From: Tubulanus polymorphus | Lineage: Eukaryota > Animalia > Nemertea | NCBI RefSeq assembly: GCF_964204645.1 | Contig: NC_134028.1 | Coordinates: 15,507,653 to 15,571,652 of the forward strand | Direction of reading: 5' to 3' | Length of the DNA stretch: 64,000 bases | Part shown: in pieces, positions 1 through 64,000 of the stretch | Layout: each line of letters opens with the position of its first letter | Numbering within the stretch: the stretch's first letter is position 1 | Notes under the pieces: generated by a model | What the model was told of the DNA's origin: nothing | Seen by the model: the letters and a program-made list of their open reading frames with translations, nothing else | The model's database searches: none | Program-made: the position numbers and the translations under genes

Positions 1-1359
1 GAGCTAATGAATGCAGCTATCGATACGCGAGAGCCTTGATGACTATACTCTTCTGCTAGCATTACAATATTCCTTGACGGATTTACTTGAAACTTTCGTG
101 AGATCTACGGAACACAGGTACCTTGAGGTAAGTCGAAGGGATCTTTGATTTGGGACCCCGTTCACCCACCAGGGCGTGTTTTACATTTGAAAATTATGAC
201 ATCGAAAAGTTACTGTGCGAGAAAATTTTTTGTCTTTGACTTCTCAGCTTCGGGCGAGCACGAAAGTTGTTCATAACAGCCTGGAGGCTAAAAAAGTGAA
301 TGGCACGCCCTATCTGCGATTAACCGTTTGGGCTCTACGGGCTCGAAAATGGGCCCCCAAATTTTTTAATGAGACTTTTGCTCCCAGCTCCTTTTAACCG
401 TTGGAAATAGAATCGTGGTTGCGACGAGTGATCAGTAGCCCTTGCGAAGACGCTTTTATTGATGTATGGTATAACTATGTAACTCATATGGTTCTCCAGT
501 AGCGCCACCTATAAGACGCTAGAATACGCATTTCCATCTATATCGACTAAGGGTACTAATGGATTTCTTTAAAAATTGATACACATGTACCTGGTTACTA
601 AACGAAACGAACCCCTTATATGATTAGTTCCCATTTTAACCACTAGGGGGCGTAAATTTTGAAAAATCGATTTCAGAATCAATTTTTCGCATTTAATGCG
701 GTCTGTTTATTATGAAAATCACAAAACTTGGTATAAGTACAAAGACATGTGTGTAATATGCCATCCTGCATGATTAGTTCATAAATCTGCCACTAGGGGA
801 ATGTGAAAACATCGATTTTTGCTCCTAGGTCCTTAACCGTTGGCGATAGAATCGAGGTTGCGATGTGTGGTTAGTAGCCCTTTTCAAGATACTTGTATTT
901 GTGTATGTTTTAAGTAGGTAACTTATATGGTTCTCCAGGAGCGCCACCTACATTTTGCTGGAAATGCATTTTCATTGATAGCAACTAAGCGGATAAAGGG
1001 GTCTCTATGAAATTGATATACATGTACCTGGATATATGATACAACGAATCCCTAACATGATTAGTTCCTATTCTAACCACTAGGGGCGTTAATGTTGAAA
1101 ACTCATTCTAGCATCAGTTTTTTCGATTTTAATTCAGTAGTACTTAGTATGCTAACCGGCAAATTACCGGCCACTTGAACATGGTAAAAGTACCGTATCT
1201 TCGTTATTCTCGGTGTCATATCCCCTAACCTTGGTACATTAGAACTTTTCGCGTAATATCCCATGTGAATCAACATAGCCATGTTATCAGCTGACCCCTA
1301 GGTGGCGCACCTCATCCAGCAAGGCAGAAACCCGTTATCGCTGCTTTGCAGCTATATTT
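1..1359 (+). mobile_element. 3' part of a non-autonomous Helentron/DINE-1-like (HINE) element
   Basis: Ends in sub-TIR GCAGAAACCC, stem-loop GCTGC-TTT-GCAGC and TATATTT. Homologous to 20590-21758. Confidence 0.65.
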
Positions 1360-1409
1360 ATTAGGGTTTCTGCTGCCTTCGCAGAAACCCTATTGTATTC
1401 CTGCTGATT

Positions 1410-1472
1410 TGTTGTTGTTGTTGTTGTTGTTGTCGTTGTCGTTGTCGTTGTCGTTGTTATTATTATTATTAT
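1410..1472. repeat. Compound microsatellite (GTT)n(GTCGTT)n(ATT)n
   Basis: Read directly. A longer inverted copy lies at ~8662-8743. Confidence 0.95.
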
Positions 1473-1970
1473 AATATTCTTTTTCACACTGTATCACAAG
1501 TACTACGCTGCATTGACAAATACTGTATATAATATTAATCAGAAATGCACTGTTTGCTCACTGTGAGCCTCTAAACATCGAAATTTAATTCCGATTCAAA
1601 CAGTATCCATCTACGTATGTGTATTGCCTACGTGTCATTCCCACAGCGGCTCCTAAATACGTGTGTTTGTGTCTGTGTCCTTATATCGATAGAGCTGTGT
1701 TGTTCTAGATCTGTAGTAAACACGTAAGCAGTAGTGATATTTTTATCTCTTCCTTCTACGAATCGATTGTTGAATTAGGACATTGCTCGACTGAACGCAA
1801 CTGAGGAATTTTTATGGCCTTGTTTGTGCCGTATGTTAAAGAGCATCATATATTGCTTCGGCAACACAAGTTAGAGCATCATATAAGTAATTGGAAGATG
1901 TGGGTTTCATACCAGAGTACTAGAGTACTAGACACCACTAATCACCACAAGTAATTTTTTTCCCTAATAA

Positions 1971-2183
1971 ATGGGAGACAGTGAGTTCCAAACAGAAAAA
2001 AGTGATGTTAATAAAAATCAATATTATTGCCCATATTGTAAAAAATACATTGATAAATATATTAAACCTTACATGGAAAATGTTAGAAATTATATTGATT
2101 CACTAGAAATAAAAGATACAATTGAAATTTTAGAAATATTACGTAGTAAAATTGTGACACACATAAACAGTGAGTGCGCGTAA
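1971..2183 (+). pseudogene. Internally deleted N-terminus of Polinton pPolB
   Basis: VNKNQYYCPYCKKYIDK and KPYMENVRNYIDSLEIKDTIEILE match two separated blocks of the 343-aa ORF at 36278-37309. Confidence 0.85.
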
Positions 2184-2285
2184 CAACAGCTGCGCGTGTG
2201 TTAAAATTTTTTTTTTTTTTTTGCTTTTTTCCAAAAATAAACACACTTTTTAATATAAAAGCGCTAATAAAATGATAAAATTGTT

Positions 2286-2505
2286 CAATATTAAAAGTGT
2301 GAGTAAAGTGTGAGTAAAATAATTTAGATTTTCAATATTAAAAGTGTGAGTAAAGTGTGAGTAAAATGATGAAATTGTTTAATATTAAAAATGTGAGTAA
2401 AGTGTGAGTAAAATAATTGAGATTTTCAATATTAAAAGTGTGAGTAAAGTGTGAGTAAAATAATTGAGATTTTCAATATTAAAAGTGTGAGTAAAGTGTG
2501 AGTAA
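2286..2505. repeat. 47-bp tandem repeat, ~5 copies (TATTAAAAGTGTGAGTAAAGTGTGAGTAAAATAATTGAGATTTTCAA)
   Basis: Period 47 at 2289, 2336, 2383, 2430, 2477. Also present in the other arms (~7569-7788 and ~19931-20150). Confidence 0.9.
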
Positions 2506-3178
2506 TAATTTTGTTATAAAAATGAAGAAAGAAGAACCCAACTTCAAAATCGAAATCAATGAAACCAATAAATCATTTTCACAGTTTAACATTAGAAATT
2601 ATATTTCAGCAACAAATTTAGTATATGGAAGACAATATAAAATTGATAATATTACTGTAATTAATCAAATATTATTAAATGAAACATATTTAATTACTGA
2701 ACTAATAGATACTTTAGATAATGGCGCCAAAAATCCTAAAATATTTAATACAGTTTTAAATTATAAAGGTAATTTAGATGAAAACATAATAAATATTCTT
2801 AAATTTCCTTTTAATGAAAGAGAAAGTGATATAATACTTTCAAAAGGTAATGATAGGATAGACTTAAGAATTGAAAAACGACGATTATATTATTGTAATT
2901 TTGATAATAAACAAATTATTTATAATGAAAATACATCAAATATTGAAATTCAATGTGATTTAGAAAACAATAATTCTTTTAAAGATATTGCAATTCAGTG
3001 TGATTTAGAAAATAGTAAATCTTTTAAACATATCGCAATTCAATGTGATTTAGAAAATGAATTCAAAAGATTTAATCCTAATGAAAAAATTCATTGTTAT
3101 TGCGGAGGTAAATATTCAAAATCACATAAATCAAAGCATTACCAAACAATTAAACATAAAAACTGGTGTAAAGAGTAA
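2498..3178 (+). CDS. Hypothetical viral-type protein with three IxIQCDLEN repeats and a C-terminal CxC..H..H zinc-finger-like motif
   Basis: Open 226 codons, first ATG at 2522. C-terminus IHCYCGGKYSKSHKSKHYQTIKH. Kept open in all three copies. Confidence 0.65.
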   Translation: MSNNFVIKMKKEEPNFKIEINETNKSFSQFNIRNYISATNLVYGRQYKIDNITVINQILLNETYLITELIDTLDNGAKNPKIFNTVLNYKGNLDENIINILKFPFNERESDIILSKGNDRIDLRIEKRRLYYCNFDNKQIIYNENTSNIEIQCDLENNNSFKDIAIQCDLENSKSFKHIAIQCDLENEFKRFNPNEKIHCYCGGKYSKSHKSKHYQTIKHKNWCKE

Positions 3179-3251
3179 CAATTCTACATTGAAAATAAAT
3201 TAAATAGTCAAATAATTATTGAATTTAGTTAAATGATTTAAATATCTAATA

Positions 3252-6200
3252 GACTGTTGAAATGATAAATTGTTTGGCTGTTAAAATGATAAATTGTTTG
3301 ACATTTGAAATGATAAATTGTTTGACAGTTGAAATGATAAATTGTTCGACTGTTGAAATGATAAGACAGTTGAAATGATAAATTGTTTGACAGTTGAAAT
3401 GATAAATTCTTTGACAGTTGAAATGATAAATTGTTTGACAGTTTTAATGATAAATTGTTCGACTGTTGAAATGATAAATTGTTTGACAGTTGAAATGATA
3501 AATTGTTCGACTGTTGAAATGATTTGACAGTTGAAATAATAAATTGTTTAACAGTTGAAATGATAAATTGTTTGAAAGCTGAAATGATAAATTGTTTGAC
3601 AGTTGAAATGATAAATTGTTCGACTGTTGAAATGATTTGACAGTTGAAATGATAAATTGTTTGACAGTTGAAATGATAAATTGTTTAACAGTTGAAATGA
3701 TAAATTGTTTGACAGTTGAAATGATAAATTGTGTGACAGTTGAAATGATAAATTGTTTGACAGTTGAAATGATAAATTGTTTGACAGTTGAAATGATAAA
3801 TTGTTTGACAGTTGAAATGATAAATTGTTTGACAGTTGAAATGATAAATTGTTTGACATTTGAAATGATAAATTGTTTGACAGTTGAAATGATAAATTGT
3901 TCGACTGTTGAAATGATTTGACAGTTGAAATGATAAATTGTTTGACAGTTGAAATGATAAATTGTTTAACAGTTGAAATTATAAATTGTTTGACAGTTGA
4001 AATGATAAATTGTGTGACAGTTGAAATGATAAATTGTTTGACAGTTGAAATGATAAATTGTTTGACAGTTGAAATGATAAATTGTTTGACAGTTGAAATG
4101 ATAAATTGTTCGACTGTTGAAATGATTTGACAGTTGAAATGATAAATTGTTCGACTGTTGAAATGATTTGATAGTTGAAATGATAAATTGTTTGACAGTT
4201 GTAATGATAAATTGTTCGACTGTTGAAATGATAAGACAGTTGAAATAATAAATTGTTTGACAGTTGAAATGATAAATTGTTTGACAGTTGAAATTATAAA
4301 TTGTTCGACTGTGGAAATGATAAATTGTGTGACAGTTGAAATGATAAATTGTTTGACAGTTGAAATGATAAATTGTTCGACTGTTGAAATGATTTGACAG
4401 TTGAAATGATTTGACAGTTGAAATGATAAATTGTTTGACAGTTGAAATGATAAATTCTTTGACAGTTGAAATGATAAATTGTTTGACAGTTTTAATGATA
4501 AATTGTTTGACAGTTGAAATGATAAATTGTTTGACAGTTGAAATGATAAATTGTTTGACAGTTGAAATGATAAATTGTTTGACAGTTGAAATGATAAATT
4601 GTTTGACAGTTGAAATGATAAATTGTTTGACAGTTGAAATAATAAATTGTTTGACAGTTGAAATGATAAATTGTTCGACTGTTGAAATGATTTGACAGTT
4701 GAAATGATAAATTGTTTGACAGTTGAAATGATAAATTGTTCGACTGTTGAAATGATTTGATAGTTGAAATGATAAATTGTTTGACAGTTGTAATGATAAA
4801 TTGTTCGACTGTTGAAATGATAAATTGTTCGACTGTTGAAATGATAAATTGTTTGACAGTTGAAATTTCCACAGTCGAACAATTTATAATTTCAACTGTC
4901 AAACAATTTATCATTTCAACAGTCGAACAATTTATCATTTCAACTGTCAAACAATTTATCATTTCAACTGTCACACAATTTATCATTTCAACTGTCAAAC
5001 AATTTATAATTTCAACTGTTAAACAATTTATCATTTCAACTGTCAAACAATTTATCATTAAAACTGTCAAATCATTTCAACAGTTGAACAATTTATCATT
5101 TCAACTGTCAAACAATTTATCATTTCAACTGTCAAATCATTTCAACAGTCGAACAATTTATCATTTCAACTGTCAAACAATTTATCATTTCAACTGTCAA
5201 ACAATTTATCATTTCAACTGTCAAACAATTTATCATTTCAACTGTCACACAATTTATCATTTCAACTGTCAAACAATTTATAATTTCAACTGTTAAACAA
5301 TTTATCATTTCAACTGTCAAACAATTTATCATTTCAATTGTCAAACAATTTATCATTTCAACTGTCAAATCATTTCAACAGTCGAACAATTTATCATTTC
5401 AACTGTCAAACAATTTATCATTTCAACTGTCAAACAATTTATCATTTCAACTGTCAAACAATTTATCATTTCAACTGTCAAACAATTTATCATTTCAACT
5501 GTCAAACAATTTATCATTAAAACTGTCAAACAATTTATCATTTCAACTGTCACACAATTTATCATTTCCACAGTCGAACAATTTATAATTTCAACTGTCA
5601 AACAATTTATCATTTCAACAGTCGAACAATTTATCATTTCAACTGTCAAACAATTTATCATTTCAACTGTCACACAATTTATCATTTCCACAGTCGAACA
5701 ATTTATAATTTCAACTGTCAAACAATTTATCATTTCAACAGTCGAACAATTTATCATTTCAACTGTCAAACAATTTATCATTTCAACTGTCAAACAATTT
5801 ATTATTTCAACTGTCTTATCATTTCAACAGTCGAACAATTTATCATTACAACTGTCAAACAATTTATCATTTCAACTATCAAATCATTTCAACAGTCGAA
5901 CAATTTATCATTTCAACTGTCAAACAATTTATCATTTCAACTGTCAAATCATTTCAACAGTCGAACAATTTATCATTTCAACTGTCAAACAATTTATTAT
6001 TTCAACTGTCAAACAATTTATCATTTCAACTGTCAAACAATTTATCATTTCAACTGTCACACAATTTATCATTTCAACTGTCAAACAATTTATAATTTCA
6101 ACTGTTAAACAATTTATCATTTCAACTGTCAAACAATTTATCATTTCAACTGTCAAATCATTTCAACAGTCGAACAATTTATCATTTCAACTGTCAAACA

Positions 6201-6822
6201 ATTTATCATTTCAAATGTCAAACAATTTATCATTTCAACTGTCAAACAATTTATCATTTCAACTGTCAAACAATTTATCATTTCAACTGTCAAACAATTT
6301 ATCATTTCAACTGTCAAACAATTTATCATTTCAACTGTCACACAATTTATCATTTCAACTGTCAAACAATTTATCATTTCAACTGTTAAACAATTTATCA
6401 TTTCAACTGTCAAACAATTTATCATTTCAACTGTCAAATCATTTCAACAGTCGAACAATTTATCATTTCAACTGTCAAACAATTTATCATTTCAGCTTTC
6501 AAACAATTTATCATTTCAACTGTTAAACAATTTATTATTTCAACTGTCAAATCATTTCAACAGTCGAACAATTTATCATTTCAACTGTCAAACAATTTAT
6601 CATTTCAACAGTCGAACAATTTATCATTAAAACTGTCAAACAATTTATCATTTCAACTGTCAAAGAATTTATCATTTCAACTGTCAAACAATTTATCATT
6701 TCAACTGTCTTATCATTTCAACAGTCGAACAATTTATCATTTCAACTGTCAAACAATTTATCATTTCAAATGTCAAACAATTTATCATTTTAACAGCCAA
6801 ACAATTTATCATTTCAACAGTC
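3252..6822. repeat. 24-bp satellite (GACAGTTGAAATGATAAATTGTTT)n with orientation switch at ~4866
   Basis: Read directly. It explains the TVEMINCL / QFIISTVK / NNLSFQLS ORFs. Confidence 0.97.
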
Positions 6823-6895
6823 TATTAGATATTTAAATCATTTAACTAAATTCAATAATTATTTGACTATTTAATTTATTTTCAATGTAGAATTG

Positions 6896-7576
6896 TTACT
6901 CTTTACACCAGTTTTTATGTTTAATTGTTTGGTAATGCTTTGATTTATGTGATTTTGAATATTTACCTCCGCAATAACAATGAATTTTTTCATTAGGATT
7001 AAATCTTTTGAATTCATTTTCTAAATCACATTGAATTGCGATATGTTTAAAAGATTTACTATTTTCTAAATCACACTGAATTGCAATATCTTTAAAAGAA
7101 TTATTGTTTTCTAAATCACATTGAATTTCAATATTTGATGTATTTTCATTATAAATAATTTGTTTATTATCAAAATTACAATAATATAATCGTCGTTTTT
7201 CAATTCTTAAGTCTATCCTATCATTACCTTTTGAAAGTATTATATCACTTTCTCTTTCATTAAAAGGAAATTTAAGAATATTTATTATGTTTTCATCTAA
7301 ATTACCTTTATAATTTAAAACTGTATTAAATATTTTAGGATTTTTGGCGCCATTATCTAAAGTATCTATTAGTTCAGTAATTAAATATGTTTCATTTAAT
7401 AATATTTGATTAATTACAGTAATATTATCAATTTTATATTGTCTTCCATATACTAAATTTGTTGCTGAAATATAATTTCTAATGTTAAACTGTGAAAATG
7501 ATTTATTGGTTTCATTGATTTCGATTTTGAAGTTGGGTTCTTCTTTCTTCATTTTTATAACAAAATTATTACTCAC
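6896..7576 (-). CDS. Copy of the 226-aa IQCD-repeat/zinc-finger-like protein
   Basis: Translation identical to 2498-3178. Confidence 0.65.
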   Translation of the reverse strand: MSNNFVIKMKKEEPNFKIEINETNKSFSQFNIRNYISATNLVYGRQYKIDNITVINQILLNETYLITELIDTLDNGAKNPKIFNTVLNYKGNLDENIINILKFPFNERESDIILSKGNDRIDLRIEKRRLYYCNFDNKQIIYNENTSNIEIQCDLENNNSFKDIAIQCDLENSKSFKHIAIQCDLENEFKRFNPNEKIHCYCGGKYSKSHKSKHYQTIKHKNWCKE

Positions 7577-7890
7577 ACTTTACTCACACTTTTAATATTG
7601 AAAATCTCAATTATTTTACTCACACTTTACTCACACTTTTAATATTGAAAATCTCAATTATTTTACTCACACTTTACTCACATTTTTAATATTAAACAAT
7701 TTCATCATTTTACTCACACTTTACTCACACTTTTAATATTGAAAATCTAAATTATTTTACTCACACTTTACTCACACTTTTAATATTGAACAATTTTATC
7801 ATTTTATTAGCGCTTTTATATTAAAAAGTGTGTTTATTTTTGGAAAAAAGCAAAAAAAAAAAAAAAATTTTAACACACGCGCAGCTGTTG

Positions 7891-8103
7891 TTACGCGCAC
7901 TCACTGTTTATGTGTGTCACAATTTTACTACGTAATATTTCTAAAATTTCAATTGTATCTTTTATTTCTAGTGAATCAATATAATTTCTAACATTTTCCA
8001 TGTAAGGTTTAATATATTTATCAATGTATTTTTTACAATATGGGCAATAATATTGATTTTTATTAACATCACTTTTTTCTGTTTGGAACTCACTGTCTCC
8101 CAT
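7891..8103 (-). pseudogene. Copy of the deleted pPolB N-terminus
   Basis: Translation identical to 1971-2183. Confidence 0.85.
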
Positions 8104-8188
8104 TTATTAGGGAAAAAAATTACTTGTGGTGATTAGTGGTGTCTAGTACTCTAGTACTCTGGTATGAAACCCACATCTTCCAATTACT

Positions 8189-8676
8189 TATATGATGCTC
8201 TAACTTGTGTTGCCGAAGCAATATATGATGCTCTTTAACATACGGCACAAACAAGGCCATAAAAATTCCTCAGTTGCGTTCAGTCGAGCAATGTCCTAAT
8301 TCAACAATCGATTCGTAGAAGGAAGAGATAAAAATATCACTACTGCTTACGTGTTTACTACAGATCTAGAACAACACAGCTCTATCGATATAAGGACACA
8401 GACACAAACACACGTATTTAGGAGCCGCTGTGGGAATGACACGTAGGCAATACACATACGTAGATGGATACTGTTTGAATCGGAATTAAATTTCGATGTT
8501 TAGAGGCTCACAGTGAGCAAACAGTGCATTTCTGATTAATATTATATACAGTATTTGTCAATGCAGCGTAGTACTTGTGATACCGAATGGTTTCACCGAC
8601 AGTGAAAGTAAGTTGCAGTTGTTTATATCCTTTCAGTAAGATCCAGTGTGAAAAAGAATATTATAATAATAATAAT

Positions 8677-8744
<68 letters not shown>

Positions 8745-10620
8745 ATCAGCAGGAATACAATAGGGTTTCTGCGAAGGCAGCAGAAACCCTAATAAATATA
8801 GCTGCAAAGCAGCGATAACGGGTTTCTGCCTTGCTGGATGAGGTGCGCCACCTAGGGGTCAGCTGATAACATGGCTATGTTGATTCACATGGGATATTAC
8901 GCGAAAAGTTCTAATGTACCAAGGTTAGGGGATATGACACCGAGAATAACGAAGATACGGTACTTTTACCATGTTCAAGTGGCCGGTAATTTGCCGGTTA
9001 GCATACTAAGTACTACTGAATTAAAATCGAAAAAACTGATGCTAGAATGAGTTTTCAACATTAACGCCCCTAGTGGTTAGAATAGGAACTAATCATGTTA
9101 GGGATTCGTTGTATCATATATCCAGGTACATGTATATCAATTTCATAGAGACCCCTTTATCCGCTTAGTTGCTATCAATGAAAATGCATTTCCAGCAAAA
9201 TGTAGGTGGCGCTCCTGGAGAACCATATAAGTTACCTACTTAAAACATACACAAATACAAGTATCTTGAAAAGGGCTACTAACCACACATCGCAACCTCG
9301 ATTCTATCGCCAACGGTTAAGGACCTAGGAGCAAAAATCGATGTTTTCACATTCCCCTAGTGGCAGATTTATGAACTAATCATGCAGGATGGCATATTAC
9401 ACACATGTCTTTGTACTTATACCAAGTTTTGTGATTTTCATAATAAACAGACCGCATTAAATGCGAAAAATTGATTCTGAAATCGATTTTTCAAAATTTA
9501 CGCCCCCTAGTGGTTAAAATGGGAACTAATCATATAAGGGGTTCGTTTCGTTTAGTAACCAGGTACATGTGTATCAATTTTTAAAGAAATCCATTAGTAC
9601 CCTTAGTCGATATAGATGGAAATGCGTATTCTAGCGTCTTATAGGTGGCGCTACTGGAGAACCATATGAGTTACATAGTTATACCATACATCAATAAAAG
9701 CGTCTTCGCAAGGGCTACTGATCACTCGTCGCAACCACGATTCTATTTCCAACGGTTAAAAGGAGCTGGGAGCAAAAGTCTCATTAAAAAATTTGGGGGC
9801 CCATTTTCGAGCCCGTAGAGCCCAAACGGTTAATCGCAGATAGGGCGTGCCATTCACTTTTTTAGCCTCCAGGCTGTTATGAACAACTTTCGTGCTCGCC
9901 CGAAGCTGAGAAGTCAAAGACAAAAAATTTTCTCGCACAGTAACTTTTCGATGTCATAATTTTCAAATGTAAAACACGCCCTGGTGGGTGAACGGGGTCC
10001 CAAATCAAAGATCCCTTCGACTTACCTCAAGGTACCTGTGTTCCGTAGATCTCACGAAAGTTTCAAGTAAATCCGTCAAGGAATATTGTAATGCTAGCAG
10101 AAGAGTATAGTCATCAAGGCTCTCGCGTATCGATAGCTGCATTCATTAGCTCTATCCAGGGAAGTTACCGCAAGGATGCTATTGCTTGAACGTACGTATA
10201 TGCGGCACAAACAAGGCTATACAAATTCCTCAGTTGCGTTCACTCGAGAATGTCCTATTTCAACGGCAAAACATTCGACTCGTAGAGTGATAAAAATACT
10301 TTTTACTACTGATCTAGAACAGGGCTCTCTATCACTGCATATACGGATACGCACTCAAATACATGTACTGCGGTATTGTGGGAATAAGACACGTAGGCAA
10401 TACACATACGTAGATGGATACTGTTTGAATCGGGCTTAAATTTCGATGTTTAGAGGCTCACAGTGAGTAAACAGTGGCATTCTGATTAATATTATATACA
10501 GTATTTGTCAATGCAGCATAGTACTTGTGATACAGAATGGTTTCGCCGACAGTGAAAGTAAGTTGCAGTTGAAACACGCGAATCTCAATAGGGTTTTCTG
10601 TGATGTAACAGAAAACCCTA
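8189..10620 (-). mobile_element. Tandem HINE units (minus strand); outer 5' end abuts the split capsid gene
   Basis: Hairpin TAGGGTTTTCTGT..ACAGAAAACCCTA at 10589-10620. Unit junction at ~8761-8830. 10200-10570 is homologous to 8240-8620. Confidence 0.65.
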
Positions 10621-11243
10621 AATATATGTTTAGAGTATGATACAGTAACTGATGAAAATATTTCAAGTATAATTCAAACTCAATATAATCAAGCATTTTC
10701 ATTATTATATGATTATATTGATAAATTCAAAACCGTAACTATTAATGCAAATGATGAAATAATTAATGAGAATATTAACTTCCCAAGAAGATCTATCAAA
10801 GGTATATTAATATTTTTTACAATTGCAACATATTCTAATGGCGCAATACAGGTTGATCATTATTATAATCCTGAAATATCAAAAGTAGAAATAACTATCG
10901 AAGGTAAAGCAAATAAGATATTTTGTCAAGGAATGAGAATGATTGATCAGTGGCCAGAAATTAGAAAACATTTTATGAATGAAAAAATAAATCATCTGAA
11001 AATTGTAATATTAATCAAATTGATTATTATACCGGCAATAAATACGCATTATGGTTAGATTTTAGAACAACAGAAGATAACTTATTACATGGTTCTGGGA
11101 AAAAACTACAGAACACTAAAGATGGAATACAATTATTCATGAAAAGGAAAACAGGAATCAAAAATTTCAAAATGCACATTTATATTATATCTGACGCACA
11201 ATTAAATATTGTAAATTCACAATTAAATAGTGTTATGTATTAA
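10621..11243 (+). pseudogene. C-terminal half of the major capsid protein gene of an older Polinton
   Basis: Reads NICLEYDTV...NFPRRSIKGILIFF...LHGSGKKLQNTKDGIQL...SDAQLNIVNSQL, matching 26068-26690, with frameshifts. Confidence 0.9.
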
Positions 11244-11275
11244 AATCTTAATTTTAATAAAACTTTTTATAATAA

Positions 11276-12045
11276 ATGGATGAAGGTAAAGTATATAAAC
11301 ATATTCCATACATTGATAAACATGAAAATAATAATGGCTTATATTATGTAATACCTTGTAATATAGCTTTGATATTTGATGCTATTTTTAAAGATTATAA
11401 AACTAAACTGATAGAAATGGTGAAGTTGTTGATAATTTAAGTAATGAAATTGATAATAATGTTATTCCTTCTACATCTAATACTGTTTTACCTTTCTACA
11501 TCTAATAATGCAATAATATTAAATTATAATGAAAATAGAAATTATTGCGGATATTGTAAAGGTGAATTTTCAAACGCCCCAACTAATTGGAATAATCATA
11601 TGAATACAGTTGTACATATAACTAATGTTATATAACGTGTTGGTATCAGAGAATTTATAGAACATCCATTTAGATATGTAACAAAGTTTGTTTCAAATAA
11701 AAAAGTAAATGGTAAAGATTTATATAAAGATTTATTAGGTGAGATTTATATAAAGATTTATTAGGTGAATTTTTATCTAAAGAACCTAGTAAAGATAAAT
11801 TAGATTTAACTGATGCTAATAAAATATTAGGATCAAACATTGTAAATGAAATGTTGGAGTCAAACACTAAGAAAGATGACAATGAAAATATAGTTACAGG
11901 TAAACATATTCATTATAATGATGAAGGCACTAAGAAATCTAAAATAGAAGATATATTTACAAGTAGTGATAATGCTCTAGTTTTATCGGTAGATACGCTG
12001 AATAAATTGTTAGAGTCTGATGTCGAAATAGAGTCTGATGATTAA
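11276..12045 (+). pseudogene. Disrupted zinc-finger-containing ORF of the older Polinton
   Basis: Starts at TTTTTATAATAAATG. Contains CGYC..H..H (11444-11635 fragment) and ends in an acidic tail. Confidence 0.45.
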
Positions 12046-12402
12046 AGTGATTCAGATAGTAAATATAATATATTGGTTGAAAATTGTATAAAATAATAGT
12101 GATTAAAAAAGGGGGTTTAAAGTATTTATGTATCTAATACATATTTAATACGCATTTAGTACATATTATTTGAAATACCTTTTACTGAGGTTATTTTCAA
12201 ACTTATTCAAATATTAGTTGAAAAATTAAAAATATATTAGTTGAAAAATTAAAATAAATAATATTTATTTTTCTTAAAAAGGGGTTTTTAGTATTAATGT
12301 ATCTAATACGTATTTAATGGCGTATTTAATATATGGGTTTTAAGTATTTATGTATCTAATATGTATCTAATACGTACCAAATACATTAATGCTTAAAATG
12401 TC

Positions 12403-14026
12403 TTATTTTATAAATTTATATTCATAGGGAAATTGAAGCCTCAGAATTTATTTTGAACCTTTATTACTTTTTAATTTATTCATATATTCATCATGTAATG
12501 CAGTAGGTATAATTTGATTTTCTTGCAATGATTGTTGCATAGATTTTCTATCTTTGTTATAAAATAAAACTAAAAATCTTATATTCTCCCTAAAATCTTT
12601 CACAATTGAATTATATTTTTGATTTAAAACCCAAGTTGTTATCCCAAAATGTCTCCCAGAGAAAGCTAAATAACATAACTCACTTTCTCTAACTTTTGAA
12701 TCATGTAAATTTGCACAATCATCCACAATGAATAATGTATTTGATCCTTTATAAATATCAATTGCTATTTTTATACAATTATCTAAATTTTCTTTTACTG
12801 TTTTAGGATCTAATATATTAATCTTTTTTATCTTAAAGGCCGACTTAAATGGAGGTCCAAAAACCCGCCGGTTGGTACTTGAGATATGCAGTGCAGGCCA
12901 CATCCCACTAGCAACTAGCAAGCGGTAGTTTGTTTAAAGTGTTTACTGGAACATCTGGCTCACACCAGTATCACACTGACACATAAAAAAAAACTGTTTT
13001 CGTATATGTTTGATATCATTTTAGTCATAGTAATCTTATTAATTAGAATTCGCTGATTTTGTCGATGTTTTTTGATAAGAATTCCTCCAGTAATAATGTT
13101 GAACATAAAATCTGTATTTTCAATATATTCAATTTTTGTCCGATTTTGATGAAATTTTCACACATTTTTACTGATAAGGAGTTAAGATGATATATAAATT
13201 TTCAGTTTGACACAACTTTCAGGTCAAAAGTTTTCTAACCCCCAAAATTAGGCACTAGAGAGCTGCAACTGTTTTGTTTATATAGGTTTATGACTACAGG
13301 TCACTGTGCTCTCTGTGGTGAGGTGAGTAACTCCTCCCAGCTTGTCATTCAAAGATTTGAAAGTTTGAAGAATGCACTAAGTAAATTGCTAATTTATGCA
13401 TGAAGGAGGGCTTAAACTAAATTTTAAGCCGTAGATATGACTATATTACATGTTTACACATATCCCTACTTACACTAGCTTACACTAGAGAGCTGCAACT
13501 GTTTTGTTTATATAGGTTTATGACTACAGGTCACTGTGCTCTCTGTGGTGAGGTGAGTAACTCCTCCCAGCTTGTCATTCAAAGATTTGAAAGTTTGAAG
13601 AATGCACTAAGTAAATTGCTAATTTATGCATGAAGGAGGGCTTAAACTAAATTTTAAGCCGTAGATATGACTATATTACATGTTTACACATATCCCTGAC
13701 TTAAAAAGGAGGGTCCAAATCGGTTAACTGACGGAGATATTAGGGAAATACCAGTTTCAACGCTGGAGCTCTTGACTGCTCCATGGGTTCAGAGATACTG
13801 CCATGTCTGACAGATGATGGGCCTTTTATACTTGAAGTCGGCCATTAACTATATCCCAATTATATGTTTTATTCATTTCATAAGTAGGGCAGAATAATAT
13901 TATATTATCAAAATGATTTTTATAGATAGTTTCTAACAAATCTAATATGAAATGTGTTTTACCGCAGTTGGTTACTCCAGTTACTAACATTTTATGCGGC
14001 TCAAATATAAATAAATCTTTATTCAT
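12403..14026 (-). pseudogene. A32/FtsK-like packaging ATPase of the older Polinton, interrupted by a TTAA transposon
   Basis: Walker A GVTNCGKT, Walker B IVDD, SGRHFGI. Removing 12837-13848 restores YNWDIVKIKKINILDPKTV in frame. Premature TAA at 12448. Confidence 0.92.
12837..13844. mobile_element. Non-autonomous DNA transposon with TTAA TSD (Kolobok-like termini)
   Basis: TTAA|AGGCCGACTT...AAGTCGGCCA|TTAA. Contains an internal 215-bp direct duplication (13253-13467 and 13483-13697). Confidence 0.8.
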
Positions 14027-14029
14027 TAA

Positions 14030-15040
14030 TTCTTTTAATTTTACTAGATAAAATCCATTCATTAAATTTGTATTCTATTTCATCTGGATTCGGTACAAGT
14101 GATAATTCATGTTCATAAAAATAACCTAATATTTCTTCATCTTTTAAATCTTCCAATTTATACACAAATGGTTTACTTAATATTATCTTTTTATTCTTGA
14201 ATATTTCTTCAGTAAAATTTGGAGTATAACCTTTATAAAATGTTTTCGATATTTAGATATTCTAACATGTTGTCCAATTTAAAATTTAGGTTCTCCAAAA
14301 TCATGTGTTACAAACGCACCATATAAATTATTCCAAACTATTTCTGAATTATCTTCTTTTCTGGCTTGTATAGGTTTCATACCAATACTTGAATGTTTAG
14401 AATTATTATAACCTTTCACTAAATCATCTAATAAATCGATATATTTATATGTTTCATTTGCTGTAAAATATTTCCACATTCTAGATTTCAATGTTTTATT
14501 TAAATCTTTCTATAATAGATGCTTTTTTATCTGAATGCGTTGAAAAATATTCTATATTGTTATCAGATATTAGTTTTTTTAAATGTTTATTATAGAATAC
14601 CTTACCTTCATCAAATTGTATCTTATCTTGGATAGCTTCTTTAAATATTAATTTGAACGCATTAGTAACTTCTAAACCAGTTTTATTTTTGATTGGAATT
14701 GACCATGCGTATCTACTGAATATATCTATAACATTTAATATCCAGAAATATCCTTTGTTGTATACTTCTAAGGTCTTCATGTCAATCAAATCTGCTTGCC
14801 ATTGTTGATCAATATATGAAACCATAACTTTCCTTGTTAAATAGTTTTTATCCATTTTTTATGGATTTGATACGTTGGTTGATTTTGTAACCATAATATT
14901 AGTTCACTATATTTTATATTTTCTTTATCAGATTTAATTTTATCCCATAATTCTGAAACACTAGAATATGATACTTCACTCTCTGGGTTATAATATAAAT
15001 CTCTTAAATATTGTTCTTTTTTCATCTTATTTTAATCCAT
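14030..15040 (-). pseudogene. rve/DDE integrase of the older Polinton (frameshifted)
   Basis: Fragments YYNPES, QWQADLIDM, IQFDEG, KASIIERF and RMWKYFTAN are homologous to 24979-26037. Confidence 0.92.
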
Positions 15041-15409
15041 TTATAGTAATCTTGATTTATTTTCAATGATTTTATCATTTGATTTATTTTCTGGTATCAT
15101 AGGTTTATAATTATCACTACTATCATTATTATCATTATTATTAGATTTGAATTCATATTTATATATTACACCAGAGAATATGATAACTGTGATTATCCCA
15201 ATTGTAATATATAAGTAATTATTTCTTCCAGTATTGGAAGCATTAGATGGATTATCATTCGAATTAATAACAGATAATTTCTGTGATTCATTTATATCAT
15301 TTAATTTCTTTTTCTTAGCTCTTTTTAATTCTGAAGATCTTTTACCTAACTTCCTAGCCCATTTAATTTGTTTTTCAGATCTAGGCTTTTTCTGAATATC
15401 AGCACTCAT
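15041..15409 (-). CDS. Small basic protein with one predicted TM helix (older Polinton)
   Basis: KKPRSEKQIKWARKLG and YLYITIGIITVIIFSGVIY. Homolog at 23060-23458. TAAATG start. Confidence 0.7.
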   Translation of the reverse strand: MSADIQKKPRSEKQIKWARKLGKRSSELKRAKKKKLNDINESQKLSVINSNDNPSNASNTGRNNYLYITIGIITVIIFSGVIYKYEFKSNNNDNNDSSDNYKPMIPENKSNDKIIENKSRLL

Positions 15410-16266
15410 TTATTTTACTTAATTTTTGTTCTGATTCAATATCTGTTTCGATATTTTCTGATTTACTATTATCTTTACATACTATAGGTTTGATATTAGA
15501 AAATGTTATTAAACCAGTAGAAATTAATGTCATTATTCCACCTAATTGGAATGAAGCGTATCCAACCCATTTTTGTAGTTCTGTCATTACTAAATAGTCA
15601 TTTTTCAAATCACTATATAATTTATTTTCATCATCAATTGGAATTACTCGGTTACACAATTTAGAATAACATTTAACTATTCCATCACCAATAGAGTCAT
15701 TTATTCTAGCTAATCTAGCTTTGTTACCTGGTATTATATTGTAAGAATTGTATTGTACTGCCTGGCTGACTAGCATTTTTGGCAGTGGGTCACTGGTTTA
15801 ATCCAGCTGTCACAGTTTGTGCCTCCTTAATGCCTGCTAATATATATACCACTGCCGGGCTTGTATTAGTCAGTCAGACCTAGGCCGTTCTTGGAACTAT
15901 TAATGTGTCGCGCTATTTTATATCTGTTGTTAGCAGTTTCTTGTTAGCTTGGACGTTTACTCCACATCAGAGGATTTGTCTTTGACTCGCGTGTAACAGC
16001 TTCTTCGTATATTTTGAAATGCTTGATTACTTTATCTGGTTTCATATTATCTAATTCTTGAAAAGTTATAATTCTATTTAAAAACTCTTTAGATTTGCCG
16101 CCGGCAATTAGTAATTCTAGATGGTGCTTACATGTTGAATAGTATTTATAATCAATATTATCATTTTGAATACAATTGGAAACAACTGTATCATTATTGC
16201 CAGTAATACCTAAATCCACAATTGTCTTTTCAATATCAATCTATTCTTATTAGATTTCTTTGACAT
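15399..16266 (-). pseudogene. Homolog of the 201-aa Polinton ORF, interrupted by a solo LTR
   Basis: CKHHLELLIAGGK and LYSDLKNDYLVMTEL match 23391-23996. Removing the LTR restores IYEEARLAR. Confidence 0.88.
15722..15998. mobile_element. Solo LTR (277 bp), Gypsy-like
   Basis: TGTTAC...GTAACA termini. 4-bp TSD GCTT at 15718-15721 and 15999-16002. Confidence 0.8.
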
Positions 16267-17656
16267 TTATTTTTGCAAAAAAGCGAAAAAATATAAGTAT
16301 TATAAAATGATACTAGTATCTCTTTGGGTTAATACTAGTATCTCTTTGTGTTAATACTAGTATTGACGTTATTGTTTTTAGCATTGGTTGACGTCTATGA
16401 CGTCATGCCAATACTAGTAAAATGGATCGAAAATAGTAGTACGAAAAAATAGCGCCGACTCTTCTCATTTCCATAGTAACTTCAAATTGTCACTCTGTTC
16501 ACGTAAAACATTAGAAACAGCTGAAAATTACTAAAAAAATGTTTCAATTATTCCCCACAACATAGCGTCGCCAGATTTCTGATTTAATGGTCCAAAAAGT
16601 TATTCGATCGCATTTTTCTCGTTCATTATCTGGTTGATGAGAGCGGGTTAAACAATTGCGTAGCGATATGTCCGCATTGACATTGGCAGTAAAGAATGGG
16701 GAACAGCCTCTTCTGAATAGAAACACATAGAATTATGTACCTGCGGTTTATGAATATCACAGTGTTTGGATATCACTGTTATTCCAACTATCAGTATCCA
16801 TGGGATTATTTGGGATTAATTCTCAGCGTCAGAAAACGTATTTCTAGAGCAGTGGAACGGCAGCCTACTCGTGAATGAAACCCAGATGTGATCGTGCGGA
16901 ATGCCTTTACTAAAGTTAAAACCATTTCATGATGACACGAAACATCAAACGGTAAACGGTAGGCTACCACCATGATACGATATCACCAATAAAGATAGAT
17001 CATTTTATTCAATTTTACCAGAGTTGTTTATTGGAGGAAAATATCATTGTTAAGTACGCCGAGAACAACCATGTTGTATCATCAATCAGTTGACTGACAT
17101 TGTAAAATTCGATTCGGCTATATTCTAATATAAGTTTTCACTTTAGGACGCACTACCCGCCTGCTGCGCACTCATAAGGCGGTAGCACCCTCTTACGCAC
17201 TCGGCAGAGATTCGCTTTGTTGTAGCGGAAATTCGTTTCACTTCGTTCTGTTCTTTTTATTTTCGAGCTGCAGAGTCCTCCCCAGCTCAGTCTAAAATTC
17301 ATATTAAATTCCTATTAAAAGTTTGTATGATGTAAAATAAAACCTTATAATGTATTTGTAACTCTGAGACAAGAATGTTTAATGCTTTGGACTTCGGTCT
17401 GGTGGATTAGAAACTATTTTTATTTCTATCTTAATGAAATATTGTATGATTTAATCTGAATTCAAAAACTGTACCTAAAGACCTTTTCTATGTGTTCGGG
17501 TAACTCCCGGTTTGTATTTTTCGAGTTAATGTGCCTTAATCGATGTTCCCGTGCTTAAATCGATATTTTTATGCTGTGCTCTGTGCCCGAGATGGCGCCA
17601 CTATACGGTTCTTAATTATATTGTGTGCTCGGGGTGCTTTGTTTTTTTTTTGACTT

Positions 17657-19220
17657 TGTCAAATCATTTCAACAGTCGAACAATTTATCATTTCAACTGT
17701 CAAACAATTTATCATTTCAACTGTCAAACAATTTATCATTTCAACTGTCAAACAATTTATCATTACAACTGTCAAACAATTTATCATTTCAACTGTCAAA
17801 CAATTTATCATTAAAACTGTCAAACAATTTATCATTTCAACTGTCAAAGAATTTATCATTTCAACTGTCAAACAATTTATCATTTCAACTGTCTTATCAT
17901 TTCAACTGTCAAATCATTTCAACAGTCGAACAATTTATCATTTCAACTGTCAAACAATTTATCATTTCAACTGTCACACAATTTATCATTTCCACAGTCG
18001 AACAATTTATAATTTCAACTGTCAAACAATTTATCATTTCAACAGTCGAACAATTTATCATTTCAACTGTCAAACAATTTATCATTTCAACTGTCAAACA
18101 ATTTATTATTTCAACTGTCTTATCATTTCAACAGTCGAACAATTTATCATTACAACTGTCAAACAATTTATCATTTCAACTATCAAATCATTTCAACAGT
18201 CGAACAATTTATCATTTCAACTGTCAAACAATTTATCATTTCAACTGTCAAATCATTTCAACAGTCGAACAATTTATCATTTCAACTGTCAAACAATTTA
18301 TCATTTCAACTGTCAAACAATTTATCATTTCAACTGTCAAACAATTTATCATTTCAACTGTCACACAATTTATCATTTCAACTGTCAAACAATTTATAAT
18401 TTCAACTGTTAAACAATTTATCATTTCAACTGTCAAACAATTTATCATTTCAACTGTCAAATCATTTCAACAGTCGAACAATTTATCATTTCAACTGTCA
18501 AACAATTTATCATTTCAAATGTCAAACAATTTATCATTTCAACTGTCAAACAAAACAATTTATCATTTCAACTGTCAAACAATTTATCATTTCAACTGTC
18601 AAACAATTTATCATTTCAACTGTCACACAATTTATCATTTCAACTGTCAAACAATTTATCATTTCAACTGTTAAACAATTTATCATTTCAACTGTCAAAC
18701 AATTTATCATTTCAACTGTCAAATCATTTCAACAGTCGAACAATTTATCATTTCAACTGTCAAACAATTTATCATTTCAGCTTTCAAACAATTTATCATT
18801 TCAACTGTTAAACAATTTATTATTTCAACTGTCAAATCATTTCAACAGTCGAACAATTTATCATTTCAACTGTCAAACAATTTATCATTTCAACAGTCGA
18901 ACAATTTATCATTAAAACTGTCAAACAATTTATCATTTCAACTGTCAAAGAATTTATCATTTCAACTGTCAAACAATTTATCATTTCAACTGTCTTATCA
19001 TTTCAACAGTCGAACAATTTATCATTTCAACTGTCAAACAATTTATCATTTCAAATGTCAAACAATTTATCATTTTAACAGCCAAACAATTTATCATTTC
19101 AACTGTCTTATCATTTCAACAGTCGAACAATTTATCATTTCAACTGTCAAACAATTTATCATTTCAAATGTCAAACAATTTATCATTTTAACAGCCAAAC
19201 AATTTATCATTTCAACAGTC
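17657..19220. repeat. 24-bp satellite, same family as 3252-6822
   Basis: Read directly (AAACAATTTATCATTTCAACTGTC)n. Confidence 0.97.
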
Positions 19221-19293
19221 TATTAGATATTTAAATCATTTAACTAAATTCAATAATTATTTGACTATTTAATTTATTTTCAATGTAGAATTG

Positions 19294-19938
19294 TTACTCT
19301 TTACACCAGTTTTTATGTTTAATTGTTTGGTAATGCTTTGATTTATGTGATTTTGAATATTTACCTCCGCAATAACAATGAATTTTTTCATTAGGATTAA
19401 ATCTTTTGAATTCATTTTCTAAATCACATTGAATTGCGATATGTTTAAAAGATTTACTATTTTCTAAATCACACTGAATTGCAATATCTTTAAAAGAATT
19501 ATTGTTTTCTAAATCACATTGAATTTCAATATTTGATGTATTTTCATTATAAATAATTTGTTTATTATCAAAATTACAATAATATAATCGTCGTTTTTCA
19601 ATTCTTAAGTCTATCCTATCATTAAAAGGAAATTTAAGAATATTTATTATGTTTTCATCTAAATTACCTTTATAATTTAAAACTGTATTAAATATTTTAG
19701 GATTTTTGGCGCCATTATCTAAAGTATCTATTAGTTCAGTAATTAAATATGTTTCATTTAATAATATTTGATTAATTACAGTAATATTATCAATTTTATA
19801 TTGTCTTCCATATACTAAATTTGTTGCTGAAATATAATTTCTAATGTTAAACTGTGAAAATGATTTATTGGTTTCATTGATTTCGATTTTGAAGTTGGGT
19901 TCTTCTTTCTTCATTTTTATAACAAAATTATTACTCAC
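19294..19938 (-). CDS. Third copy of the IQCD-repeat protein, with a 12-aa in-frame deletion
   Basis: 214 aa versus 226 aa, otherwise identical. Confidence 0.6.
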   Translation of the reverse strand: MSNNFVIKMKKEEPNFKIEINETNKSFSQFNIRNYISATNLVYGRQYKIDNITVINQILLNETYLITELIDTLDNGAKNPKIFNTVLNYKGNLDENIINILKFPFNDRIDLRIEKRRLYYCNFDNKQIIYNENTSNIEIQCDLENNNSFKDIAIQCDLENSKSFKHIAIQCDLENEFKRFNPNEKIHCYCGGKYSKSHKSKHYQTIKHKNWCKE

Positions 19939-20252
19939 ACTTTACTCACACTTTTAATATTGAAAATCTCAATTATTTTACTCACACTTTACTCACACTT
20001 TTAATATTGAAAATCTCAATTATTTTACTCACACTTTACTCACATTTTTAATATTAAACAATTTTATCATTTTACTCACACTTTACTCACACTTTTAATA
20101 TTGAAAATCTAAATTATTTTACTCACACTTTACTCACACTTTTAATATTGAACAATTTTATCATTTTATTAGCGCTTTTATATTAAAAAGTGTGTTTATT
20201 TTTGGAAAAAAGCAAAAAAAAAAAAAAAATTTTAACACACGCGCAGCTGTTG

Positions 20253-20465
20253 TTACGCGCACTCACTGTTTATGTGTGTCACAATTTTACTACGTAATAT
20301 TTCTAAAATTTCAATTGTATCTTTTATTTCTAGTGAATCAATATAATTTCTAACATTTTCCATGTAAGGTTTAATATATTTATCAATGTATTTTTTACAA
20401 TATGGGCAATAATATTGATTTTTATTAACATCACTTTTTTCTGTTTGGAACTCACTGTCTCCCAT
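20253..20465 (-). pseudogene. Third copy of the deleted pPolB N-terminus
   Basis: Translation identical to 1971-2183. Confidence 0.85.
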
Positions 20466-21810
20466 TTATTAGGGAAAAAAATTACTTGTGGTGATGAGTG
20501 GTGTCTAGTACTCTAGTACTCTGGTATGAAACCCACATCTTCCAATTACTCATATATAGGCTTTAATACTTCGAATTCCGTTAGTAACAAGAATATTGCT
20601 CAACGAATTTACTTGAAACTTACGTGAGATGTACGGAACACAGGTAGCTTGAGGTAAGTCGAAGGGATCTTTGATTGGGGACCCCGTTCACCAACCAGGG
20701 GGTGTTTTACATTTGAAAATTGTGACATCGCAAAGTTACTGTGTGAGAAAATTTTTTGTCATTTTTTGACTTTTCAGCTTCGGGTGAGCACGAAAGTTGT
20801 TCATAACAGCCCGGAGGTTAAAAAAGTCATTGGCACGCCCCATCTGCGATTAACCGTTTGGGCTCTACGGGCTCGAAAATGGGCCCCCAAATTTTTTAAG
20901 GTGGGAATTAAACCTGTAAGACGCTGGAATACGCATTTTCATCTATATCGACTAAGGGTATCAATGGATTTCTATAAAAATTGATACACATGTACCTGGT
21001 TACAAAACGAAACGAACCCCTCATATGATTAGTTCCCATTTTAACCACTAGGGAGCGTAAATTTGAAAAATCGATTTCAGCATCCATTTTTCGCATTTAA
21101 TGCGGTCTGTTTATTATGAAAATCACAAAACTTGGTATAAGAACAAAGACATGTATGTAATATGCCATCCTGCACGAATAGTTCATACAACTGCCACCAG
21201 GGGACTGTGAAAACAACGATTTTTGCTCCTAGGTCCTTAACCGTTGGCGATAGAATCGAGGTTGCAATGTGTGGTTAGTAGCCCTTTTCAAGAGACTTGT
21301 ATTAATGTATGGTTTAAGTAGGTAACTTATATGGTTCTCCAGGAGCGCCACCTACATTTTGCTGGAAATACATTTTCATTGATAGCTACTAAGCGGATAA
21401 AGGGATCTCTATGAAAATTGATATACATGTACCTGGATATAAGATGCATCGAATCCCGAACATAATTAGTTCCTAATCTAACCACTAGGGGGCGTTTATT
21501 TTGAAAACTCATTCTAGCATCAGTTTTTTCGATTGTAATTCAGTAGTATGCTAACCGGCAAATTACCGGCCACTTGGGCATGGTAAAACTACCGTATCTT
21601 CGTTATTCTCGGTGTCATATCCCCTAACCTTGGTACATTAGAACTTTTCGCGTAGTATCCCATGTGAATCAACATAGCCATGTTATCAGCTGACCCCTAT
21701 GTGGTGCTCCTCATCCAGCAAGGCAGAAACCCGTTATCGCTGCTTTGCAGCTATATTTATTAGGGTTTTCTGTTACATCACAGAAAACCCTATTGAGATT
21801 CGCGTGTTTC

Positions 21811-21842
<32 letters not shown>

Positions 21843-22519
21843 TTTTTTTTCCACACATTTTTTGTCAAAAGTACATAGGCTTTTTTACATTACCGCTGTT
21901 GCCGATACAATCCGTCTCATATGATTCAGCTCAGTTCGATCTACAAATACTCCGTGCGAATTTTGAAGAATCAACGTTACAAAAGCACTGTCGGGCCGTA
22001 CATCGAAAATTGAGCCCCATTCAAAGAGCCGACATGTTTTTCTAAGTCGTCTTTCCGAAATCTACCGCACGTTTCTGGTCACATCGATTATCAATTCAAG
22101 CATAAATTAACAAATTTATTACCCAAAGATTGCACATTCTGTCGCGGTTTTTAAAAACTAATTTTAACAATAACCCATTTTCCTCATCAAATTATAATAC
22201 CAATACACAGGAAATTTACTACTTCAGATTTTAAAAGCACTGTCGAGCCGTAAACATCGACAAATCGACGTGTGTCACTACATCGTCGTTCCGGGAATCA
22301 GCTTCGAGTTTCTCCTCATTCTGAGAATCAAATCAAGTACAAATTAATTTATTACTACCAGTGATTTGGCTGCGGGCGTAAAGCAGTTAATTTAGCAATA
22401 CCTATTTTTCTTTACAAAATTTACCGTGTTTTTACTAAGATAAATCATAAGTGTACCGGGGAGTCGTAAGCCTAAACTAAACACGCCGAAGAGATATAGC
22501 GGAGAAAAGCTGTTATGTC

Positions 22520-22604
22520 AGTAATTGGAAGATGTGGGTTTCAGATCAGAGGTCGAAGGTCGACCACGCATCACCACAAGTAATTTTTTTTCCTTATAAA
22601 TGGG
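22520..22604 (+). repeat. Left TIR (includes promoter motif and ATG of the first ORF)
   Basis: Reverse complement of 37305-37389. Confidence 0.95.
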
Positions 22605-22926
22605 AGATAGAAAAGCATTCTTAGCAACAATAAATAACAGAATTAAACCAACAAAAAAACAATTTGAAATAAAAAAGTTAGTTGATGTTACAAAAGAAAT
22701 TGAACATAAGATATTGAAATTAGAAAAGATAAAAACTAAATATGGAGAGAAAGTATCAGCTAATTTAAGCTACTGTAATGTTAGTACATCACGAGAATTT
22801 AAAGTGTTTTTACCCGATAAATGGGTTTCATTGAGTACAGAGGAATTGAAAGATTTAGTAGGATTTAAAATAATCTATCATGGAAAAAATGAAGACGGTC
22901 ATCATGATTTAGAAATTGTTGATTAA
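22600..22926 (+). CDS. 108-aa hypothetical protein, possibly OB-fold/ssDNA-binding
   Basis: TAAATG start inside the TIR. KTKYG..VFLP..IIYHG pattern. The fold call is inference only. Confidence 0.7.
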   Translation: MGDRKAFLATINNRIKPTKKQFEIKKLVDVTKEIEHKILKLEKIKTKYGEKVSANLSYCNVSTSREFKVFLPDKWVSLSTEELKDLVGFKIIYHGKNEDGHHDLEIVD

Positions 22927-23059
22927 ATTTAAAAAAATAAATTAATAAAAATAATGAATATCTAGAATCTGAAATGACTTATCTGGACAATTTAATTGCT
23001 CCGCGTAGATGGTGCCATAAACGGCACCCACACAGTGATAGACAAAAGTAGTGAGATAT

Positions 23060-23458
23060 TCAATTATTTTTTTGCTTTTTTTCTAAAATATTAATCCATT
23101 TTTTTATTATCAATTTTGGAATTTCAGAAGTACTTTCATTTTTGATAGCAGTTGGTTCAGAATTACTAATATCATGAATTCTATTTGATTTCTTATACCA
23201 ATTACACCCAATCAAAATGAATACAATTACAAATCCAACTGTAAAATATAAATATTTATCAAATATTCTATTATCAGAAGGAGTAGAAATAACAATATTT
23301 TCACCATTTTTATTAACATTTTTATTACTTATTTTTTCTTTTACAGCTTTTTTATATTCTTGTGATTTAATTCCTAATTGCCGAGACCATTCAATTTATT
23401 TCTGAGTTCTCGGTTTTTTCTTCACAGTTAATTCCTTCACTTCTTTCACCTCGCTCAT
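23060..23458 (-). pseudogene. Small basic TM protein with a premature stop at codon 21
   Basis: MSEVKE..KKKPRTQK*IEWSRQLG..YLYFTVGFVIVFILIG. The homolog at 15041-15409 has Q at the stop position. Confidence 0.75.
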
Positions 23459-23996
23459 TTATTATAGAAATATTTTTACTTTCAATATTTGAAAATGTTA
23501 TAACCCCAGTTGATAATAATGTCATAAATCCACCTAATTGAAACGATAAATATCCAATCCATTTATTTAATTCAGTCATTACTAAATAATCATTTTTTAA
23601 ATCGGAATATAATCTATTTTCATCTTCAATTGGAAGTATATAATTACATAATTTACTATAACCTTTTACTACATTTTCTGATATCAAGTCATTAATTATA
23701 GCTGTTCTCGCAGCTTCATAAATCTTAAATAATCTAATAATTTCATCTGATTTCATTGTATCTAATTCATTATAAGTTAAATTTTTACCGACAAATTTTT
23801 TACATTTTCCAGATGCTATTAATATTTCTAATTGATGTTTACAATAAAGATAATATTCATAATTATTATTTGTTGTAACATTATTTAAAGCACCATCATC
23901 TGGAATTAATTTGTTTTCTGTTATTCCTAAATCATCTAAAGTTTTTTCAATTGGAACATCACCATTTTTAGATTTTATTTTCTTTTCACCTACCAT
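23391..23996 (-). CDS. 201-aa conserved Polinton protein with C-terminal hydrophobic segment
   Basis: TAAATG start. Homolog in the older element at 15399-16266. Confidence 0.85.
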   Translation of the reverse strand: MVGEKKIKSKNGDVPIEKTLDDLGITENKLIPDDGALNNVTTNNNYEYYLYCKHQLEILIASGKCKKFVGKNLTYNELDTMKSDEIIRLFKIYEAARTAIINDLISENVVKGYSKLCNYILPIEDENRLYSDLKNDYLVMTELNKWIGYLSFQLGGFMTLLSTGVITFSNIESKNISIINERGERSEGINCEEKTENSEIN

Positions 23997-24019
23997 TTAT
24001 ATAACAAAAAAATTAGTTG

Positions 24020-24300
24020 TGATGTTGCAACTAGAATTCAACTAGAATGTAACTAGAATTCAACTAGATTAACAAGCTAGTTGAAATATTGTTATTTTTG
24101 TTTATTTCTTGTTAAATCTAGTTGATTTTTGTTCCAACTACCAATAACTAGAATTCAACTAGAATGTAACTAGAATTAAACTAGATTAACAAGCTAGTTA
24201 CAATATTGTTAAAATCTAGTTGATTTTTGTTACAACTACCAATAACTAGAATTCAACTAGAATGTAACTAAATATGTAATTGATTAACAAACTAATTGAA
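24020..24300. repeat. Intergenic array of AACTAGA-type short repeats
   Basis: CAACTAGAATTCAACTAGAATGTAACTAGA-like blocks at ~24028, 24146 and 24243. Confidence 0.8.
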
Positions 24301-24301
24301 T

Positions 24302-24910
24302 TTAAATAAATTCATATTTAAATGGGTGTTGTAATCTAAATAGTAATTTTGATCTTTTAATATTTTTCAACTTATCCATATATTCATTATGTAAATCATG
24401 TGGAATAATATCATTTTCCTCAAGTGCATTTTTCATTGATTTTCTATCTTTATTGTAGAATAAAACTAGAAATCTTATATTCTCCCTAAAGTCTTTAACA
24501 ATTGAATTATATTTTTGATTTAAAACCCATGTTGTTATCCCAAAATGTCTCCCAGAGAAAGCTAGATAACATAACTCACTTTCTCTAACTTTTGAATCAT
24601 GTAAATTTGCGCAATCATCTATGATAAATAATGTATTTGATCCTTTATAAATATCAATTGCTGTTTTAATACAATTATTTAAATTTTCTTTTACTGTTTT
24701 AGGATCTAATATAATAAATTTATTATTTCTAGTAATATTTCTATCATAAGTTTGACTAAATTCATACGTTGGGCAAAATAATACTATATTATCAAAATAG
24801 TTTTCATAAACAGTTTCTAATAAATTTAATATAAAATAAGTTTTTCCACAATTTGTTACGCCAGATATTAACATATTATGAGGCTCAAATATAAATAATT
24901 CTTTATTCAT
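24302..24910 (-). CDS. A32/FtsK-HerA family genome-packaging ATPase
   Basis: Walker A GVTNCGKT, Walker B IIDD, SGRHFGI, NQKY..IREN-like motif. Confidence 0.93.
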   Translation of the reverse strand: MNKELFIFEPHNMLISGVTNCGKTYFILNLLETVYENYFDNIVLFCPTYEFSQTYDRNITRNNKFIILDPKTVKENLNNCIKTAIDIYKGSNTLFIIDDCANLHDSKVRESELCYLAFSGRHFGITTWVLNQKYNSIVKDFRENIRFLVLFYNKDRKSMKNALEENDIIPHDLHNEYMDKLKNIKRSKLLFRLQHPFKYEFI

Positions 24911-26037
24911 TTATATATTTTTAATTTTACTTGATAATATCCATTCATTGAATTTATCTGGCCATCCAACCCATTTTACTAAAGAATATTTTTTCTTTTA
25001 ATAGTTTTTGTTTTTAATACTTTTTCAATTTTATATTCTTGTTCTAGATTTTCAGTAGTTAAACTTAATTCTTCTTCGTAAAAGTAGCCATCAACTTCTT
25101 CACCATCTAAATCTTCTAATTTATAGACATATGGGTTTGTTGTTATTACCTTTTTTATTTTGTATATTTCTCTAGTAAAATTTCGATCGTATCCTTTATC
25201 AAATATCTTTTTATACTTAGAAATTCTAACATTTTGACCAACTTTAAATTTAGGTTCACCAAAATCATCTACAAGAAATGCTCCATATAAATTATTCCAA
25301 ACAATTTCAGCATTTTCAGGTTTTCTAGCATCAATAGGTTTCATTCCAATAGAAGAATGATAAGAATTATTATATCCTTCTATCAATTTTGGTAAAACAT
25401 CAATCCATTTAAAAGTATTATTTGCTGTAAAATATTTCCACATTCTTGTTCTTAATGTTCTATTAAATCGTTCAACAACTGCTGCTTTTTTATCTGATTT
25501 TGTTGAAAAATATTTAATATTATGATTATCTAAGAGTTCATGAACAAGTGAATTATCAAACTCTTTTCCATCATCAAATTGTATTTTTTCTGGTTTTAGT
25601 TTATCATCCGAAAGAAATTTTCTTAAAACATTTGATGTTTGTACAGCATCTTTTCTATAAAGTGGGAAGCTCCATACATAACGACTAAGAATATCAATTA
25701 TATTCAATAACCACCAATAATCATCATTATCTTTCTTAACATTTTTCATATCAATTAAATCTCGTTGCCACTGTTGATCTACATAACTTACCATAGTTTT
25801 ACGAGTTTTATATTTTCTAACAATTTTTTTATGTGTTGTATATGTTGGTTGTTCTAACATAAATTCATTTATATCTTTATATTTAACTGAATTTTGTGGG
25901 ATTATCTTATCTAATTTATCTTGTTTTACTTTACTCCATATATTTTTAGTAGAAGAATAAGCAACCGAACTCTCAGGGTTGTAATATAAATTTCTTAAAT
26001 ATTGTTCTTTAGTATTAGGAGTTTTTTTACCACCCAT
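24911..26037 (-). CDS. Retroviral-like (rve) integrase with C-terminal chromodomain (frameshift at ~24990)
   Basis: DDE motifs QWQRDLID, IQFDDGKEF, KAAVVERFNRT. YKIEKVL continues in a shifted frame as YSLVKWVGWPDKFNEWI, whose TAA abuts the ATPase ATG. Confidence 0.93.
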
Positions 26038-26067
26038 TTATATATCCTTAATTTTAACTTTATATTT

Positions 26068-27315
26068 CTAATATTGAATACTATCTAATTGTGAATTTAC
26101 AATATTTAATTGTGCGTCAGATACAATATAAATATGCATTTTGAAATTTTTGTCCCCTCTTTTCTTCGCCATGAATAATTGTATTCCATCTTTAGTGTTC
26201 TGTAGTTTTTTCCCAGAACCATGTAATGAATTATCCTCTGTTGTTCTAAAATCTAACCATAATGCATATTTATTACCGGTATAATAATCAATTTGATTAA
26301 TATTACAATTTTCAAATGATTTTACTTTTTCATTCATAAAATGTTTTCTAATTTCTGGCCATTGATCAATCATTCTCATTCCTTGACAAAATATTTTATT
26401 TGCTATTCCTTCGATAGTTATTTCAACTTTTGTTATTTCAGGATTATAATAATTATCTACCTTTATTGCGCCATTAGAATATGTTGCAATAGTAAAAAAT
26501 ATTAATATACCTTTAATAGATCTTCTTGGGAAGTTAATATTCTCATTAATTATTTCATCATTTGCATCAATAGTTACAGTTTTAAATTTATCAATATAAT
26601 CATATAATAATGAAAATCCTTGATTGTATTGAGTTTGAATTGTGCTAGCAATATTTTCATTAGTAACTGTGTTATATTCTAAACATATATTCGATAATTT
26701 ATAACCCATATCTTTAACAACGCTAGATAATACAATTTCATTTACAGGAGCAAATGTTATCTCAAATATAATATCTTCTTGAATTGCATATTTATATAAA
26801 GGTGCATTGTTATTTATCAATTCAAAGTCTAATGGAATTTTATATTTGCTTCCATAAATCTTTTTAATCAAATTATCTGTGGCACGAGTTACTATTGCGT
26901 CATTAGCTCCTGATCTTAATTTATTATGGTTTTCCGATTGAATACCCTGAAATATCATATTATTTCTATTTTCTTTAGTTAACCATAAATCTTTATAATG
27001 CATAAATAAATTATAATCATCTAATGAGAAAACTGTTTCTGGACCAATCTTTATAGTTAATTTTTTAATCAAATATCTCCCAACATTATCAACAACATAA
27101 TTATTATCATGACCAATTACTTTTATATCAGCTGATAAATAAATACTATTTGGAACATAAAAAGTATTTTGTGTTAATCTAGGGATTCTAACATATAAAG
27201 TTTCATCGGGATTAATATTTGAAGGGTTATGAGTAATTATATGATGTGATCTTTCTGCTTTAATGGCATTAGATATTCTAGAAATCTTAGAAGGACTTAT
27301 ATAACTCCCACTCAT
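26068..27315 (-). CDS. Major capsid protein (double jelly-roll, inferred)
   Basis: 415 aa, intact and beta-strand rich. Position and size fit a Polinton MCP. Conserved in the older element. The fold needs profile or structure confirmation. Confidence 0.78.
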   Translation of the reverse strand: MSGSYISPSKISRISNAIKAERSHHIITHNPSNINPDETLYVRIPRLTQNTFYVPNSIYLSADIKVIGHDNNYVVDNVGRYLIKKLTIKIGPETVFSLDDYNLFMHYKDLWLTKENRNNMIFQGIQSENHNKLRSGANDAIVTRATDNLIKKIYGSKYKIPLDFELINNNAPLYKYAIQEDIIFEITFAPVNEIVLSSVVKDMGYKLSNICLEYNTVTNENIASTIQTQYNQGFSLLYDYIDKFKTVTIDANDEIINENINFPRRSIKGILIFFTIATYSNGAIKVDNYYNPEITKVEITIEGIANKIFCQGMRMIDQWPEIRKHFMNEKVKSFENCNINQIDYYTGNKYALWLDFRTTEDNSLHGSGKKLQNTKDGIQLFMAKKRGDKNFKMHIYIVSDAQLNIVNSQLDSIQY

Positions 27316-27335
27316 TTATTTAACAAAAAAATTAA

Positions 27336-28770
27336 TTATTTATTTTTGATCATGTTTACTAAACCAAAAATAATAGCACTTACAACTGTAATTAAAAATA
27401 AAATAATATGTTCAGCAGCAAAGTTAAGAATATTCCCAGCAGATTTCAATATAAAACCAACAATTGATGCAATAACTCCTGGCAATGCTGCAGCAGATTT
27501 TTTAAGTAGTTCCCATAAATATTTTGCTAATTTCTTTAAACCATCCTTAACTTTATCTTGTATAGAATTATTATCATTCGGGGGTTTATCCGGTTTATTG
27601 GGAGTAGGAGTAGATTTCAAAGCATTTGATATTGCTAAACCAATTGTTGTAAATAACATAGTTACAGCTGTTAGAATTGAAAGAATTGTTATTCCTTCTA
27701 ATTTAAATAATAACTTTATTCTATCTTTTAATGATATTTCAGAATTTAGTTTAATCAACAAATCTTTAAAAATAACTTTTAATCTATTAATATTATAATC
27801 ATATGATTTTAACAATAATTTAATTTCTTCTTTTTGTAATTCTATGTTATATTCTAAATCATCTTTTTTTATTTTCTAAACGTAATTCTTTTTGCCTATA
27901 TTCTATTTCATCAATTACTTGATGATCTAAATCAGACTTTAATTGTTCTATTTCTTTATTTTTATCAGTTAATTCTTTTTCTAAAGTTCTAATTTTAAAA
28001 TCTCTTATACTTTTATCATGCGCAATTTTATTAGATGCAAGTCTTATACTAATAATTTCTCTAATTGCTTTATCAGAAAATATATCTAAATCTTCTAATT
28101 CTTGATCTGTTGCATCAATTAATCCATTCGGTAAAAGTTTTTCAATTGGAACTTTATTTGATTTAAGTTTACTATTTTTGGAAGTTATATTCTGTTCAGA
28201 AGTTGTTTCTGTTTCTGATTTCTTTTTGATTATTTCAAATAATTCATTAATTCTTTGTTTAAATACATCTATATTATCATCTATTTCTTTTTGTGTAACA
28301 TCAGTTATTTCATTACTATTACTTATTATTTTAATTCTATCTGGTTTTAATTTTTCTAAAGTTGATTCTGATAATATTTTATTTTTATTATTTTTATAAG
28401 TGATATCAATATAATAATCACCTTTCAAACGATAATAACATTTACCATTATCTAAAAATTTTAATTGATCTGCTAAAAGTCCAACGTCTTCATCATTTAT
28501 GTTAAGTTTAGATTTTTCAATTAAATCTTCTAATTTAGGTATTTTGTTTAAATTATCTAAATCTTGTTTTACTAAATCTGGATCTAAATTTTCAGGATTT
28601 AATTGTGATTCAGCATTTTTAATATAATCAGGCATATTCAAATTATTACTATATTCTGGCTCATTACCATCATTAAAACTTGTTTCATCAAAATCAGGTG
28701 GTTGTTCATCAGTTATACCAGGTTCATCAAAAGGATCCATTCCAATATCTTCTCCACCTTCTACATCCAT
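27336..28770 (-). pseudogene. Acidic/coiled-coil protein with multi-helix hydrophobic C-terminus, split by a +1 frameshift in an A-run at ~27864-27870
   Basis: 303-aa and 159-aa ORFs join as ENKK-DDLEYNIELQKEEIKLLLKSYDY. The relic at 57253-57870 has the same linker. Confidence 0.8.
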
Positions 28771-28786
28771 TTATATAATAAAAAAA

Positions 28787-30233
28787 TTAAAATTTAAAAT
28801 ATAATATTCCTCCTATAACAATTCCTATACAAGTTATAGCTAATTTAGTATTTTCATGGGATTTATTGTCATTATCAGTTTTAATTATATCATGTTGAAT
28901 AACACCGTGTGGGTGCCGTATGGCACCATTATCAGTTTTAATATCACCGTGTGGGTGCCGTACGGCACCATTTTCTGTAGTATTGTAATCTTTTATTTTG
29001 GAATCATTATCCAATTTAATATTCTTAGTTTTAGTTTCTGTTGATTGAATATGTTTTTTATTTTTTTCACCTTCCATTAATTTTGTAGCAGTAATAATCT
29101 TTTTATTTATATCATTTAACCCAAATGAATTATTTATTGTTGCAGTTTTAATTAGATTATTATAACCAATTATGTTTCCCATCTTTAATACTAAATCATT
29201 AGAAATAATTAATAGATTAGGGCCTATACAATAATTTAATCTAATATGTGATTTATCTAAATAATTTTGATATCTTATAATGTTTTCTGGAATCGATCTA
29301 TTTTTATCATTATGTATGGAATCTTCAAATAATACTTTGAATTGTTTCTGTGTATCAAATGATGTATTCAAATTTCCAATTATCGGTGATCTTGTTTCAA
29401 CTTGCGCACCTAAAATACATATCAAATAAGTTCTAATAGATTGATTTATTCTTTGTATACCTGATTTAGTAAAACCTTCATTATTTTCTAAAATGAAATA
29501 AACCCAACCATTATTGTTTTCTTGTTTTAAATTATCATAAAATTTCGGTAATTTATTGAAATTTAATGTTTCTAAATCCTTTGTTTCTATTTTACCACAA
29601 CCTAATTTATTATTATAGATATTATAAAAGCTATTAGATGGTATGGGAAGTGCATAATATTCTGCAATCTTATTAGGGCAAGGAAGTGACCTTATTGTTC
29701 CAATTTTTGTTCTAAAATCAGAATTATTTATATCTATATTAAATTCATTACAAATTTTATAAAACTTTGATGAATTAATATTATTATCTAATTCTTTAAA
29801 ATATCTTGATCCTGGCAAAGCGCACTCTAATTCATTTAATATTATTCTGATTTGAGAGTATGTATGAAATCTAAATAAACTTTGAATTAATTTATATTTA
29901 GAATTATTCAAATGATCATTCCAACTAATTCCACAACCTGTTGTTGCACAATAAACAGCAAAATTTAATTGGTTCTTTCTGCCAATACTTCATATTAGAT
30001 TTTAATAACCATTGTTTTTCATCTTTCAATTTTTTAAAATTAATTTAATATACATGAAATATATTTTCCATCTTTGCATTAAAATTATTAGTTTCAGTAA
30101 CATAAATTTCTAAATTAGTTAATGAATCTAAAACTTCATTTCTATATGTAATATCTTTATTAAAATCTATTGCTGGAATATTATATTTAATTGATTTATT
30201 ATATTGAAAAGCTTTTGGAAAACTATCTACCAT
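28787..30233 (-). pseudogene. Conserved Polinton protein (QLNFAVYCATTGCG...FRFH) with C-terminal TM anchor; 5' part frameshifted
   Basis: 62-aa and 374-aa ORFs are joined through the disrupted region 29912-30044. The N-terminus is paralogous to 30250-30801. Confidence 0.75.
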
Positions 30234-30249
30234 TTATTTAATAAAAAAA

Positions 30250-30801
30250 TTAATAATTTATTAATTCTTTTAATAATTTATCTTGTTCTTCAACTGTTAT
30301 ATGACCATTTAAACTCATGATATAATCTAGTGTGTTCTTAGAAAAATTAATATTATTATTCAATTCTTTAAAATATTTTGAACCTGGTAAAGGACATTCT
30401 AATTCATCTAATATTAATTTTATTTGAAAATAAGTATGAAATCTAAAAAGTGATAACATCAATGGTAAACTTGGTTTGTTTAAATGATCATTCCAACTAA
30501 TTCCACAACCTGTTGTTGCACAATAAACAGCGAAATTTAATTGGTTCTGCCAATACTTCATATTAGATTTTAAAAACCATTGTTTTGCCTCATTTAAATT
30601 TTTGAAATTAATTGTATACACATGAAATATATTTTCCATCATTACATGAAAATTATTACTTTCAGTAACATAAATATATAAATCAATTAATGAATTTAAA
30701 ACTTCATTTCTATATGTAATATCTTTATTAAAATCAATTGCTGGAATATTATATCTAATTGATTTATTATATTGGAAAGCTTTTGGAAAACTATCTGCCA
30801 T
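30250..30801 (-). CDS. Truncated paralog of the downstream gene, fused to the tail of the upstream gene
   Basis: MADSFPKAFQYNKS vs MVDSFPKAFQYNKS. The tail NTLDYIMSLNGHITVEEQDKLLKEL duplicates 30828-30906. Confidence 0.7.
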   Translation of the reverse strand: MADSFPKAFQYNKSIRYNIPAIDFNKDITYRNEVLNSLIDLYIYVTESNNFHVMMENIFHVYTINFKNLNEAKQWFLKSNMKYWQNQLNFAVYCATTGCGISWNDHLNKPSLPLMLSLFRFHTYFQIKLILDELECPLPGSKYFKELNNNINFSKNTLDYIMSLNGHITVEEQDKLLKELINY

Positions 30802-30906
30802 TTATATAATTTGAAAATTAATAATTTATAATTCTTTTAATAATTTATCTTGTTCTTCAACTGTTATATGGCCATTTAAACTTATTATATAATCTAGTGT
30901 ATTCTT

Positions 30907-31248
30907 TCATTTATTAATTTCTTTTATATTAGTTTTAATTTTTTCTTTATTACTTTTTATATTTAATTTTGAACTTATACCGGTTAAAACACTTGAACTT
31001 AATCCTAACACACCAATTGATATAGCTAAAGGTGTTAATGGGCTGAATATTGCTAAAAATGTTATTACAGAACTAATTGTAACCGAACCACTAATAATCA
31101 AATAATATATAATTTTACTTTTTAAATATTTTTTTTTTATCTTTAAGTCACTTTCAAATTCTAATATTTGTTTTTCTAAATATGTTTTTAATTTAGTTTT
31201 ATTTATATCATGAGGAATAATATCAATACTATCAACTTTATCTTCCAT
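30907..31248 (-). CDS. Small two-TM protein (probably originally extended to ~30828)
   Basis: Two hydrophobic stretches. TAAATG start. The frame continues past TGA as KNTLDYIISLNGHITVEEQ. Confidence 0.7.
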   Translation of the reverse strand: MEDKVDSIDIIPHDINKTKLKTYLEKQILEFESDLKIKKKYLKSKIIYYLIISGSVTISSVITFLAIFSPLTPLAISIGVLGLSSSVLTGISSKLNIKSNKEKIKTNIKEINK

Positions 31249-31264
31249 TTATTTAGAAAAAAAA

Positions 31265-31685
31265 TTACTTATTATTAAACTTATAAGCAACAAATATAAC
31301 AATAACAGTTCCACCTAAAATCCAAATTATTTCATATTTCTTCTGTTCATTACTTGGGGTATAATAATCTGATAATTTAGGTTTGTATAGATGTAATTTT
31401 TCTTTATTGGTTACCGCGTTATATAAACTCATTGCATCATCAACTGATTAAAAATCTCTATGTGAAATCTTCTGATCATATAATTCTTTGTTAATATAAT
31501 CCATATAGTTTTGCCTCTTTTCTCTATATTTAAGCTTTATTGTATTTCTCTAACGCTAAGTTATGTCTTCTTTGTTCTCCTAATGAACTATTTTTATCAA
31601 TATGTTTAAATAAATATCCACCACCAGTAAATGCCAAAGCGTTAACAATTGCCGATCCTATAATAGTTATAATTGCAGAAGCCAT
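31265..31685 (-). pseudogene. Small membrane-associated Polinton protein (stops/frameshift), absent from the ORF track
   Basis: MASAIITIIGSAIVNALAFTGGGYLF..EQRRHNLALEK..PKLSDYYTPSNEQKKYEIIWILGG. TAAATG start. Confidence 0.7.
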
Positions 31686-31709
31686 TTATTTAGTAAAAAA
31701 ATTATGCAT

Positions 31710-31931
31710 TTATATGGGAGGAATATATTTTTGTTTTTCCAAATAATCAATAGTTAAATTAGATAAAGTAATTGCTAATGTTAACTTTAAAATATCATTT
31801 ATATCAAATCTATCAACATTAACACTTCCCATTTTGAATACTTTTTTTAATACCATTGAATAACCAACAGTTCCAACTGATAGTAATGCTCCATTATATA
31901 ATCCAGTTATTATCCACTTATTATCACTCAT
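31710..31931 (-). CDS. 73-aa hydrophobic protein
   Basis: T-tract/TAAATG start, tightly packed with neighbours. Confidence 0.75.
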   Translation of the reverse strand: MSDNKWIITGLYNGALLSVGTVGYSMVLKKVFKMGSVNVDRFDINDILKLTLAITLSNLTIDYLEKQKYIPPI

Positions 31932-31934
31932 TTA

Positions 31935-32288
31935 TTAATCAAAAAAATTACTATCTTCAAAATATTTAGTTATCTTAGTGATGATTAATTCAACATTTAT
32001 TTTATTACTAGTTTCATTTGTATATATTTCAATTATTATTTTTCTAATATCATCGATGATAAAATCTTCATTTAATTCATAAAATCTTAAAGATTCTCTA
32101 ATTAAATTAGTAATCTTTTCTACATTTAAAGTTTCTTTATCTATTGTTGTTTTATACTCAAATGTTGTTTCATTAGAAAATGCAATATTTTTAATATGTG
32201 TAATTACATCATTAATGTTAAATTTCATTTCTTTCTCACGTTTAAAATCAAATCCAAAACATATACTCGGTCCAACAGTTATATTCAT
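31935..32288 (-). CDS. 117-aa hypothetical protein
   Basis: T-tract/TAAATG start, tightly packed with neighbours. Confidence 0.72.
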   Translation of the reverse strand: MNITVGPSICFGFDFKREKEMKFNINDVITHIKNIAFSNETTFEYKTTIDKETLNVEKITNLIRESLRFYELNEDFIIDDIRKIIIEIYTNETSNKINVELIITKITKYFEDSNFFD

Positions 32289-32304
32289 TTATATAGTGAA
32301 AAAA

Positions 32305-33062
32305 TTACTCTTTACATCTTATAACTAATTCATAAATTACAGGAAAGTTATTCAAATCAATTAAATAACCATTATGATTTCTTATTTCTAATTTAAAATT
32401 ATTGAAATGTGGAATACAAGGTTTGAAATCACATTCAGTTAAATTATAATTTATTTGAGTTCCAAATTGTTTGACATTTTTTAATGGTAAAATATTTAAT
32501 AAACCAGAATTACAAATTGTATCTTTAGTTGCTTCAAATGTTTTTGTTGGGTCAATAAATTGCAATAAATATAAAAGTGTGTAAAAGGTATTAAGTTTGA
32601 TCTACCTTCTGCGTGTGCTGTAACAATATTTGGGTTAATTCCTAACAGTTTAGCTAAAGGTTTTCTTACTGTAAATTTAAATTGTTCGTTATTATCTAAC
32701 CTAATCTTTATTTTATTAGAACTATCACTTTTTAAAATTCTAATATTAAATTTAGAATCACTTCCTAATTTAGCTCGAGCTTTTCTATTAATTTCTTGTG
32801 CTAATGTATCTAAATTATATAATCCTGGTTTTAAATATATAAAATACCATTCATTCATTTTTTTGTAAAAGATTGAAAAAATTAAATGTTCTAGACTTTT
32901 ATCCGATATATTGTAAAATGAGTTACATAAACTTATATTTACTAATTTTAAATCAACACAATTCTTAAATTCTCTATCTAATTGTACTAGTAAATTATGT
33001 GATTTATAATTTGTAAGTTTTCTAGAATCAACAAATATTCTGTGTTCTTTTAATTCTACCAT
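32305..33062 (-). pseudogene. Minor capsid protein (penton, single jelly-roll), 1-bp frameshift at ~32556
   Basis: N-terminal IFVDSR..LVNISLCNSFYNI..LKPGLY and C-terminal LEIRNHNGYLIDLNN are typical of Polinton/virophage pentons. YIYCNL/IDP rejoins with one base added. Confidence 0.75.
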
Positions 33063-33130
33063 TATTTATAACATAAAAAAATTACCGCTCATCACTAAAA
33101 ATTAATTTTAATAAAATTTTTCCTAAATAA

Positions 33131-34444
33131 ATGGATGAGAAGATAGCATGCGAAATTTGTGGTGAACTTCTAAGAAAAAGTAACATGGCTCGACATATGA
33201 AAAAACATGATGAAAATTATAAACCCCCTAAAATAAACTGTCCAAAATGTAATAAATTATTCTCAAGAAATTATGTTAAAAAACATTCAGAGAAGTGTAG
33301 AATTAATGGCGCAACGGCTAATGTTGATAGTAATGAAAGTAATAGTAATTCTGCTGAAGTTGAACCTGAAGTTATTTGGAAAAGACCTTTCTTATTCTAT
33401 GATAAGGATAATATAAAAAATCATTTCTGTGAGCCTTGTCGAATAAAATATAGCCCTGAAAATATAGAAGAGTGGGAGAATCATCGATTTCGTAAAGTAC
33501 ATATGGATAAAATTTCTAATAAATTTGAAACTGAATTTAATGAAAGAAAAAATAATTTATTAGAAAAAATAAAATATGAGAAAACGTTACCAGATAATAA
33601 AGAAACAGTTGAAAAGTTAGAAAAACAATATAATGAATTAACAAGAAAAACATATTATTGTAAATATTGTAAATTGATTATTACAACAAGTAATTCAAAT
33701 CTACATAATAGAACAATAAAACATAAAGAAAACGTAAGAAAATACCAAGAGCTTAATGAAGATCTATTACCAATAAATTATAAACAAAAATGCCCACAAT
33801 GTATTTATGCGACCTTAAGACAAGAAGGTACTGTGTTATTTTGTAATGAATGTGGATGGCAAAAGAATTTATTGGGTGAAGAAAAAACTAGAGATTTTCT
33901 CATAGATCCAAAATTAAATTATCTAGATGAAATTTTTAAAATATTTTCTATGGAAGATCATACACCAGAATATATGCAATGGCTTGAAAAAATGAAAATA
34001 ATAGAAAATAAAAATGGTAAAATAACTAAAAAAGATATTATAAATACAATTATTCCGTCAACATTTAACACAAAACAAAAGAAAATGTATTTATATTTAT
34101 TATTTAACGATTATTATGAAAAACCTAAATTAACAGAAGAAGATATGGAAAATATAAAAAAAATATTCAAACAAATATTAATGTATCATTTGGAAAATAG
34201 AATAACAGATTCAATAAATTATGAATTCTTTTTAAATAAGATTGTAAATTATTTAAACCTAGATATTATAATTCCATTCGACGAATTAACAAACAAAAAG
34301 AAACAAACAGAGCGAGATGAAATGTGGAACAAGACAGAACTTTATTTAAATGAAAAAAATGGAATGGAAGAAGAACCTAAACAATTAAATGAAAATGAAG
34401 AAGCCAATAGTGATTTCGAGTTTGATGATATAGATCCATTTTGA
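33131..34444 (+). CDS. Multi-C2H2 zinc-finger protein with C-terminal VLTF3 (poxvirus A2)-like domain
   Basis: Four CxxC..H fingers, zinc ribbon CPQC..CNECG, then PKLTEE..IF..SINYEFFLNKI..RDEMWNK, recalling the VLTF3 C-terminal motif. Intact, 437 aa. Confidence 0.7.
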   Translation: MDEKIACEICGELLRKSNMARHMKKHDENYKPPKINCPKCNKLFSRNYVKKHSEKCRINGATANVDSNESNSNSAEVEPEVIWKRPFLFYDKDNIKNHFCEPCRIKYSPENIEEWENHRFRKVHMDKISNKFETEFNERKNNLLEKIKYEKTLPDNKETVEKLEKQYNELTRKTYYCKYCKLIITTSNSNLHNRTIKHKENVRKYQELNEDLLPINYKQKCPQCIYATLRQEGTVLFCNECGWQKNLLGEEKTRDFLIDPKLNYLDEIFKIFSMEDHTPEYMQWLEKMKIIENKNGKITKKDIINTIIPSTFNTKQKKMYLYLLFNDYYEKPKLTEEDMENIKKIFKQILMYHLENRITDSINYEFFLNKIVNYLNLDIIIPFDELTNKKKQTERDEMWNKTELYLNEKNGMEEEPKQLNENEEANSDFEFDDIDPF

Positions 34445-37309
34445 TAACCATAAGGTAATGTTTTTATACCATCATCTAAAATATGCCTTTTATCATCAAA
34501 TGGATTTAAACTAGTTTTTTCAACTTCATTAATGTACATCTCATGATCTTCTGATCTTAAACAATTCATTTTGTGTTTCATTACAATTGATTTATATAAA
34601 CACTTTATATAATCTTGAAATTCTATATGTTTATCAACCACATGTTTTGTTATTCCTTTTAACTTTTTAGCTTCATGATCTTTTGTTCTGTAACTATACA
34701 TTTTACTTCTTATCCCAACAAATTCAATCATTTCATCACCCCCTAATTCATCTTTAAACTTACCAGGAATCTTTTTATTATCATTGCTAAATAGTTCATG
34801 ATCTTTGGGATAATTGCTAAAATCAAAATGATGTTTTAATGTTTTTAAGTCTTTTGTTATGTCATTTGTCTTGATTTTTAGTATGTAGGCGTCAGTATTG
34901 TTGGCTATTAATGGAAATCCACAGTTAAATGTACCATCTTCAGTTGATAAATCATAAACATAATCTGTTGGGTTATATATTTCAAATAAATCTTTAACTT
35001 CTTCAGTTTACTCATTTTTTACATGGCTTAAATTAAAGCAATTTGGTTTAGATTTAATCAATCCAATATTCATATTAAAACCTAATGAATTGCATAATAT
35101 ATTTAATCCTGATATAGCAACTTTTCCTTTTTGAGCTAAAGATATTGTTTTGCGGTTTTTGAAACTTTTAGTACCATCGGCTGCGTAGAATCCAATGAAG
35201 AACCATTTTCTTAAATTATTTTTTGCATTTAATACATAATCTGGAACTATCTTTTCTTTAGTTGAAGTATTACTTTTCACTATTGTATGAATATAGAATT
35301 CGTTATTATATTTTATAGCAAAATCTTTAGGATTATTCACATGTATTCTATAACATTGCGATGATTTCATAACATCTATGATTTTGAATGTTTTATGTGA
35401 ATAAACTTCTTCACAGAATTTCTTAATTCTTTCTAATAATTTAAAGTCTTGATTGCATAAATACCAGCAATATTGAGTGCGATTAACATAATTATACACA
35501 CCTGCTGAACCATCACCCATGAAGAATCCTTTGATAAAATATTCTTTTTCTTCTAATGTTTCGGGTTCTATATTATAAATATTATCAATAATTTCATCAA
35601 ATGACATATGATTCATTCTTTTGAAAAATCTTTTATGTAATAATTCATCTCCAATTTTTATATCAGTTGGTTTTATTTCATCGCCATTTCGTTTAATTAA
35701 ACTATGATCTTCTGTAACATCTACAAATCCTAATTTAGTTCTAACTCTATAGATTTTCTTATTTGTTTTATGCCTAATAATATTCTTTAATTTTTTCCAT
35801 CCATTTCTTGTCCAAACATCCATTAAACAATTTATTTGTATTAATTCTTTTTCTCCATATGAAATATAACATTCATTTTGTTTTGGAATTATTTCTGAAA
35901 TTCTTATCAATATTTTATCATTACATTTTAATAATATTGGGGTGTCAGCTGTTACAGAGTCAAAATATAATATTTCAATATGCTTTTCTACATAGATAAA
36001 TTTTACGATGATGATCACTTTCTGTTCTAAAGAATAAATCAATTTGTTTTAACCACATATAATGTTCATTTTCATCTTTTTTATAATATAACAAATCTAT
36101 AGCATTTTCATCATCATAATATTCTGTTAAATATAAAGCTTCCAATGTATAATCTTTAATATTTTCACCTTTTGTCTTTGGTAATTGCATTAATTCGAAT
36201 ACATTTATTTTTAAATTATTAATTTTTTCTATTTTAGGAATCATTTTTATAGTTACTGGATATTGATCAATTTTATATCATGTTTCATATTTCCGATAAT
36301 CTGTTATTCTACAAACATTTTCCTGTGTTGGATGTAAGCAACTAATAATTGACCATAGAAAACATTTATTATCTTCATTTTGAATATTTATTACTGCTTT
36401 TGTTATAAATGGTAATTTAATATAAGATGATGCTTTAATATCCTTTTCTGTTGTAAAGTTTGAATCATTTTTAAACATTTTATTACTTTTTGATGTTTTA
36501 TTTCTTTTTGTATTATAAACATTTAAATCTAAATATATTATTTCATTCAATGTTAAGCCAGAACCCTCAAAATATCTTTCTTCAATATGACGTTTAAATT
36601 CATTTGATATTTTTTCTAACTTCTCTTTTATTTGTGTTTTTGAAATTATTTCTTCAGAGAGTGTTTGAATATTATAATTCATTTTTTCTTCTGACTTTAT
36701 AAAACTTACTTTCCCAGAGATACTAATTTTTGGATATTCAACATCTGTTATCAAATCTAGTATTTTTTCTATTATTTCACTAAATTTGCTATAATCTTCT
36801 ATTGTTGTTCCTTTAAAAAATCTAAATATAATAGCTGCAGGACCAATTTTACTATGTAATGTTTCTAAAATTTCAATTGTATCTTTTATTTCTAGTGAAT
36901 CAATATAATTTCTAACATTTTCCATGTAAGGTTTATTTGAAATGGATTTAGTTTTTGAAGTTGATTTTTTTACTTGTTGAGGTTTATTATCAAAATATTC
37001 TGATCCTAAAACATTTTTATTTAAATTTTTATAATGTTTTTGTGATTCGAGATGTCTATTATAATTCCTTTTTACTATAAATTCATTACAAACTGCACAT
37101 TTTATTTCATCCACATTCATATTTTCTAATCGTTCTTTTCTTTCATTGGAATTTTCTGGAGTTTCAAAATCTATTACATTTTTTATATGATTTGCAGATT
37201 TTTCATGTCGTGATTTTTGGGATTTATCGATGTATTTTTTACAATATTGACAATAATATTGATTTTTATTGACATTATTGTTTTCTGGTTGGTGTTCATT
37301 CTCCCCCAT
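34342..37309 (-). pseudogene. Protein-primed family B DNA polymerase (pPolB), internally deleted, intein-containing
   Basis: N-terminal zinc fingers and OTU-like INIQNEDNKCFLWS..HY block. In-frame TGA at 36278. Deletion of exonuclease and motifs A/B at ~35990. Motif C ILYFD^TDA, then FDFSNY..PGKFKDE..RSKMY..KLKGI..FDDKR..TLPYG. Confidence 0.93.
34897..35958 (-). mobile_element. Intein with LAGLIDADG homing endonuclease, 354 codons, one nonsense codon (35008-35010)
   Basis: Block A SVTADTPIL, block B VDVTEDHSL, LAGLIDADG blocks IKGFFMGDG and FIGFYAADG, block F YVYDLSTEDGTF, terminus IANN/T. Excision restores YFD-TDA. Confidence 0.93.
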
Positions 37310-37389
37310 TTATAAGGAAAAAAAATTACTTGTGGTGATGAGTGGTCGACCTTCGACCTCTGATCTGAAACCCACATCTTCCAATTACT
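37305..37389 (-). repeat. Right TIR (includes promoter motif and ATG of pPolB)
   Basis: Reverse complement of 22520-22604. Confidence 0.95.
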
Positions 37390-37764
37390 TATGTCGACGA
37401 GGTATCAAAATAAAAGAATATATTACTTTATTCGGCCGCGGGCCTCTATATCAATACCATCAATACTCTATATTTCCTACAGTACATACCGATCATTGTC
37501 AAATCCACAAGGTATTTACTAAATACAAGTATATAACACACTCCTATCCGTATGCTGGACTCACACTTGACATTCGTAGTAAGCGTTCGCTGTGGGGGAA
37601 AGGAGATCGTTCGCTGTGTCGCTTGAAGTGTTTATCCAGTTTTACGCGACCTTAAAGCTTTAGTATGGTGGCTGATAAGATAAAAAAAACACGAATTTGC
37701 AAATGAGGGCGACATAACGACAAAACGACAAAACTAAAATAACGCGAGAAAACAATGATTTTGA

Positions 37765-38598
37765 TTTTGTCGCCCGCGACAATTCAATATTTTGGTTTTA
37801 TCGCCCGAGACAATTCATTATTTTGGTTTTATCGCCCGCGACAATTCAATATTTTTGTTTTATCGCCCGCGACAATTCATTAGTTTGGTTTTATCGCCCG
37901 CGACAATTCATTAGTTTGGTTTTGTCGCCCGCGACAATTCAATATTTTGGTTTTATCACCCGCGACAATTCATTAGTTTGGTTTTATCGTCCGTGATAAT
38001 TCAATATTTTGGTTTTATCGCCCACGACAAGTCATTACTTTGGTTTTATCTCCAGCGACAATTCATTATTTTCGTTTTGTCGCCCGCAACAATTCTTGTT
38101 TTTGGTTTTGACGCCTGCGACAATTCATTATTTTGGTTTTATACTTTGTTTTTGTCGCCCGAGACAATTTTTTTTTTTTGGTTTTGTCACCCGCGACAAT
38201 TCAATATTTTGGTTTTGTTGCCCGCGACGATTCAATATTTTGGTTTTATCGCCCGAGATAATTCATTATTTTGGTTTTATCGCCCGCGACAATTCATTAT
38301 TTTGGTTTTATCGCCCGCGACAATTCAATATTTTGGTTCTATCGCCCGCGACAATTCATTATTTTGGTTTTATCGCCCCCGACAATTCAATATTTTTGTT
38401 TTATCGCCCGCGACAATTCATTAGTTTGGTTTTATCGCCCGCGACAATTCATTAGTTTGGTTTTGTCGCCCGCGACAATTCAATATTTTGGTTTTATCAC
38501 CCGCGACAATTCATTAGTTTGGTTTTATCGCCCGCGACAATTCATTAGTTTGGTTTTGTCGCCCGCGACGATTCATTAGTTTGGTTTTGTCGCCCGCG
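37765..38598. repeat. 31-bp satellite (TTTTGGTTTTRTCGCCCGCGACAATTCATTA)n
   Basis: Read directly. Internal dyad TTGTCGC-CC-GCGACAA. Confidence 0.95.
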
Positions 38599-39418
38599 AA
38601 ATATCTTTCTTCAATATGACGTTTAAATTCATTTAATATTTTTTCTAACTTCTCTTTTATTTGTGTTTTTGAAATTATTTCTTCAGAGAGTGTTTGAATA
38701 TTATAATTCATTTTTTCTTCTGACTTTATAAAACTTACTTTCCCAGAGATACTAATTTTTGGATATTCAACATCTGTTATCAAATCTAGTATTTTTTCTA
38801 TTATTTCACTAAATTTGCTATAATCTTCTATTGTTGTTCCTTTAAAAAATCTAAATATAATAGCTGCAGGACCAATTTTACTATGTAATGTTTCTAAAAT
38901 TTCAATTGTATCTTTTATTTCTAGTGAATCAATATAATTTCTAACATTTTCGATGTAAGGTTTATTTGAAATGGATTTAGTTTTTGAAGTAGATTTTTTT
39001 ACTTGTTGAGGTTTATTATCAAAATATTCTGATCCTAAAACATTTTTATTTAAATTTTTATAATGTTTTTGTGATTCGAGATGTCTATTATAATTCCTTT
39101 TTACTATAAATTCATTACAAACTGCACATTTTATTTCATCCACATTCATATTTTCTAATCGTTCTTTTCTTTCATTGGAATTTTCTGGAGTTTCAAAATC
39201 TATTACATTTTTTATATGATTTGCAGATTTTTCATGTCGTGATTTTTGGGATTTATCGATGTATTTTTTACAATATTGACAATAATATTGATTTTTATTG
39301 ACATTATTGTTTTCTGGTTGGTGTTCATTCTCCCCCATTTATAAGGAAAAAAAATTACTTGTGGTGATGAGTGGTCGACCTTCGACCTCTGATCTGAAAC
39401 CCACATCTTCCAATAACT
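38599..39418 (-). mobile_element. Duplicated right end of the Polinton (truncated pPolB N-terminus plus TIR with one terminal substitution)
   Basis: Copy of 36570-37389 at offset 2029, followed by the same TATGTC and flank. Confidence 0.92.
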
Positions 39419-39794
39419 TATGTCGACGAGGTATCAAAATAAAAGAATATATTACTTTATTCGGCCGCGGGCCTCTATATCAATACCATCAATACTCTAT
39501 ATTTCCTACAGTACATACCGATCATTGTCAAATCCACAAGGTATTTACTAAATACAAGTATATAACACACTCCTATCCGTATGCTGGACTCACACTTGAC
39601 ATTCGTAGTAAGCGTTCGCTGTGGGGGAAAGGAGATCGTTCGCTGTGTCGCTTGAAGTGTTTATCCAGTTTTACGCGACCTTAAAGCTTTAGTATGGTGG
39701 CTGATAAGATAAAAAAAACACGAATTTGCAAATGAGGGCGACATAACGACAAAACGACAAAACTAAAATAACGCGAGAAAACAATGATTTTGAT

Positions 39795-42712
39795 TTTGTC
39801 GCCCGCGACAATTCGTTATTTTGGTTTCATCGCCCATGACAATTCATTACTTTCGTTTTATCGCCAGCGACAATGCATTATTTTGGTTTTGTCGCCCCCG
39901 ACAATTCTTCTTTTTGGTTTTGTCGCCCGCGACAATTCATTATTTTGGTTTTATATTTCGTTTTTGTCGCCCTTGACAATTTTCTTTTTTGGTTTTGGCG
40001 CCCGCGAGAATTCAATATTTTGGTTTTATTGCCTGCGACAATTCAATATTTTGGTTTTTTTCGCCCGCGATAATTCATTATTTTGATTTTGTCGCCTGAG
40101 AAATCCATTATTTTGGTTTTATCGCCCGCGACAATTCATTATTACGGTTTTATCACCCGTGACAATTCATTATTTTGGTTTTGTCGCCCGCAACAATTCA
40201 TTATTTTGGTTTTGTCGTCCCGACAATTCATTATTTTGGTTTTATCGCCCACGACAATTCATTACTTTGGTTTTATATTTTGTTTTTGTCGCCCGCGACA
40301 ATTTTCCTTTTTTGGTTTTGTCGCCCGCGACAATTCAATATTTTGGTTTTATCGCCTGCGACAATTCAATATTTTGGTTTTATCGCCCACGATAATTCAT
40401 TATTTTGGTTTTGTCGCCTGAGAAAATTCATTATTTTGGTTTTATCGCCCGCGACAATTCATTATTACGGTTTTATCGCCCGCGACAATTCATTATTTTG
40501 GTTTTGTCGCCCCGACAATTCTTTTTTTGGTTTTGTCGCCCGCGACAATTCATTAGTTTGGTTTTGTGGCCCGCGACAATTCAATATTTTGGTTTTGTCG
40601 CCCGCGACAATTCAATATTTTGGTTTTGTCGCCTGCGACAATTCAATATTTTGGATTTGTCGCCCGCGACAATTCATTATTTTGGTTTTATCGCCCGCGA
40701 CAATTCAATATTTTGGTTTTATCGCCCGCGATAATTCATTATTTTGGTTTTATCGCCTGCGACAATTCATTATTTTGGTTTTGTCGCCCGAGACAATTCA
40801 TTATTTTAGTTTTATCGCCCGCGACAATTCATTATTTTGGTTTTATCGCCCGCCACAATTCATTATTTTGGTTTTGTCGCCCCGACAATTCTTTTTTGGT
40901 TTTGTCGGCCACGACAATTCATTAGTTTGGTTTTGTCGCCCGCAACAATTCATTAGTTTGGTTTTGTCGCCCGTGACAATTCAATATTTTGGTTTTATCG
41001 CCCACGACAAGTCATTACTTTGGTTTAATCGCCCACGACAATTCAATATTTTGGTTTTATCGCCCGAGATAATTCATTATTTTGGTTTTATCGCCCGCGA
41101 CAATTCAATATTTTGGTTTTATCGCCCGAGACAATTCATTATTTTGGTTTTATCGCCCGCGACAATTCAATATTTTTGTTTTATCGCCTGCGACAATTCA
41201 TTAGTTTGGTTTTATCGCCCGCGACAATTCATTAGTTTGGTTTTGTCGCCCGCGACAATTCAATATTTTGGTTTTATCACCCGCGACAATTCATTAGTTT
41301 GGTTTTATCGTCCGTGACAATTCAATATTTTGGTTTTATCGCCCACGACAAGTCATTACTTTGGTTTTATCTCCAGCGACAATTCATTATTTTCGTTTTG
41401 TCGCCCGCAACAATTCTTGTTTTTGGTTTTGACGCCTGCGACAATTCATTATTTTGGTTTTATCCTTTGTTTTTGTCGCCCCAGACAATTTTTTTTTGTG
41501 GTTTTGTCGCCTGCGACAATTCAATATTTTGGTTTTGTTGCCCGCGACAATTCAATATTTTGGTTTTATCGCCCGAGATAATTCATTATTTTGGTTTTAT
41601 CGCCCGCGACAATTCATTATTTTGGTTTTATCGCCCGCGACAATTCATTAATTGGTTTTATCGCCCGCGACAATTCAATATTTTTGTTTTATCGCCCGCG
41701 ACAATTCATTAGTTTGGTTTTATCGCCCGCGACAATTCATTAGTTTGGTTTTGTCGCCCGCGACAATTCAATATTTTGGTTTTATCACCCGCATCAATTC
41801 ATTAGTTTGGTTTTATCGCCCGCGACGATTCATTGGTTGGGTTTTGTCGCCCGCGACGATTCATTAGTTTGGTTTTGTCGCCCGCGACAATTCATTAGTT
41901 TGGTTTTGTCGCCCGCAACAATTCAATACTTTGGTTTTATCACCCGCGACGATTCATTAGTTTGGTTTTATCTCCAGCGACAATTCATTATTTTCGTTTT
42001 GTCGCCCGCAACAATTCTTGTTTTTGGTTTTGACGCCTGCGACAATTCATTATTTTGGTTTTATACTTTGTTTTTGTCGCCCCAGACAATTTTTTTTTTT
42101 GGTTTTGTCGCCCGCGACAATTCAATATTTTGGTTTTGTTGCCCGCGACAATTCAATATTTTGGTTTTATCGCCCGAGATAATTCATTATTTTGGTTTTA
42201 TCGCCCGCGACAATTCATTATTTTGGTTTTATCGCCCACGACAATTCAATATTTTGGTTTTATCGCCTGCGACAATTCATTATTTTGGTTTTATCGCCCT
42301 CGACAATTCAATATTTTTGTTTTATCGCCCCCGACAATTCATTAGTTTGGTTTTATCGCCCGCGACAATTCATTAGTTTGGTTTTGTCGCCCGCGACAAT
42401 TCAATATTTTGGTTTTATCACCCGCGACAATTCATTAGTTTGGTTTTATCGCCCGCGACGATTCATTGGTTGGGTTTTGTCGCCCGCGACGATTCATTAG
42501 TTTGGTTTTGTCGCCCGCGACAATTCATTAGTTTGGTTTTGTCGCCCGCGACAATTCAATACTTTGGTTTCATCACCCGCGACGATTCATTAGTTTGGTT
42601 TTATCGCCTGCGACGATTCATTAGTTTGGTTTTGTCGCCCGCGACAATTCAATATTTTGGTTTTATCACCCGCGACAATTCATTAGTTTGGTTTTGTCGC
42701 CCGCGACAATTC
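39795..42712. repeat. 31-bp satellite array
   Basis: Read directly. Higher-order duplications are shared with 37780-38598. Confidence 0.95.
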
Positions 42713-44130
42713 TTTTTCAGTCCACTTGGGACTTTAGTCCCAGCGGGCTATTGTGTTCACTTTTCGTCCGTTCGTCCGTCCATAGACGGAATCCAGTTAT
42801 TTTGGGAAGTTTTGAAGACGCTTCAAGGTAATGTCTTGATATTTGGTTTGTACATGTATCTACCCTAGACATATCGTCAGCCCAAAAACTGGCCCTGTCA
42901 GATTCAAGATGGCCGACTGGCAGCCATTGTTGTTTGCCAAAATCAGCACTTTTTAAACATTTTCGAAGTTTTCATGGGGAAATTTTGAAGACGCTTTGAT
43001 CAATTACCTTGATCTTTCGTTTATATTTGAATCTACCAAAGGCCCATCAGCATAAGAAAATTGGGTCGATCTGACTCAAGATGGCCGTCCTATGACCTTT
43101 TTAGTGCCCAAAAATGTCAATTTTGGCCAGAATTCTAGGTCCTGTACCTTCCTACTGGTTTGCCATTTCTCATTGCAACTGCTGATGGGTATTCTTTAGA
43201 GAGGGATGTTTTATACCTGGGACTGGTATTTTTGATCAGCCAATTATGACGCAATTGGCGGCCATTTTGGTGTCATCAGTACTCATTTGTAGGTGGGAAA
43301 AAGTTTTTCCACATTAAATCGATACCTAAGCATATTGTGTTACTACATTCAATTGGAAAGTTGTAGCCCATAACGTGTTCTATGATTTTGGTGAGTTGCA
43401 AGGTCATTGGTTTTAGTATGTGGCCATCAGGGGGCGTTGAATAATACAATAACTTAGTATTGCTATATTATATTTGTACCAAGGCATATTTTGTTACCAT
43501 GATCAATTGCAAAGTTGTAGTTCATGACATCGTCTATGATTGTGGTGAGTTTTTAAGGACATTAGTTATTCCATATAGTCACCAGGGGGCGTTGAATAGT
43601 AGAAAAGCTAAGCTTTTCCTTATTAGATTGGTACCTAGGCATAGTTTGTTACCATGATCCATTGCGAAGTTGTAGATCATGACATCGTCTATGATTGTGG
43701 TGAGTTTTTAAGGATATTAGTTATTCCATATAGTCACCAGGGGGCGTTGAATGGTAGAATGGCTTAGTATTTCCTTATTAGATTGGTACCTAGGCATATT
43801 TTGTTACTATGATCAATTGCAAAGTTGTATTTCATGACATGTACTACGATTGTGGTGAGTTTTAAGGTCATTGGGTTTTGCATATGGTCACCAGGGGCGT
43901 TGAATAGTAGAATAACTTAGTATTTCCATATTAAATTGGTAACGAGGCATATTTTGTTATCACAATCAATTACAAAATCATAGCTGCTCACATGTTCTAT
44001 GATTGTGGTGGGTTTAAGGTCATTGGTTTTTGTATATGGTCACTAGAGGGCGTTATGTATTGAAATTGTTAGATTGTTGAGTATTTGAAACCACCTCCCA
44101 AGTGAGCATGGTGTCCCTGGACCCCTAGTT
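42713..44130 (+). mobile_element. Second HINE family inserted in the satellite, with internal ~120-bp tandem repeats
   Basis: 5' T-run and CACTTGGG sub-TIR, hairpin GGGACTTTAGTCCC, (CGTC)n. 3' CCCAAGTG and stem-loop GTCC-CT-GGAC. Confidence 0.7.
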
Positions 44131-44337
44131 TGGTTTTGTCGCCCGCGACAATTCATTATTCTGGTTTTGTCGCACCAACAATTCAATATTTTGTTTTTGT
44201 CGTCCGCGACAATTCATTATTTTGGTTTTATCGCCGCGACAATTCAATATTTTGGTTTTAACGCCCGCGACAATTCATTATTTTGGTTTTATCACCCGCG
44301 ACAATTCATTAATTTGGTTTTGTCGCCCGCGACAATT

Positions 44338-45600
44338 CTTTTTCAGTCCACTTGGGACTTTAGTCCCAGCGGGCTATTGCATTCACTTTTCGTCCGTCCG
44401 TCCGTCCATAGACGGAATCCAGTTATTTTGGGAAGTTTTGGAGACGCTTCAAGGTAATGTCTTGATATTTGGTTTATACATGTATCTACCCTAGACATAT
44501 CGTCAGCTAAAAAACTGGCCCTGTCAGATTCAAGATGGCCGACTGGCAGCCATTGTTGTTTGCCAAAATCAGCACTTTTAAACATTTTCGAAGTTTTCGT
44601 GGGAAATTTTGAAGACGCTTTGATCAATTACCTTGATCTTTCGTTTATATTTGAATCTACCAAAGGCCCATCAGCATAAGAAAATTGGATCGATCTGACT
44701 CAAGATGGCCGTCCTATGACCTTTTAGTGCCCAAAAATGTCAATTTTGGCCAGAATTCTAGGTCCTGTAGCTTCCTACTGGTTTGCCATTTCTCATTGCA
44801 ATTGCTGATGGGTATTCTTTAGAGAGGGATGTTTTATACCTGGGACAGGTATTTTTGATCAGCCAATTATGACGCAATTGGCGGCCAACTTGGTGTCATC
44901 AGTACTCATTCGTAGGTGGGAAAAAGTTTTTCCACAATCAATTGATACCTAAGCATATTGTGTTACTATATTCAATTGGAAAGTTGTAGCCCATAACGTG
45001 TTCTATGATTTTGGTGAGTTTCAAGGTCATTGGTTTTTGTATGTGGCCATCAGGGGGCGTTGAATAATAAAATAACTTAGTATTGCTATATTATATTTGT
45101 ACCAAGGCATATTTTGTTACCATGATCAATTGCAAAGTTGTAGTTCATGACATCGTCTATGATTGTGGTGAGTTTTTAAGGACATTAGTTATTCCATATA
45201 GTCACCAGGGGGCGTTGAATAGTAGAATGGCTAAGTATTTCCTTATTAGATTGGTACCTAGGCATATTTTGTTCCTATGATCAATTGCAAAGTTGTATTT
45301 CATGACATGTACTACGATTGTGGTGAGTTTTAAGGTCATTGGGTTTTGCATATGGTCACCAGGGGCGTTGAATAGTAGAATAACTTAGTATTTCCATATT
45401 AAATTGGTAACGAGGCATATTTTGTTATCACAATCAATTACTAAATCATAGCTGCTCACATGTTCTATGATTGTGGTGGGTTTCAAGGTCATTGGTTTTT
45501 GTATATGGTCACTAGAGGGCGTTATGTATTGAAATTGTTAGATTGTTGAGCATTTGAAACCACTTCCCAAGTGAGCATGGTGTCCCTGGACCCCTAGTTT
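44338..45600 (+). mobile_element. Copy of the second HINE family (one fewer internal repeat)
   Basis: Homologous to 42713-44130. An extra 3' end lies at 45818-45932. Confidence 0.7.
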
Positions 45601-46253
45601 GGTTTTGTCACCCGCGACAATTCATTATTCTGGTTTTGTCGCACGCAACAATTCAATATTTTGTTTTTGTCGTCCGCGACAATTCATTATTTTGGTTTTA
45701 TATTTTGTTTTTGTCGCCCGCGAAATTTTTCTTTTTTGGTTTTGCCGCCCGCGACAATATTTTGGTTTTAACGCCCGCGATAATTCATTGTTGTTTTGGT
45801 TTTATCGCCCGCGACAAGAGGTCATTGGTTTTTGTATATGGTCACTAGAGGGCGTCATGTATTGAAATTGTTAGATTGTTGAGCATTTGAAACCACTTCC
45901 CAAGTGAACATGGTGTCCCTGGACCCCTAGTTTGGTTTTGTCACCCGCGACAATTCATTATTCTGGTTTTGTCGCACGCAACAATTCAATATTTTGTTTT
46001 TGTCGTCCGCGACAATTCATTATTTTGGTTTTATCGCCGCGACAATTCAATATTTGGTTTTAACGCCCGCGACAATTCATTATTGTGGTTTTATCGCCGG
46101 CGACAAATGATTATTTTGGTTTTATCGCCCGCGACAATTAATTTTTTTGGTTTTGTCGCCCACTTTATTAGCTTTTGAATAATTAGGCCTATTAATAACG
46201 TAATAAAGACTTATGCTTTCGCCTATTTTGAAGTCGAATAATCTGATATAGTA

Positions 46254-46665
46254 CGGAAGCGATAAAGGGCCTCGAGTTGTCGCGTTCAAACTCGACAAGT
46301 CGCCATATTTATGTCGATATATCGCGATATATCGCGTCAAGTCCACATGAATATGTCTACATATCGTGACGTTTTCACAATAAATTTCGCTTTTTTGCTC
46401 ATTTTCCACGGGACAAGCCGTCATTTGAAGACATGTCTAAATGTAAGATGAGGACGCTAGTAATATGACGACTGAGTTTCAAGTCGTCATGAATATGTCG
46501 ACTTGTCGCGAGGAAAATGGTCGAGAAAACGAAATATGTCGTCAAAACGTCACGATATATCGACATATTCATGTCGACTTGACGCGATATATCGCGGTAT
46601 GTTGACATAAATATGGCGACTTGTCGAGTTGGAACGCGACATCTCGAGGCCCCTTATCGCTTCTG
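46254..46665. mobile_element. MITE with long imperfect TIRs and TA TSD (Tc1/mariner-type)
   Basis: TA|CGGAAGCGATAAAGGGCCTCGAG...CTCGAGGCCCCTTATCGCTTCTG|TA. A partial copy starts at 46767. Confidence 0.75.
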
Positions 46666-49064
46666 TACATATAGTGTCGAATATTAAGGTCATTTTGGCA
46701 GATTCATTTTTTTTTAAAGTGATATTAAAGCGATCATTCAAGTGATCCTACTTAATGAAAGATCTACGGAAGCGATAAAGGGCCTCGAGTTGTCGCGTTC
46801 CAACTCGACAAGTCGCCATATTTATGTCGATATATCGCGATATATCGCATCAAGTCAACATAAATATGTTGACACATCGTGACGTTTTGACGAATTTAAA
46901 CTCAGTCGTCATATCACTGGCGTCCTCATCGCCAGTCACAACGCCAGTCACATGGAGTCGTACGTGTTCTACTTTCTGCGACGCGACACGACTGTCACAA
47001 CCAACCGACGCGCTCTTGCGACTGGCAGAAACTAGTCGCACACAATCGTATTGCAACCGACTTGCACTGAAACTTGCGATGCAACGCGAGGATCGCATCG
47101 TGTCACAAGACCAACCTACATCCGGCTTTAAGTTACTTCGGAGCACCAGAAATATCTTTTTTTTCGTTCAAAAGACCTTTCGCTTGAAAATTCTTTCGTC
47201 GGAACAAAATTTATTTCGTTCGAACCAATAATATTCTACACGATTGAAGCAATTTGAAAAAATCGTAAGAACAAAGTTGAACAAACTTTTTTTTGTCCAA
47301 ACGAAAGGTTTTTCGTTCGAACTATCGTTCAATTGAACAGAATCTTTTTTAATTTGAACAGAATTTTCTTGTCAGAACATTAAGTTTTTCGTTCGAACAA
47401 GTATATTGAAAAAAGTTCAATCGAACAGAATTGTTTTCATTCAAACATTCGTTCGAAAAAATTGTTTTCGCTCGACCAAATTTTTTTGCCGGGAAAATTT
47501 CATTTCAACAATAACATAGCTTTTTATTCGAACACATTTTTTGTCAGAATGAAGAAAATTTTTGGTTCAAGCAAAAAGCGTATTGTTCGATCAAACAGAA
47601 TTATTTTCATTCGAACAAGATTTTCTTGTTGGAACATTAAGTTTTTTGGTCGAACAGCGTGTTAAGGTCGATTTGGAAATTTACTCGGTCTGGTATATGT
47701 TGGATTACTGTGTATGTCATTTGTCAGGACATTAAACAGAAGACAACTTAGGATACTACCTTGCGTGACTCCACTAGTTTGACCGACTTATTCCATGATG
47801 AAGCGTTCCGTTGATTTCGGCCACAAGTTTTCGTTCAGAGATAACTGCTGAGCCATTTGGGCGACCTATAATTGATACTGTTTCCTAATAGCCTGTTTAG
47901 TAATGGCTGATGTTGTGCCTTATCAAATGCTTCGTCGAAATCCACCGTTGAACTGGATTCTAAGACTGTGCAGAAAACCCGTTATCGCTGCTTTGCAGCT
48001 ATATTTATTATTATTATTTTTTTCCACACATTTTTTTTCAAAAGTACATAGGCTTTTTTACATTACCGCTGTTGCCGATACAATCCGTCTAATATCATTC
48101 AGCTCAGTTCGATCTACAAATACTCCGTGCGAATTGTGAAGAATCAACGTTACAAAAGCACTGTCGGGCCGTAAACATCGAAAATTGAGCCCCATTCAAA
48201 GAGCCGACATGTTTTTCTAAGTCGTCTTTCCGAAATCTACCGCACGTTTCTTGTCACATCGATTATCAATTCAAGCATAAATTAACAAATTTATTACCGA
48301 AAGATTGCACATTCTGTCGCGGTTTTTAAAAACTAATTTTAACAGTAACCCATTTTCCTCATCAAATTATATTACTGATACACAGGAAATTTACTACTTT
48401 AGATTTTAAAAGCACTGTCGAGCCGTAAACATCGACAAATCGACGTGTGTCACTACATCGTCGTTCCGGGAATCAGCTGCGAGTTTCTCCTCATTCTGAG
48501 AATCAAATCGAGTACAAATTAATTTATTACTACCAGTGATTTGGCTGCGGGCGTCAAGCAGTTAATTTAGCAATACCTATTTTTCTTTACCAAATTTACC
48601 GTGTTTTTACTAAGATAAATCATAAGTGTACCGGGGAGTCGTAGGCCTTAACTAAACACGCCGAAGAGATATAGCGGAGAAAAGCTGTTATGTCGACGAG
48701 GTATCAAAATAAAAGAATATATTACTTTATTCGACCGCGGCCCTCTATATCAATACCATCAATACTCTATATTTCCTACAGTACATACCGATCATTGTCA
48801 AATCCACAAGGTATTTACTAAATACAAGTATATAACACACTCCTATCCGTATGCTGGACTCACACTTGACATTCGGAGTAAGCGTTCGCAGTGGGGGAAA
48901 GGAGATCGTTCGCTGTGTCGCTTGAAGTGTTTATCGAGTTTTACGCGACCATAAAGCTTTAGTATGGTGGCTGATAAGATAAAAAAAACACGAATATGCA
49001 AATAAGGTCGACATTACGACAAAACGACAAAACTAAAATAACGCGAGAAAACAATGATTTTGAT

Positions 49065-51912
49065 TTTGTCGCCCGCGACAATTCATTATTTTGGTTTTAT
49101 CGCCCACGACAATTCATTACTTTGGTTTTATCGCCAGCGACAATGCATTATTTTGGTTTTGTCGCCCGCAACAATTCATTATTTTGGTTTTATATTTTGT
49201 TTTTGTCGCCCGCGAAATTTTTCTTTTTTGGTTTTGCCGCCCGCGACAATATTTTGGTTTTAACGCCCGCGATAATTCATTGTTGTTTTGGTTTTATCGC
49301 CCGCGACAATTCATTATTTTGGTTTTGTCGCCCGAGACAATTCATCATTTTGGTTTTATCGACCGCGACAATTCATTATTTTGGTTTTGTCGCGCGCGAC
49401 AATTCACCATTTTGGTTTTGTCACCTGGACAATTCACCATTTTGGTTTTGTCGCCCGCGACAATTCATTATTTTGGTTTTGTCGCCCCCCACAATTCTTT
49501 TTTTGGTTTTGTCACCCGCGACAATTCATTAGTTTCGTTTTGTCGCTTGCGACAATTCATTATTTTGGTTTTGTCTCCCGCGAAAATTCAATATTTTGGT
49601 TTTATCGCCCGCGATAATTCATTATTTTGGTTTTATCGTCAGCGACAATTCACTATTTTGGTTTTGTCGCCCGCGACAATTCTTCTTTTTGGTTTTGTCG
49701 TCGCGACAATTCATTATTTTGGTTTTGTCGCCCGCGACAATTCACCATTTTGGTTTTGTCACCCGCGACAATTCATTATTTTGGTTTTATCGCCCGCGAC
49801 AATTCACCATTTTGGTTTTGTCACCCGCGACAATTCATTATTTTGGTTTTATCGCCCGCGACAATTCATTATTTTGGTTTTGTCGCCCCGACAATTCTTT
49901 TTTTGGTTTTGTCGCCGGCGACAATTCATTAGTTTGGTTTTGTCGCCCGCGACAATTCAATATTTTGGTTTTGTCGCCCGCGACAATTCAATATTTGTTT
50001 TGTCGCCTGCGACAATTCATTACTTTGGTTTTATCTCCAGCGATAATTCTATATTTTGGTTTTGTCGCCCGCGACAATTCTTCATTTTGGTTTTGTTGCC
50101 CGCGACAATTCATTATTTTGGTTTTATATTTTGTTTTAGTCGCCCGCGACAATTTTTTTTGGTTTAGTCGCCCGCGACGATTCAATATTTAGGTTTTGTC
50201 GCCCGCGACAATTCAATATTTTGGTTTTGTCTCCCGCGAAAATACAATATTTTGGTTTTATTGCCCGCGATAATTCATTATTTTGGTTTTATCGTCAGCG
50301 ACAATTCATTATTTTGGTTTTGTCGCCCGCGACAATTCTTCTTTTTGGTTTTGTCGTCCCGACAATTCATTATTTTGGTTTTGTCGCCCGCGACAATTCA
50401 ATATTTTGGTTTTGTCGCCCGCGACAATTCAATATTTTGGTTTTGTCGCCCGCGACAATTCATTATTTTGGTTCAATCGCCCGTGACAATTCAATATTTT
50501 GGTTTTATCGCCCGCGATAATTCATTATTTTGGTTTTATTGCCCGCGACAATTCATTATTTTGGTTTTATCGCCCGCGACAATTCATTATTTTGGTTTTG
50601 TCACCCGCGACAATTCACCATTTTGGTTTTGTCGCACGAGACAATTCATTATTTTGGTTTTATCGCCCGCGACAATTCATTATTTTGGTTTTGTCGCCCC
50701 CCACAATTCTTTTTTTGGTTTTGTCACCCGCGACAATTCATTAGTTTCGTTTTGTCGCTTGCGACAATTCATTATTTTGGTTTTGTCTCCCGCGAAAATT
50801 CAATATTTTGGTTTTATCGCCCGCGATAATTCATTATTTTGGTTTTATCGTCAGCGACAATTCATTATTTTGGTTTTGTCGCCCGCGACAATTCTTCTTT
50901 TTGGTTTTGTCGTCGCGACAATTCATTATTTTGGTTTTGTCGCCCGCGACAATTCACCATTTTGGTTTTGTCACCCGCGACAATTCATTATTTTGGTTTT
51001 ATCGCCCGCGACAATTCACCATTTTGGTTTTGTCACCCGCGACAATTCATTATTTTGGTTTTATCGCCCGCGACAATTCATTATTTTGGTTTTGTCGCCC
51101 CCCACAATTCTTTTTTTGGTTTTGTCGCCGGCGACAATTCATTAGTTTCGTTTTGTCGCCCGCGACAATTCAATATTTTGGTTTTGTCGCCCGCGACAAT
51201 TCAATATTTGTTTTGTCGCCTGCGACAATTCATTACTTTGGTTTTATCTCCAGCGATAATTCTATATTTTGGTTTTGTCGCCCGCGACAATTCTTCTTTT
51301 TGGTTTTGTTGCCCGCGACAATTCATTATTTTGGTTTTATATTTTGTTTTAGTCGCCCGCGACAATTTTTTTTGGTTTAGTCGCCCGCGACGATTCAATA
51401 TTTAGGTTTTGTCGCCCGCGACAATTCAATATTTTGGTTTTGTCTCCCGCGAAAATACAATATTTTGGTTTTATGGCCCGCGATAATTCATTATTTTGGT
51501 TTTATCGTCAGCGACAATTCATTATTTTGGTTTTGTCGCCCGCGACAATTCTTCTTTTTGGTTTTGTCGTCGCGACAATTCATTATTTTGGTTTTGTCGC
51601 CCGCGACAATTCAATATTTTGGTTTTGTCGCCCGCGACAATTCAATATTTTGGTTTTGTCGCCCGCGACAATTCATTATTTTGGTTCAATCGCCCGTGAC
51701 AATTCAATATTTTGGTTTTATCGCCCGCGATAATTCATTATTTTGGTTTTATTGCCCGCGACAATTCATTATTTTGGTTTTATCGCCCGAGACAATTCAT
51801 TATTTTGGTTTTGTCACCCGCGACAATTCACCATTTTGGTTTTGTCGCACGAGACAATTCATTATTTTGGTTTTATCGCCCGCGACAATTCATTATTTTG
51901 GTTTTGTCGTCC
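49065..51912. repeat. 31-bp satellite with ~1.21-kb higher-order duplication
   Basis: Read directly. Paired ORFs at 49596/50808 and 50221/51434 show the offset. Confidence 0.93.
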
Positions 51913-51914
51913 GA

Positions 51915-53070
51915 AGAAAATTTTGAAGACGCTTTGATCAATTACCTTGATCTTTCGTTTATATTTGAATCTACCAAAGGCCCATCAGCATAAGAAAATT
52001 GGGTCGATCTGACTCAAGATGGCCGTCCTATGACCTTTTTAGTGCCCAAAAATGTCAATTTTGGCCAGAATTCTAGGTCCTGTAGCTTCCTACTGGTTTG
52101 CCATTTCTCATTGCAATTGCTGATGGATATTCTTTAGAGAGGGATATTTTATACCTGGGACAGGTATTTTTGATCAGCCAATTATGACGCAATTGGCGGC
52201 CATCTTGGTGTCATCAGTACTCATTCGTAGGTGGGAAAAAGTTTTCCACAATTAATTGATACCTAAGCATATTGTGTTACTATATGCAATGGGAAAGTTG
52301 TAGCCCATAACGTGTTCTATGATTTTGGTGAGTTTCAAGGTCATTGGTTTTTGTATGTGGCCATCAGGGGGCGTTGAATAATACAATAACTTAGTATCGC
52401 TATATTATATTTGTACCAAGGCATATTTTGTTACCATGATCAATGGCAAAGTTGTAGTTCATGACATCGTTTATGATTGTGGTGAGTTTTTAAGGACATT
52501 AGTTATTCCATATAGTCACCAGGGGGCGTTGAATAGTAGAAAAGCTTAGTTTTTCCTTATTAGATTGGTACCTAGGCATAGTTTGTTACCATGATCCATT
52601 GCAAAGTTGTAGTTCATGACATCGTCTATGATTGTGGTGAGTTTTTAAGGACATTAGTTATTCCATATAGTCACCAGGGGGCGCTGAATAGTAGAATGGC
52701 TTAGTATTTCCTTATTAGATTGGTACCTAGGCATATTTTGTTACTATGATCAATTGCAAAGTTGTATTTCATGACATGTACTACGATTGTGGTGAGTTTT
52801 AAGGTCATTGGGTTTTGCATATGGTCACCAGGGGGCGTTGAATAGTAGAATAACTTAGTATTTCCATATTAAATTGGTAACGAGGCATATTTTGTTATCA
52901 CAATCAATTACAAAATCATGGCTGCTCACATGTTCTATGATTGTGGTGGGTTTCAAGGTCATTGGATTTTGTATATGGTCACTAGAGGGCGTTATGTATT
53001 GAAATTGTTAGATTGTTGAGCATTTGAAACCACTGCCCAAGTGAGCATGGTGTCCCTGGACCCCTAGTTT
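51915..53070 (+). mobile_element. 5'-truncated copy of the second HINE family
   Basis: Homologous to 42980-44130. Confidence 0.7.
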
Positions 53071-53747
53071 GGTTTTGTCGCCCGCGACAATTCATTATTT
53101 TGGTTTTGTCGCACGCAACAATTCAATAGTTTGTTTTTGTCGTCTGCGACAATTCATTATTTTGGTTTTATCGCCCGCAACAATTCAATATTTTGGTTTC
53201 AATGCCCGCGACAATTCATTATTGTGGTTTTATCCTCGCGACAATTCATTATTTTGGTTTTATCGCCCGCGACAATTCATTATTTTCGTTTTGTCGCCCG
53301 TGACAATTCAATATTTTGGTTTTGTCACACGCGACAATTCATAATTTTGGTTTTGTCGCCCGTGGTTTTGTCGGAACATTAAGTTTTTGGTCGAACAGTG
53401 TGTTAAGGTTGTTTTGAAAATTTACTCGGTCTGGATTATTTTGGATTACTGTGTATGTCATTTGTCAGGACATTAAACAGAAGACGACTTAGGATACTAC
53501 CTTGCGTGACTCCACTAGTTAGACCGTCTCATTCCAAGATGAGGCGTTCCGTTGATTTTGGTTACAAGTTTCCGTTCAGAGATAACTGCTGTGCCATTTG
53601 GGCGACCTATCATTGATAATGTTTCCTAATAGCCTGTTCAGTAATGGCTGATGTTGAGCCTTATCAAATGCTTTGTTGAAATCCACCGTTGAACAGGATT
53701 CTAAGACTGTGCAGAAAACCCGTTATCGCTGCTTTGCAGCTATATTT

Positions 53748-56608
53748 ATTATTATTTTTTTCCACACTTTTTTTGTCAAAAGTACATAGGCTTTTTTACA
53801 TTACCGCTGTTGCCGATACAATCCGTCTGATATCATTCAGCTCACTTCGATCTACAAATACTCCGTGCGAATTTTGAAGAATCAACGTTACAAAAGCACT
53901 GTCGGGCCGTAAACATCGAAAATTGAGCCCCATTCAAAGAGCCGACATGTTGTCTATACGAAATCTACCGCACGTTTCTTGTCACGTCGATTATCAATTC
54001 AAGCATAAATTAACAAATTTATTACCCAGAGATTGCACAGTCTGTCGCGGTTTTTAAAAACTAAGTTTAAAAATAGCCCATTTTCCTCATCAAATCATAT
54101 TACCGATATACAGGAAATTTACTACTTTAGATTTTAAAAGCACTGTCGAGCCGTAAACATCGACGAATCGACGTGTGTCAGTACATCGTCGTTCCGGGGA
54201 TCAGCTGCGAGTTTCTCCTCATCATGAGAATCGAATCGAGTACAAATTAATTTATTACTACCAGTGATTTGGTTGCGGGCTTCAAGCAGTTAGTTTAACA
54301 ATACCTATTTTTCTTTACCAAATTAACCGTGTATTTACTAAGATAATCATAAGTATACCGGGGAGTCGTAGGCCTAAACGAAACACGCCGAAGAGATATA
54401 GCGGAGAAAAGCTGTTATGTCGACGAGGTATCAAAATAAAAGAATATATTACTTTATTCGGCCGCGGGCTTCAACCTCTATATCAATACCATCAATACTC
54501 GATATTTCGTACAGTACATACCGATCATTGTCAAATGCACAAGGTATTTACTAAATACAAGTATATAACACACTCCTTTCCGTATACTGGACTCGTCACA
54601 TTCGGAGTAAGCGTTCGCTGTGGGGGAAAGGAGATCGTTCGCTGTGTCGCTTGAAGTGTTTATCGAGTTTTACGTGGCTTTAGGCCTACCGGTACTGAGC
54701 TTTACTGTCTCAAACAAACACAGTATAATTGTTGCGTTAATTAACGGACTCATTGGATCGAACTTCAAAACAAAATTTACGATATTTAGGTGGGTTGTTA
54801 TTCAATAGGACTACGACCAATCTGTCCGGATGTTAGGCCTACGCATATACATAGGCCTACATAGGCTAGTAGCCTCTACTAGGTAAAAGCTAAGTTCACT
54901 GTAAAGGAGGAATCAGATTTATTAAAATGCACGTTAATTAGTGATTAACTGGTTGTGATTTGCAACTATCAATCACAATTATCAATTTTATGGCCAAAAA
55001 TGAAGATTTTTTTGAAAATTTCGTCTGAGCAGACAGCTTTATGAGCCAGACTTTTCATTTGAGTTTTTTCATCATGAATGAAACTGGTATTTCATTAATT
55101 CCTAATGACTTAAGCAGGGCGTAGGTCGACCATGCGACGGCTTGTGACTCACTGCGACGCCAATCACAGCGACCGCCAGTGACGATTGTGTCGCAACGAC
55201 TCATCGACCTACGCTCCCTTGCGAGGGGTTGCGACTTTCAGCAACGCCAGTCACAAGAGTTGCATGTGTTCTACTTTCTGTGACGCGACACGACTGTCAC
55301 AACCAACCGATGCGCTCTTGCGACTGGCAGAAACTAGTCGCACACAATCGTATCACAACCGACTTGAACCGAAACTTCCGATGCGACACGATAAGCAGGG
55401 GGTAGGTCGGCCTTGCGACGGCTTGTGACTCACTGCGACGCCAATCACTGCGACCGCCAGCCACGATTGTGTCGCCACGACTCATCGACCTACGCTCCCT
55501 TGCGACGGGTTGCGACTTTCGGCAACGCCAGTCACAAGAAGTCGCACGTGTTCTACTTTCTGTGACGCGACACGACTGTCACAACCAACCGACGCGCTCT
55601 TGCGACTGGCAGAAACTAGTCGCACACAATCGTATCGCAACCGACTTGCACCGAAACTTGCGATGCAACGCGAGGATCGCATCGTGTCACAAGACCAACC
55701 TACGTCCGGCTTTAAGTTACTGTGGAGCACCAGAAATATCTTTTTTTTCGTTCAAAAGACCTTTCGCTTGAAAATTCTTTCATCGGAACTAAATCTATTT
55801 CGTTCGAACCAATAATATTCTATTCGATTGAACCAATTTGAAAAAATCGTTAGAACAAAGTTGAACAAACTTTTTTTTGTCCAAACGAAAGGTTTTTCGT
55901 TCGAACAATCGTTTAATCGAACAGAATCGTTTTAATTTGAACAGAATTTTCTTGTCAGAACATTAAGTTTTTCGTTCGAACAAGTATATTGAAAAAAGTT
56001 TTTTCTCCGAACCGAAAGTATTAAGTATTTCGTTCAATCGAACAGAATTGTTTTCATTCAAACATTCGTTCGAAAAAATTATTTTCGCTCAACCAAATTT
56101 TTCATTTCAACAATAACATAGCTTTTTATTCGAACACATTTTTTGTCAGAATGAAGAAAATTTTTGGTTCAAGCAAAAAGCGTATTGTTCGATCAAACAG
56201 AATTATTTTCATTCGAACAAGATTTTCTGGTTGGAACATTAAGTTTTTTGGTCGAACAGCGTGTTAAGGTCGATTTGGAAATTTACTCGGTCTGGTATAT
56301 GTTGGATTACTGTGTATGTCATTTGTCAGGACATTAAACAGAAGACAACTTAGGATACTACCTTGCGTGACTCCACTAGTTTGACCGACTTATTCCAAGA
56401 TGAGGCGTTCCGTTGATTTCGGCTACAAGTTTTCGTTCAGAGATAACTGCTGAGCCATTTGGGTGACCTATCATTGATACTGTTTCCTAATAGCCTGTTT
56501 AGTAATGGCTGATGTTGTGCCTTATCAAATGCTTCGTCGAAATCCACCGTTGAACAGGATTCTAAGACTGTGCAGAAAACACGTTATCGCTGCTTTGCAG
56601 CTACATTT
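53748..56608 (+). mobile_element. Last HINE unit of the array, with empty Polinton site (54416-54421); 3' end abuts the capsid N-half
   Basis: 3' motif GCAGAAAACACGTTATCGCTGCTTTGCAGCTACATTT ends at 56608. Confidence 0.65.
55113..55711. mobile_element. MITE with TTA TSD (PIF/Harbinger-like) and internal ~281-bp duplication
   Basis: TTA|AGCAGGGCGTAGGTCG...CAACCTACGTCCGGCT|TTA, imperfect TIRs. Partial copies at ~46930-47127 and ~59934-60125. Confidence 0.6.
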
Positions 56609-57231
56609 GATAATTTATAACCCATATCTTTAACTACACTTGATAATACAATTTCATTAACAGGAGCAAATGTTATTTCGAATATAATAGCTTCTTGAAT
56701 TGCATATTTATATAAAGGCGCATTATTATTTATCAATTCAAAGTCTAATGGAATTTTATATTTCCTACCATAAATCTTTTTAATCAAATTATCTGCAGCG
56801 TTAGTTACTATTGCGTCATTAGCTTCTGATCTTAATTAATTTTGATTTGAGGATTGAATTCCTTGGAATATCATATTATTTCTATTTTCTTTAGTCAACC
56901 ATAAATCTTTATAATGCGTGAATAAATAATAATCATCTAATGAAAAAACTTTTTCTGGTCGAATCTTTATAGTTAATTTCTTAATCAAATATCTTCCAAC
57001 ATTATCGACAGCATAATTATTATTATTACCAGTTACTTTTATATCAGCTGATAAATAAATACTTTTTGGGACATATAAAGTATTTTGTGTTAATCTAGGA
57101 ATTCTAACATATAAAGTTTCATCAGGGTTAATATTAGAAGGATTATGAGTAATTATATGATGAGATCTTTCTGCTTTGATTGCATTAGATATTCTAGAAT
57201 TCTTAGAAGGATTTATATAACTCCAACTCAT
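56609..57231 (-). pseudogene. N-terminal half of the major capsid protein gene of the older Polinton
   Basis: Homologous to 26692-27315, one in-frame TAA at 56836, ends at DMGYKLS. Confidence 0.92.
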
Positions 57232-57252
57232 TTATTTAAGAGAAAGAATTAA

Positions 57253-57870
57253 TTATCTATTTTTTATCATATTAACTAATCCAAAAATAATTGCACTTAC
57301 AACTGTAATTAAAAATAAGATTATATGTTCAGCAGCAAAGTTAAGAATATTTCCAGCAGATTTTAATACAAAACCAACAATTGACGCTATAACACCGGGT
57401 AAAGCAGCAGCAGCAGATTTTTTAGATAGTTCCCATAAAAATTTTGCTAATTTTTTAAAACTTTCCTTAACTTTATCTTGTATAGAATTATTACTCGGTG
57501 GTTTATCCGGCGGTTTAGGACTTGGTTTAGATTTTAAAGCATTTGATATAGCTAAACCTATTGCTGTAAATACCATAGTTACAGCTGTTAGAATTGAAAG
57601 AATTGTTACACCTTCAAACTTAAATAATAATTTCATTCTATCTTTTAATGATACTTTAGAATTTGGTTTTATTATTAATTCTTTGACAATAACTTTTAAT
57701 CTATTGATACAATAATCATATGATTTTAATAATAATTTCATTTTTTCTTTCTGAAATTCTATTTTATATTCTAAATCATCAATTTTTTTTTTAAATATGC
57801 ATTTCTTTTTTTAAATTCAATTTCTTCAATAACTTTAAATTCTCGATCTAATTTTAATTGTTCTAATTCT
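57253..57870 (-). pseudogene. C-terminal part of the coiled-coil/membrane protein of the older Polinton
   Basis: 162-aa ORF closely matches 27336-27815 and precedes MCP in the same order. Confidence 0.9.
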
Positions 57871-59035
57871 TTTCTGGTGTCAAATAATTTTTTTCGGAAG
57901 TAGAATTACGTCACGCTAAAATCCGGCATTCCACTAACTAAAATACGGTAACTTATGGATCGGGTTATTTGAGAATGTATTTATTTCATGAAATTTCGAA
58001 CAAGATTGGGTCGATGAATAGTTTAACAATGAACCGCGTTGATTGATCGAGTTGAAAATAGCGGAAATTCCCTTAGCAACAGGAGCGAATTCATAATAAC
58101 AAAACGCGGCCGCGGCCCGGTGCCACGCGGTTCGGCGCGCAGGTTAGAATCCCGGAGAATTACGCTCTCGCGCGCGCAGCTGTCATTCCCAGCCGCAGCA
58201 CTGAAATACACTTTTTTAATCAAAAGTAATGACCCTAAAAACTGCGGTGAGAGTCGCGTTAGAGTCGTAAAATTTCTCGGCCAGCGCGGCGGCGGGTCGG
58301 CACGGCATAGTCTCGCTCTCGAGCAGCAGCAACAACATCGCGGTCGGCAGAAACATTAGTCTCCGCCCCTTCTTCACTAAATAAGGAATTCGGAACCGCT
58401 GGCCACGTGCACTGCTTATTTTGAACCGTATTCCCGGCGGATTTGAAAGAAATGTATATTTTTCGCAAGAGAAATCAATTTTTGTACTGACATTCGCATT
58501 TCCTGCTAATTCGAGTTTTTTTCTAGCAGAAAATAATTTTCCGATTTGTGCGTTTCAACGCGTTAATTAACTACCAGGTCAAAATTCTTCAATATTGCAA
58601 AAACCCCTCTCAGTTTCCACCATAGAAATGTCATTGGGACATTATGGTTTCACAAAGAGTTTTAAACCATTAAAAAATGACACTTTATCTAAATCGAAAG
58701 AATAATCTTTTTAGCAGACAGTGGTACCGAGACCTAATTTATAAGAAGTTTTTTTCTCGCAAAAATTAAAATATTAAATTTCATTTGATCTTATAATATA
58801 AGATTAAAGAATTATGAGGTTTGATTCATTTCTGAAATTTGGGCTTATAATATATCAAGCCCAAATTCCAGAAATGAATCAAAACTTACAGTTACAGAGT
58901 TACAGCTTCATCTTCTTTCTTCCCACCCCTTAACTCGAGCATTAATTTTAAATTTACCAAGTTTTGACTATGAATTGATTTAATTTCTTCATTAATTCAT
59001 TGCTTTGGGTTAAACTACAGTACAATTTCAATATG

Positions 59036-61150
59036 AAATATAGCTGCAAAGCAGCGATAACGGGTTTTCTGCACAGTCTTAGAATCCTGTTCAACGGTGG
59101 ATTTCGACGAAGCATTTGATAAGGCACAACATTAGCCATTACTAAACAGGCTATTAGGAAACAGTATCAATGATAGGTCGCCTAAATGGCTCAGCAGTTA
59201 TCTCTGAACGAAAACTTGTAGCTGAAATCAACGGAACGCCTCATCTTGGAATAAGTCGGTCAAACTAGTGGAGTCACGCAAGGTAGTATCCTAAGTCGTC
59301 TTCTGTTTAATGTCCTGACAAATGGCATACACAGTAATCCAAAATATACCAGACCGAGTAAATTTCCAAATCGACCTTTACACGCTGTTCGACCAAAAAA
59401 CTTAATGTTCCAACAAGAAAATCTTGTTCGAATGAAAATAATTCTGTTTGATCGAACAATACGCTTTTTGCTTGAACCAAAAATTTTCTTCATTCTGAAA
59501 AAAATTTGTTCGAATAAAAAGCTATGTTATTGTTGAAATGATGAAAAAAAAATTGGTTGAGCGCAAAACAATTTTTTTCGAACGAATGTTTGAATGAAAA
59601 CAATTCTGTTCGATTGAACGAAATACTTTCGGTTCGGAGAAAAACTTTTTTCAATATACTTGTTAGAACGAAAAACTTAATGTTCTGACAAGAAAATTCT
59701 GTTCAAATTAAAACGATTCTGTTCAATTGAATGATTGTTCGAACGAAAAACCTTTCGTTTGGACAAAAAAAAGTTTGTTCAACTTTGTTCTAACGATTTT
59801 TTCAAATTGGTTCAATTGTATAGAATATTATTGGTTCGAACGAAATAAAGTTTGTTCCGACGAAAGAATTTTCAAGCGGAAGGTCTTTTGAACGAAAAAA
59901 AAAAGATATTTCTGGTGCTCCGCAGTAACTCAAAGCCAGACGTAGGTTGTTCTTGTGACACGATGCGATCCTCGCGTTGCATCGCAAGTTTCGATGCAAG
60001 TCGCTTGCAATACGATTGAGTGCGACTAGTTTCTGCCAGTCGCAAGAGCGCGTCGGTTGGTTGTGACAGTCGTGTCGCGTCGCAGAAAGTAGAACACGTA
60101 CGACTCCATGTGACTGGCGTTGCTGAAAGATGAGGACGCCAGTGATATGACGACTGAGTTTCAAGTCGTCAAAACGTCACGATATGTCGACATATTCATG
60201 TCGAATTGATGCGATATATCGACATAAATATGACGACTTGTCGAGTTGGAACGCAACAACTCGAGGCCCTTTATCGCTTCCGTAGATCTTTCATTAAGTA
60301 GGATCACTTGAATGATCGCTTTAATATCACTTTTAAAAAAAAGAATCTGCCAAAATGACTTTAATATTCGACACTATATCTACGGAAGCGATAAGGGGCC
60401 TCGAGATGACGCGTTCCAACTCGACAAGTTGCCATATTATTGTCGACATACCGTGATATATCGCGTCAAGTCGACATGAATATGTCGATATATCGTGACG
60501 TTTTGACGACATATTTCGTTTTCACGACCACTTTCCTCGCGACAAGTCGACATATTCATGACGACTTGAAACTCAGTCGTCATATTACTGGCGTCCTCAT
60601 CTTACATTTAGACATGTCTTCAAATGACGGCTAGTCCCGTGGAAAATGAGCAAATAAGCGAAATTTGTCGTGAAAACGTCACGATATGTAGACATATTCA
60701 TGTGGACTTGACACGATATATCGCGATATATCGACATAAATATGGCGACTTGTCGAGTTTGAACGCGACAACTCGAGGCCCTTTATCGCTTCCGTACTAT
60801 ATCAGATTAATCGACTTCAAAATAGGCGAAAGCATAAGTCTTTATTACATTATTAATTGGCCTAATTATTCAAAAGCTAATAATGTGGGCGACAAAACCA
60901 AAAAAATTAATTGTTGCAGGCGATAAAACCAAAATAATCAATTGTCGCTGGCGATAAAACAAAAATATTGAATTGTCGCGGGCGACAAAACCAAAAAAAT
61001 GAATTGTGGCGGGCGATAAAACCAAAAGAATGAATTGTCTCGGGCGACAAAACCAAAATAATGAATTATTGCGGGCGATAAAACCAAAATATTGAATTGT
61101 CGCGGGCGACAAAACCAAAAAAATTGTCGCGGGCGACAAAAACAAAATAT
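59036..61150 (-). mobile_element. Inverted copy of the HINE 3' composite segment (homologous to ~46000-48006)
   Basis: AAATATAGCTGCAAAGCAGCGATAACGGGTTTTCTGC at 59036, followed by the same MITEs and satellite in reverse. Confidence 0.75.
60383..60794. mobile_element. Copy of the TA-TSD MITE
   Basis: TA|CGGAAGCGATAAGGGGCC...GGCCCTTTATCGCTTCCG|TA. Confidence 0.75.
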
Positions 61151-62112
61151 ACAAGAGCCCCAAGGGGCACAATGGCCAGCCTGTCAGATTTGCTTTTTAT
61201 AAATGATGTAATCTGTTGGTTATATTTATCAATATACACTCCCTGCTCAATATCATTTACATAGTAAAATCGTGTGTTAACACAGACAGCAGGAACGAAT
61301 GTAATATAGAAATACGAAGTTATTGTATTGTTCAACGCCCCCTGGTGGCCATATACAAAAACCAATGAGCTTGAAACTCACCAAGATCATAGACCATGTC
61401 ATGAGCTACAACTTTCCAATTGATTGTGGTAGCAAAATATGCATAGGTACGAATGTAATATAGAAATACTAAGTTATTGTATCGTTCAACGCCCCCTGGT
61501 GGCCATAAACAAAAACCAATGAGCTTGAAACTCACCTCGATCATAGAACGTCAAGCTACAACTTTCCAATTGATTATAGTAGCAAAATATGCTTAAGTAT
61601 CAATTATGATGTGGAAAAACTTTTTTCCACCTACGAATGAGTACTGATGACTCCAAGATGGCCGCCAAGTGCGTCGTAATTGCCTGGTCAAAATACCCTC
61701 TCGGATATAAAAGATCCCTTTCCAAAGAATACCCATTACAAATTGCAATGAAACATGGCACACCATTAGAAAGCTACAGTACTCAGAATTCAGGCCAAAA
61801 TTGACATTTTTGGGAACAAAAAAGGTCACAGTACAGCCATCTTGAGTCCGATCGACCCAATTTTTCTCATGCCGATGGACCCACGGGGGAAACAAATATA
61901 TACGAATTATCAAGGTTATTGATAAAAGTGTCTTCAAAATTTCCCTCGAAAACTTCAAAAATGTGTAAAAAGTGCTGATTTTGGCGAACAACAATGGCTG
62001 CCAGTCGGCCATCTTGAATCTGACAGGGCCAGTTTTTGGCCTGAAGATGTGTCTAGGGTAGATACACGTATAAACCAAATATCAAGACATTACCTTGAAG
62101 CCTCTTCAAAAC
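61151..62112 (-). mobile_element. Diverged relative of the second HINE family, truncated
   Basis: 61560-62110 is homologous (reverse complement) to 42805-43370. 3' stem-loop GCCCC-TT-GGGGC at ~61157-61168. Confidence 0.6.
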
Positions 62113-62114
62113 TT

Positions 62115-62210
62115 TGGAACTCTCACGAACTATCTAGATGGTTATCTCCCGACCTCAATAGCTTCAAGACCCATCTCAAAACAACTTTGTTCCATGCAGC
62201 ATACCATTAA
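62115..62210 (+). pseudogene. Short 3' fragment of a CR1/L2-like LINE ORF2
   Basis: Reads WNS...NSFKTHLKTTLFHAAYH*, resembling the WNSLP..FKxxLKTxLF C-terminus. Confidence 0.4.
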
Positions 62211-63537
62211 CTCTCGGAAAGCGAATTGTATTTAACATTTTTTGGCAGAATAAAATTTGATTGAATTTGCAATATGGGCACATGGCTAATTAGCATATCA
62301 AGGTCATACACCCGATTTGGTAAAACCATTTTTTTCGCGAACCTTGCGCAATTGTCAAGGATGAATTTTCTGTAGAGCAAATAAAAATTCCTCCCAAACA
62401 CCAAATCAACTAAAGATTTCATAGAAATCGATCTTGAAATACAATTTTAAATCTTAAAATAAAACCCGGAAGTAAAACAGTAGACGATACCGCGGGTTCA
62501 CGTGAACACCTGATTTCTGTAAACGAAATGTTGGTTGTGACAAAATTGTTCAGACGGTTTTAGGTGGTAATAAGTACGGAAACGTAACGACCATGGTCGA
62601 CTTATTCGATGAAATCAGGCCTATGTGATATCCAAATTTTGACTTTTTTATTCTCCAGACCTCCCTGATATAGAAATAAAAAATTTTGGTGGTACGAAAG
62701 TGCAATCACAGCGCCGACGGGGACAGAGCCGTGTCAGAGATCGGCGGAATGAAAATTGAGGTGGACGAACACGAAGAAGTAGGCTATTGCGCTACTTGAA
62801 TCACGAAAACTCCTGGCGCGGCCCCGACGCTTTTCGTGGATTAAGTAATACAAATATCATGCAATGGGTTTTCACAATCTACCGCTGGTATTTACCGGAT
62901 TTCAATATCACTCCAAAATTCAAAGAAACCTCGAAATATCGAACCGGAACACTTCCGGTAGATATCCGCGGCTGCCCAACCGGGAAACTTATTTGTTTCA
63001 ATAGATATTGATAGGATCCATCATCTTCACGCGTCAAGGGATTCGAACCCACTAAGCTAAAGCCATGCCAGAATCGGGTCGGGCCAATCACAGCGCTTGT
63101 AACAAACCACATTAGGCTTCTGTGGAATTTCCCAGTAAACGGGCCAATCAGCGAACACGTAGCGAACGCGGAAGTATTGTCGCGTGTTGATACATGACGT
63201 CATGCGCAAAAGCGCCAGTAATGAAATCGCGATAATTCACGTGAACAGCTGCTGATATTTTCAGATAAACCAATCACAGGGAGGACACAACTTCCTGATT
63301 GGCTGATAAAAATTGAAATTTTCCCGATTTAACTTTCGTGAAAAATGCAGAAAACATTTTTATGAGACCCTATTTCAAAATTCTGCTCGCTACGATTCCG
63401 AGAATGGATTACGCTTGAATACGTGATTTGTTCGAATATGCCCTCACTTGACAAGCAAAAGAGCCTTTTGTGTGGAAACCATGTCATTTAAATTCGCTCC
63501 ATTTGTATAGTAATAGGCTCAGCCTACGGCTGGCCTA

Positions 63538-64000
63538 AAAACCAAAATAATGAATTGTCGCGGGCGACAAAACCAAAATAATGAATTGTCGCGGGCGATA
63601 AAACCAAAATAATAAATTGTCGCAGGCGATAAAACCAAAAAAATGAATTGTCGCGGGTGATAAAACCAAAATCATGAATTGTCGCGGGCGACAAAACCAA
63701 AATATTCAATTGTCGCGGGCGACAAAACCAAACTAATGAATTGTCGCGGGCGATAAAACCAAAATAATGAATTGTCGCAGGCGATAAAACCAAAATATTG
63801 AAGTGTCGCAGGCGATAAAACCGCGACAAAAAGAAAAAAAAATTGTCGCGGGCGATGAAACCAAAATAATGAATTGTCGCAGGCGATAAAACCAAAATAT
63901 TGAAGTGTCGCAGGCGATAAAACCGCGACAAAAAGAAAAAAAAATTGTCGCGGGCGATGAAACCAAAATAATGAATTGTCGCAGGCGATAAAACCAAAAT
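63538..64000. repeat. 31-bp satellite, reverse orientation, runs off the window
   Basis: Read directly. Confidence 0.93.

Follow-up and report, generated by a model that had tools for sequence, protein, structure and literature searches.

A rigidly spaced TAAAT motif at the gene starts of a Tubulanus polymorphus Polinton, a probable late promoter for a helper virus

All 16 gene starts of a Polinton/Maverick-type element integrated in the genome of Tubulanus polymorphus have TAAAT at the ATG, either overlapping it (TAAATG, 15 starts) or immediately before it (TAAATAATG, one start). This motif is probably a late promoter recognized by the RNA polymerase of a nucleocytovirus helper, and the element would thus be virophage-like. 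Since its genes are likely to depend on a large cytoplasmic DNA virus for their transcription, we regard the element as probably parasitic on another virus, and not as an ordinary transposon. The promoter and helper reading is supported by the fixed spacing of the motif, its conservation in relatives and its presence at divergent and terminal starts, as well as by unavoided AATAAA and by the lack of a detectable RNA polymerase gene.

A defective Polinton and its gene starts

The element spans positions 22520–37389 (14,870 bp) of the window, the 64-kb stretch of DNA analysed here, and was recognized by its terminal inverted repeats (TIRs), target-site duplication (TSD), empty site and gene content. 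Several genes are broken and the copy is defective. Its Polinton/Maverick traits are an 85-bp TIR, a 6-bp TSD, an rve integrase (Pfam rve, E 2e-8), an A32-like packaging ATPase (Pox_A32, E 3e-13), a double-jelly-roll major capsid protein with best matches to PBCV-1 and iridovirus capsid proteins, and a protein-primed PolB. TATGTC is present as a single copy at the empty site, near 48683–48694. The inner end of the left TIR holds the promoter motif and the ATG of the first gene, and that of the right TIR holds the motif and the ATG of the PolB gene.

22514..22519 (+): left TSD, TATGTC (right copy at 37390–37395)
22520..22604 (+): left TIR, 84 of 85 bases matching the right repeat
37305..37389 (−): right TIR, 85 bp
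34870..35970 (−), approximate limits: intein with LAGLIDADG domain in the PolB gene, interrupted by a stop

PolB is broken and has a large internal deletion. Its pieces in the 64-kb window gave no direct Pfam PolB match; P0378 (DNA_pol_B_2, E 9e-13) and P0394 could be aligned to the flanks and the intein. Relatives of the intein lie in RNA-primed family-B polymerases (PF00136 in 14 of 30 matches), a kinship that fits with an earlier presence in the same cells as large DNA viruses. Searches of Pfam, NCBIfam and PHROGs found neither an RNA polymerase family nor an adenovirus-like cysteine protease (adenain) in the element, in which several ORFs are broken or unassigned. A partial gene duplicate is present (29765–30339 versus 30337–30906, 87%). 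The flanks contain no tRNA, no Rfam match and no convincing Pfam match (one sub-threshold among 35 frames). Weak signs of an animal host are five CTCF-like words, a capsid homologue with 38% identity that carries a bivalve name, and Atlas clusters that are mostly eukaryote, with Arthropoda commonest.

The gene starts and their motifs are as follows.

22581..22602 (+): TAA-N13-TAAATG motif, 108-aa gene
23456..23478 (−): A-rich variant with 14-nt spacer, start of a broken gene
23994..24015 (−): motif, 201-aa gene
24908..24929 (−): A-rich variant, A32 packaging ATPase (24302–24910)
26035..26056 (−): A-rich variant, rve integrase (24979–26037)
27313..27334 (−): motif, major capsid protein (26068–27315)
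28768..28789 (−): motif, broken gene from 28770 to about 27336; upstream TAA doubles as the preceding ORF's stop
30231..30252 (−): motif, broken gene from 30233 to about 28787
30799..30820 (−): motif, partial duplicate of the gene starting at 30233
31246..31267 (−): motif, 113-aa ORF
31683..31704 (−): motif, broken gene from 31685 to about 31265
31929..31950 (−): motif, 73-aa gene; T-tract within the last codons of the upstream ORF
32286..32307 (−): motif, 117-aa gene
33060..33084 (−): motif with TAAATAATG, divergent start of a candidate minor capsid gene (weak DUF5901 match)
33112..33133 (+): motif, divergent start, 437-aa zinc-finger protein
37307..37328 (−): motif, protein-primed PolB gene, 37309 to 34342, broken

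An earlier sequence-only reading had listed 22 starts in the window, 21 of them with TAAATG; an ATG with TAA directly before it is present at these 21, and at 33062 the ATG is preceded by TAAATA. The rigid 13-nt spacing was not part of that reading and is added here: TAA lies exactly 13 nt before TAAAT at 14/14 TAAATG starts versus 2 of the 32 other TAAATG, and at 33062 it is TAAAT, not the ATG, that stands at this distance. The ATG at 23458 opens only 20 codons, yet the product aligned to a 130-aa protein of a relative, starting at that protein's first residue. The predicted T-tract a few bases upstream of most starts was also borne out, with AATTTT at 12 of 14 TAAATG starts and the A-rich variant at 24910 and 26037. 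T occupies −13 and −14 at 14/14 element starts, and position +4 is a purine at all 41 starts of the element and its relatives. Five copies of the early-type AAAATTGA were also observed.

The expected enrichment over other ATGs was found. TAA|ATG opens 14 of the 25 ORFs of at least 50 aa in 22581–37330 (15 with 33062), versus 32/554 other ATGs and 32/383 first ATGs of short ORFs (Fisher p 1e-10 and 1e-8). TAAWWTT-N8-ATAAAT fits 15 of the 16 gene starts and is absent elsewhere in the element; its 15 copies compare with 0.48 ± 0.68 in 200 shuffles, a test that is circular because the pattern was derived from those very starts. The total TAAATG count is mildly high (46 versus 32.9 ± 5.6, maximum 50, 200 shuffles), and the signal is positional, not a matter of overall abundance. 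ORFs lacking the motif at 27659, 29182 and 31432 are internal pieces of motif-started genes (tblastn, intact relatives), those at 34731, 35823 and 36244 belong to the broken PolB, and those at 23217, 26341, 27352 and 28856, opposite longer genes, are presumably shadows.

Relatives and viral promoters

Four related metagenome contigs (71–76% capsid identity) provide an independent test of the motif, which occurs at 29/40 of their starts versus 48/1009 other ATGs, with TA[A/T] at −19 in 17/29 versus 4/48. Distant relatives (33–42% capsid identity) have TAAAATG or no motif. Within the window, motif-bearing starts had also been claimed for an older copy and a derivative. Those at 15409 and 57231 (older copy) and 1971 (derivative) are orthologous starts, and decayed genes of the older copy plausibly begin at 11276 and 16266. 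Position 15040 was rejected as a start: its ATG-GAT-TAA corresponds in alignment to the final two residues encoded by the orthologue of the upstream gene, and the older copy's integrase aligns from 15025.

In vaccinia late promoters, as described in PMC11980589, TAAAT(G) overlaps the start codon and a T is conserved ten bases upstream. The accounts of chordopoxvirus and vaccinia late and intermediate promoters (PMC11980589, PMC12917281, PMC5294985) share with the element TAAAT(G) over the start codon, a +4 purine, a T-rich tract peaking at −14 to −12, an A-rich stretch at −19 to −17 and an A-rich variant class without a long T-tract. However, chordopoxviruses, which made up our poxvirus comparison set, lack the near-invariant TAA 13 nt upstream, and A at −4, invariant in the element, is found in about half. 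The TAA-N13 spacer occurs at 2/218 chordopox TAAATG starts, 1/39 iridovirus-like and 6/71 other starts. After de-replication, TT at −14/−13 reaches 0.48 in poxviruses versus 0.17 and 0.17 in the iridovirus-like and other giant-virus sets, and the +4 purine 0.95 versus 0.78 and 0.76. Invertebrate-iridovirus-like and related giant-virus contigs (L125–L165) resemble the element in having ATAAATG at 29% and 20% of distinct starts and A at −4 in 95% and 72%, but differ in having TT at −14/−13 in 17%, +4 beyond purines and no fixed upstream TAA.

Weight matrices assigned the 14 element starts to pox (9), other giant-virus (5) and iridovirus-like (0) sets, and 27 starts in relatives to the same sets 11, 12 and 4 times. 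Poxviruses do not stand apart in this comparison, the pox and iridovirus-related giant-virus sets fitting about equally well. The proposed poxvirus resemblance holds for T-tract position and +4 purine; the matrices are split, and the TAA-N13 spacer is rare in chordopoxviruses. Two motif scans of viral contigs (the first covering 22/64 parts) gave single matches and no genome with the full motif as its norm. Five contigs from these scans that are rich in TAAATG starts resemble giant viruses, and in none of them is the fixed spacer the norm. Having been selected by the motif itself, they do not enter the final matrix comparison; including them leads to the same conclusion. Capsid and PolB relatives sought in the viral contigs were not found, and a search there for entomopoxvirus loci by poxvirus helicase alignment returned chordopox-like contigs only. 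Asfarvirus late promoters, compared by published description only, have a TATA initiator, TATTT about 11–15 nt upstream and poly-T terminators; in the element TATATA precedes 6/14 starts and coding strands avoid T-runs. Baculovirus-type late promoters are TAAG, which does not fit the motif.

Which polymerase reads the motif

The first alternative is a compact nuclear promoter for host RNA polymerase II, possibly with an element factor such as the 437-aa zinc-finger protein, in an autonomous element. We consider this improbable. Eight of 14 starts read TATAAATG, which contains a TATA-box-like TATAAA, zinc-finger ORFs are encoded, the element reaches the nucleus since it integrates, and other animal Polintons are described as transcribed without a known helper (PMC8502044). 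However, a TATA box directs initiation 25–30 bp downstream, according to PMC5294985, which is beyond the ATG that orthologues keep as start. Seven gene pairs lie 4–31 bases apart, leaving scant space for Pol II promoters and poly(A) signals. Coding strands moreover contain about 5 AATAAA per kb without avoidance (54 where 47.5 are expected in the element, 128 where 130 are expected in relatives); AT-rich cytoplasmic yeast elements are reported to be fragmented by nuclear polyadenylation (PMC6211774). The AATAAA result speaks against nuclear transcription but is suggestive only, the comparison having no nuclear-transcribed control.

Yeast linear elements, as described in the same source (PMC6211774), combine a TAAAN initiator with their own pox-like polymerase. 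A polymerase from another cytoplasmic element, either a linear-plasmid-like replicon or a sister Polinton with a poxvirus-like RNA polymerase, is very unlikely here. In favour of such a source, none of the compared virus sets has so rigid a motif, and the scans of viral contigs found none that carries it as its norm. Against it, no polymerase subunit was found in the element or in the scanned proteins of relatives, no such replicon lies within the 64-kb window, and the yeast elements are described with an early-type upstream ATNTGA and no T-tract.

Least probable, and largely refuted, is a by-product of genome compaction (stop–start coupling, an upstream poly(A) signal or terminator, or translation context): the upstream TAA is the preceding ORF's stop at 3/16 sites, followed by 7–8 T, the TAA of TAAATG at 24910 is the stop of the orthologue's integrase, and AATAAA lies within 6/14 motif sites, but in the element copy the TAA of TAAATG is an annotated upstream ORF's stop at 0/16 sites, coupling accounts for at most one site, the full motif stands at starts without a same-strand upstream gene (22600, 33062, 33131 and 37309), and the 13-nt spacer is constant at gene distances from 4 to over 300 bases.

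The proposal that a nucleocytovirus polymerase, not host Pol II, transcribes these genes is therefore supported, while its poxviral label is the best of several fits. If the helper reading holds, a pox-like helper has somewhat less than an even chance; an iridovirus-related one is less probable, and an asfar-like or other helper slightly less so again. In favour of a poxvirus-like helper, chordopoxviruses come closest to the element in the position of the T-tract and in the +4 purine. Under host Pol II, integrated copies would stay silent. Upon helper infection, post-replicative machinery would initiate within TAAAT, yielding almost leaderless mRNAs, perhaps with vaccinia-like slippage poly(A) heads. 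T-tracts after stops may also act as terminators. Coding strands avoid TTTTTNT (TTTTTVT, 2 versus 8.3 and 6 versus 19.9), a depletion that may partly be general homopolymer avoidance since A-runs are rare as well (A7, 13 versus 27). TTTTTVT is not depleted in poxvirus central genes (127 versus 130), and the T-tract at 31931, inside the upstream ORF, counts against a strict terminator role. PolB, capsid, ATPase and integrase would then copy, package and re-integrate the element in a mavirus-like manner.

Known parasites and the meaning for Polintons

Mavirus carries an rve integrase and a protein-primed PolB, as does the element. Precedents for promoter sharing are described for mavirus/EMALEs, Loki's Castle virophages and the pacmanvirus transpoviron (10.1101/2025.10.09.676808, PMC6401483, PMC11788076), likewise small DNA parasites with the helper's late promoter before most genes. 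Their hosts are protists and their motifs are of mimivirus or asfar type (TCTA, TATATA), whereas the element has a Polinton-type capsid, a TAAAT initiator and no detected protease. Entomopoxvirus-associated Polinton-like viruses, proposed as poxvirus parasites (Barth et al. 2024, PMC11296320), differ in encoding a cysteine protease and lacking an rve integrase; a term search of that main text found no promoter or motif analysis. Polintons/Mavericks and adintoviruses, as described in PMC4028283 and PMC8502044, share the TIRs, 6-bp TSD, rve integrase, protein-primed PolB, packaging ATPase and double-jelly-roll capsid. An adenovirus-like cysteine protease is given for 74% of Polintons (PMC4028283). 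The main texts of both sources leave promoters unmentioned, and neither describes a dependence on helpers. Promoter sharing is already known for protist virophages; of a pox-type motif in an integrase-bearing Polinton we found no report in the openly readable main texts searched.

More tentatively, and with the odds against it, a widespread integrase-bearing Polinton clade in marine animals could consist of virophages, now endogenous, of a poxvirus-like lineage still to be discovered in invertebrates. The rigid promoter would then predict the helper's late promoter, and the copies could form an inducible antiviral trap, as EMALEs do in protists.

It has long been asked whether the Polintons of multicellular hosts live as autonomous viruses of the nucleus or depend on a helper, and a 22-base motif at every gene start makes the question cheaply testable. 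With the motif, Polinton families could be assigned to one or the other kind from sequence alone, and large DNA viruses that are still unseen could be predicted.

The element and its surroundings

The AT-rich block at 22520–37389 is an integrated Polinton/Maverick-type element. It is bounded by 85-bp terminal inverted repeats (84/85 bases identical) and flanked by a 6-bp target-site duplication (TATGTC); the insertion site is also present in an unoccupied copy at about 48683–48694. Domain matches place an rve integrase and a Pox_A32-type ATPase among its genes, and the structure model of a 415-aa protein (pLDDT 85) matches double-jelly-roll capsid proteins. The PolB is protein-primed and broken, with part deleted and a LAGLIDADG intein inserted, and further genes are fragmented. 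Because PolB and several other genes are in pieces, this copy is defective. Searches with Pfam, NCBIfam and PHROGs detected neither an RNA polymerase subunit nor a protease among the element genes. Other features of the region are as follows.

1–10152: large palindrome, arms 1–1457/8696–10152 and 1491–4167/5907–8583, 100% complementary; either a real inverted duplication or an assembly fold-back
1883–8191 and 17657–20553: non-autonomous derivative with the same terminal repeat, promoter and N-terminal part of PolB (82% to 37222–37392); a 218-aa ORF lacking the motif and long tandem arrays of a 24-nt unit follow
10612–16290 and 56599–57901: older decayed copies of related elements, with capsid at 87–92% to the main copy and host repeats breaking them up; motif spacing drifted to 12–14 nt
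29765–30906: internal tandem duplication (~575 bp, 87%) that copied the 5' part of a gene together with its promoter
34870–35970 (−): intein with a LAGLIDADG domain at the PolB catalytic motif
36564–40731: right end of the element and flank, duplicated (38593–40731), with an extra motif copy at 39338
37750–53360 and 60887–64000: a 31-nt satellite and 155-nt repeats, both in long arrays; the element is inserted in a unit of this repeat block

The closest relatives of the PolB intein reside in other protein-primed polymerases, Polinton-type ones among them, and 14 of its 30 matches carry the RNA-primed PolB family PF00136. These matches suggest that the intein was exchanged with large DNA viruses, and its spread is consistent with past co-residence of the element with such viruses.

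A rigid motif at the gene starts

All 22 coordinates at which the sequence-only reading placed its motif were confirmed as sequence, but 15040, in an older copy, marks where the upstream gene ends and is not a start. Among the 25 ORFs of at least 50 aa in the region, 14 have TAA directly before the ATG and one has TAAATA there, compared to TAA before 32/554 other ATGs (p 1e-10) and 32/383 first ATGs of short ORFs (p 1e-8). Of the ten ORFs without the motif, six are internal pieces of broken genes and four are frames on the opposite strand; TAAAT is therefore present at every one of the 16 real starts, including that of the broken gene at 23458. The motif is stricter than originally described: an upstream TAA lies exactly 13 nt before TAAAT in 14/14 TAAATG starts versus 2/32 other TAAATG. 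The element has 15 copies of the full motif, TAAWWTT-N8-ATAAAT, each of them at a start, versus 0.48 ± 0.68 copies in 200 dinucleotide shuffles, while TAAATG alone is barely over-represented (46 versus 32.9 ± 5.6).

As the full motif was derived from these same starts, four metagenome contigs with related elements (capsid identity 71–76%) served as an independent test. In these relatives TAA precedes the ATG at 29/40 ORF starts versus 48/1009 other ATGs, and TA(A/T) is found at −19 in 17/29 versus 4/48. More distant relatives (33–42%) have TAAAATG-like starts or no motif. One close relative also has a deoxynucleoside kinase gene with the same promoter motif (contig L001:10340–10981; Pfam dNK, E 2e-31), a kind of gene that many large DNA viruses carry. 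Homologues of the capsid and ATPase that carry bacterial or archaeal assembly labels, such as Bartonella sp. (proteins P0044, P0453 and P0470; loci L292–L294), are probably contamination from eukaryote hosts.

Stop–start coupling, named in the sequence-only reading as a possible refuter, is very unlikely to be the explanation: at none of the 16 sites in the element copy does TAAATG begin with the stop of an upstream ORF, although it does so at the ATPase start of one relative, and the upstream TAA of the motif is also a stop at 3/16. The divergent starts 33062 and 33131 both have the full motif, as do the inner ends of the two terminal repeats, all of them positions with no same-strand gene upstream, and at 33062 the spacing is held to TAAAT, with the ATG three bases further on. 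Together, these sites and this spacing suggest a signal for transcription initiation, not a translation context. The motif is real, conserved, unusually rigid and promoter-like.

Host or helper polymerase

A host TATA box directs initiation 25–30 bp downstream (PMC5294985, excerpt). Reading the motif in this way would put the transcription start past an ATG at which the orthologous proteins also begin. AATAAA occurs about 5 times per kb in the element coding strands, and synonymous shuffling revealed no avoidance (element 54 versus 47.5 expected; relatives 128 versus 130). In yeast, AT-rich genes from cytoplasmic elements become fragmented through polyadenylation in the nucleus (PMC6211774, excerpt). 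The tolerance of AATAAA in the element is at most suggestive of transcription outside the nucleus. T-runs are avoided in coding strands, TTTTTVT most of all (element 2 versus 8.3 expected; relatives 6 versus 19.9); its mirror AAAAABA is not depleted. The avoided sequence resembles the poxvirus early terminator, TTTTTNT. It also resembles the poly-T terminators of asfarviruses (PMC7458399, excerpt). However, long A-runs are depleted as well (13 versus 27), and TTTTTVT is not depleted in central poxvirus genes.

In vaccinia late promoters, TAAAT(G) overlaps the start codon and a T ten bases upstream is conserved; intermediate promoters have TAAA and an A-rich core (PMC11980589 and PMC12917281, excerpts). 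We compared 18 chordopox-like, 14 iridovirus-like and 27 more distant related giant-virus loci, labelled by gene content rather than by tree. TAAATG occurs at 129/294, 39/136 and 71/354 distinct starts, respectively. When start contexts are weighted by cluster of orthologues (21, 19 and 53 of them), the frequency of TT at −14/−13 is 0.48, 0.17 and 0.17, and that of a purine at +4 is 0.95, 0.78 and 0.76; both are found in 14/14 element starts, which favors poxviruses. However, the A at −4 that is invariant in the element has a value of 0.95 in the iridovirus-like set and 0.52 in pox, and the fixed TAA-N13 spacer occurs at only 2/218 pox starts. Weight-matrix best fits are split, with 9 pox, 5 other giant-virus and 0 iridovirus-like for 14 element starts, and 11, 12 and 4 for 27 starts of relatives. 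TATATA, an asfarvirus-type feature taken from published excerpts rather than asfarvirus DNA, lies within 6/14 element starts. Motif scans found no virus with the element motif as its norm among the viral contigs covered. Among possible helper families, a pox-like virus would be the leading candidate. Separately, starts in the iridovirus-like contigs L125–L137 and L165 lie in a strong (T/A)AATAAATG context, with A at −4 and −5 in 38–39/39, of which we found no description in the excerpts consulted.

Transcription by a nucleocytovirus helper rather than host Pol II, as first proposed, is supported by the fixed spacing, the conservation in relatives, the motif at divergent and terminal starts, the AATAAA tolerance and the lack of a detected RNA polymerase gene, and the pox-specific label is the best of several fits. 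Its most likely role is that of a late promoter read by a nucleocytovirus helper, and the element itself likely depends on such a helper.

Precedents and implications

Promoter sharing with a helper has been described, in the accessible parts of the literature, for mavirus-type endogenous virophages, Loki's Castle virophages and a pacmanvirus transpoviron. Polinton-like viruses co-purify with entomopoxviruses; those viruses lack the rve integrase that the element has, and the available main text contains no promoter analysis (PMC11296320, excerpt). A term search found no 'promoter' in the accessible text of PMC4028283, PMC8502044 or bioRxiv 10.64898/2026.10.13.758929, and the available portions of 10.1101/2024.03.23.586382 and PMC6431247 hold nothing further on promoters. 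The openly accessible main texts covered yielded no account of a Polinton with a promoter of pox type. Under the helper-promoter reading, the element would most likely be a variant of a described kind of virus-on-virus parasitism.

Follow-up and report, generated by a model that had tools for sequence, protein, structure and literature searches.

Positions 22520-37389 of the window (the whole 64,000-nucleotide stretch of Tubulanus polymorphus DNA that we analysed) hold a broken 15-kb Polinton provirus, a virus-like jumping element of ~76% AT content. It is bounded by 88-nt terminal inverted repeats (TIRs; 22520-22607 on the plus strand and 37302-37389 on the minus strand) with 2 mismatches, and flanked on both sides by the target-site duplication (TSD) TATGTC (22514-22519 and 37390-37395). 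Two empty-site paralogues of the surrounding host repeat, at 48679 and 54406, each carry a single TATGTC; the insertion lies in a host repeat and duplicated 6 bp of it, and the original prediction of a provirus with clean TIRs and TSD holds. Several copies and derivatives of the family lie inside this one window, within which there is no Rfam match. A search of sequencing runs found part of the element in 6 rows listed, from 3 studies, with no RNA among the rows listed, a result that says nothing on expression.

The left TIR contains a T-run/TAAATG motif and the start of a 108-aa gene (22600-22926, plus strand; 73% to its orthologue in the related locus L001), and the right TIR contains the same motif and the start of the polymerase gene. 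From there the minus strand carries a broken small membrane-protein gene with a TAAATG start (23060-23458; 130 aa in L001), a 201-aa conserved gene common to distant relatives (23391-23996), an A32-like packaging ATPase in an open frame (24302-24910; Pfam Pox_A32, E 3e-13), an rve integrase with a frame break near its C-terminal tail (24914-26037; Pfam rve, E 1.6e-8) and a 415-aa double jelly-roll (DJR) major capsid protein (MCP) in an open frame (26068-27315). It continues with a broken coiled-coil protein gene with C-terminal hydrophobic helices (27336-28770; 485 aa in L001), a broken conserved gene whose 5' part is tandemly duplicated (28787-30801; 442 aa in L001), a block of small hydrophobic proteins (30829-31931), a 117-aa gene (31935-32288) and a probable minor capsid gene with a frame break (32305-33065; orthologue of L001:565-1326). 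The block comprises a SLATT-like two-TM gene with a stop, a broken gene of the 139-aa type and a 73-aa gene; the SLATT matches of the L001 orthologue of the two-TM gene are weak. An open frame on the plus strand (33131-34444) encodes a 437-aa zinc-finger protein with a C-terminal zinc ribbon and a VLTF3 (poxvirus A2-like) domain, and a minus-strand protein-primed PolB (pPolB; 34444-37309), carrying a LAGLIDADG intein (34897-35958), completes the element.

This copy is defective, as had been predicted. Comparison by tblastn with P0001, a PF03175 protein, revealed that both ends of the pPolB are homologous to it and that ~815 codons are missing near 35995-36025, with one in-frame stop upstream of the gap and a second inside the intein (35008-35010). 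Frame breaks or stops also affect the integrase tail, the minor capsid gene and four further genes without a named product. A structural model of the MCP (pLDDT 90) matches DJR capsid proteins to E 2e-20; in BFVD it has no close adintovirus match, the best named match being at 11% identity, and virophage MCPs come only in places 37 and 47, with 10-11% identity. The Atlas neighbours of the minor capsid protein are viral clusters with DUF5901, and its motifs suggest that it may be the single jelly-roll penton. The MCP and penton profiles had no sequence match in the PDB, and searches of IMG/VR found no relatives of the MCP, the ATPase or P0001; a search of the genome collection yielded 3 distant loci.

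The TIRs, 6-bp TSD, pPolB, rve integrase, A32 ATPase and DJR MCP place the element among the Maverick/Polinton elements (Polintoviricetes). We found no Pfam protease match in the element, whose largest stretch without a gene is 305 nt, and no protease in the ORFs of six long relatives, both searches having been run without a positive control; the predicted lack of a recognisable adenain is thus confirmed at that level, and in these searches the element shows no sign of the adenain cysteine protease expected of an adintovirus sensu Starrett et al. Since a protease (PRO) was found in 74% of polintons (PMC4028283), its absence is no bar to Polinton membership. Hydrophobic segments do occur in several small ORFs, in agreement with the predicted block of small TM proteins. 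Both features had been read as signs of dependence on a helper virus, a use that we reject: relatives without the TAAATG motif likewise have small TM genes and lack a protease, so that neither feature is informative on a helper.

The predicted uniform late-promoter motifs passed controls for background, clade and GC content. TAAATG lies behind a T-run at 15 of the element's 16 genes, including both TIR-embedded starts. TAA-ATG occupies 14 of 15 starts, while the background for the element is 46 of 581 ATGs, which gives a binomial P of 5e-15; the fifteenth start reads TAAAT-AATG, and the sixteenth, in a broken gene, is also TAA-ATG. Among relatives, the 16 close loci have the motif at 33 of their 39 homologous starts and the 67 other loci at 5 of 163, counts that are not independent because the loci are related and that refer to a close set picked after the relatives' comparison had been seen. 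A quick MCP tree of the relatives alone groups the TAAATG loci with an SH-aLRT of 98. That the TAAATG start marks the whole capsid clade is new here.

An ordinary Polinton could display such a motif as an AT-rich translation-start context or as a by-product of overlapping TAA stops and ATG starts, in keeping with the element's AT content and with several stop codons that abut the next gene's upstream motif. The comparison of homologous starts by clade and GC content largely refutes this explanation, which we consider very improbable: close loci with a GC content of 0.30 or more (0.30-0.44) keep the motif at 14 of 16 starts, whereas the AT-rich other loci have TAAATG at 4 of 37 and AAA-ATG prevails there instead. 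Genes that have no upstream neighbour carry the motif too, among them the two that start within the TIRs and the divergently oriented VLTF3 and penton genes.

In poxviruses, the start element of late genes is a TAAAT that overlaps the ATG, according to the available text of PMC4542343 and PMC3061580. The element has no split between early and late motifs, and neither do virophages that use their helper's late machinery, according to the available text of PMC10945749; judged by the motif alone, it carries a helper-type late promoter on most genes, a trait of the virophage lifestyle. A pox-like contig has TAA-ATG at only 7 of 18 starts, so the uniformity of the motif in the element is unlike that of a poxvirus itself. 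The exact extended promoter pattern has no match in IMG/VR. Among the titles and abstracts found, with subscription papers, Repbase and supplements outside the scope, there was neither a published Polinton with TAAATG promoters nor a published Hint intein in a pPolB.

The predicted VLTF3-like gene is present as well. The whole 437-aa protein has no Pfam match and a word-based search with it was also empty, while its C-terminal 132 aa match Pox_VLTF3 (PF04947) at E 2.9e-5 and 24.3 bits, just under the curated cut-off of 25. Four matches emerged from 1.84 billion proteins, and the sole one with a Pfam-named VLTF3 is pox-type with an A2L ribbon. In a fold search a poxvirus VLTF3 came first (E 3e-6) and the top named matches were cowpox and two entomopoxvirus VLTF3s, a ranking that may be biased towards poxviruses as P0275, which the domain matches at E 5.5e-5, was in the alignment used for folding. 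Weak as the profile and P0275 matches are, these sequence and model comparisons support a VLTF3-like domain, with poxviral proteins as its best named matches in both. A VLTF3 in polintoviruses has been published (PMC11131425); the string "VLTF" does not occur in PMC5499653.

A self-encoded factor invites another explanation, in which the element is an autonomous nuclear Polinton whose own zinc-ribbon/cyclin-fold (TFIIB-like) VLTF3 steers host Pol II to the T-run/TAAATG box, and the likeness to poxviruses reflects joint capture of factor and motif. An element that only exploited the late machinery of a helper could strictly do without a factor of its own, and the several copies and derivatives in the window are compatible with host-driven spread. 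A VIA search with the VLTF3 model found cyclin-box/TFIIB folds at weak likeness (Z 6.3 or less), a score that gives no verdict, and a sister clade without TAAATG pairs a different short VLTF3-like gene with a TATA close to the ATG. Yet the VLTF3-like gene itself lies behind the same motif, so that nothing would start the cycle. VLTF3 acts together with the poxviral RNA polymerase and partner factors, which the element does not encode, and no poxvirus RNA polymerase subunit was present among the accessory ORFs scanned in the TAAATG-clade loci. Finally, with the initiator running into the ATG, host scanning would have no leader to work on unless slippage supplied one. We therefore regard a nuclear, host-transcribed Polinton as unlikely, though it is the main rival reading.

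The pPolB intein, likewise predicted, spans 354 codons at YFD/S...N/TD, with Hint ends S...N, T at +1, a LAGLIDADG core and Pfam matches to Intein_splicing and LAGLIDADG_3; in this copy it has an internal stop. The same site is occupied in 103 of the 120 listed relatives in which both junctions could be located. In line with the predicted NCLDV type, its nearest viral relatives are giant-virus PolB inteins, 17 of the 37 contigs that carry these relatives being labelled GVMAG. In a quick tree the polinton inteins form one clade on a long branch; the intein is absent from the polymerase of L008, a member of the TAAATG clade, and is both present and absent within one distant polinton family. It homes from one polinton polymerase to another, its affinities are with giant viruses rather than poxviruses, and its single clade, long branch and patchiness mark it as the record of an old capture. 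We therefore reject it as evidence for helper dependence, and the three signals that the original prediction saw as converging instead diverge, as the promoter and the VLTF3 point to poxviruses.

These intein relatives would suit a helper that is a non-pox nucleocytovirus (giant, asfar-like, ego-like or other) with a TAAAT-like late initiator. Their giant-virus contigs have TAA-ATG at only 51 of 396 starts in sum, with some reaching 5 of 12 (L087), and the fold search has giant-virus VLTF3s in 5th and 6th place (E 1e-4). Against such a helper, the intein looks like an old capture, the size of the VLTF3-like domain and the layout of its zinc ribbon fit poxvirus A2, and the late initiator of ASFV is TATA and not TAAATG in the available text of PMC7458399. 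We judge it improbable, more so than the nuclear Polinton.

Because nearly all genes of the lineage begin with TAAATG and it also carries a pox-type VLTF3, the element likely multiplies as a parasite of a still unseen pox-like virus that infects its host, which is probably an invertebrate. We put a probability of roughly 60% on the reading that this is a defective copy of a virophage-like endogenous polintovirus lineage, transcribed by the pox-type late RNA polymerase of a co-infecting virus. The predicted hyperparasite of a pox-like or giant virus thus survives as the best explanation, dependence on a large cytoplasmic DNA virus, with the evidence favouring a pox-like helper, and it loses the support drawn from the intein, the protease and the TM genes. 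Its main pillars are the promoter motif and the pox-type VLTF3; the lineage is known from sequence, and no helper virus, transcript start or particle was observed. More tentatively, at somewhat less than even odds, a whole germline-integrated lineage of invertebrate polintoviruses may be poxvirus virophages that lie dormant until a pox-type RNA polymerase is at hand and that captured A2/VLTF3 to hijack or throttle it.

Under pox-type transcription, intact copies would stay silent in chromosomes, since next to the motif there is hardly any space for a leader made by host Pol II. On infection by the helper, its late machinery would initiate within TAAAT and slip there, which in the manner of poxviruses would give the transcript a poly(A) leader. 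The element's VLTF3-like protein might join or compete in that machinery, and its additional zinc fingers may give it a preference for element DNA. Inside the factory of the helper, pPolB would replicate the genome starting at the TIRs, in some members with help from a nucleoside kinase (a deoxynucleoside kinase, dNK, is encoded in the two relatives L001 and L007); the ATPase, MCP and penton would package it and the integrase reinsert it into a chromosome. The scheme leaves out how a provirus in the nucleus would come into contact with a polymerase in the cytoplasm.

It has long been asked how animal Polintons are expressed and how they spread, and Polinton virions are unobserved according to the available text of a 2026 framework preprint. 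As the promoters of this clade match one helper class, the question of expression becomes directly testable by reporter assay and 5'-end mapping, and as scoring the start motif takes nothing but sequence, other Polinton families could be grouped with it by the helper that they probably use. The pox-like reading predicts such viruses in hosts with none on record, and with it the endogenous-virophage model would reach beyond protists into animals. If the whole lineage does consist of poxvirus virophages, animals would have in it a heritable antiviral system like that of mavirus, and its presence in a genome would point to pox-like viruses still to be found in these hosts.

Animal Maverick/Polintons (adintoviruses; Starrett et al., PMC8502044) share with the element its TIRs, TSD, pPolB, integrase, ATPase, MCP, probable penton and size of ~15-17 kb; the element differs in having no adenain found, in its clade-wide TAAATG, pox-type VLTF3 and pPolB intein, and in the dNK of two relatives. 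It has neither the virophage-type MCP nor the maturation protease of virophages proper (the mavirus/Sputnik class). Poxvirus-associated PLVs have been published (PMC11296320): the entomopoxvirus PLVs AHEV_PLV1/2, CBEV_PLV1 and Ca_PLV1 (Barth et al. 2024) are likewise small DJR viruses with TIRs and proposed poxvirus hyperparasites, one of them found integrated in an insect chromosome. Unlike the element, they have an adenovirus-type protease and a tyrosine recombinase or no detected integrase; the main text of PMC11296320 mentions no promoter, TAAAT, VLTF or intein. Their link to a helper is co-purification, whereas that of the element is a promoter signature read from sequence alone. Mavirus and the type 4 EMALEs of Cafeteria are, in the available text of PMC10945749, also rve-integrating endogenous elements with pPolB and a helper-type late promoter motif, but with a protist host, CroV as helper, a virophage capsid class and experimental reactivation, where the element is known from its genes. 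Coral polintoviruses (Stephens et al. 2024, PMC11131425) and Zephyr-group PLVs (10.64898/2026.06.19.733378) also have a VLTF3 homologue, and the word "promoter" has 0 occurrences in the available main text of both sources, whose available text does not say if that homologue is of the pox type. Nucleocytovirus PolB inteins at YGD/TDS share the site, the S...N ends and the LAGLIDADG core with that of the element, at 35-42% identity; unlike them, the element's intein sits in a protein-primed polymerase, and the polinton copies form a clade of their own that homes between polinton polymerases.

The interval 22520-37389 of the window is a clean Polinton insertion. Its terminal inverted repeats (TIRs) measure 88 nt with 2 mismatches, and TATGTC stands on each flank, whereas the host repeat has it singly at two further places in the window, confirming the clean TIRs and target site duplication (TSD) originally described. 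GC content is 19-25% within the element versus ~38-40% across much of the flank. The element encodes an A32 ATPase in an open frame, an rve integrase whose tail holds a stop or frame break, an open 415-aa double jelly-roll capsid protein (MCP; modelled at pLDDT 90 and matching capsids to E 2e-20), a pPolB, a probable penton, which we assign partly from motifs, and about ten further genes that are small and hydrophobic or of unassigned function. A bivalve-named MCP is 38% identical to that of the element, which together with the repeat-rich flanks suggests an invertebrate host. Measured against the PF03175 protein P0001 and the close relative L001, pPolB lacks ~815 codons, and stops or frame breaks affect pPolB, its intein, the integrase tail, the penton and four uncharacterised genes; this copy is defective, as had been proposed, while the MCP, ATPase and VLTF3-like reading frames are intact. 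The ATPase and 201-aa genes are separated by 305 nt (23997-24301) that consist of imperfect direct and inverted AACTAG-type repeats.

The genes of the element share a start motif. At 14 of 15 starts TAA-ATG is preceded by a run of T, the remaining start reads TAAAT-AATG, and a 16th, broken gene likewise conforms, so that 15/16 starts carry TAA-ATG, compared with only 46 of all 581 ATGs in the element (P 5e-15 for 14 of 15). The motif is also present in both TIRs, each of which ends just within the first codons. Vaccinia late promoters have a T-run upstream at roughly such a spacing. In poxviruses the late start element is a TAAAT that runs into the start codon, and slippage makes a poly(A) leader (PMC4542343, PMC3061580).

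We extended the motif counts, restricted to homology-anchored starts, to the best 80 of 234 MCP relatives from a metagenome scan and to three loci from a genome collection. TAA-ATG occurs at 33/39 homologous starts in 16 close loci versus 5/163 in the other 67, counts that are not independent and whose Fisher values overstate independence, as the close set was picked post hoc and its loci are related. In a quick MCP tree (58 rows, ORFs <330 aa excluded), the branch uniting the element with 14 close loci has an SH-aLRT of 98, and 14 of its 15 rows bear the TAAATG label. Control counts were 51/396 starts on contigs with related inteins and 7/18 on a pox-like contig. That the motif is an artefact of base composition is very improbable; close loci with a GC of at least 0.30 have it at 14/16 starts, and an AT-rich outgroup of 20 loci, dominated by AAA-ATG, has it at 4/37. 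All four of the latter lie in L056-L058, a separate long-branch lineage with TAA-ATG at 4/4 homologous starts, possibly through a second origin or a deeper root. The uniform late-promoter motifs of the original prediction hold up, and as a sequence signature a Polinton clade with poxvirus-late-type starts (hereafter the TAAATG clade) is well supported.

The VLTF3-like protein at full length yielded no VLTF3 profile match and no homologue, and a 202-aa fragment likewise had no match, but its C-terminal 132 aa match Pox_VLTF3 at E 2.9e-5, slightly under the cut-off. An exhaustive protein search returned four matches: three unnamed, among them P0272, which corresponds to a gene at the end of L001, and P0275, a pox-type VLTF3 with an A2L ribbon that is 63% identical to a gene on a 232-kb viral contig. 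The top four fold matches of the predicted model (pLDDT 82) include cowpox and two entomopoxvirus VLTF3s, followed by giant-virus proteins, a ranking possibly biased by the inclusion of P0275 in the folding alignment. The terminal match and the fold agree with the earlier assignment of this gene. VLTF3 is also encoded by coral polintoviruses (PMC11131425) and Zephyr-group PLVs (10.64898/2026.06.19.733378). A sister clade encodes a short VLTF3-like protein of its own (L054:6522-7049 and L062:5070-5576, Pfam E 7e-4 and 4e-5), yet has TATA-type starts. TATA lies near many of its ATGs, frequently after ATTTTC, against a background of 6-7%, and L054 also carries a Bcl-2 gene. Since TATA is the late initiator of ASFV (PMC7458399), sister-clade promoters may, by analogy, be tuned to a different helper; for the element, with its TAAATG starts, a non-pox helper is improbable.

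The pPolB intein (34897-35958, with one internal stop) sits at the YFD|TD motif. Its 704 matches are led by inteins of polinton-type polymerases (46-60%), followed by those of RNA-primed PolBs (mostly 35-42%), and in IMG/VR 17 of 37 contigs with a matching intein are labelled GVMAG, which we take to mean giant-virus genomes. A quick intein tree had 64 rows: the N-terminal segment from the element, five partial inteins and 58 of the 103 whose junctions could be defined. In it, the nine rows that we labelled polinton-type form a single branch with support of 100. The polymerase of L008, within the TAAATG clade, has no intein, and in a cluster of distant polinton pPolBs (P0002 with P0241-P0254, 90% identity) it is present in 7 of 15 listed members, absent in 4 and without a junction in 4. 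Residues preceding the site vary with intein state in this family, a pattern that fits the expectation for homing co-conversion. Because the intein is absent from L008 and polymorphic in the P0002 family, its distribution indicates that it was captured long ago and has since homed among polintons. The NCLDV-type label was thus right, but the identity of the present helper cannot be read from the intein. In polinton pPolBs, inserted endonucleases have been tied to intein invasions (PMC11071308); HNH and VSR inserts are described in PMC10748475, whose accessible text lacks the string "intein".

Two further features offered as helper signs, a missing protease and a block of small TM proteins, are real but carry no helper signal. 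A profile search found no protease in the element, where coding space for one is exhausted, and none was found in ORFs of at least 125 aa (capsid ORFs excluded) of six long motif-less relatives, a search run with no positive control. These relatives also have the small hydrophobic genes, one of which is weakly SLATT-like. As both features recur in motif-less relatives, they are traits of the wider group.

Related copies surround the element. Non-autonomous derivatives at 1886-8188 and 17659-20550 combine a family-like TIR (~82%) bearing TAAATG with 92 nt of the pPolB 5' region, and continue into an unrelated 227-aa ORF, which had no Pfam or PHROGs match, and then satellite; the first lies inside a large inverted duplication (1491-4866 / 5187-8583). 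Sister-element fragments at 10621-11257, 56602-57901 and 12410-16240, several retaining TAAATG starts, share 87-92% nucleotide identity in the MCP halves and 70-86% in the ATPase, integrase and 201-aa-type genes. The segment 38593-39418, inside a 31-bp satellite, is a 99.3% duplicate of the right end (TIR, TSD and flank). An MCP 56% identical to that of the element (P0164 cluster), which appears in the records of several Bartonella assemblies on 0.5-1.6 kb contigs, is likely carry-over of host DNA.

We favor, at a probability of about 0.6, a model whose steps past the anatomy we infer: a pox-type late RNA polymerase would transcribe the element genes, replication would take place in the virus factory of the helper, the element's own capsid would package the genome, and the integrase would return it to the chromosome. 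An autonomous nuclear element whose own VLTF3/TFIIB-like factor directs Pol II is unlikely, though less so than a non-pox helper; the factor gene itself lies behind the same TAAATG motif. Accessory ORFs scanned from TAAATG-clade loci included no pox RNA polymerase subunit. Deoxynucleoside kinase genes, only distantly alike, occur in two of these loci (L001:10343-10981, L007:2898-3380).

A search of titles and abstracts (supplements, Repbase and subscription papers lay outside its scope) found no Polinton clade with poxvirus late starts. Poxvirus association itself is known from entomopoxvirus-associated PLVs (PMC11296320), which differ in having a protease and different integration genes, and whose main text, as available, contains no promoter, VLTF or intein analysis. 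The helper-dependent lifestyle proposed here, from sequence alone, mirrors that of mavirus and type 4 EMALEs, which likewise carry a helper-type late motif and in which the shared motif predicts the reactivating giant virus (PMC10945749).

Follow-up and report, generated by a model that had tools for sequence, protein, structure and literature searches.

A LAGLIDADG intein at the pol-c site of a protein-primed DNA polymerase encoded by an integrated Polinton in the Tubulanus polymorphus assembly

The integrated Polinton

The window, that is the whole stretch of 64,000 nucleotides analyzed from the Tubulanus polymorphus assembly, carries a Polinton (Maverick) whose polymerase gene contains an intein (Table 1). 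The Polinton gene triad was present, consisting of a protein-primed DNA polymerase (pPolB), an rve integrase and a packaging ATPase. The polymerase was identified as a pPolB by a 61% match to the PF03175-bearing protein P0044, and its relatives displayed the motifs DANNLYG and KLMNN. The ends of the element begin with AGTAAT, differing from the exact vertebrate motifs (AG)3 and (AGT)2, and the terminal inverted repeats are short. Two uninterrupted host repeats at about 48690 and 54416 each contain a single TATGTC, the sequence found duplicated on both sides of the element. The 88-bp inverted ends together with the 6-bp duplication therefore indicate that the element is integrated, in agreement with the original prediction that the carrier is the pPolB of an integrated Polinton. 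Since a 6-bp target duplication is given as the Maverick criterion in the available text of PMC8097293, the Polinton was inserted by its own route.

The capsid candidate is a lead only, as its Atlas look-alike clusters include PF16903/PF21738 on 10-24% of their members and the frame itself had no Pfam match. Neither a penton nor a protease was matched in Pfam among the 17 ORFs scanned. No recognizable host gene was detected in the window, and an Rfam scan of it gave no match. Two possible host fragments carry a LINE-like motif; no reverse-transcriptase match to them was obtained in Pfam, and they therefore do not establish the host. An animal host is likely.

Table 1. Positions of the Polinton, its genes and the intein within the window
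Feature	Position	Strand	Evidence or remark
Integrated Polinton/Maverick, 14.87 kb	22520..37389	.	
Target-site duplication TATGTC, 6 bp, left	22514..22519	+	
Left terminal inverted repeat, 88 bp, begins AGTAATTGG	22520..22607	+	97.7% to right end
A32-like packaging ATPase	24302..24910	-	PF04665, E 3.2e-13
Retroviral-type integrase (rve)	24979..26037	-	PF00665, E 1.6e-8
Probable double-jelly-roll major capsid protein	26068..27315	-	Atlas look-alikes 0.97-0.98, low recognition value
pPolB C-extein, starts at Thr+1 (TDAY)	34342..34896	-	75-80% identity to intein-free P0376-P0378
Intein, Ser1 to Asn354, Hint halves around LAGLIDADG endonuclease, one in-frame stop	34897..35958	-	Translation, profiles, model
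C-terminal splicing blocks F/G, end FNCGFPLIANN, without penultimate His	34897..34968	-	Motif
TAA stop, intein codon 317	35008..35010	-	Translation; confined to this copy, or almost so, per run X6 reads
LAGLIDADG motif 2 (block E), GFYAADG	35173..35193	-	Motif
LAGLIDADG motif 1 (block C), GFFMGDG	35509..35529	-	Motif
Splicing block B, VTEDHSL (Thr-x-x-His)	35698..35718	-	Translation
N-extein remnant HIEILYFD, 8 codons, first half of polymerase motif C	35959..35982	-	Closest empty relatives HIEIMYFD/TDSY
pPolB N-terminal part, stop at 36278-36280, ends at junction of ~730-codon deletion	35981..37309	-	
Right terminal inverted repeat	37302..37389	-	
Target-site duplication TATGTC, 6 bp, right	37390..37395	+	
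Uninterrupted copy of host repeat used as insertion target, single TATGTC	48670..48720	+	Second copy 54397-54447

Anatomy of the intein

Minus-strand translation gave 354 codons running from SVTADTPIL to GFPLIANN, preceded by HIEILYFD and followed by TDAY. The insertion splits PolB motif C between YxD and TD; this is the pol-c allele as defined in the available text of Ogata et al. (2005; PMC549080). Removal of the intein restores the motif, as empty relatives read HIEIMYFD/TDSY (the slash marks the insertion point). An intein at this site, broken by a single TAA, was what had been predicted, and both the span and the stop were confirmed.

The class 1 residues Ser1, Asn354 and Thr+1 are present, as are the TEDH of block B and the VYD (Asp) of block F. 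Residues T82, E83, D84 and H85 of block B were nearly invariant in 40 aligned relatives. The block B and the two LAGLIDADG motifs of the original prediction were recovered, and the profile check gave LAGLIDADG_3 (PF14528; E 2.6e-6, 28 bits) above its cut-off of 22.5 and TIGR01445 intein_Nterm (31.3 bits) above its cut-off of 24.5. Intein_splicing (PF14890; E 1.1e-6, 29 bits) was below the cut-off of 35.8, which the intein of P0045 exceeded. The AlphaFold model, based on 40 aligned sequences, had a pLDDT of 89.8, and its best PDB fold matches were LAGLIDADG inteins, namely TliVMA (E 7e-19) and PI-PkoII (E 6e-17), and also PhoVMA and PI-PfuI. It is thus virtually certain that this is a genuine intein within the pPolB of an integrated Polinton.

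The absence of the penultimate His had been noticed before and was verified. The window intein ends in NN, while among 247 collected relatives about 140 end in KN and about 60 in HN; the missing His is therefore usual in this intein family. A host Hint domain of the Hedgehog type was ruled out by the LAGLIDADG core and the in-frame position in motif C.

A broken copy among filled and empty copies

A deletion at about 35981 removed residues ~423-1154 relative to P0377, the closest intein-free relative, and only 8 codons of the N-extein were left between the deletion junction and the intein. This broken state of the host polymerase gene was missed in the first reading. The window copy is a dead chromosomal fossil, while other copies in the same species are mostly without the stop. 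This could be seen in the sequencing runs, four of which were compared with the window at 85% likeness. Run X6 consists of raw reads with the same species label, of which 12% was read, and run X1 may be the window's own source. Run X5, a marine metagenome (share 0.08), contributed only 44 records and was not taken as evidence of habitat.

In run X6 a non-stop codon was found at the position of the intein stop in 169 of 173 reads and at that of the upstream stop (36278-36280) in 285 of 293 reads; both stops are therefore private to the window copy or to few copies. Read depth was 136-254 in five bins wholly within the intein, indicating that the intein exists in many copies. Outside the intein it was 321-337 in the two bins immediately upstream and 339-478 in the two immediately downstream, and these values give no exact ratio because the conserved flanks also draw reads from more distant families. 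Coverage was continuous from the intein into both flanks.

The existence of intein-minus as well as intein-plus alleles was also borne out. Fifteen X6 reads with 10 different starts, and one X1 contig, joined 34897 to 35960 and thereby skipped 1062 nt, the exact length of the intein. The shorter sides were 30 and 20 letters, the letters between being marked as not known. The gap in these 15 reads corresponds precisely to the intein, and both kinds of allele, filled and empty, are therefore present together.

A window as repetitive as this one could favor an assembly chimera or a contaminating viral contig as the source of the segment. Such an artifact is scarcely credible, however, as the target-site duplication and the uninterrupted host repeats lie in the same window, the reads cover the intein at considerable depth and run into both flanks, and the same junction occurs in independent protein records.

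An intein family in Polinton polymerases

The best matches of the intein were located in other pPolBs, namely P0044 (60%), P0045 (49%), P0046, P0047, P0048, P0053 and P0063, together with the fragments P0002 (67%) and P0012 (76%). P0045 stands for a cluster of 136 sequences with contigs up to 1 Mb, and P0047 for a cluster of 121. Polymerases with PF00136 followed after the pPolB matches with at most 42% over the full length. The pPolBs of P0044, P0045, P0048 and P0053 were intact and filled at the same site; P0046, P0047 and P0063 were partial records. In all pPolB intein matches the D/TD position was the filled site, and block B and both LAGLIDADG aspartates were kept in 9 of 9 pPolB inteins.

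With the palm of P0044, the 120 matches listed comprised 91 empty, two filled and one partly filled polymerases and 26 missed by the pattern, and seven of 10 inspected records of the last group were also empty. The only eukaryote-named relatives among these 120 matches were pPolBs of Mytilus (46% to P0044). No relative of P0044 was found in IMG/VR. A block G pattern of the pPolB type detected four stretches in IMG/VR and 29 in GTDB; one of these 33 was an intein, located in the PolB of a giant-virus MAG, and none was a pPolB. A scan of JGI metagenomes, in which 80 of 130 loci were kept, gave no match above 41% over the full length.

Signs of gain and loss among Polintons

A redundancy filter at 68% reduced 100 rows to the 33 of the extein tree, all filled rows being kept regardless. 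The eight filled rows were scattered over this tree and required seven changes, at least six of them forced by strong branches, and this number was no fewer than for shuffled labels (mean 7.2). The C-extein of the window grouped with three empty polymerases. Filled and empty exteins were 97-98% identical between P0045 and P0339, P0340, P0341 and P0343, and 99.4-99.7% identical between P0047/P0348 and P0351. The intein family is old, extends over several Polinton lineages and shows signs of continuing gain and loss; it does not stem from one recent transfer.

P0048 belongs to a different pPolB class (branch 3.4) with the motifs DFCSLYP and KICLNSLWG. Its intein was 44-50% identical to the others as against 19-32% for its flanks, which implies a lateral jump, although this is seen in P0048 alone and the AU test on its position in the intein clade gave p=0.35. 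In hosts of the same class, intein identity followed extein identity (63/59, 66/70 and 57/51), so that long co-descent with losses forms part of the history; plain inheritance with losses also explains this agreement.

In the P0045 lineage, mismatches were concentrated at the insertion site, with 10 of 35 residues differing there (scan p=0.0005), as against 16 of 1156 outside it. The densest segment of 35 residues fell on the site in both filled/empty pairs and in both empty/empty pairs tested in this lineage. The scan was a permutation at the protein level with the position of the segment left free, and p=0.0005 applied to each of the four pairs. No cluster at the site was observed in two filled/filled pairs, in one near-identical empty pair, in P0348/P0351, or in two pairs among the empty relatives of the window. 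As P0348/P0351 displayed no mismatch near the site, the hot spot was observed for a single lineage. The motif took many forms among empty alleles of the wider P0045 lineage, some of them with Cys at +1. Judged from these protein alignments, the mismatches fit co-conversion combined with selection for targets that cannot be cut, but a comparable tract could also arise by ordinary recombination.

An alternative would be a genuine, splicing intein that no longer homes; one capture would then have been followed by passive carriage during Polinton replication, and the filled/empty pairs would have arisen from ordinary recombination between element genomes and from occasional precise loss. For most hosts the tree of the inteins matches that of the exteins and the identities track each other, and exchange of modules among Polintons is documented in the available text of Jeong et al. 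(10.1101/2023.08.22.554363). We nevertheless regard the loss of homing as unlikely, since both endonuclease aspartates are kept in all nine pPolB inteins even though these are only 40-60% alike between lineages. An endonuclease-free mini-intein of the clade was absent among the matches, in searches that favored full-length sequences. In addition, the mismatch tract was centered on the site in all four filled/empty or empty/empty pairs of the P0045 lineage and in neither of the two filled/filled pairs.

Relation to the inteins of giant viruses

Intein trees were calculated from 164 of 248 inteins and then from 42 and 39 hand-picked rows, using LG+G4 without a mixture model. The pPolB inteins formed one clade in the tree of 164 rows (nine rows, support 99) and in those of 42 and 39 rows (seven rows each, 100/100). 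When the 39-row tree was rooted with six archaeal pol-c inteins, the pPolB clade was nested among viral-type inteins as the sister (93/92, branch not starred) of nine rows including the giant-virus MAG locus L001. The C-terminal block of these sister rows, of the type FN[TC]G[FY]PL, occurred in 48 of the 248 collected inteins, and the intein of the giant-virus MAG locus L178 has an end of the pPolB type, FNCGFPLIVKN. The original prediction had proposed movement between a nucleocytovirus PolB and this pPolB, with separate intein and extein trees as a check. The nesting agrees with a passage from virus to Polinton, but a tree that places the pPolB clade outside the viral inteins was not rejected by the AU test (p=0.099), and the stem under the pPolB clade is long (0.41). 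Virus to Polinton is accordingly the direction favored by these trees, though not proven.

The description of the intein as Mimivirus-type held at the level of the family. The nearest viral inteins were those of uncultured giant-virus contigs (40-42% identity), and isolates of the Mimiviridae were not the nearest. The best named viral matches of the fold search were all PolBs: a phycodnavirus fragment (30%), Megavirus courdo11 (26%), a Pandoravirus (25%) and a marseillevirus (20%). The viruses with related PolB inteins are presumably Imitervirales-like, judging from their PolB and neighboring genes, most PF00136 records being unnamed.

The proposed transfer between a nucleocytovirus PolB and this particular pPolB stood only in part. 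The intein does belong to the pol-c family of nucleocytovirus PolBs, but its closest kin are other Polinton pPolB inteins (60-76%), which form one clade of old capture. A recent transfer into this element was ruled out by these relatives and by the GC content, which was 25.0% for the intein and 22-26% for the Polinton genes. The capture is old because, in most hosts, intein identity tracks polymerase identity and because the base composition is that of the element. When the DNA around the insertion site was set against five related viral-type PolB loci, 6-9 of 18 bases were different, which makes homing straight from a virus of today unlikely. Together, these sequence comparisons point to an old, rare, non-allelic capture, which may have been guided by the shared D/TD motif, as has also happened to this family in other genes (topoisomerase II, XRN and ADP-ribosylglycohydrolase). 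A like argument was made for a link between archaea and Mimivirus in the available text of Ogata et al. (PMC549080).

Alternatively, the Polintons could have acquired the intein in a protist, from a polymerase that was either cellular or that of a third-party virus, or they could have passed it to giant viruses. The AU value and the long stem would allow this, and other stepping stones exist in the D/[TS]D sites that the family occupies in the three genes just named. Viral-type PolB inteins, however, are far more common and more diverse (704 long proteins; mostly PF00136 among the 120 listed), several branches separate the archaeal root from the pPolB clade, and prokaryotic genomes gave intein matches of only 24-37%. 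We therefore consider such a route very unlikely and favor a nucleocytovirus source.

Proposed mechanism and comparison with known systems

Judging from the motifs, splicing would follow the class 1 pathway, in which an acyl shift at Ser1 is aided by the Thr-x-x-His of block B, followed by attack of Thr+1 and cyclization of the last Asn. In intact copies splicing would restore YxDTD and should be obligatory for polymerase function. For homing, the endonuclease would cut the empty pPolB site and repair from a filled copy would insert the intein, the partners being either chromosomal copies or co-replicating elements. The family most likely goes back to a single old entry into Polintons, from a nucleocytovirus PolB with a pol-c intein in a co-infected cell. 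After entry, the intein would have been kept by a cycle of gain and loss, and it would have jumped at least once from one pPolB class to another, distant one. As a whole, this chain of capture from a nucleocytovirus, splicing, and homing and loss among Polintons is probable.

A bolder reading can be put forward only tentatively, and we are inclined to doubt it. Here, the intein would be a live homing element in animal genomes that behaves like a gene drive, converts Polinton copies one by one and has crossed from one polymerase class to another, distant one. The empty Polintons would be engaged in an arms race, rewriting the neighbors of their catalytic motif to escape cutting, and cells of the animal lineage would in the past have been co-infected by Polintons and an Imitervirales-like giant virus.

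An animal host would mean that numerous copies of a full-length intein reside in the nuclear DNA of an animal. The intein would also be molecular evidence that Polintons and giant viruses have met, bearing on whether Polintons parasitize giant viruses. Filled and empty alleles in one genome with up to 99.7% protein identity make homing between dispersed copies, and escape of target sites, testable from sequence alone.

The intein family is known, but its host protein and its carrier are of a new class, and the variant is apparently undescribed. The original prediction knew of no intein in a pPolB, and none in a Polinton or protein-primed polymerase was found in the literature searched (an earlier mention may exist in InBase, Repbase, subscription-only papers or bioRxiv supplements). 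The available texts of PMC12220804, PMC13768754, PMC5718144, PMC8502044, PMC8097293 and 10.64898/2026.10.13.758929 contained no Polinton intein. According to the accessible part of PMC5784728, in which the word "polinton" does not occur, eukaryotic inteins are present in fungi, algae, some protists and NCLDV.

The pol-c intein of Mimivirus R322 occupies the same position in motif C, with YGD/TDS instead of the YFD/TDA found here. As described in the available text of Ogata et al. (PMC549080), it has 351 amino acids compared with 354 and shares Ser1, the last Asn, Thr+1, the block B Thr and His, and LAGLIDADG. Unlike the nucleocytovirus PolBs, the carrier here is the protein-primed pPolB of an integrating Polinton, and the flanks are only 17-30% identical. 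The archaeal pol-c inteins (PI-PkoII, PDB 2cw7; GTDB loci L123-L176) share site and fold with the window intein, but are only 24-28% identical over long matches, measure about 390 amino acids and have a different C-terminal block.

HNH/EndoVII and VSR insertions in Polinton pPolBs (10.1101/2023.08.22.554363; PMC11161782) are likewise endonuclease domains inside the polymerase. In the available texts no Hint, LAGLIDADG or motif C site is reported for them, and "intein" and "LAGLIDADG" do not occur in that of Jeong et al. (10.1101/2023.08.22.554363), whereas here a complete splicing apparatus lies in the catalytic motif. The accessible part of Krupovic et al. (PMC11161782) suggests that nuclease insertions in pPolB stem from intein invasions, a so far speculative idea for which the present intein would be direct support.

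Endogenized viral-like DNA polymerases with inteins are also known from nuclear scaffolds of Klebsormidium, Tetrabaena and Hondaea (PMC10710043). The words "Polinton", "maverick", "animal" and "metazoa" are absent from the main text of that study as available, and "polinton", "maverick" and "metazoa" from two of its supplementary files. The hosts in the available text are algae and protists, while the intein described here is carried by a multi-copy mobile element with both filled and empty alleles.

Intein relatives and pPolB insertion sites

Relatives of the window intein were also identified in proteins unrelated to pPolB. In the ADP-ribosylglycohydrolase record P0101 the relative was inserted at GGD|TDT, those of the type II topoisomerases P0253, P0274 and P0300 were located at DxD|TDG, and that of the XRN exonuclease P0278 at GLD|SDL. 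In the protein record P0035, a relative adjoined a Clp protease domain. Many of the intein-free (empty) pPolBs (P0382-P0475 group) from the lineage of the intein-containing records P0045 and P0046 displayed Cys, not Thr, at the +1 position and differing residues near motif C (e.g., YMD|CDS, YFD|TDA and YID|TDG).

The large pPolB deletion of the main Polinton (window ~35981) ended merely 8 codons away from the start of the intein. This deletion might represent a break-repair scar near the putative homing site, or its position might be due to chance.

Polinton-related sequences and repeats in the window

The two decayed fragments comprised pieces of capsid, ATPase and integrase genes, and pPolB or intein sequence was absent from both. 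The palindrome carried one 227-aa ORF in each arm and a tandem array of a 24-bp unit at its centre, its ends were about 80% alike to the Polinton TIR, and one arm occurred a second time at about 17660-20555. It has the appearance of a Polinton derivative that is palindromic and non-autonomous.

Features of the window other than the main Polinton and its intein
Feature	Position	Details
Near-perfect palindrome	1-10152	arms 1491-4167/5907-8583 and 1-1457/8696-10152, 100% identity
Decayed Polinton fragments, two beyond main element	10609-16240 and 56587-57901	70-92% to main element
Internal tandem duplication, about 575 bp	29765-30906	within main Polinton, copies at 87% identity
Duplication of about 2 kb	36564-39996	38593-39996 vs 36564-37954, 96.9%
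Large satellite arrays, 31-bp and 155-bp	37758-64000	

The satellite arrays alternated with the repeat unit that served as the insertion target of the main Polinton. The larger duplication copied the right end of this element, the host sequence flanking it and the initial portion of pPolB, and the second pPolB start entered the 31-bp satellite. The internal tandem duplication resulted in two related ORFs of unknown function.
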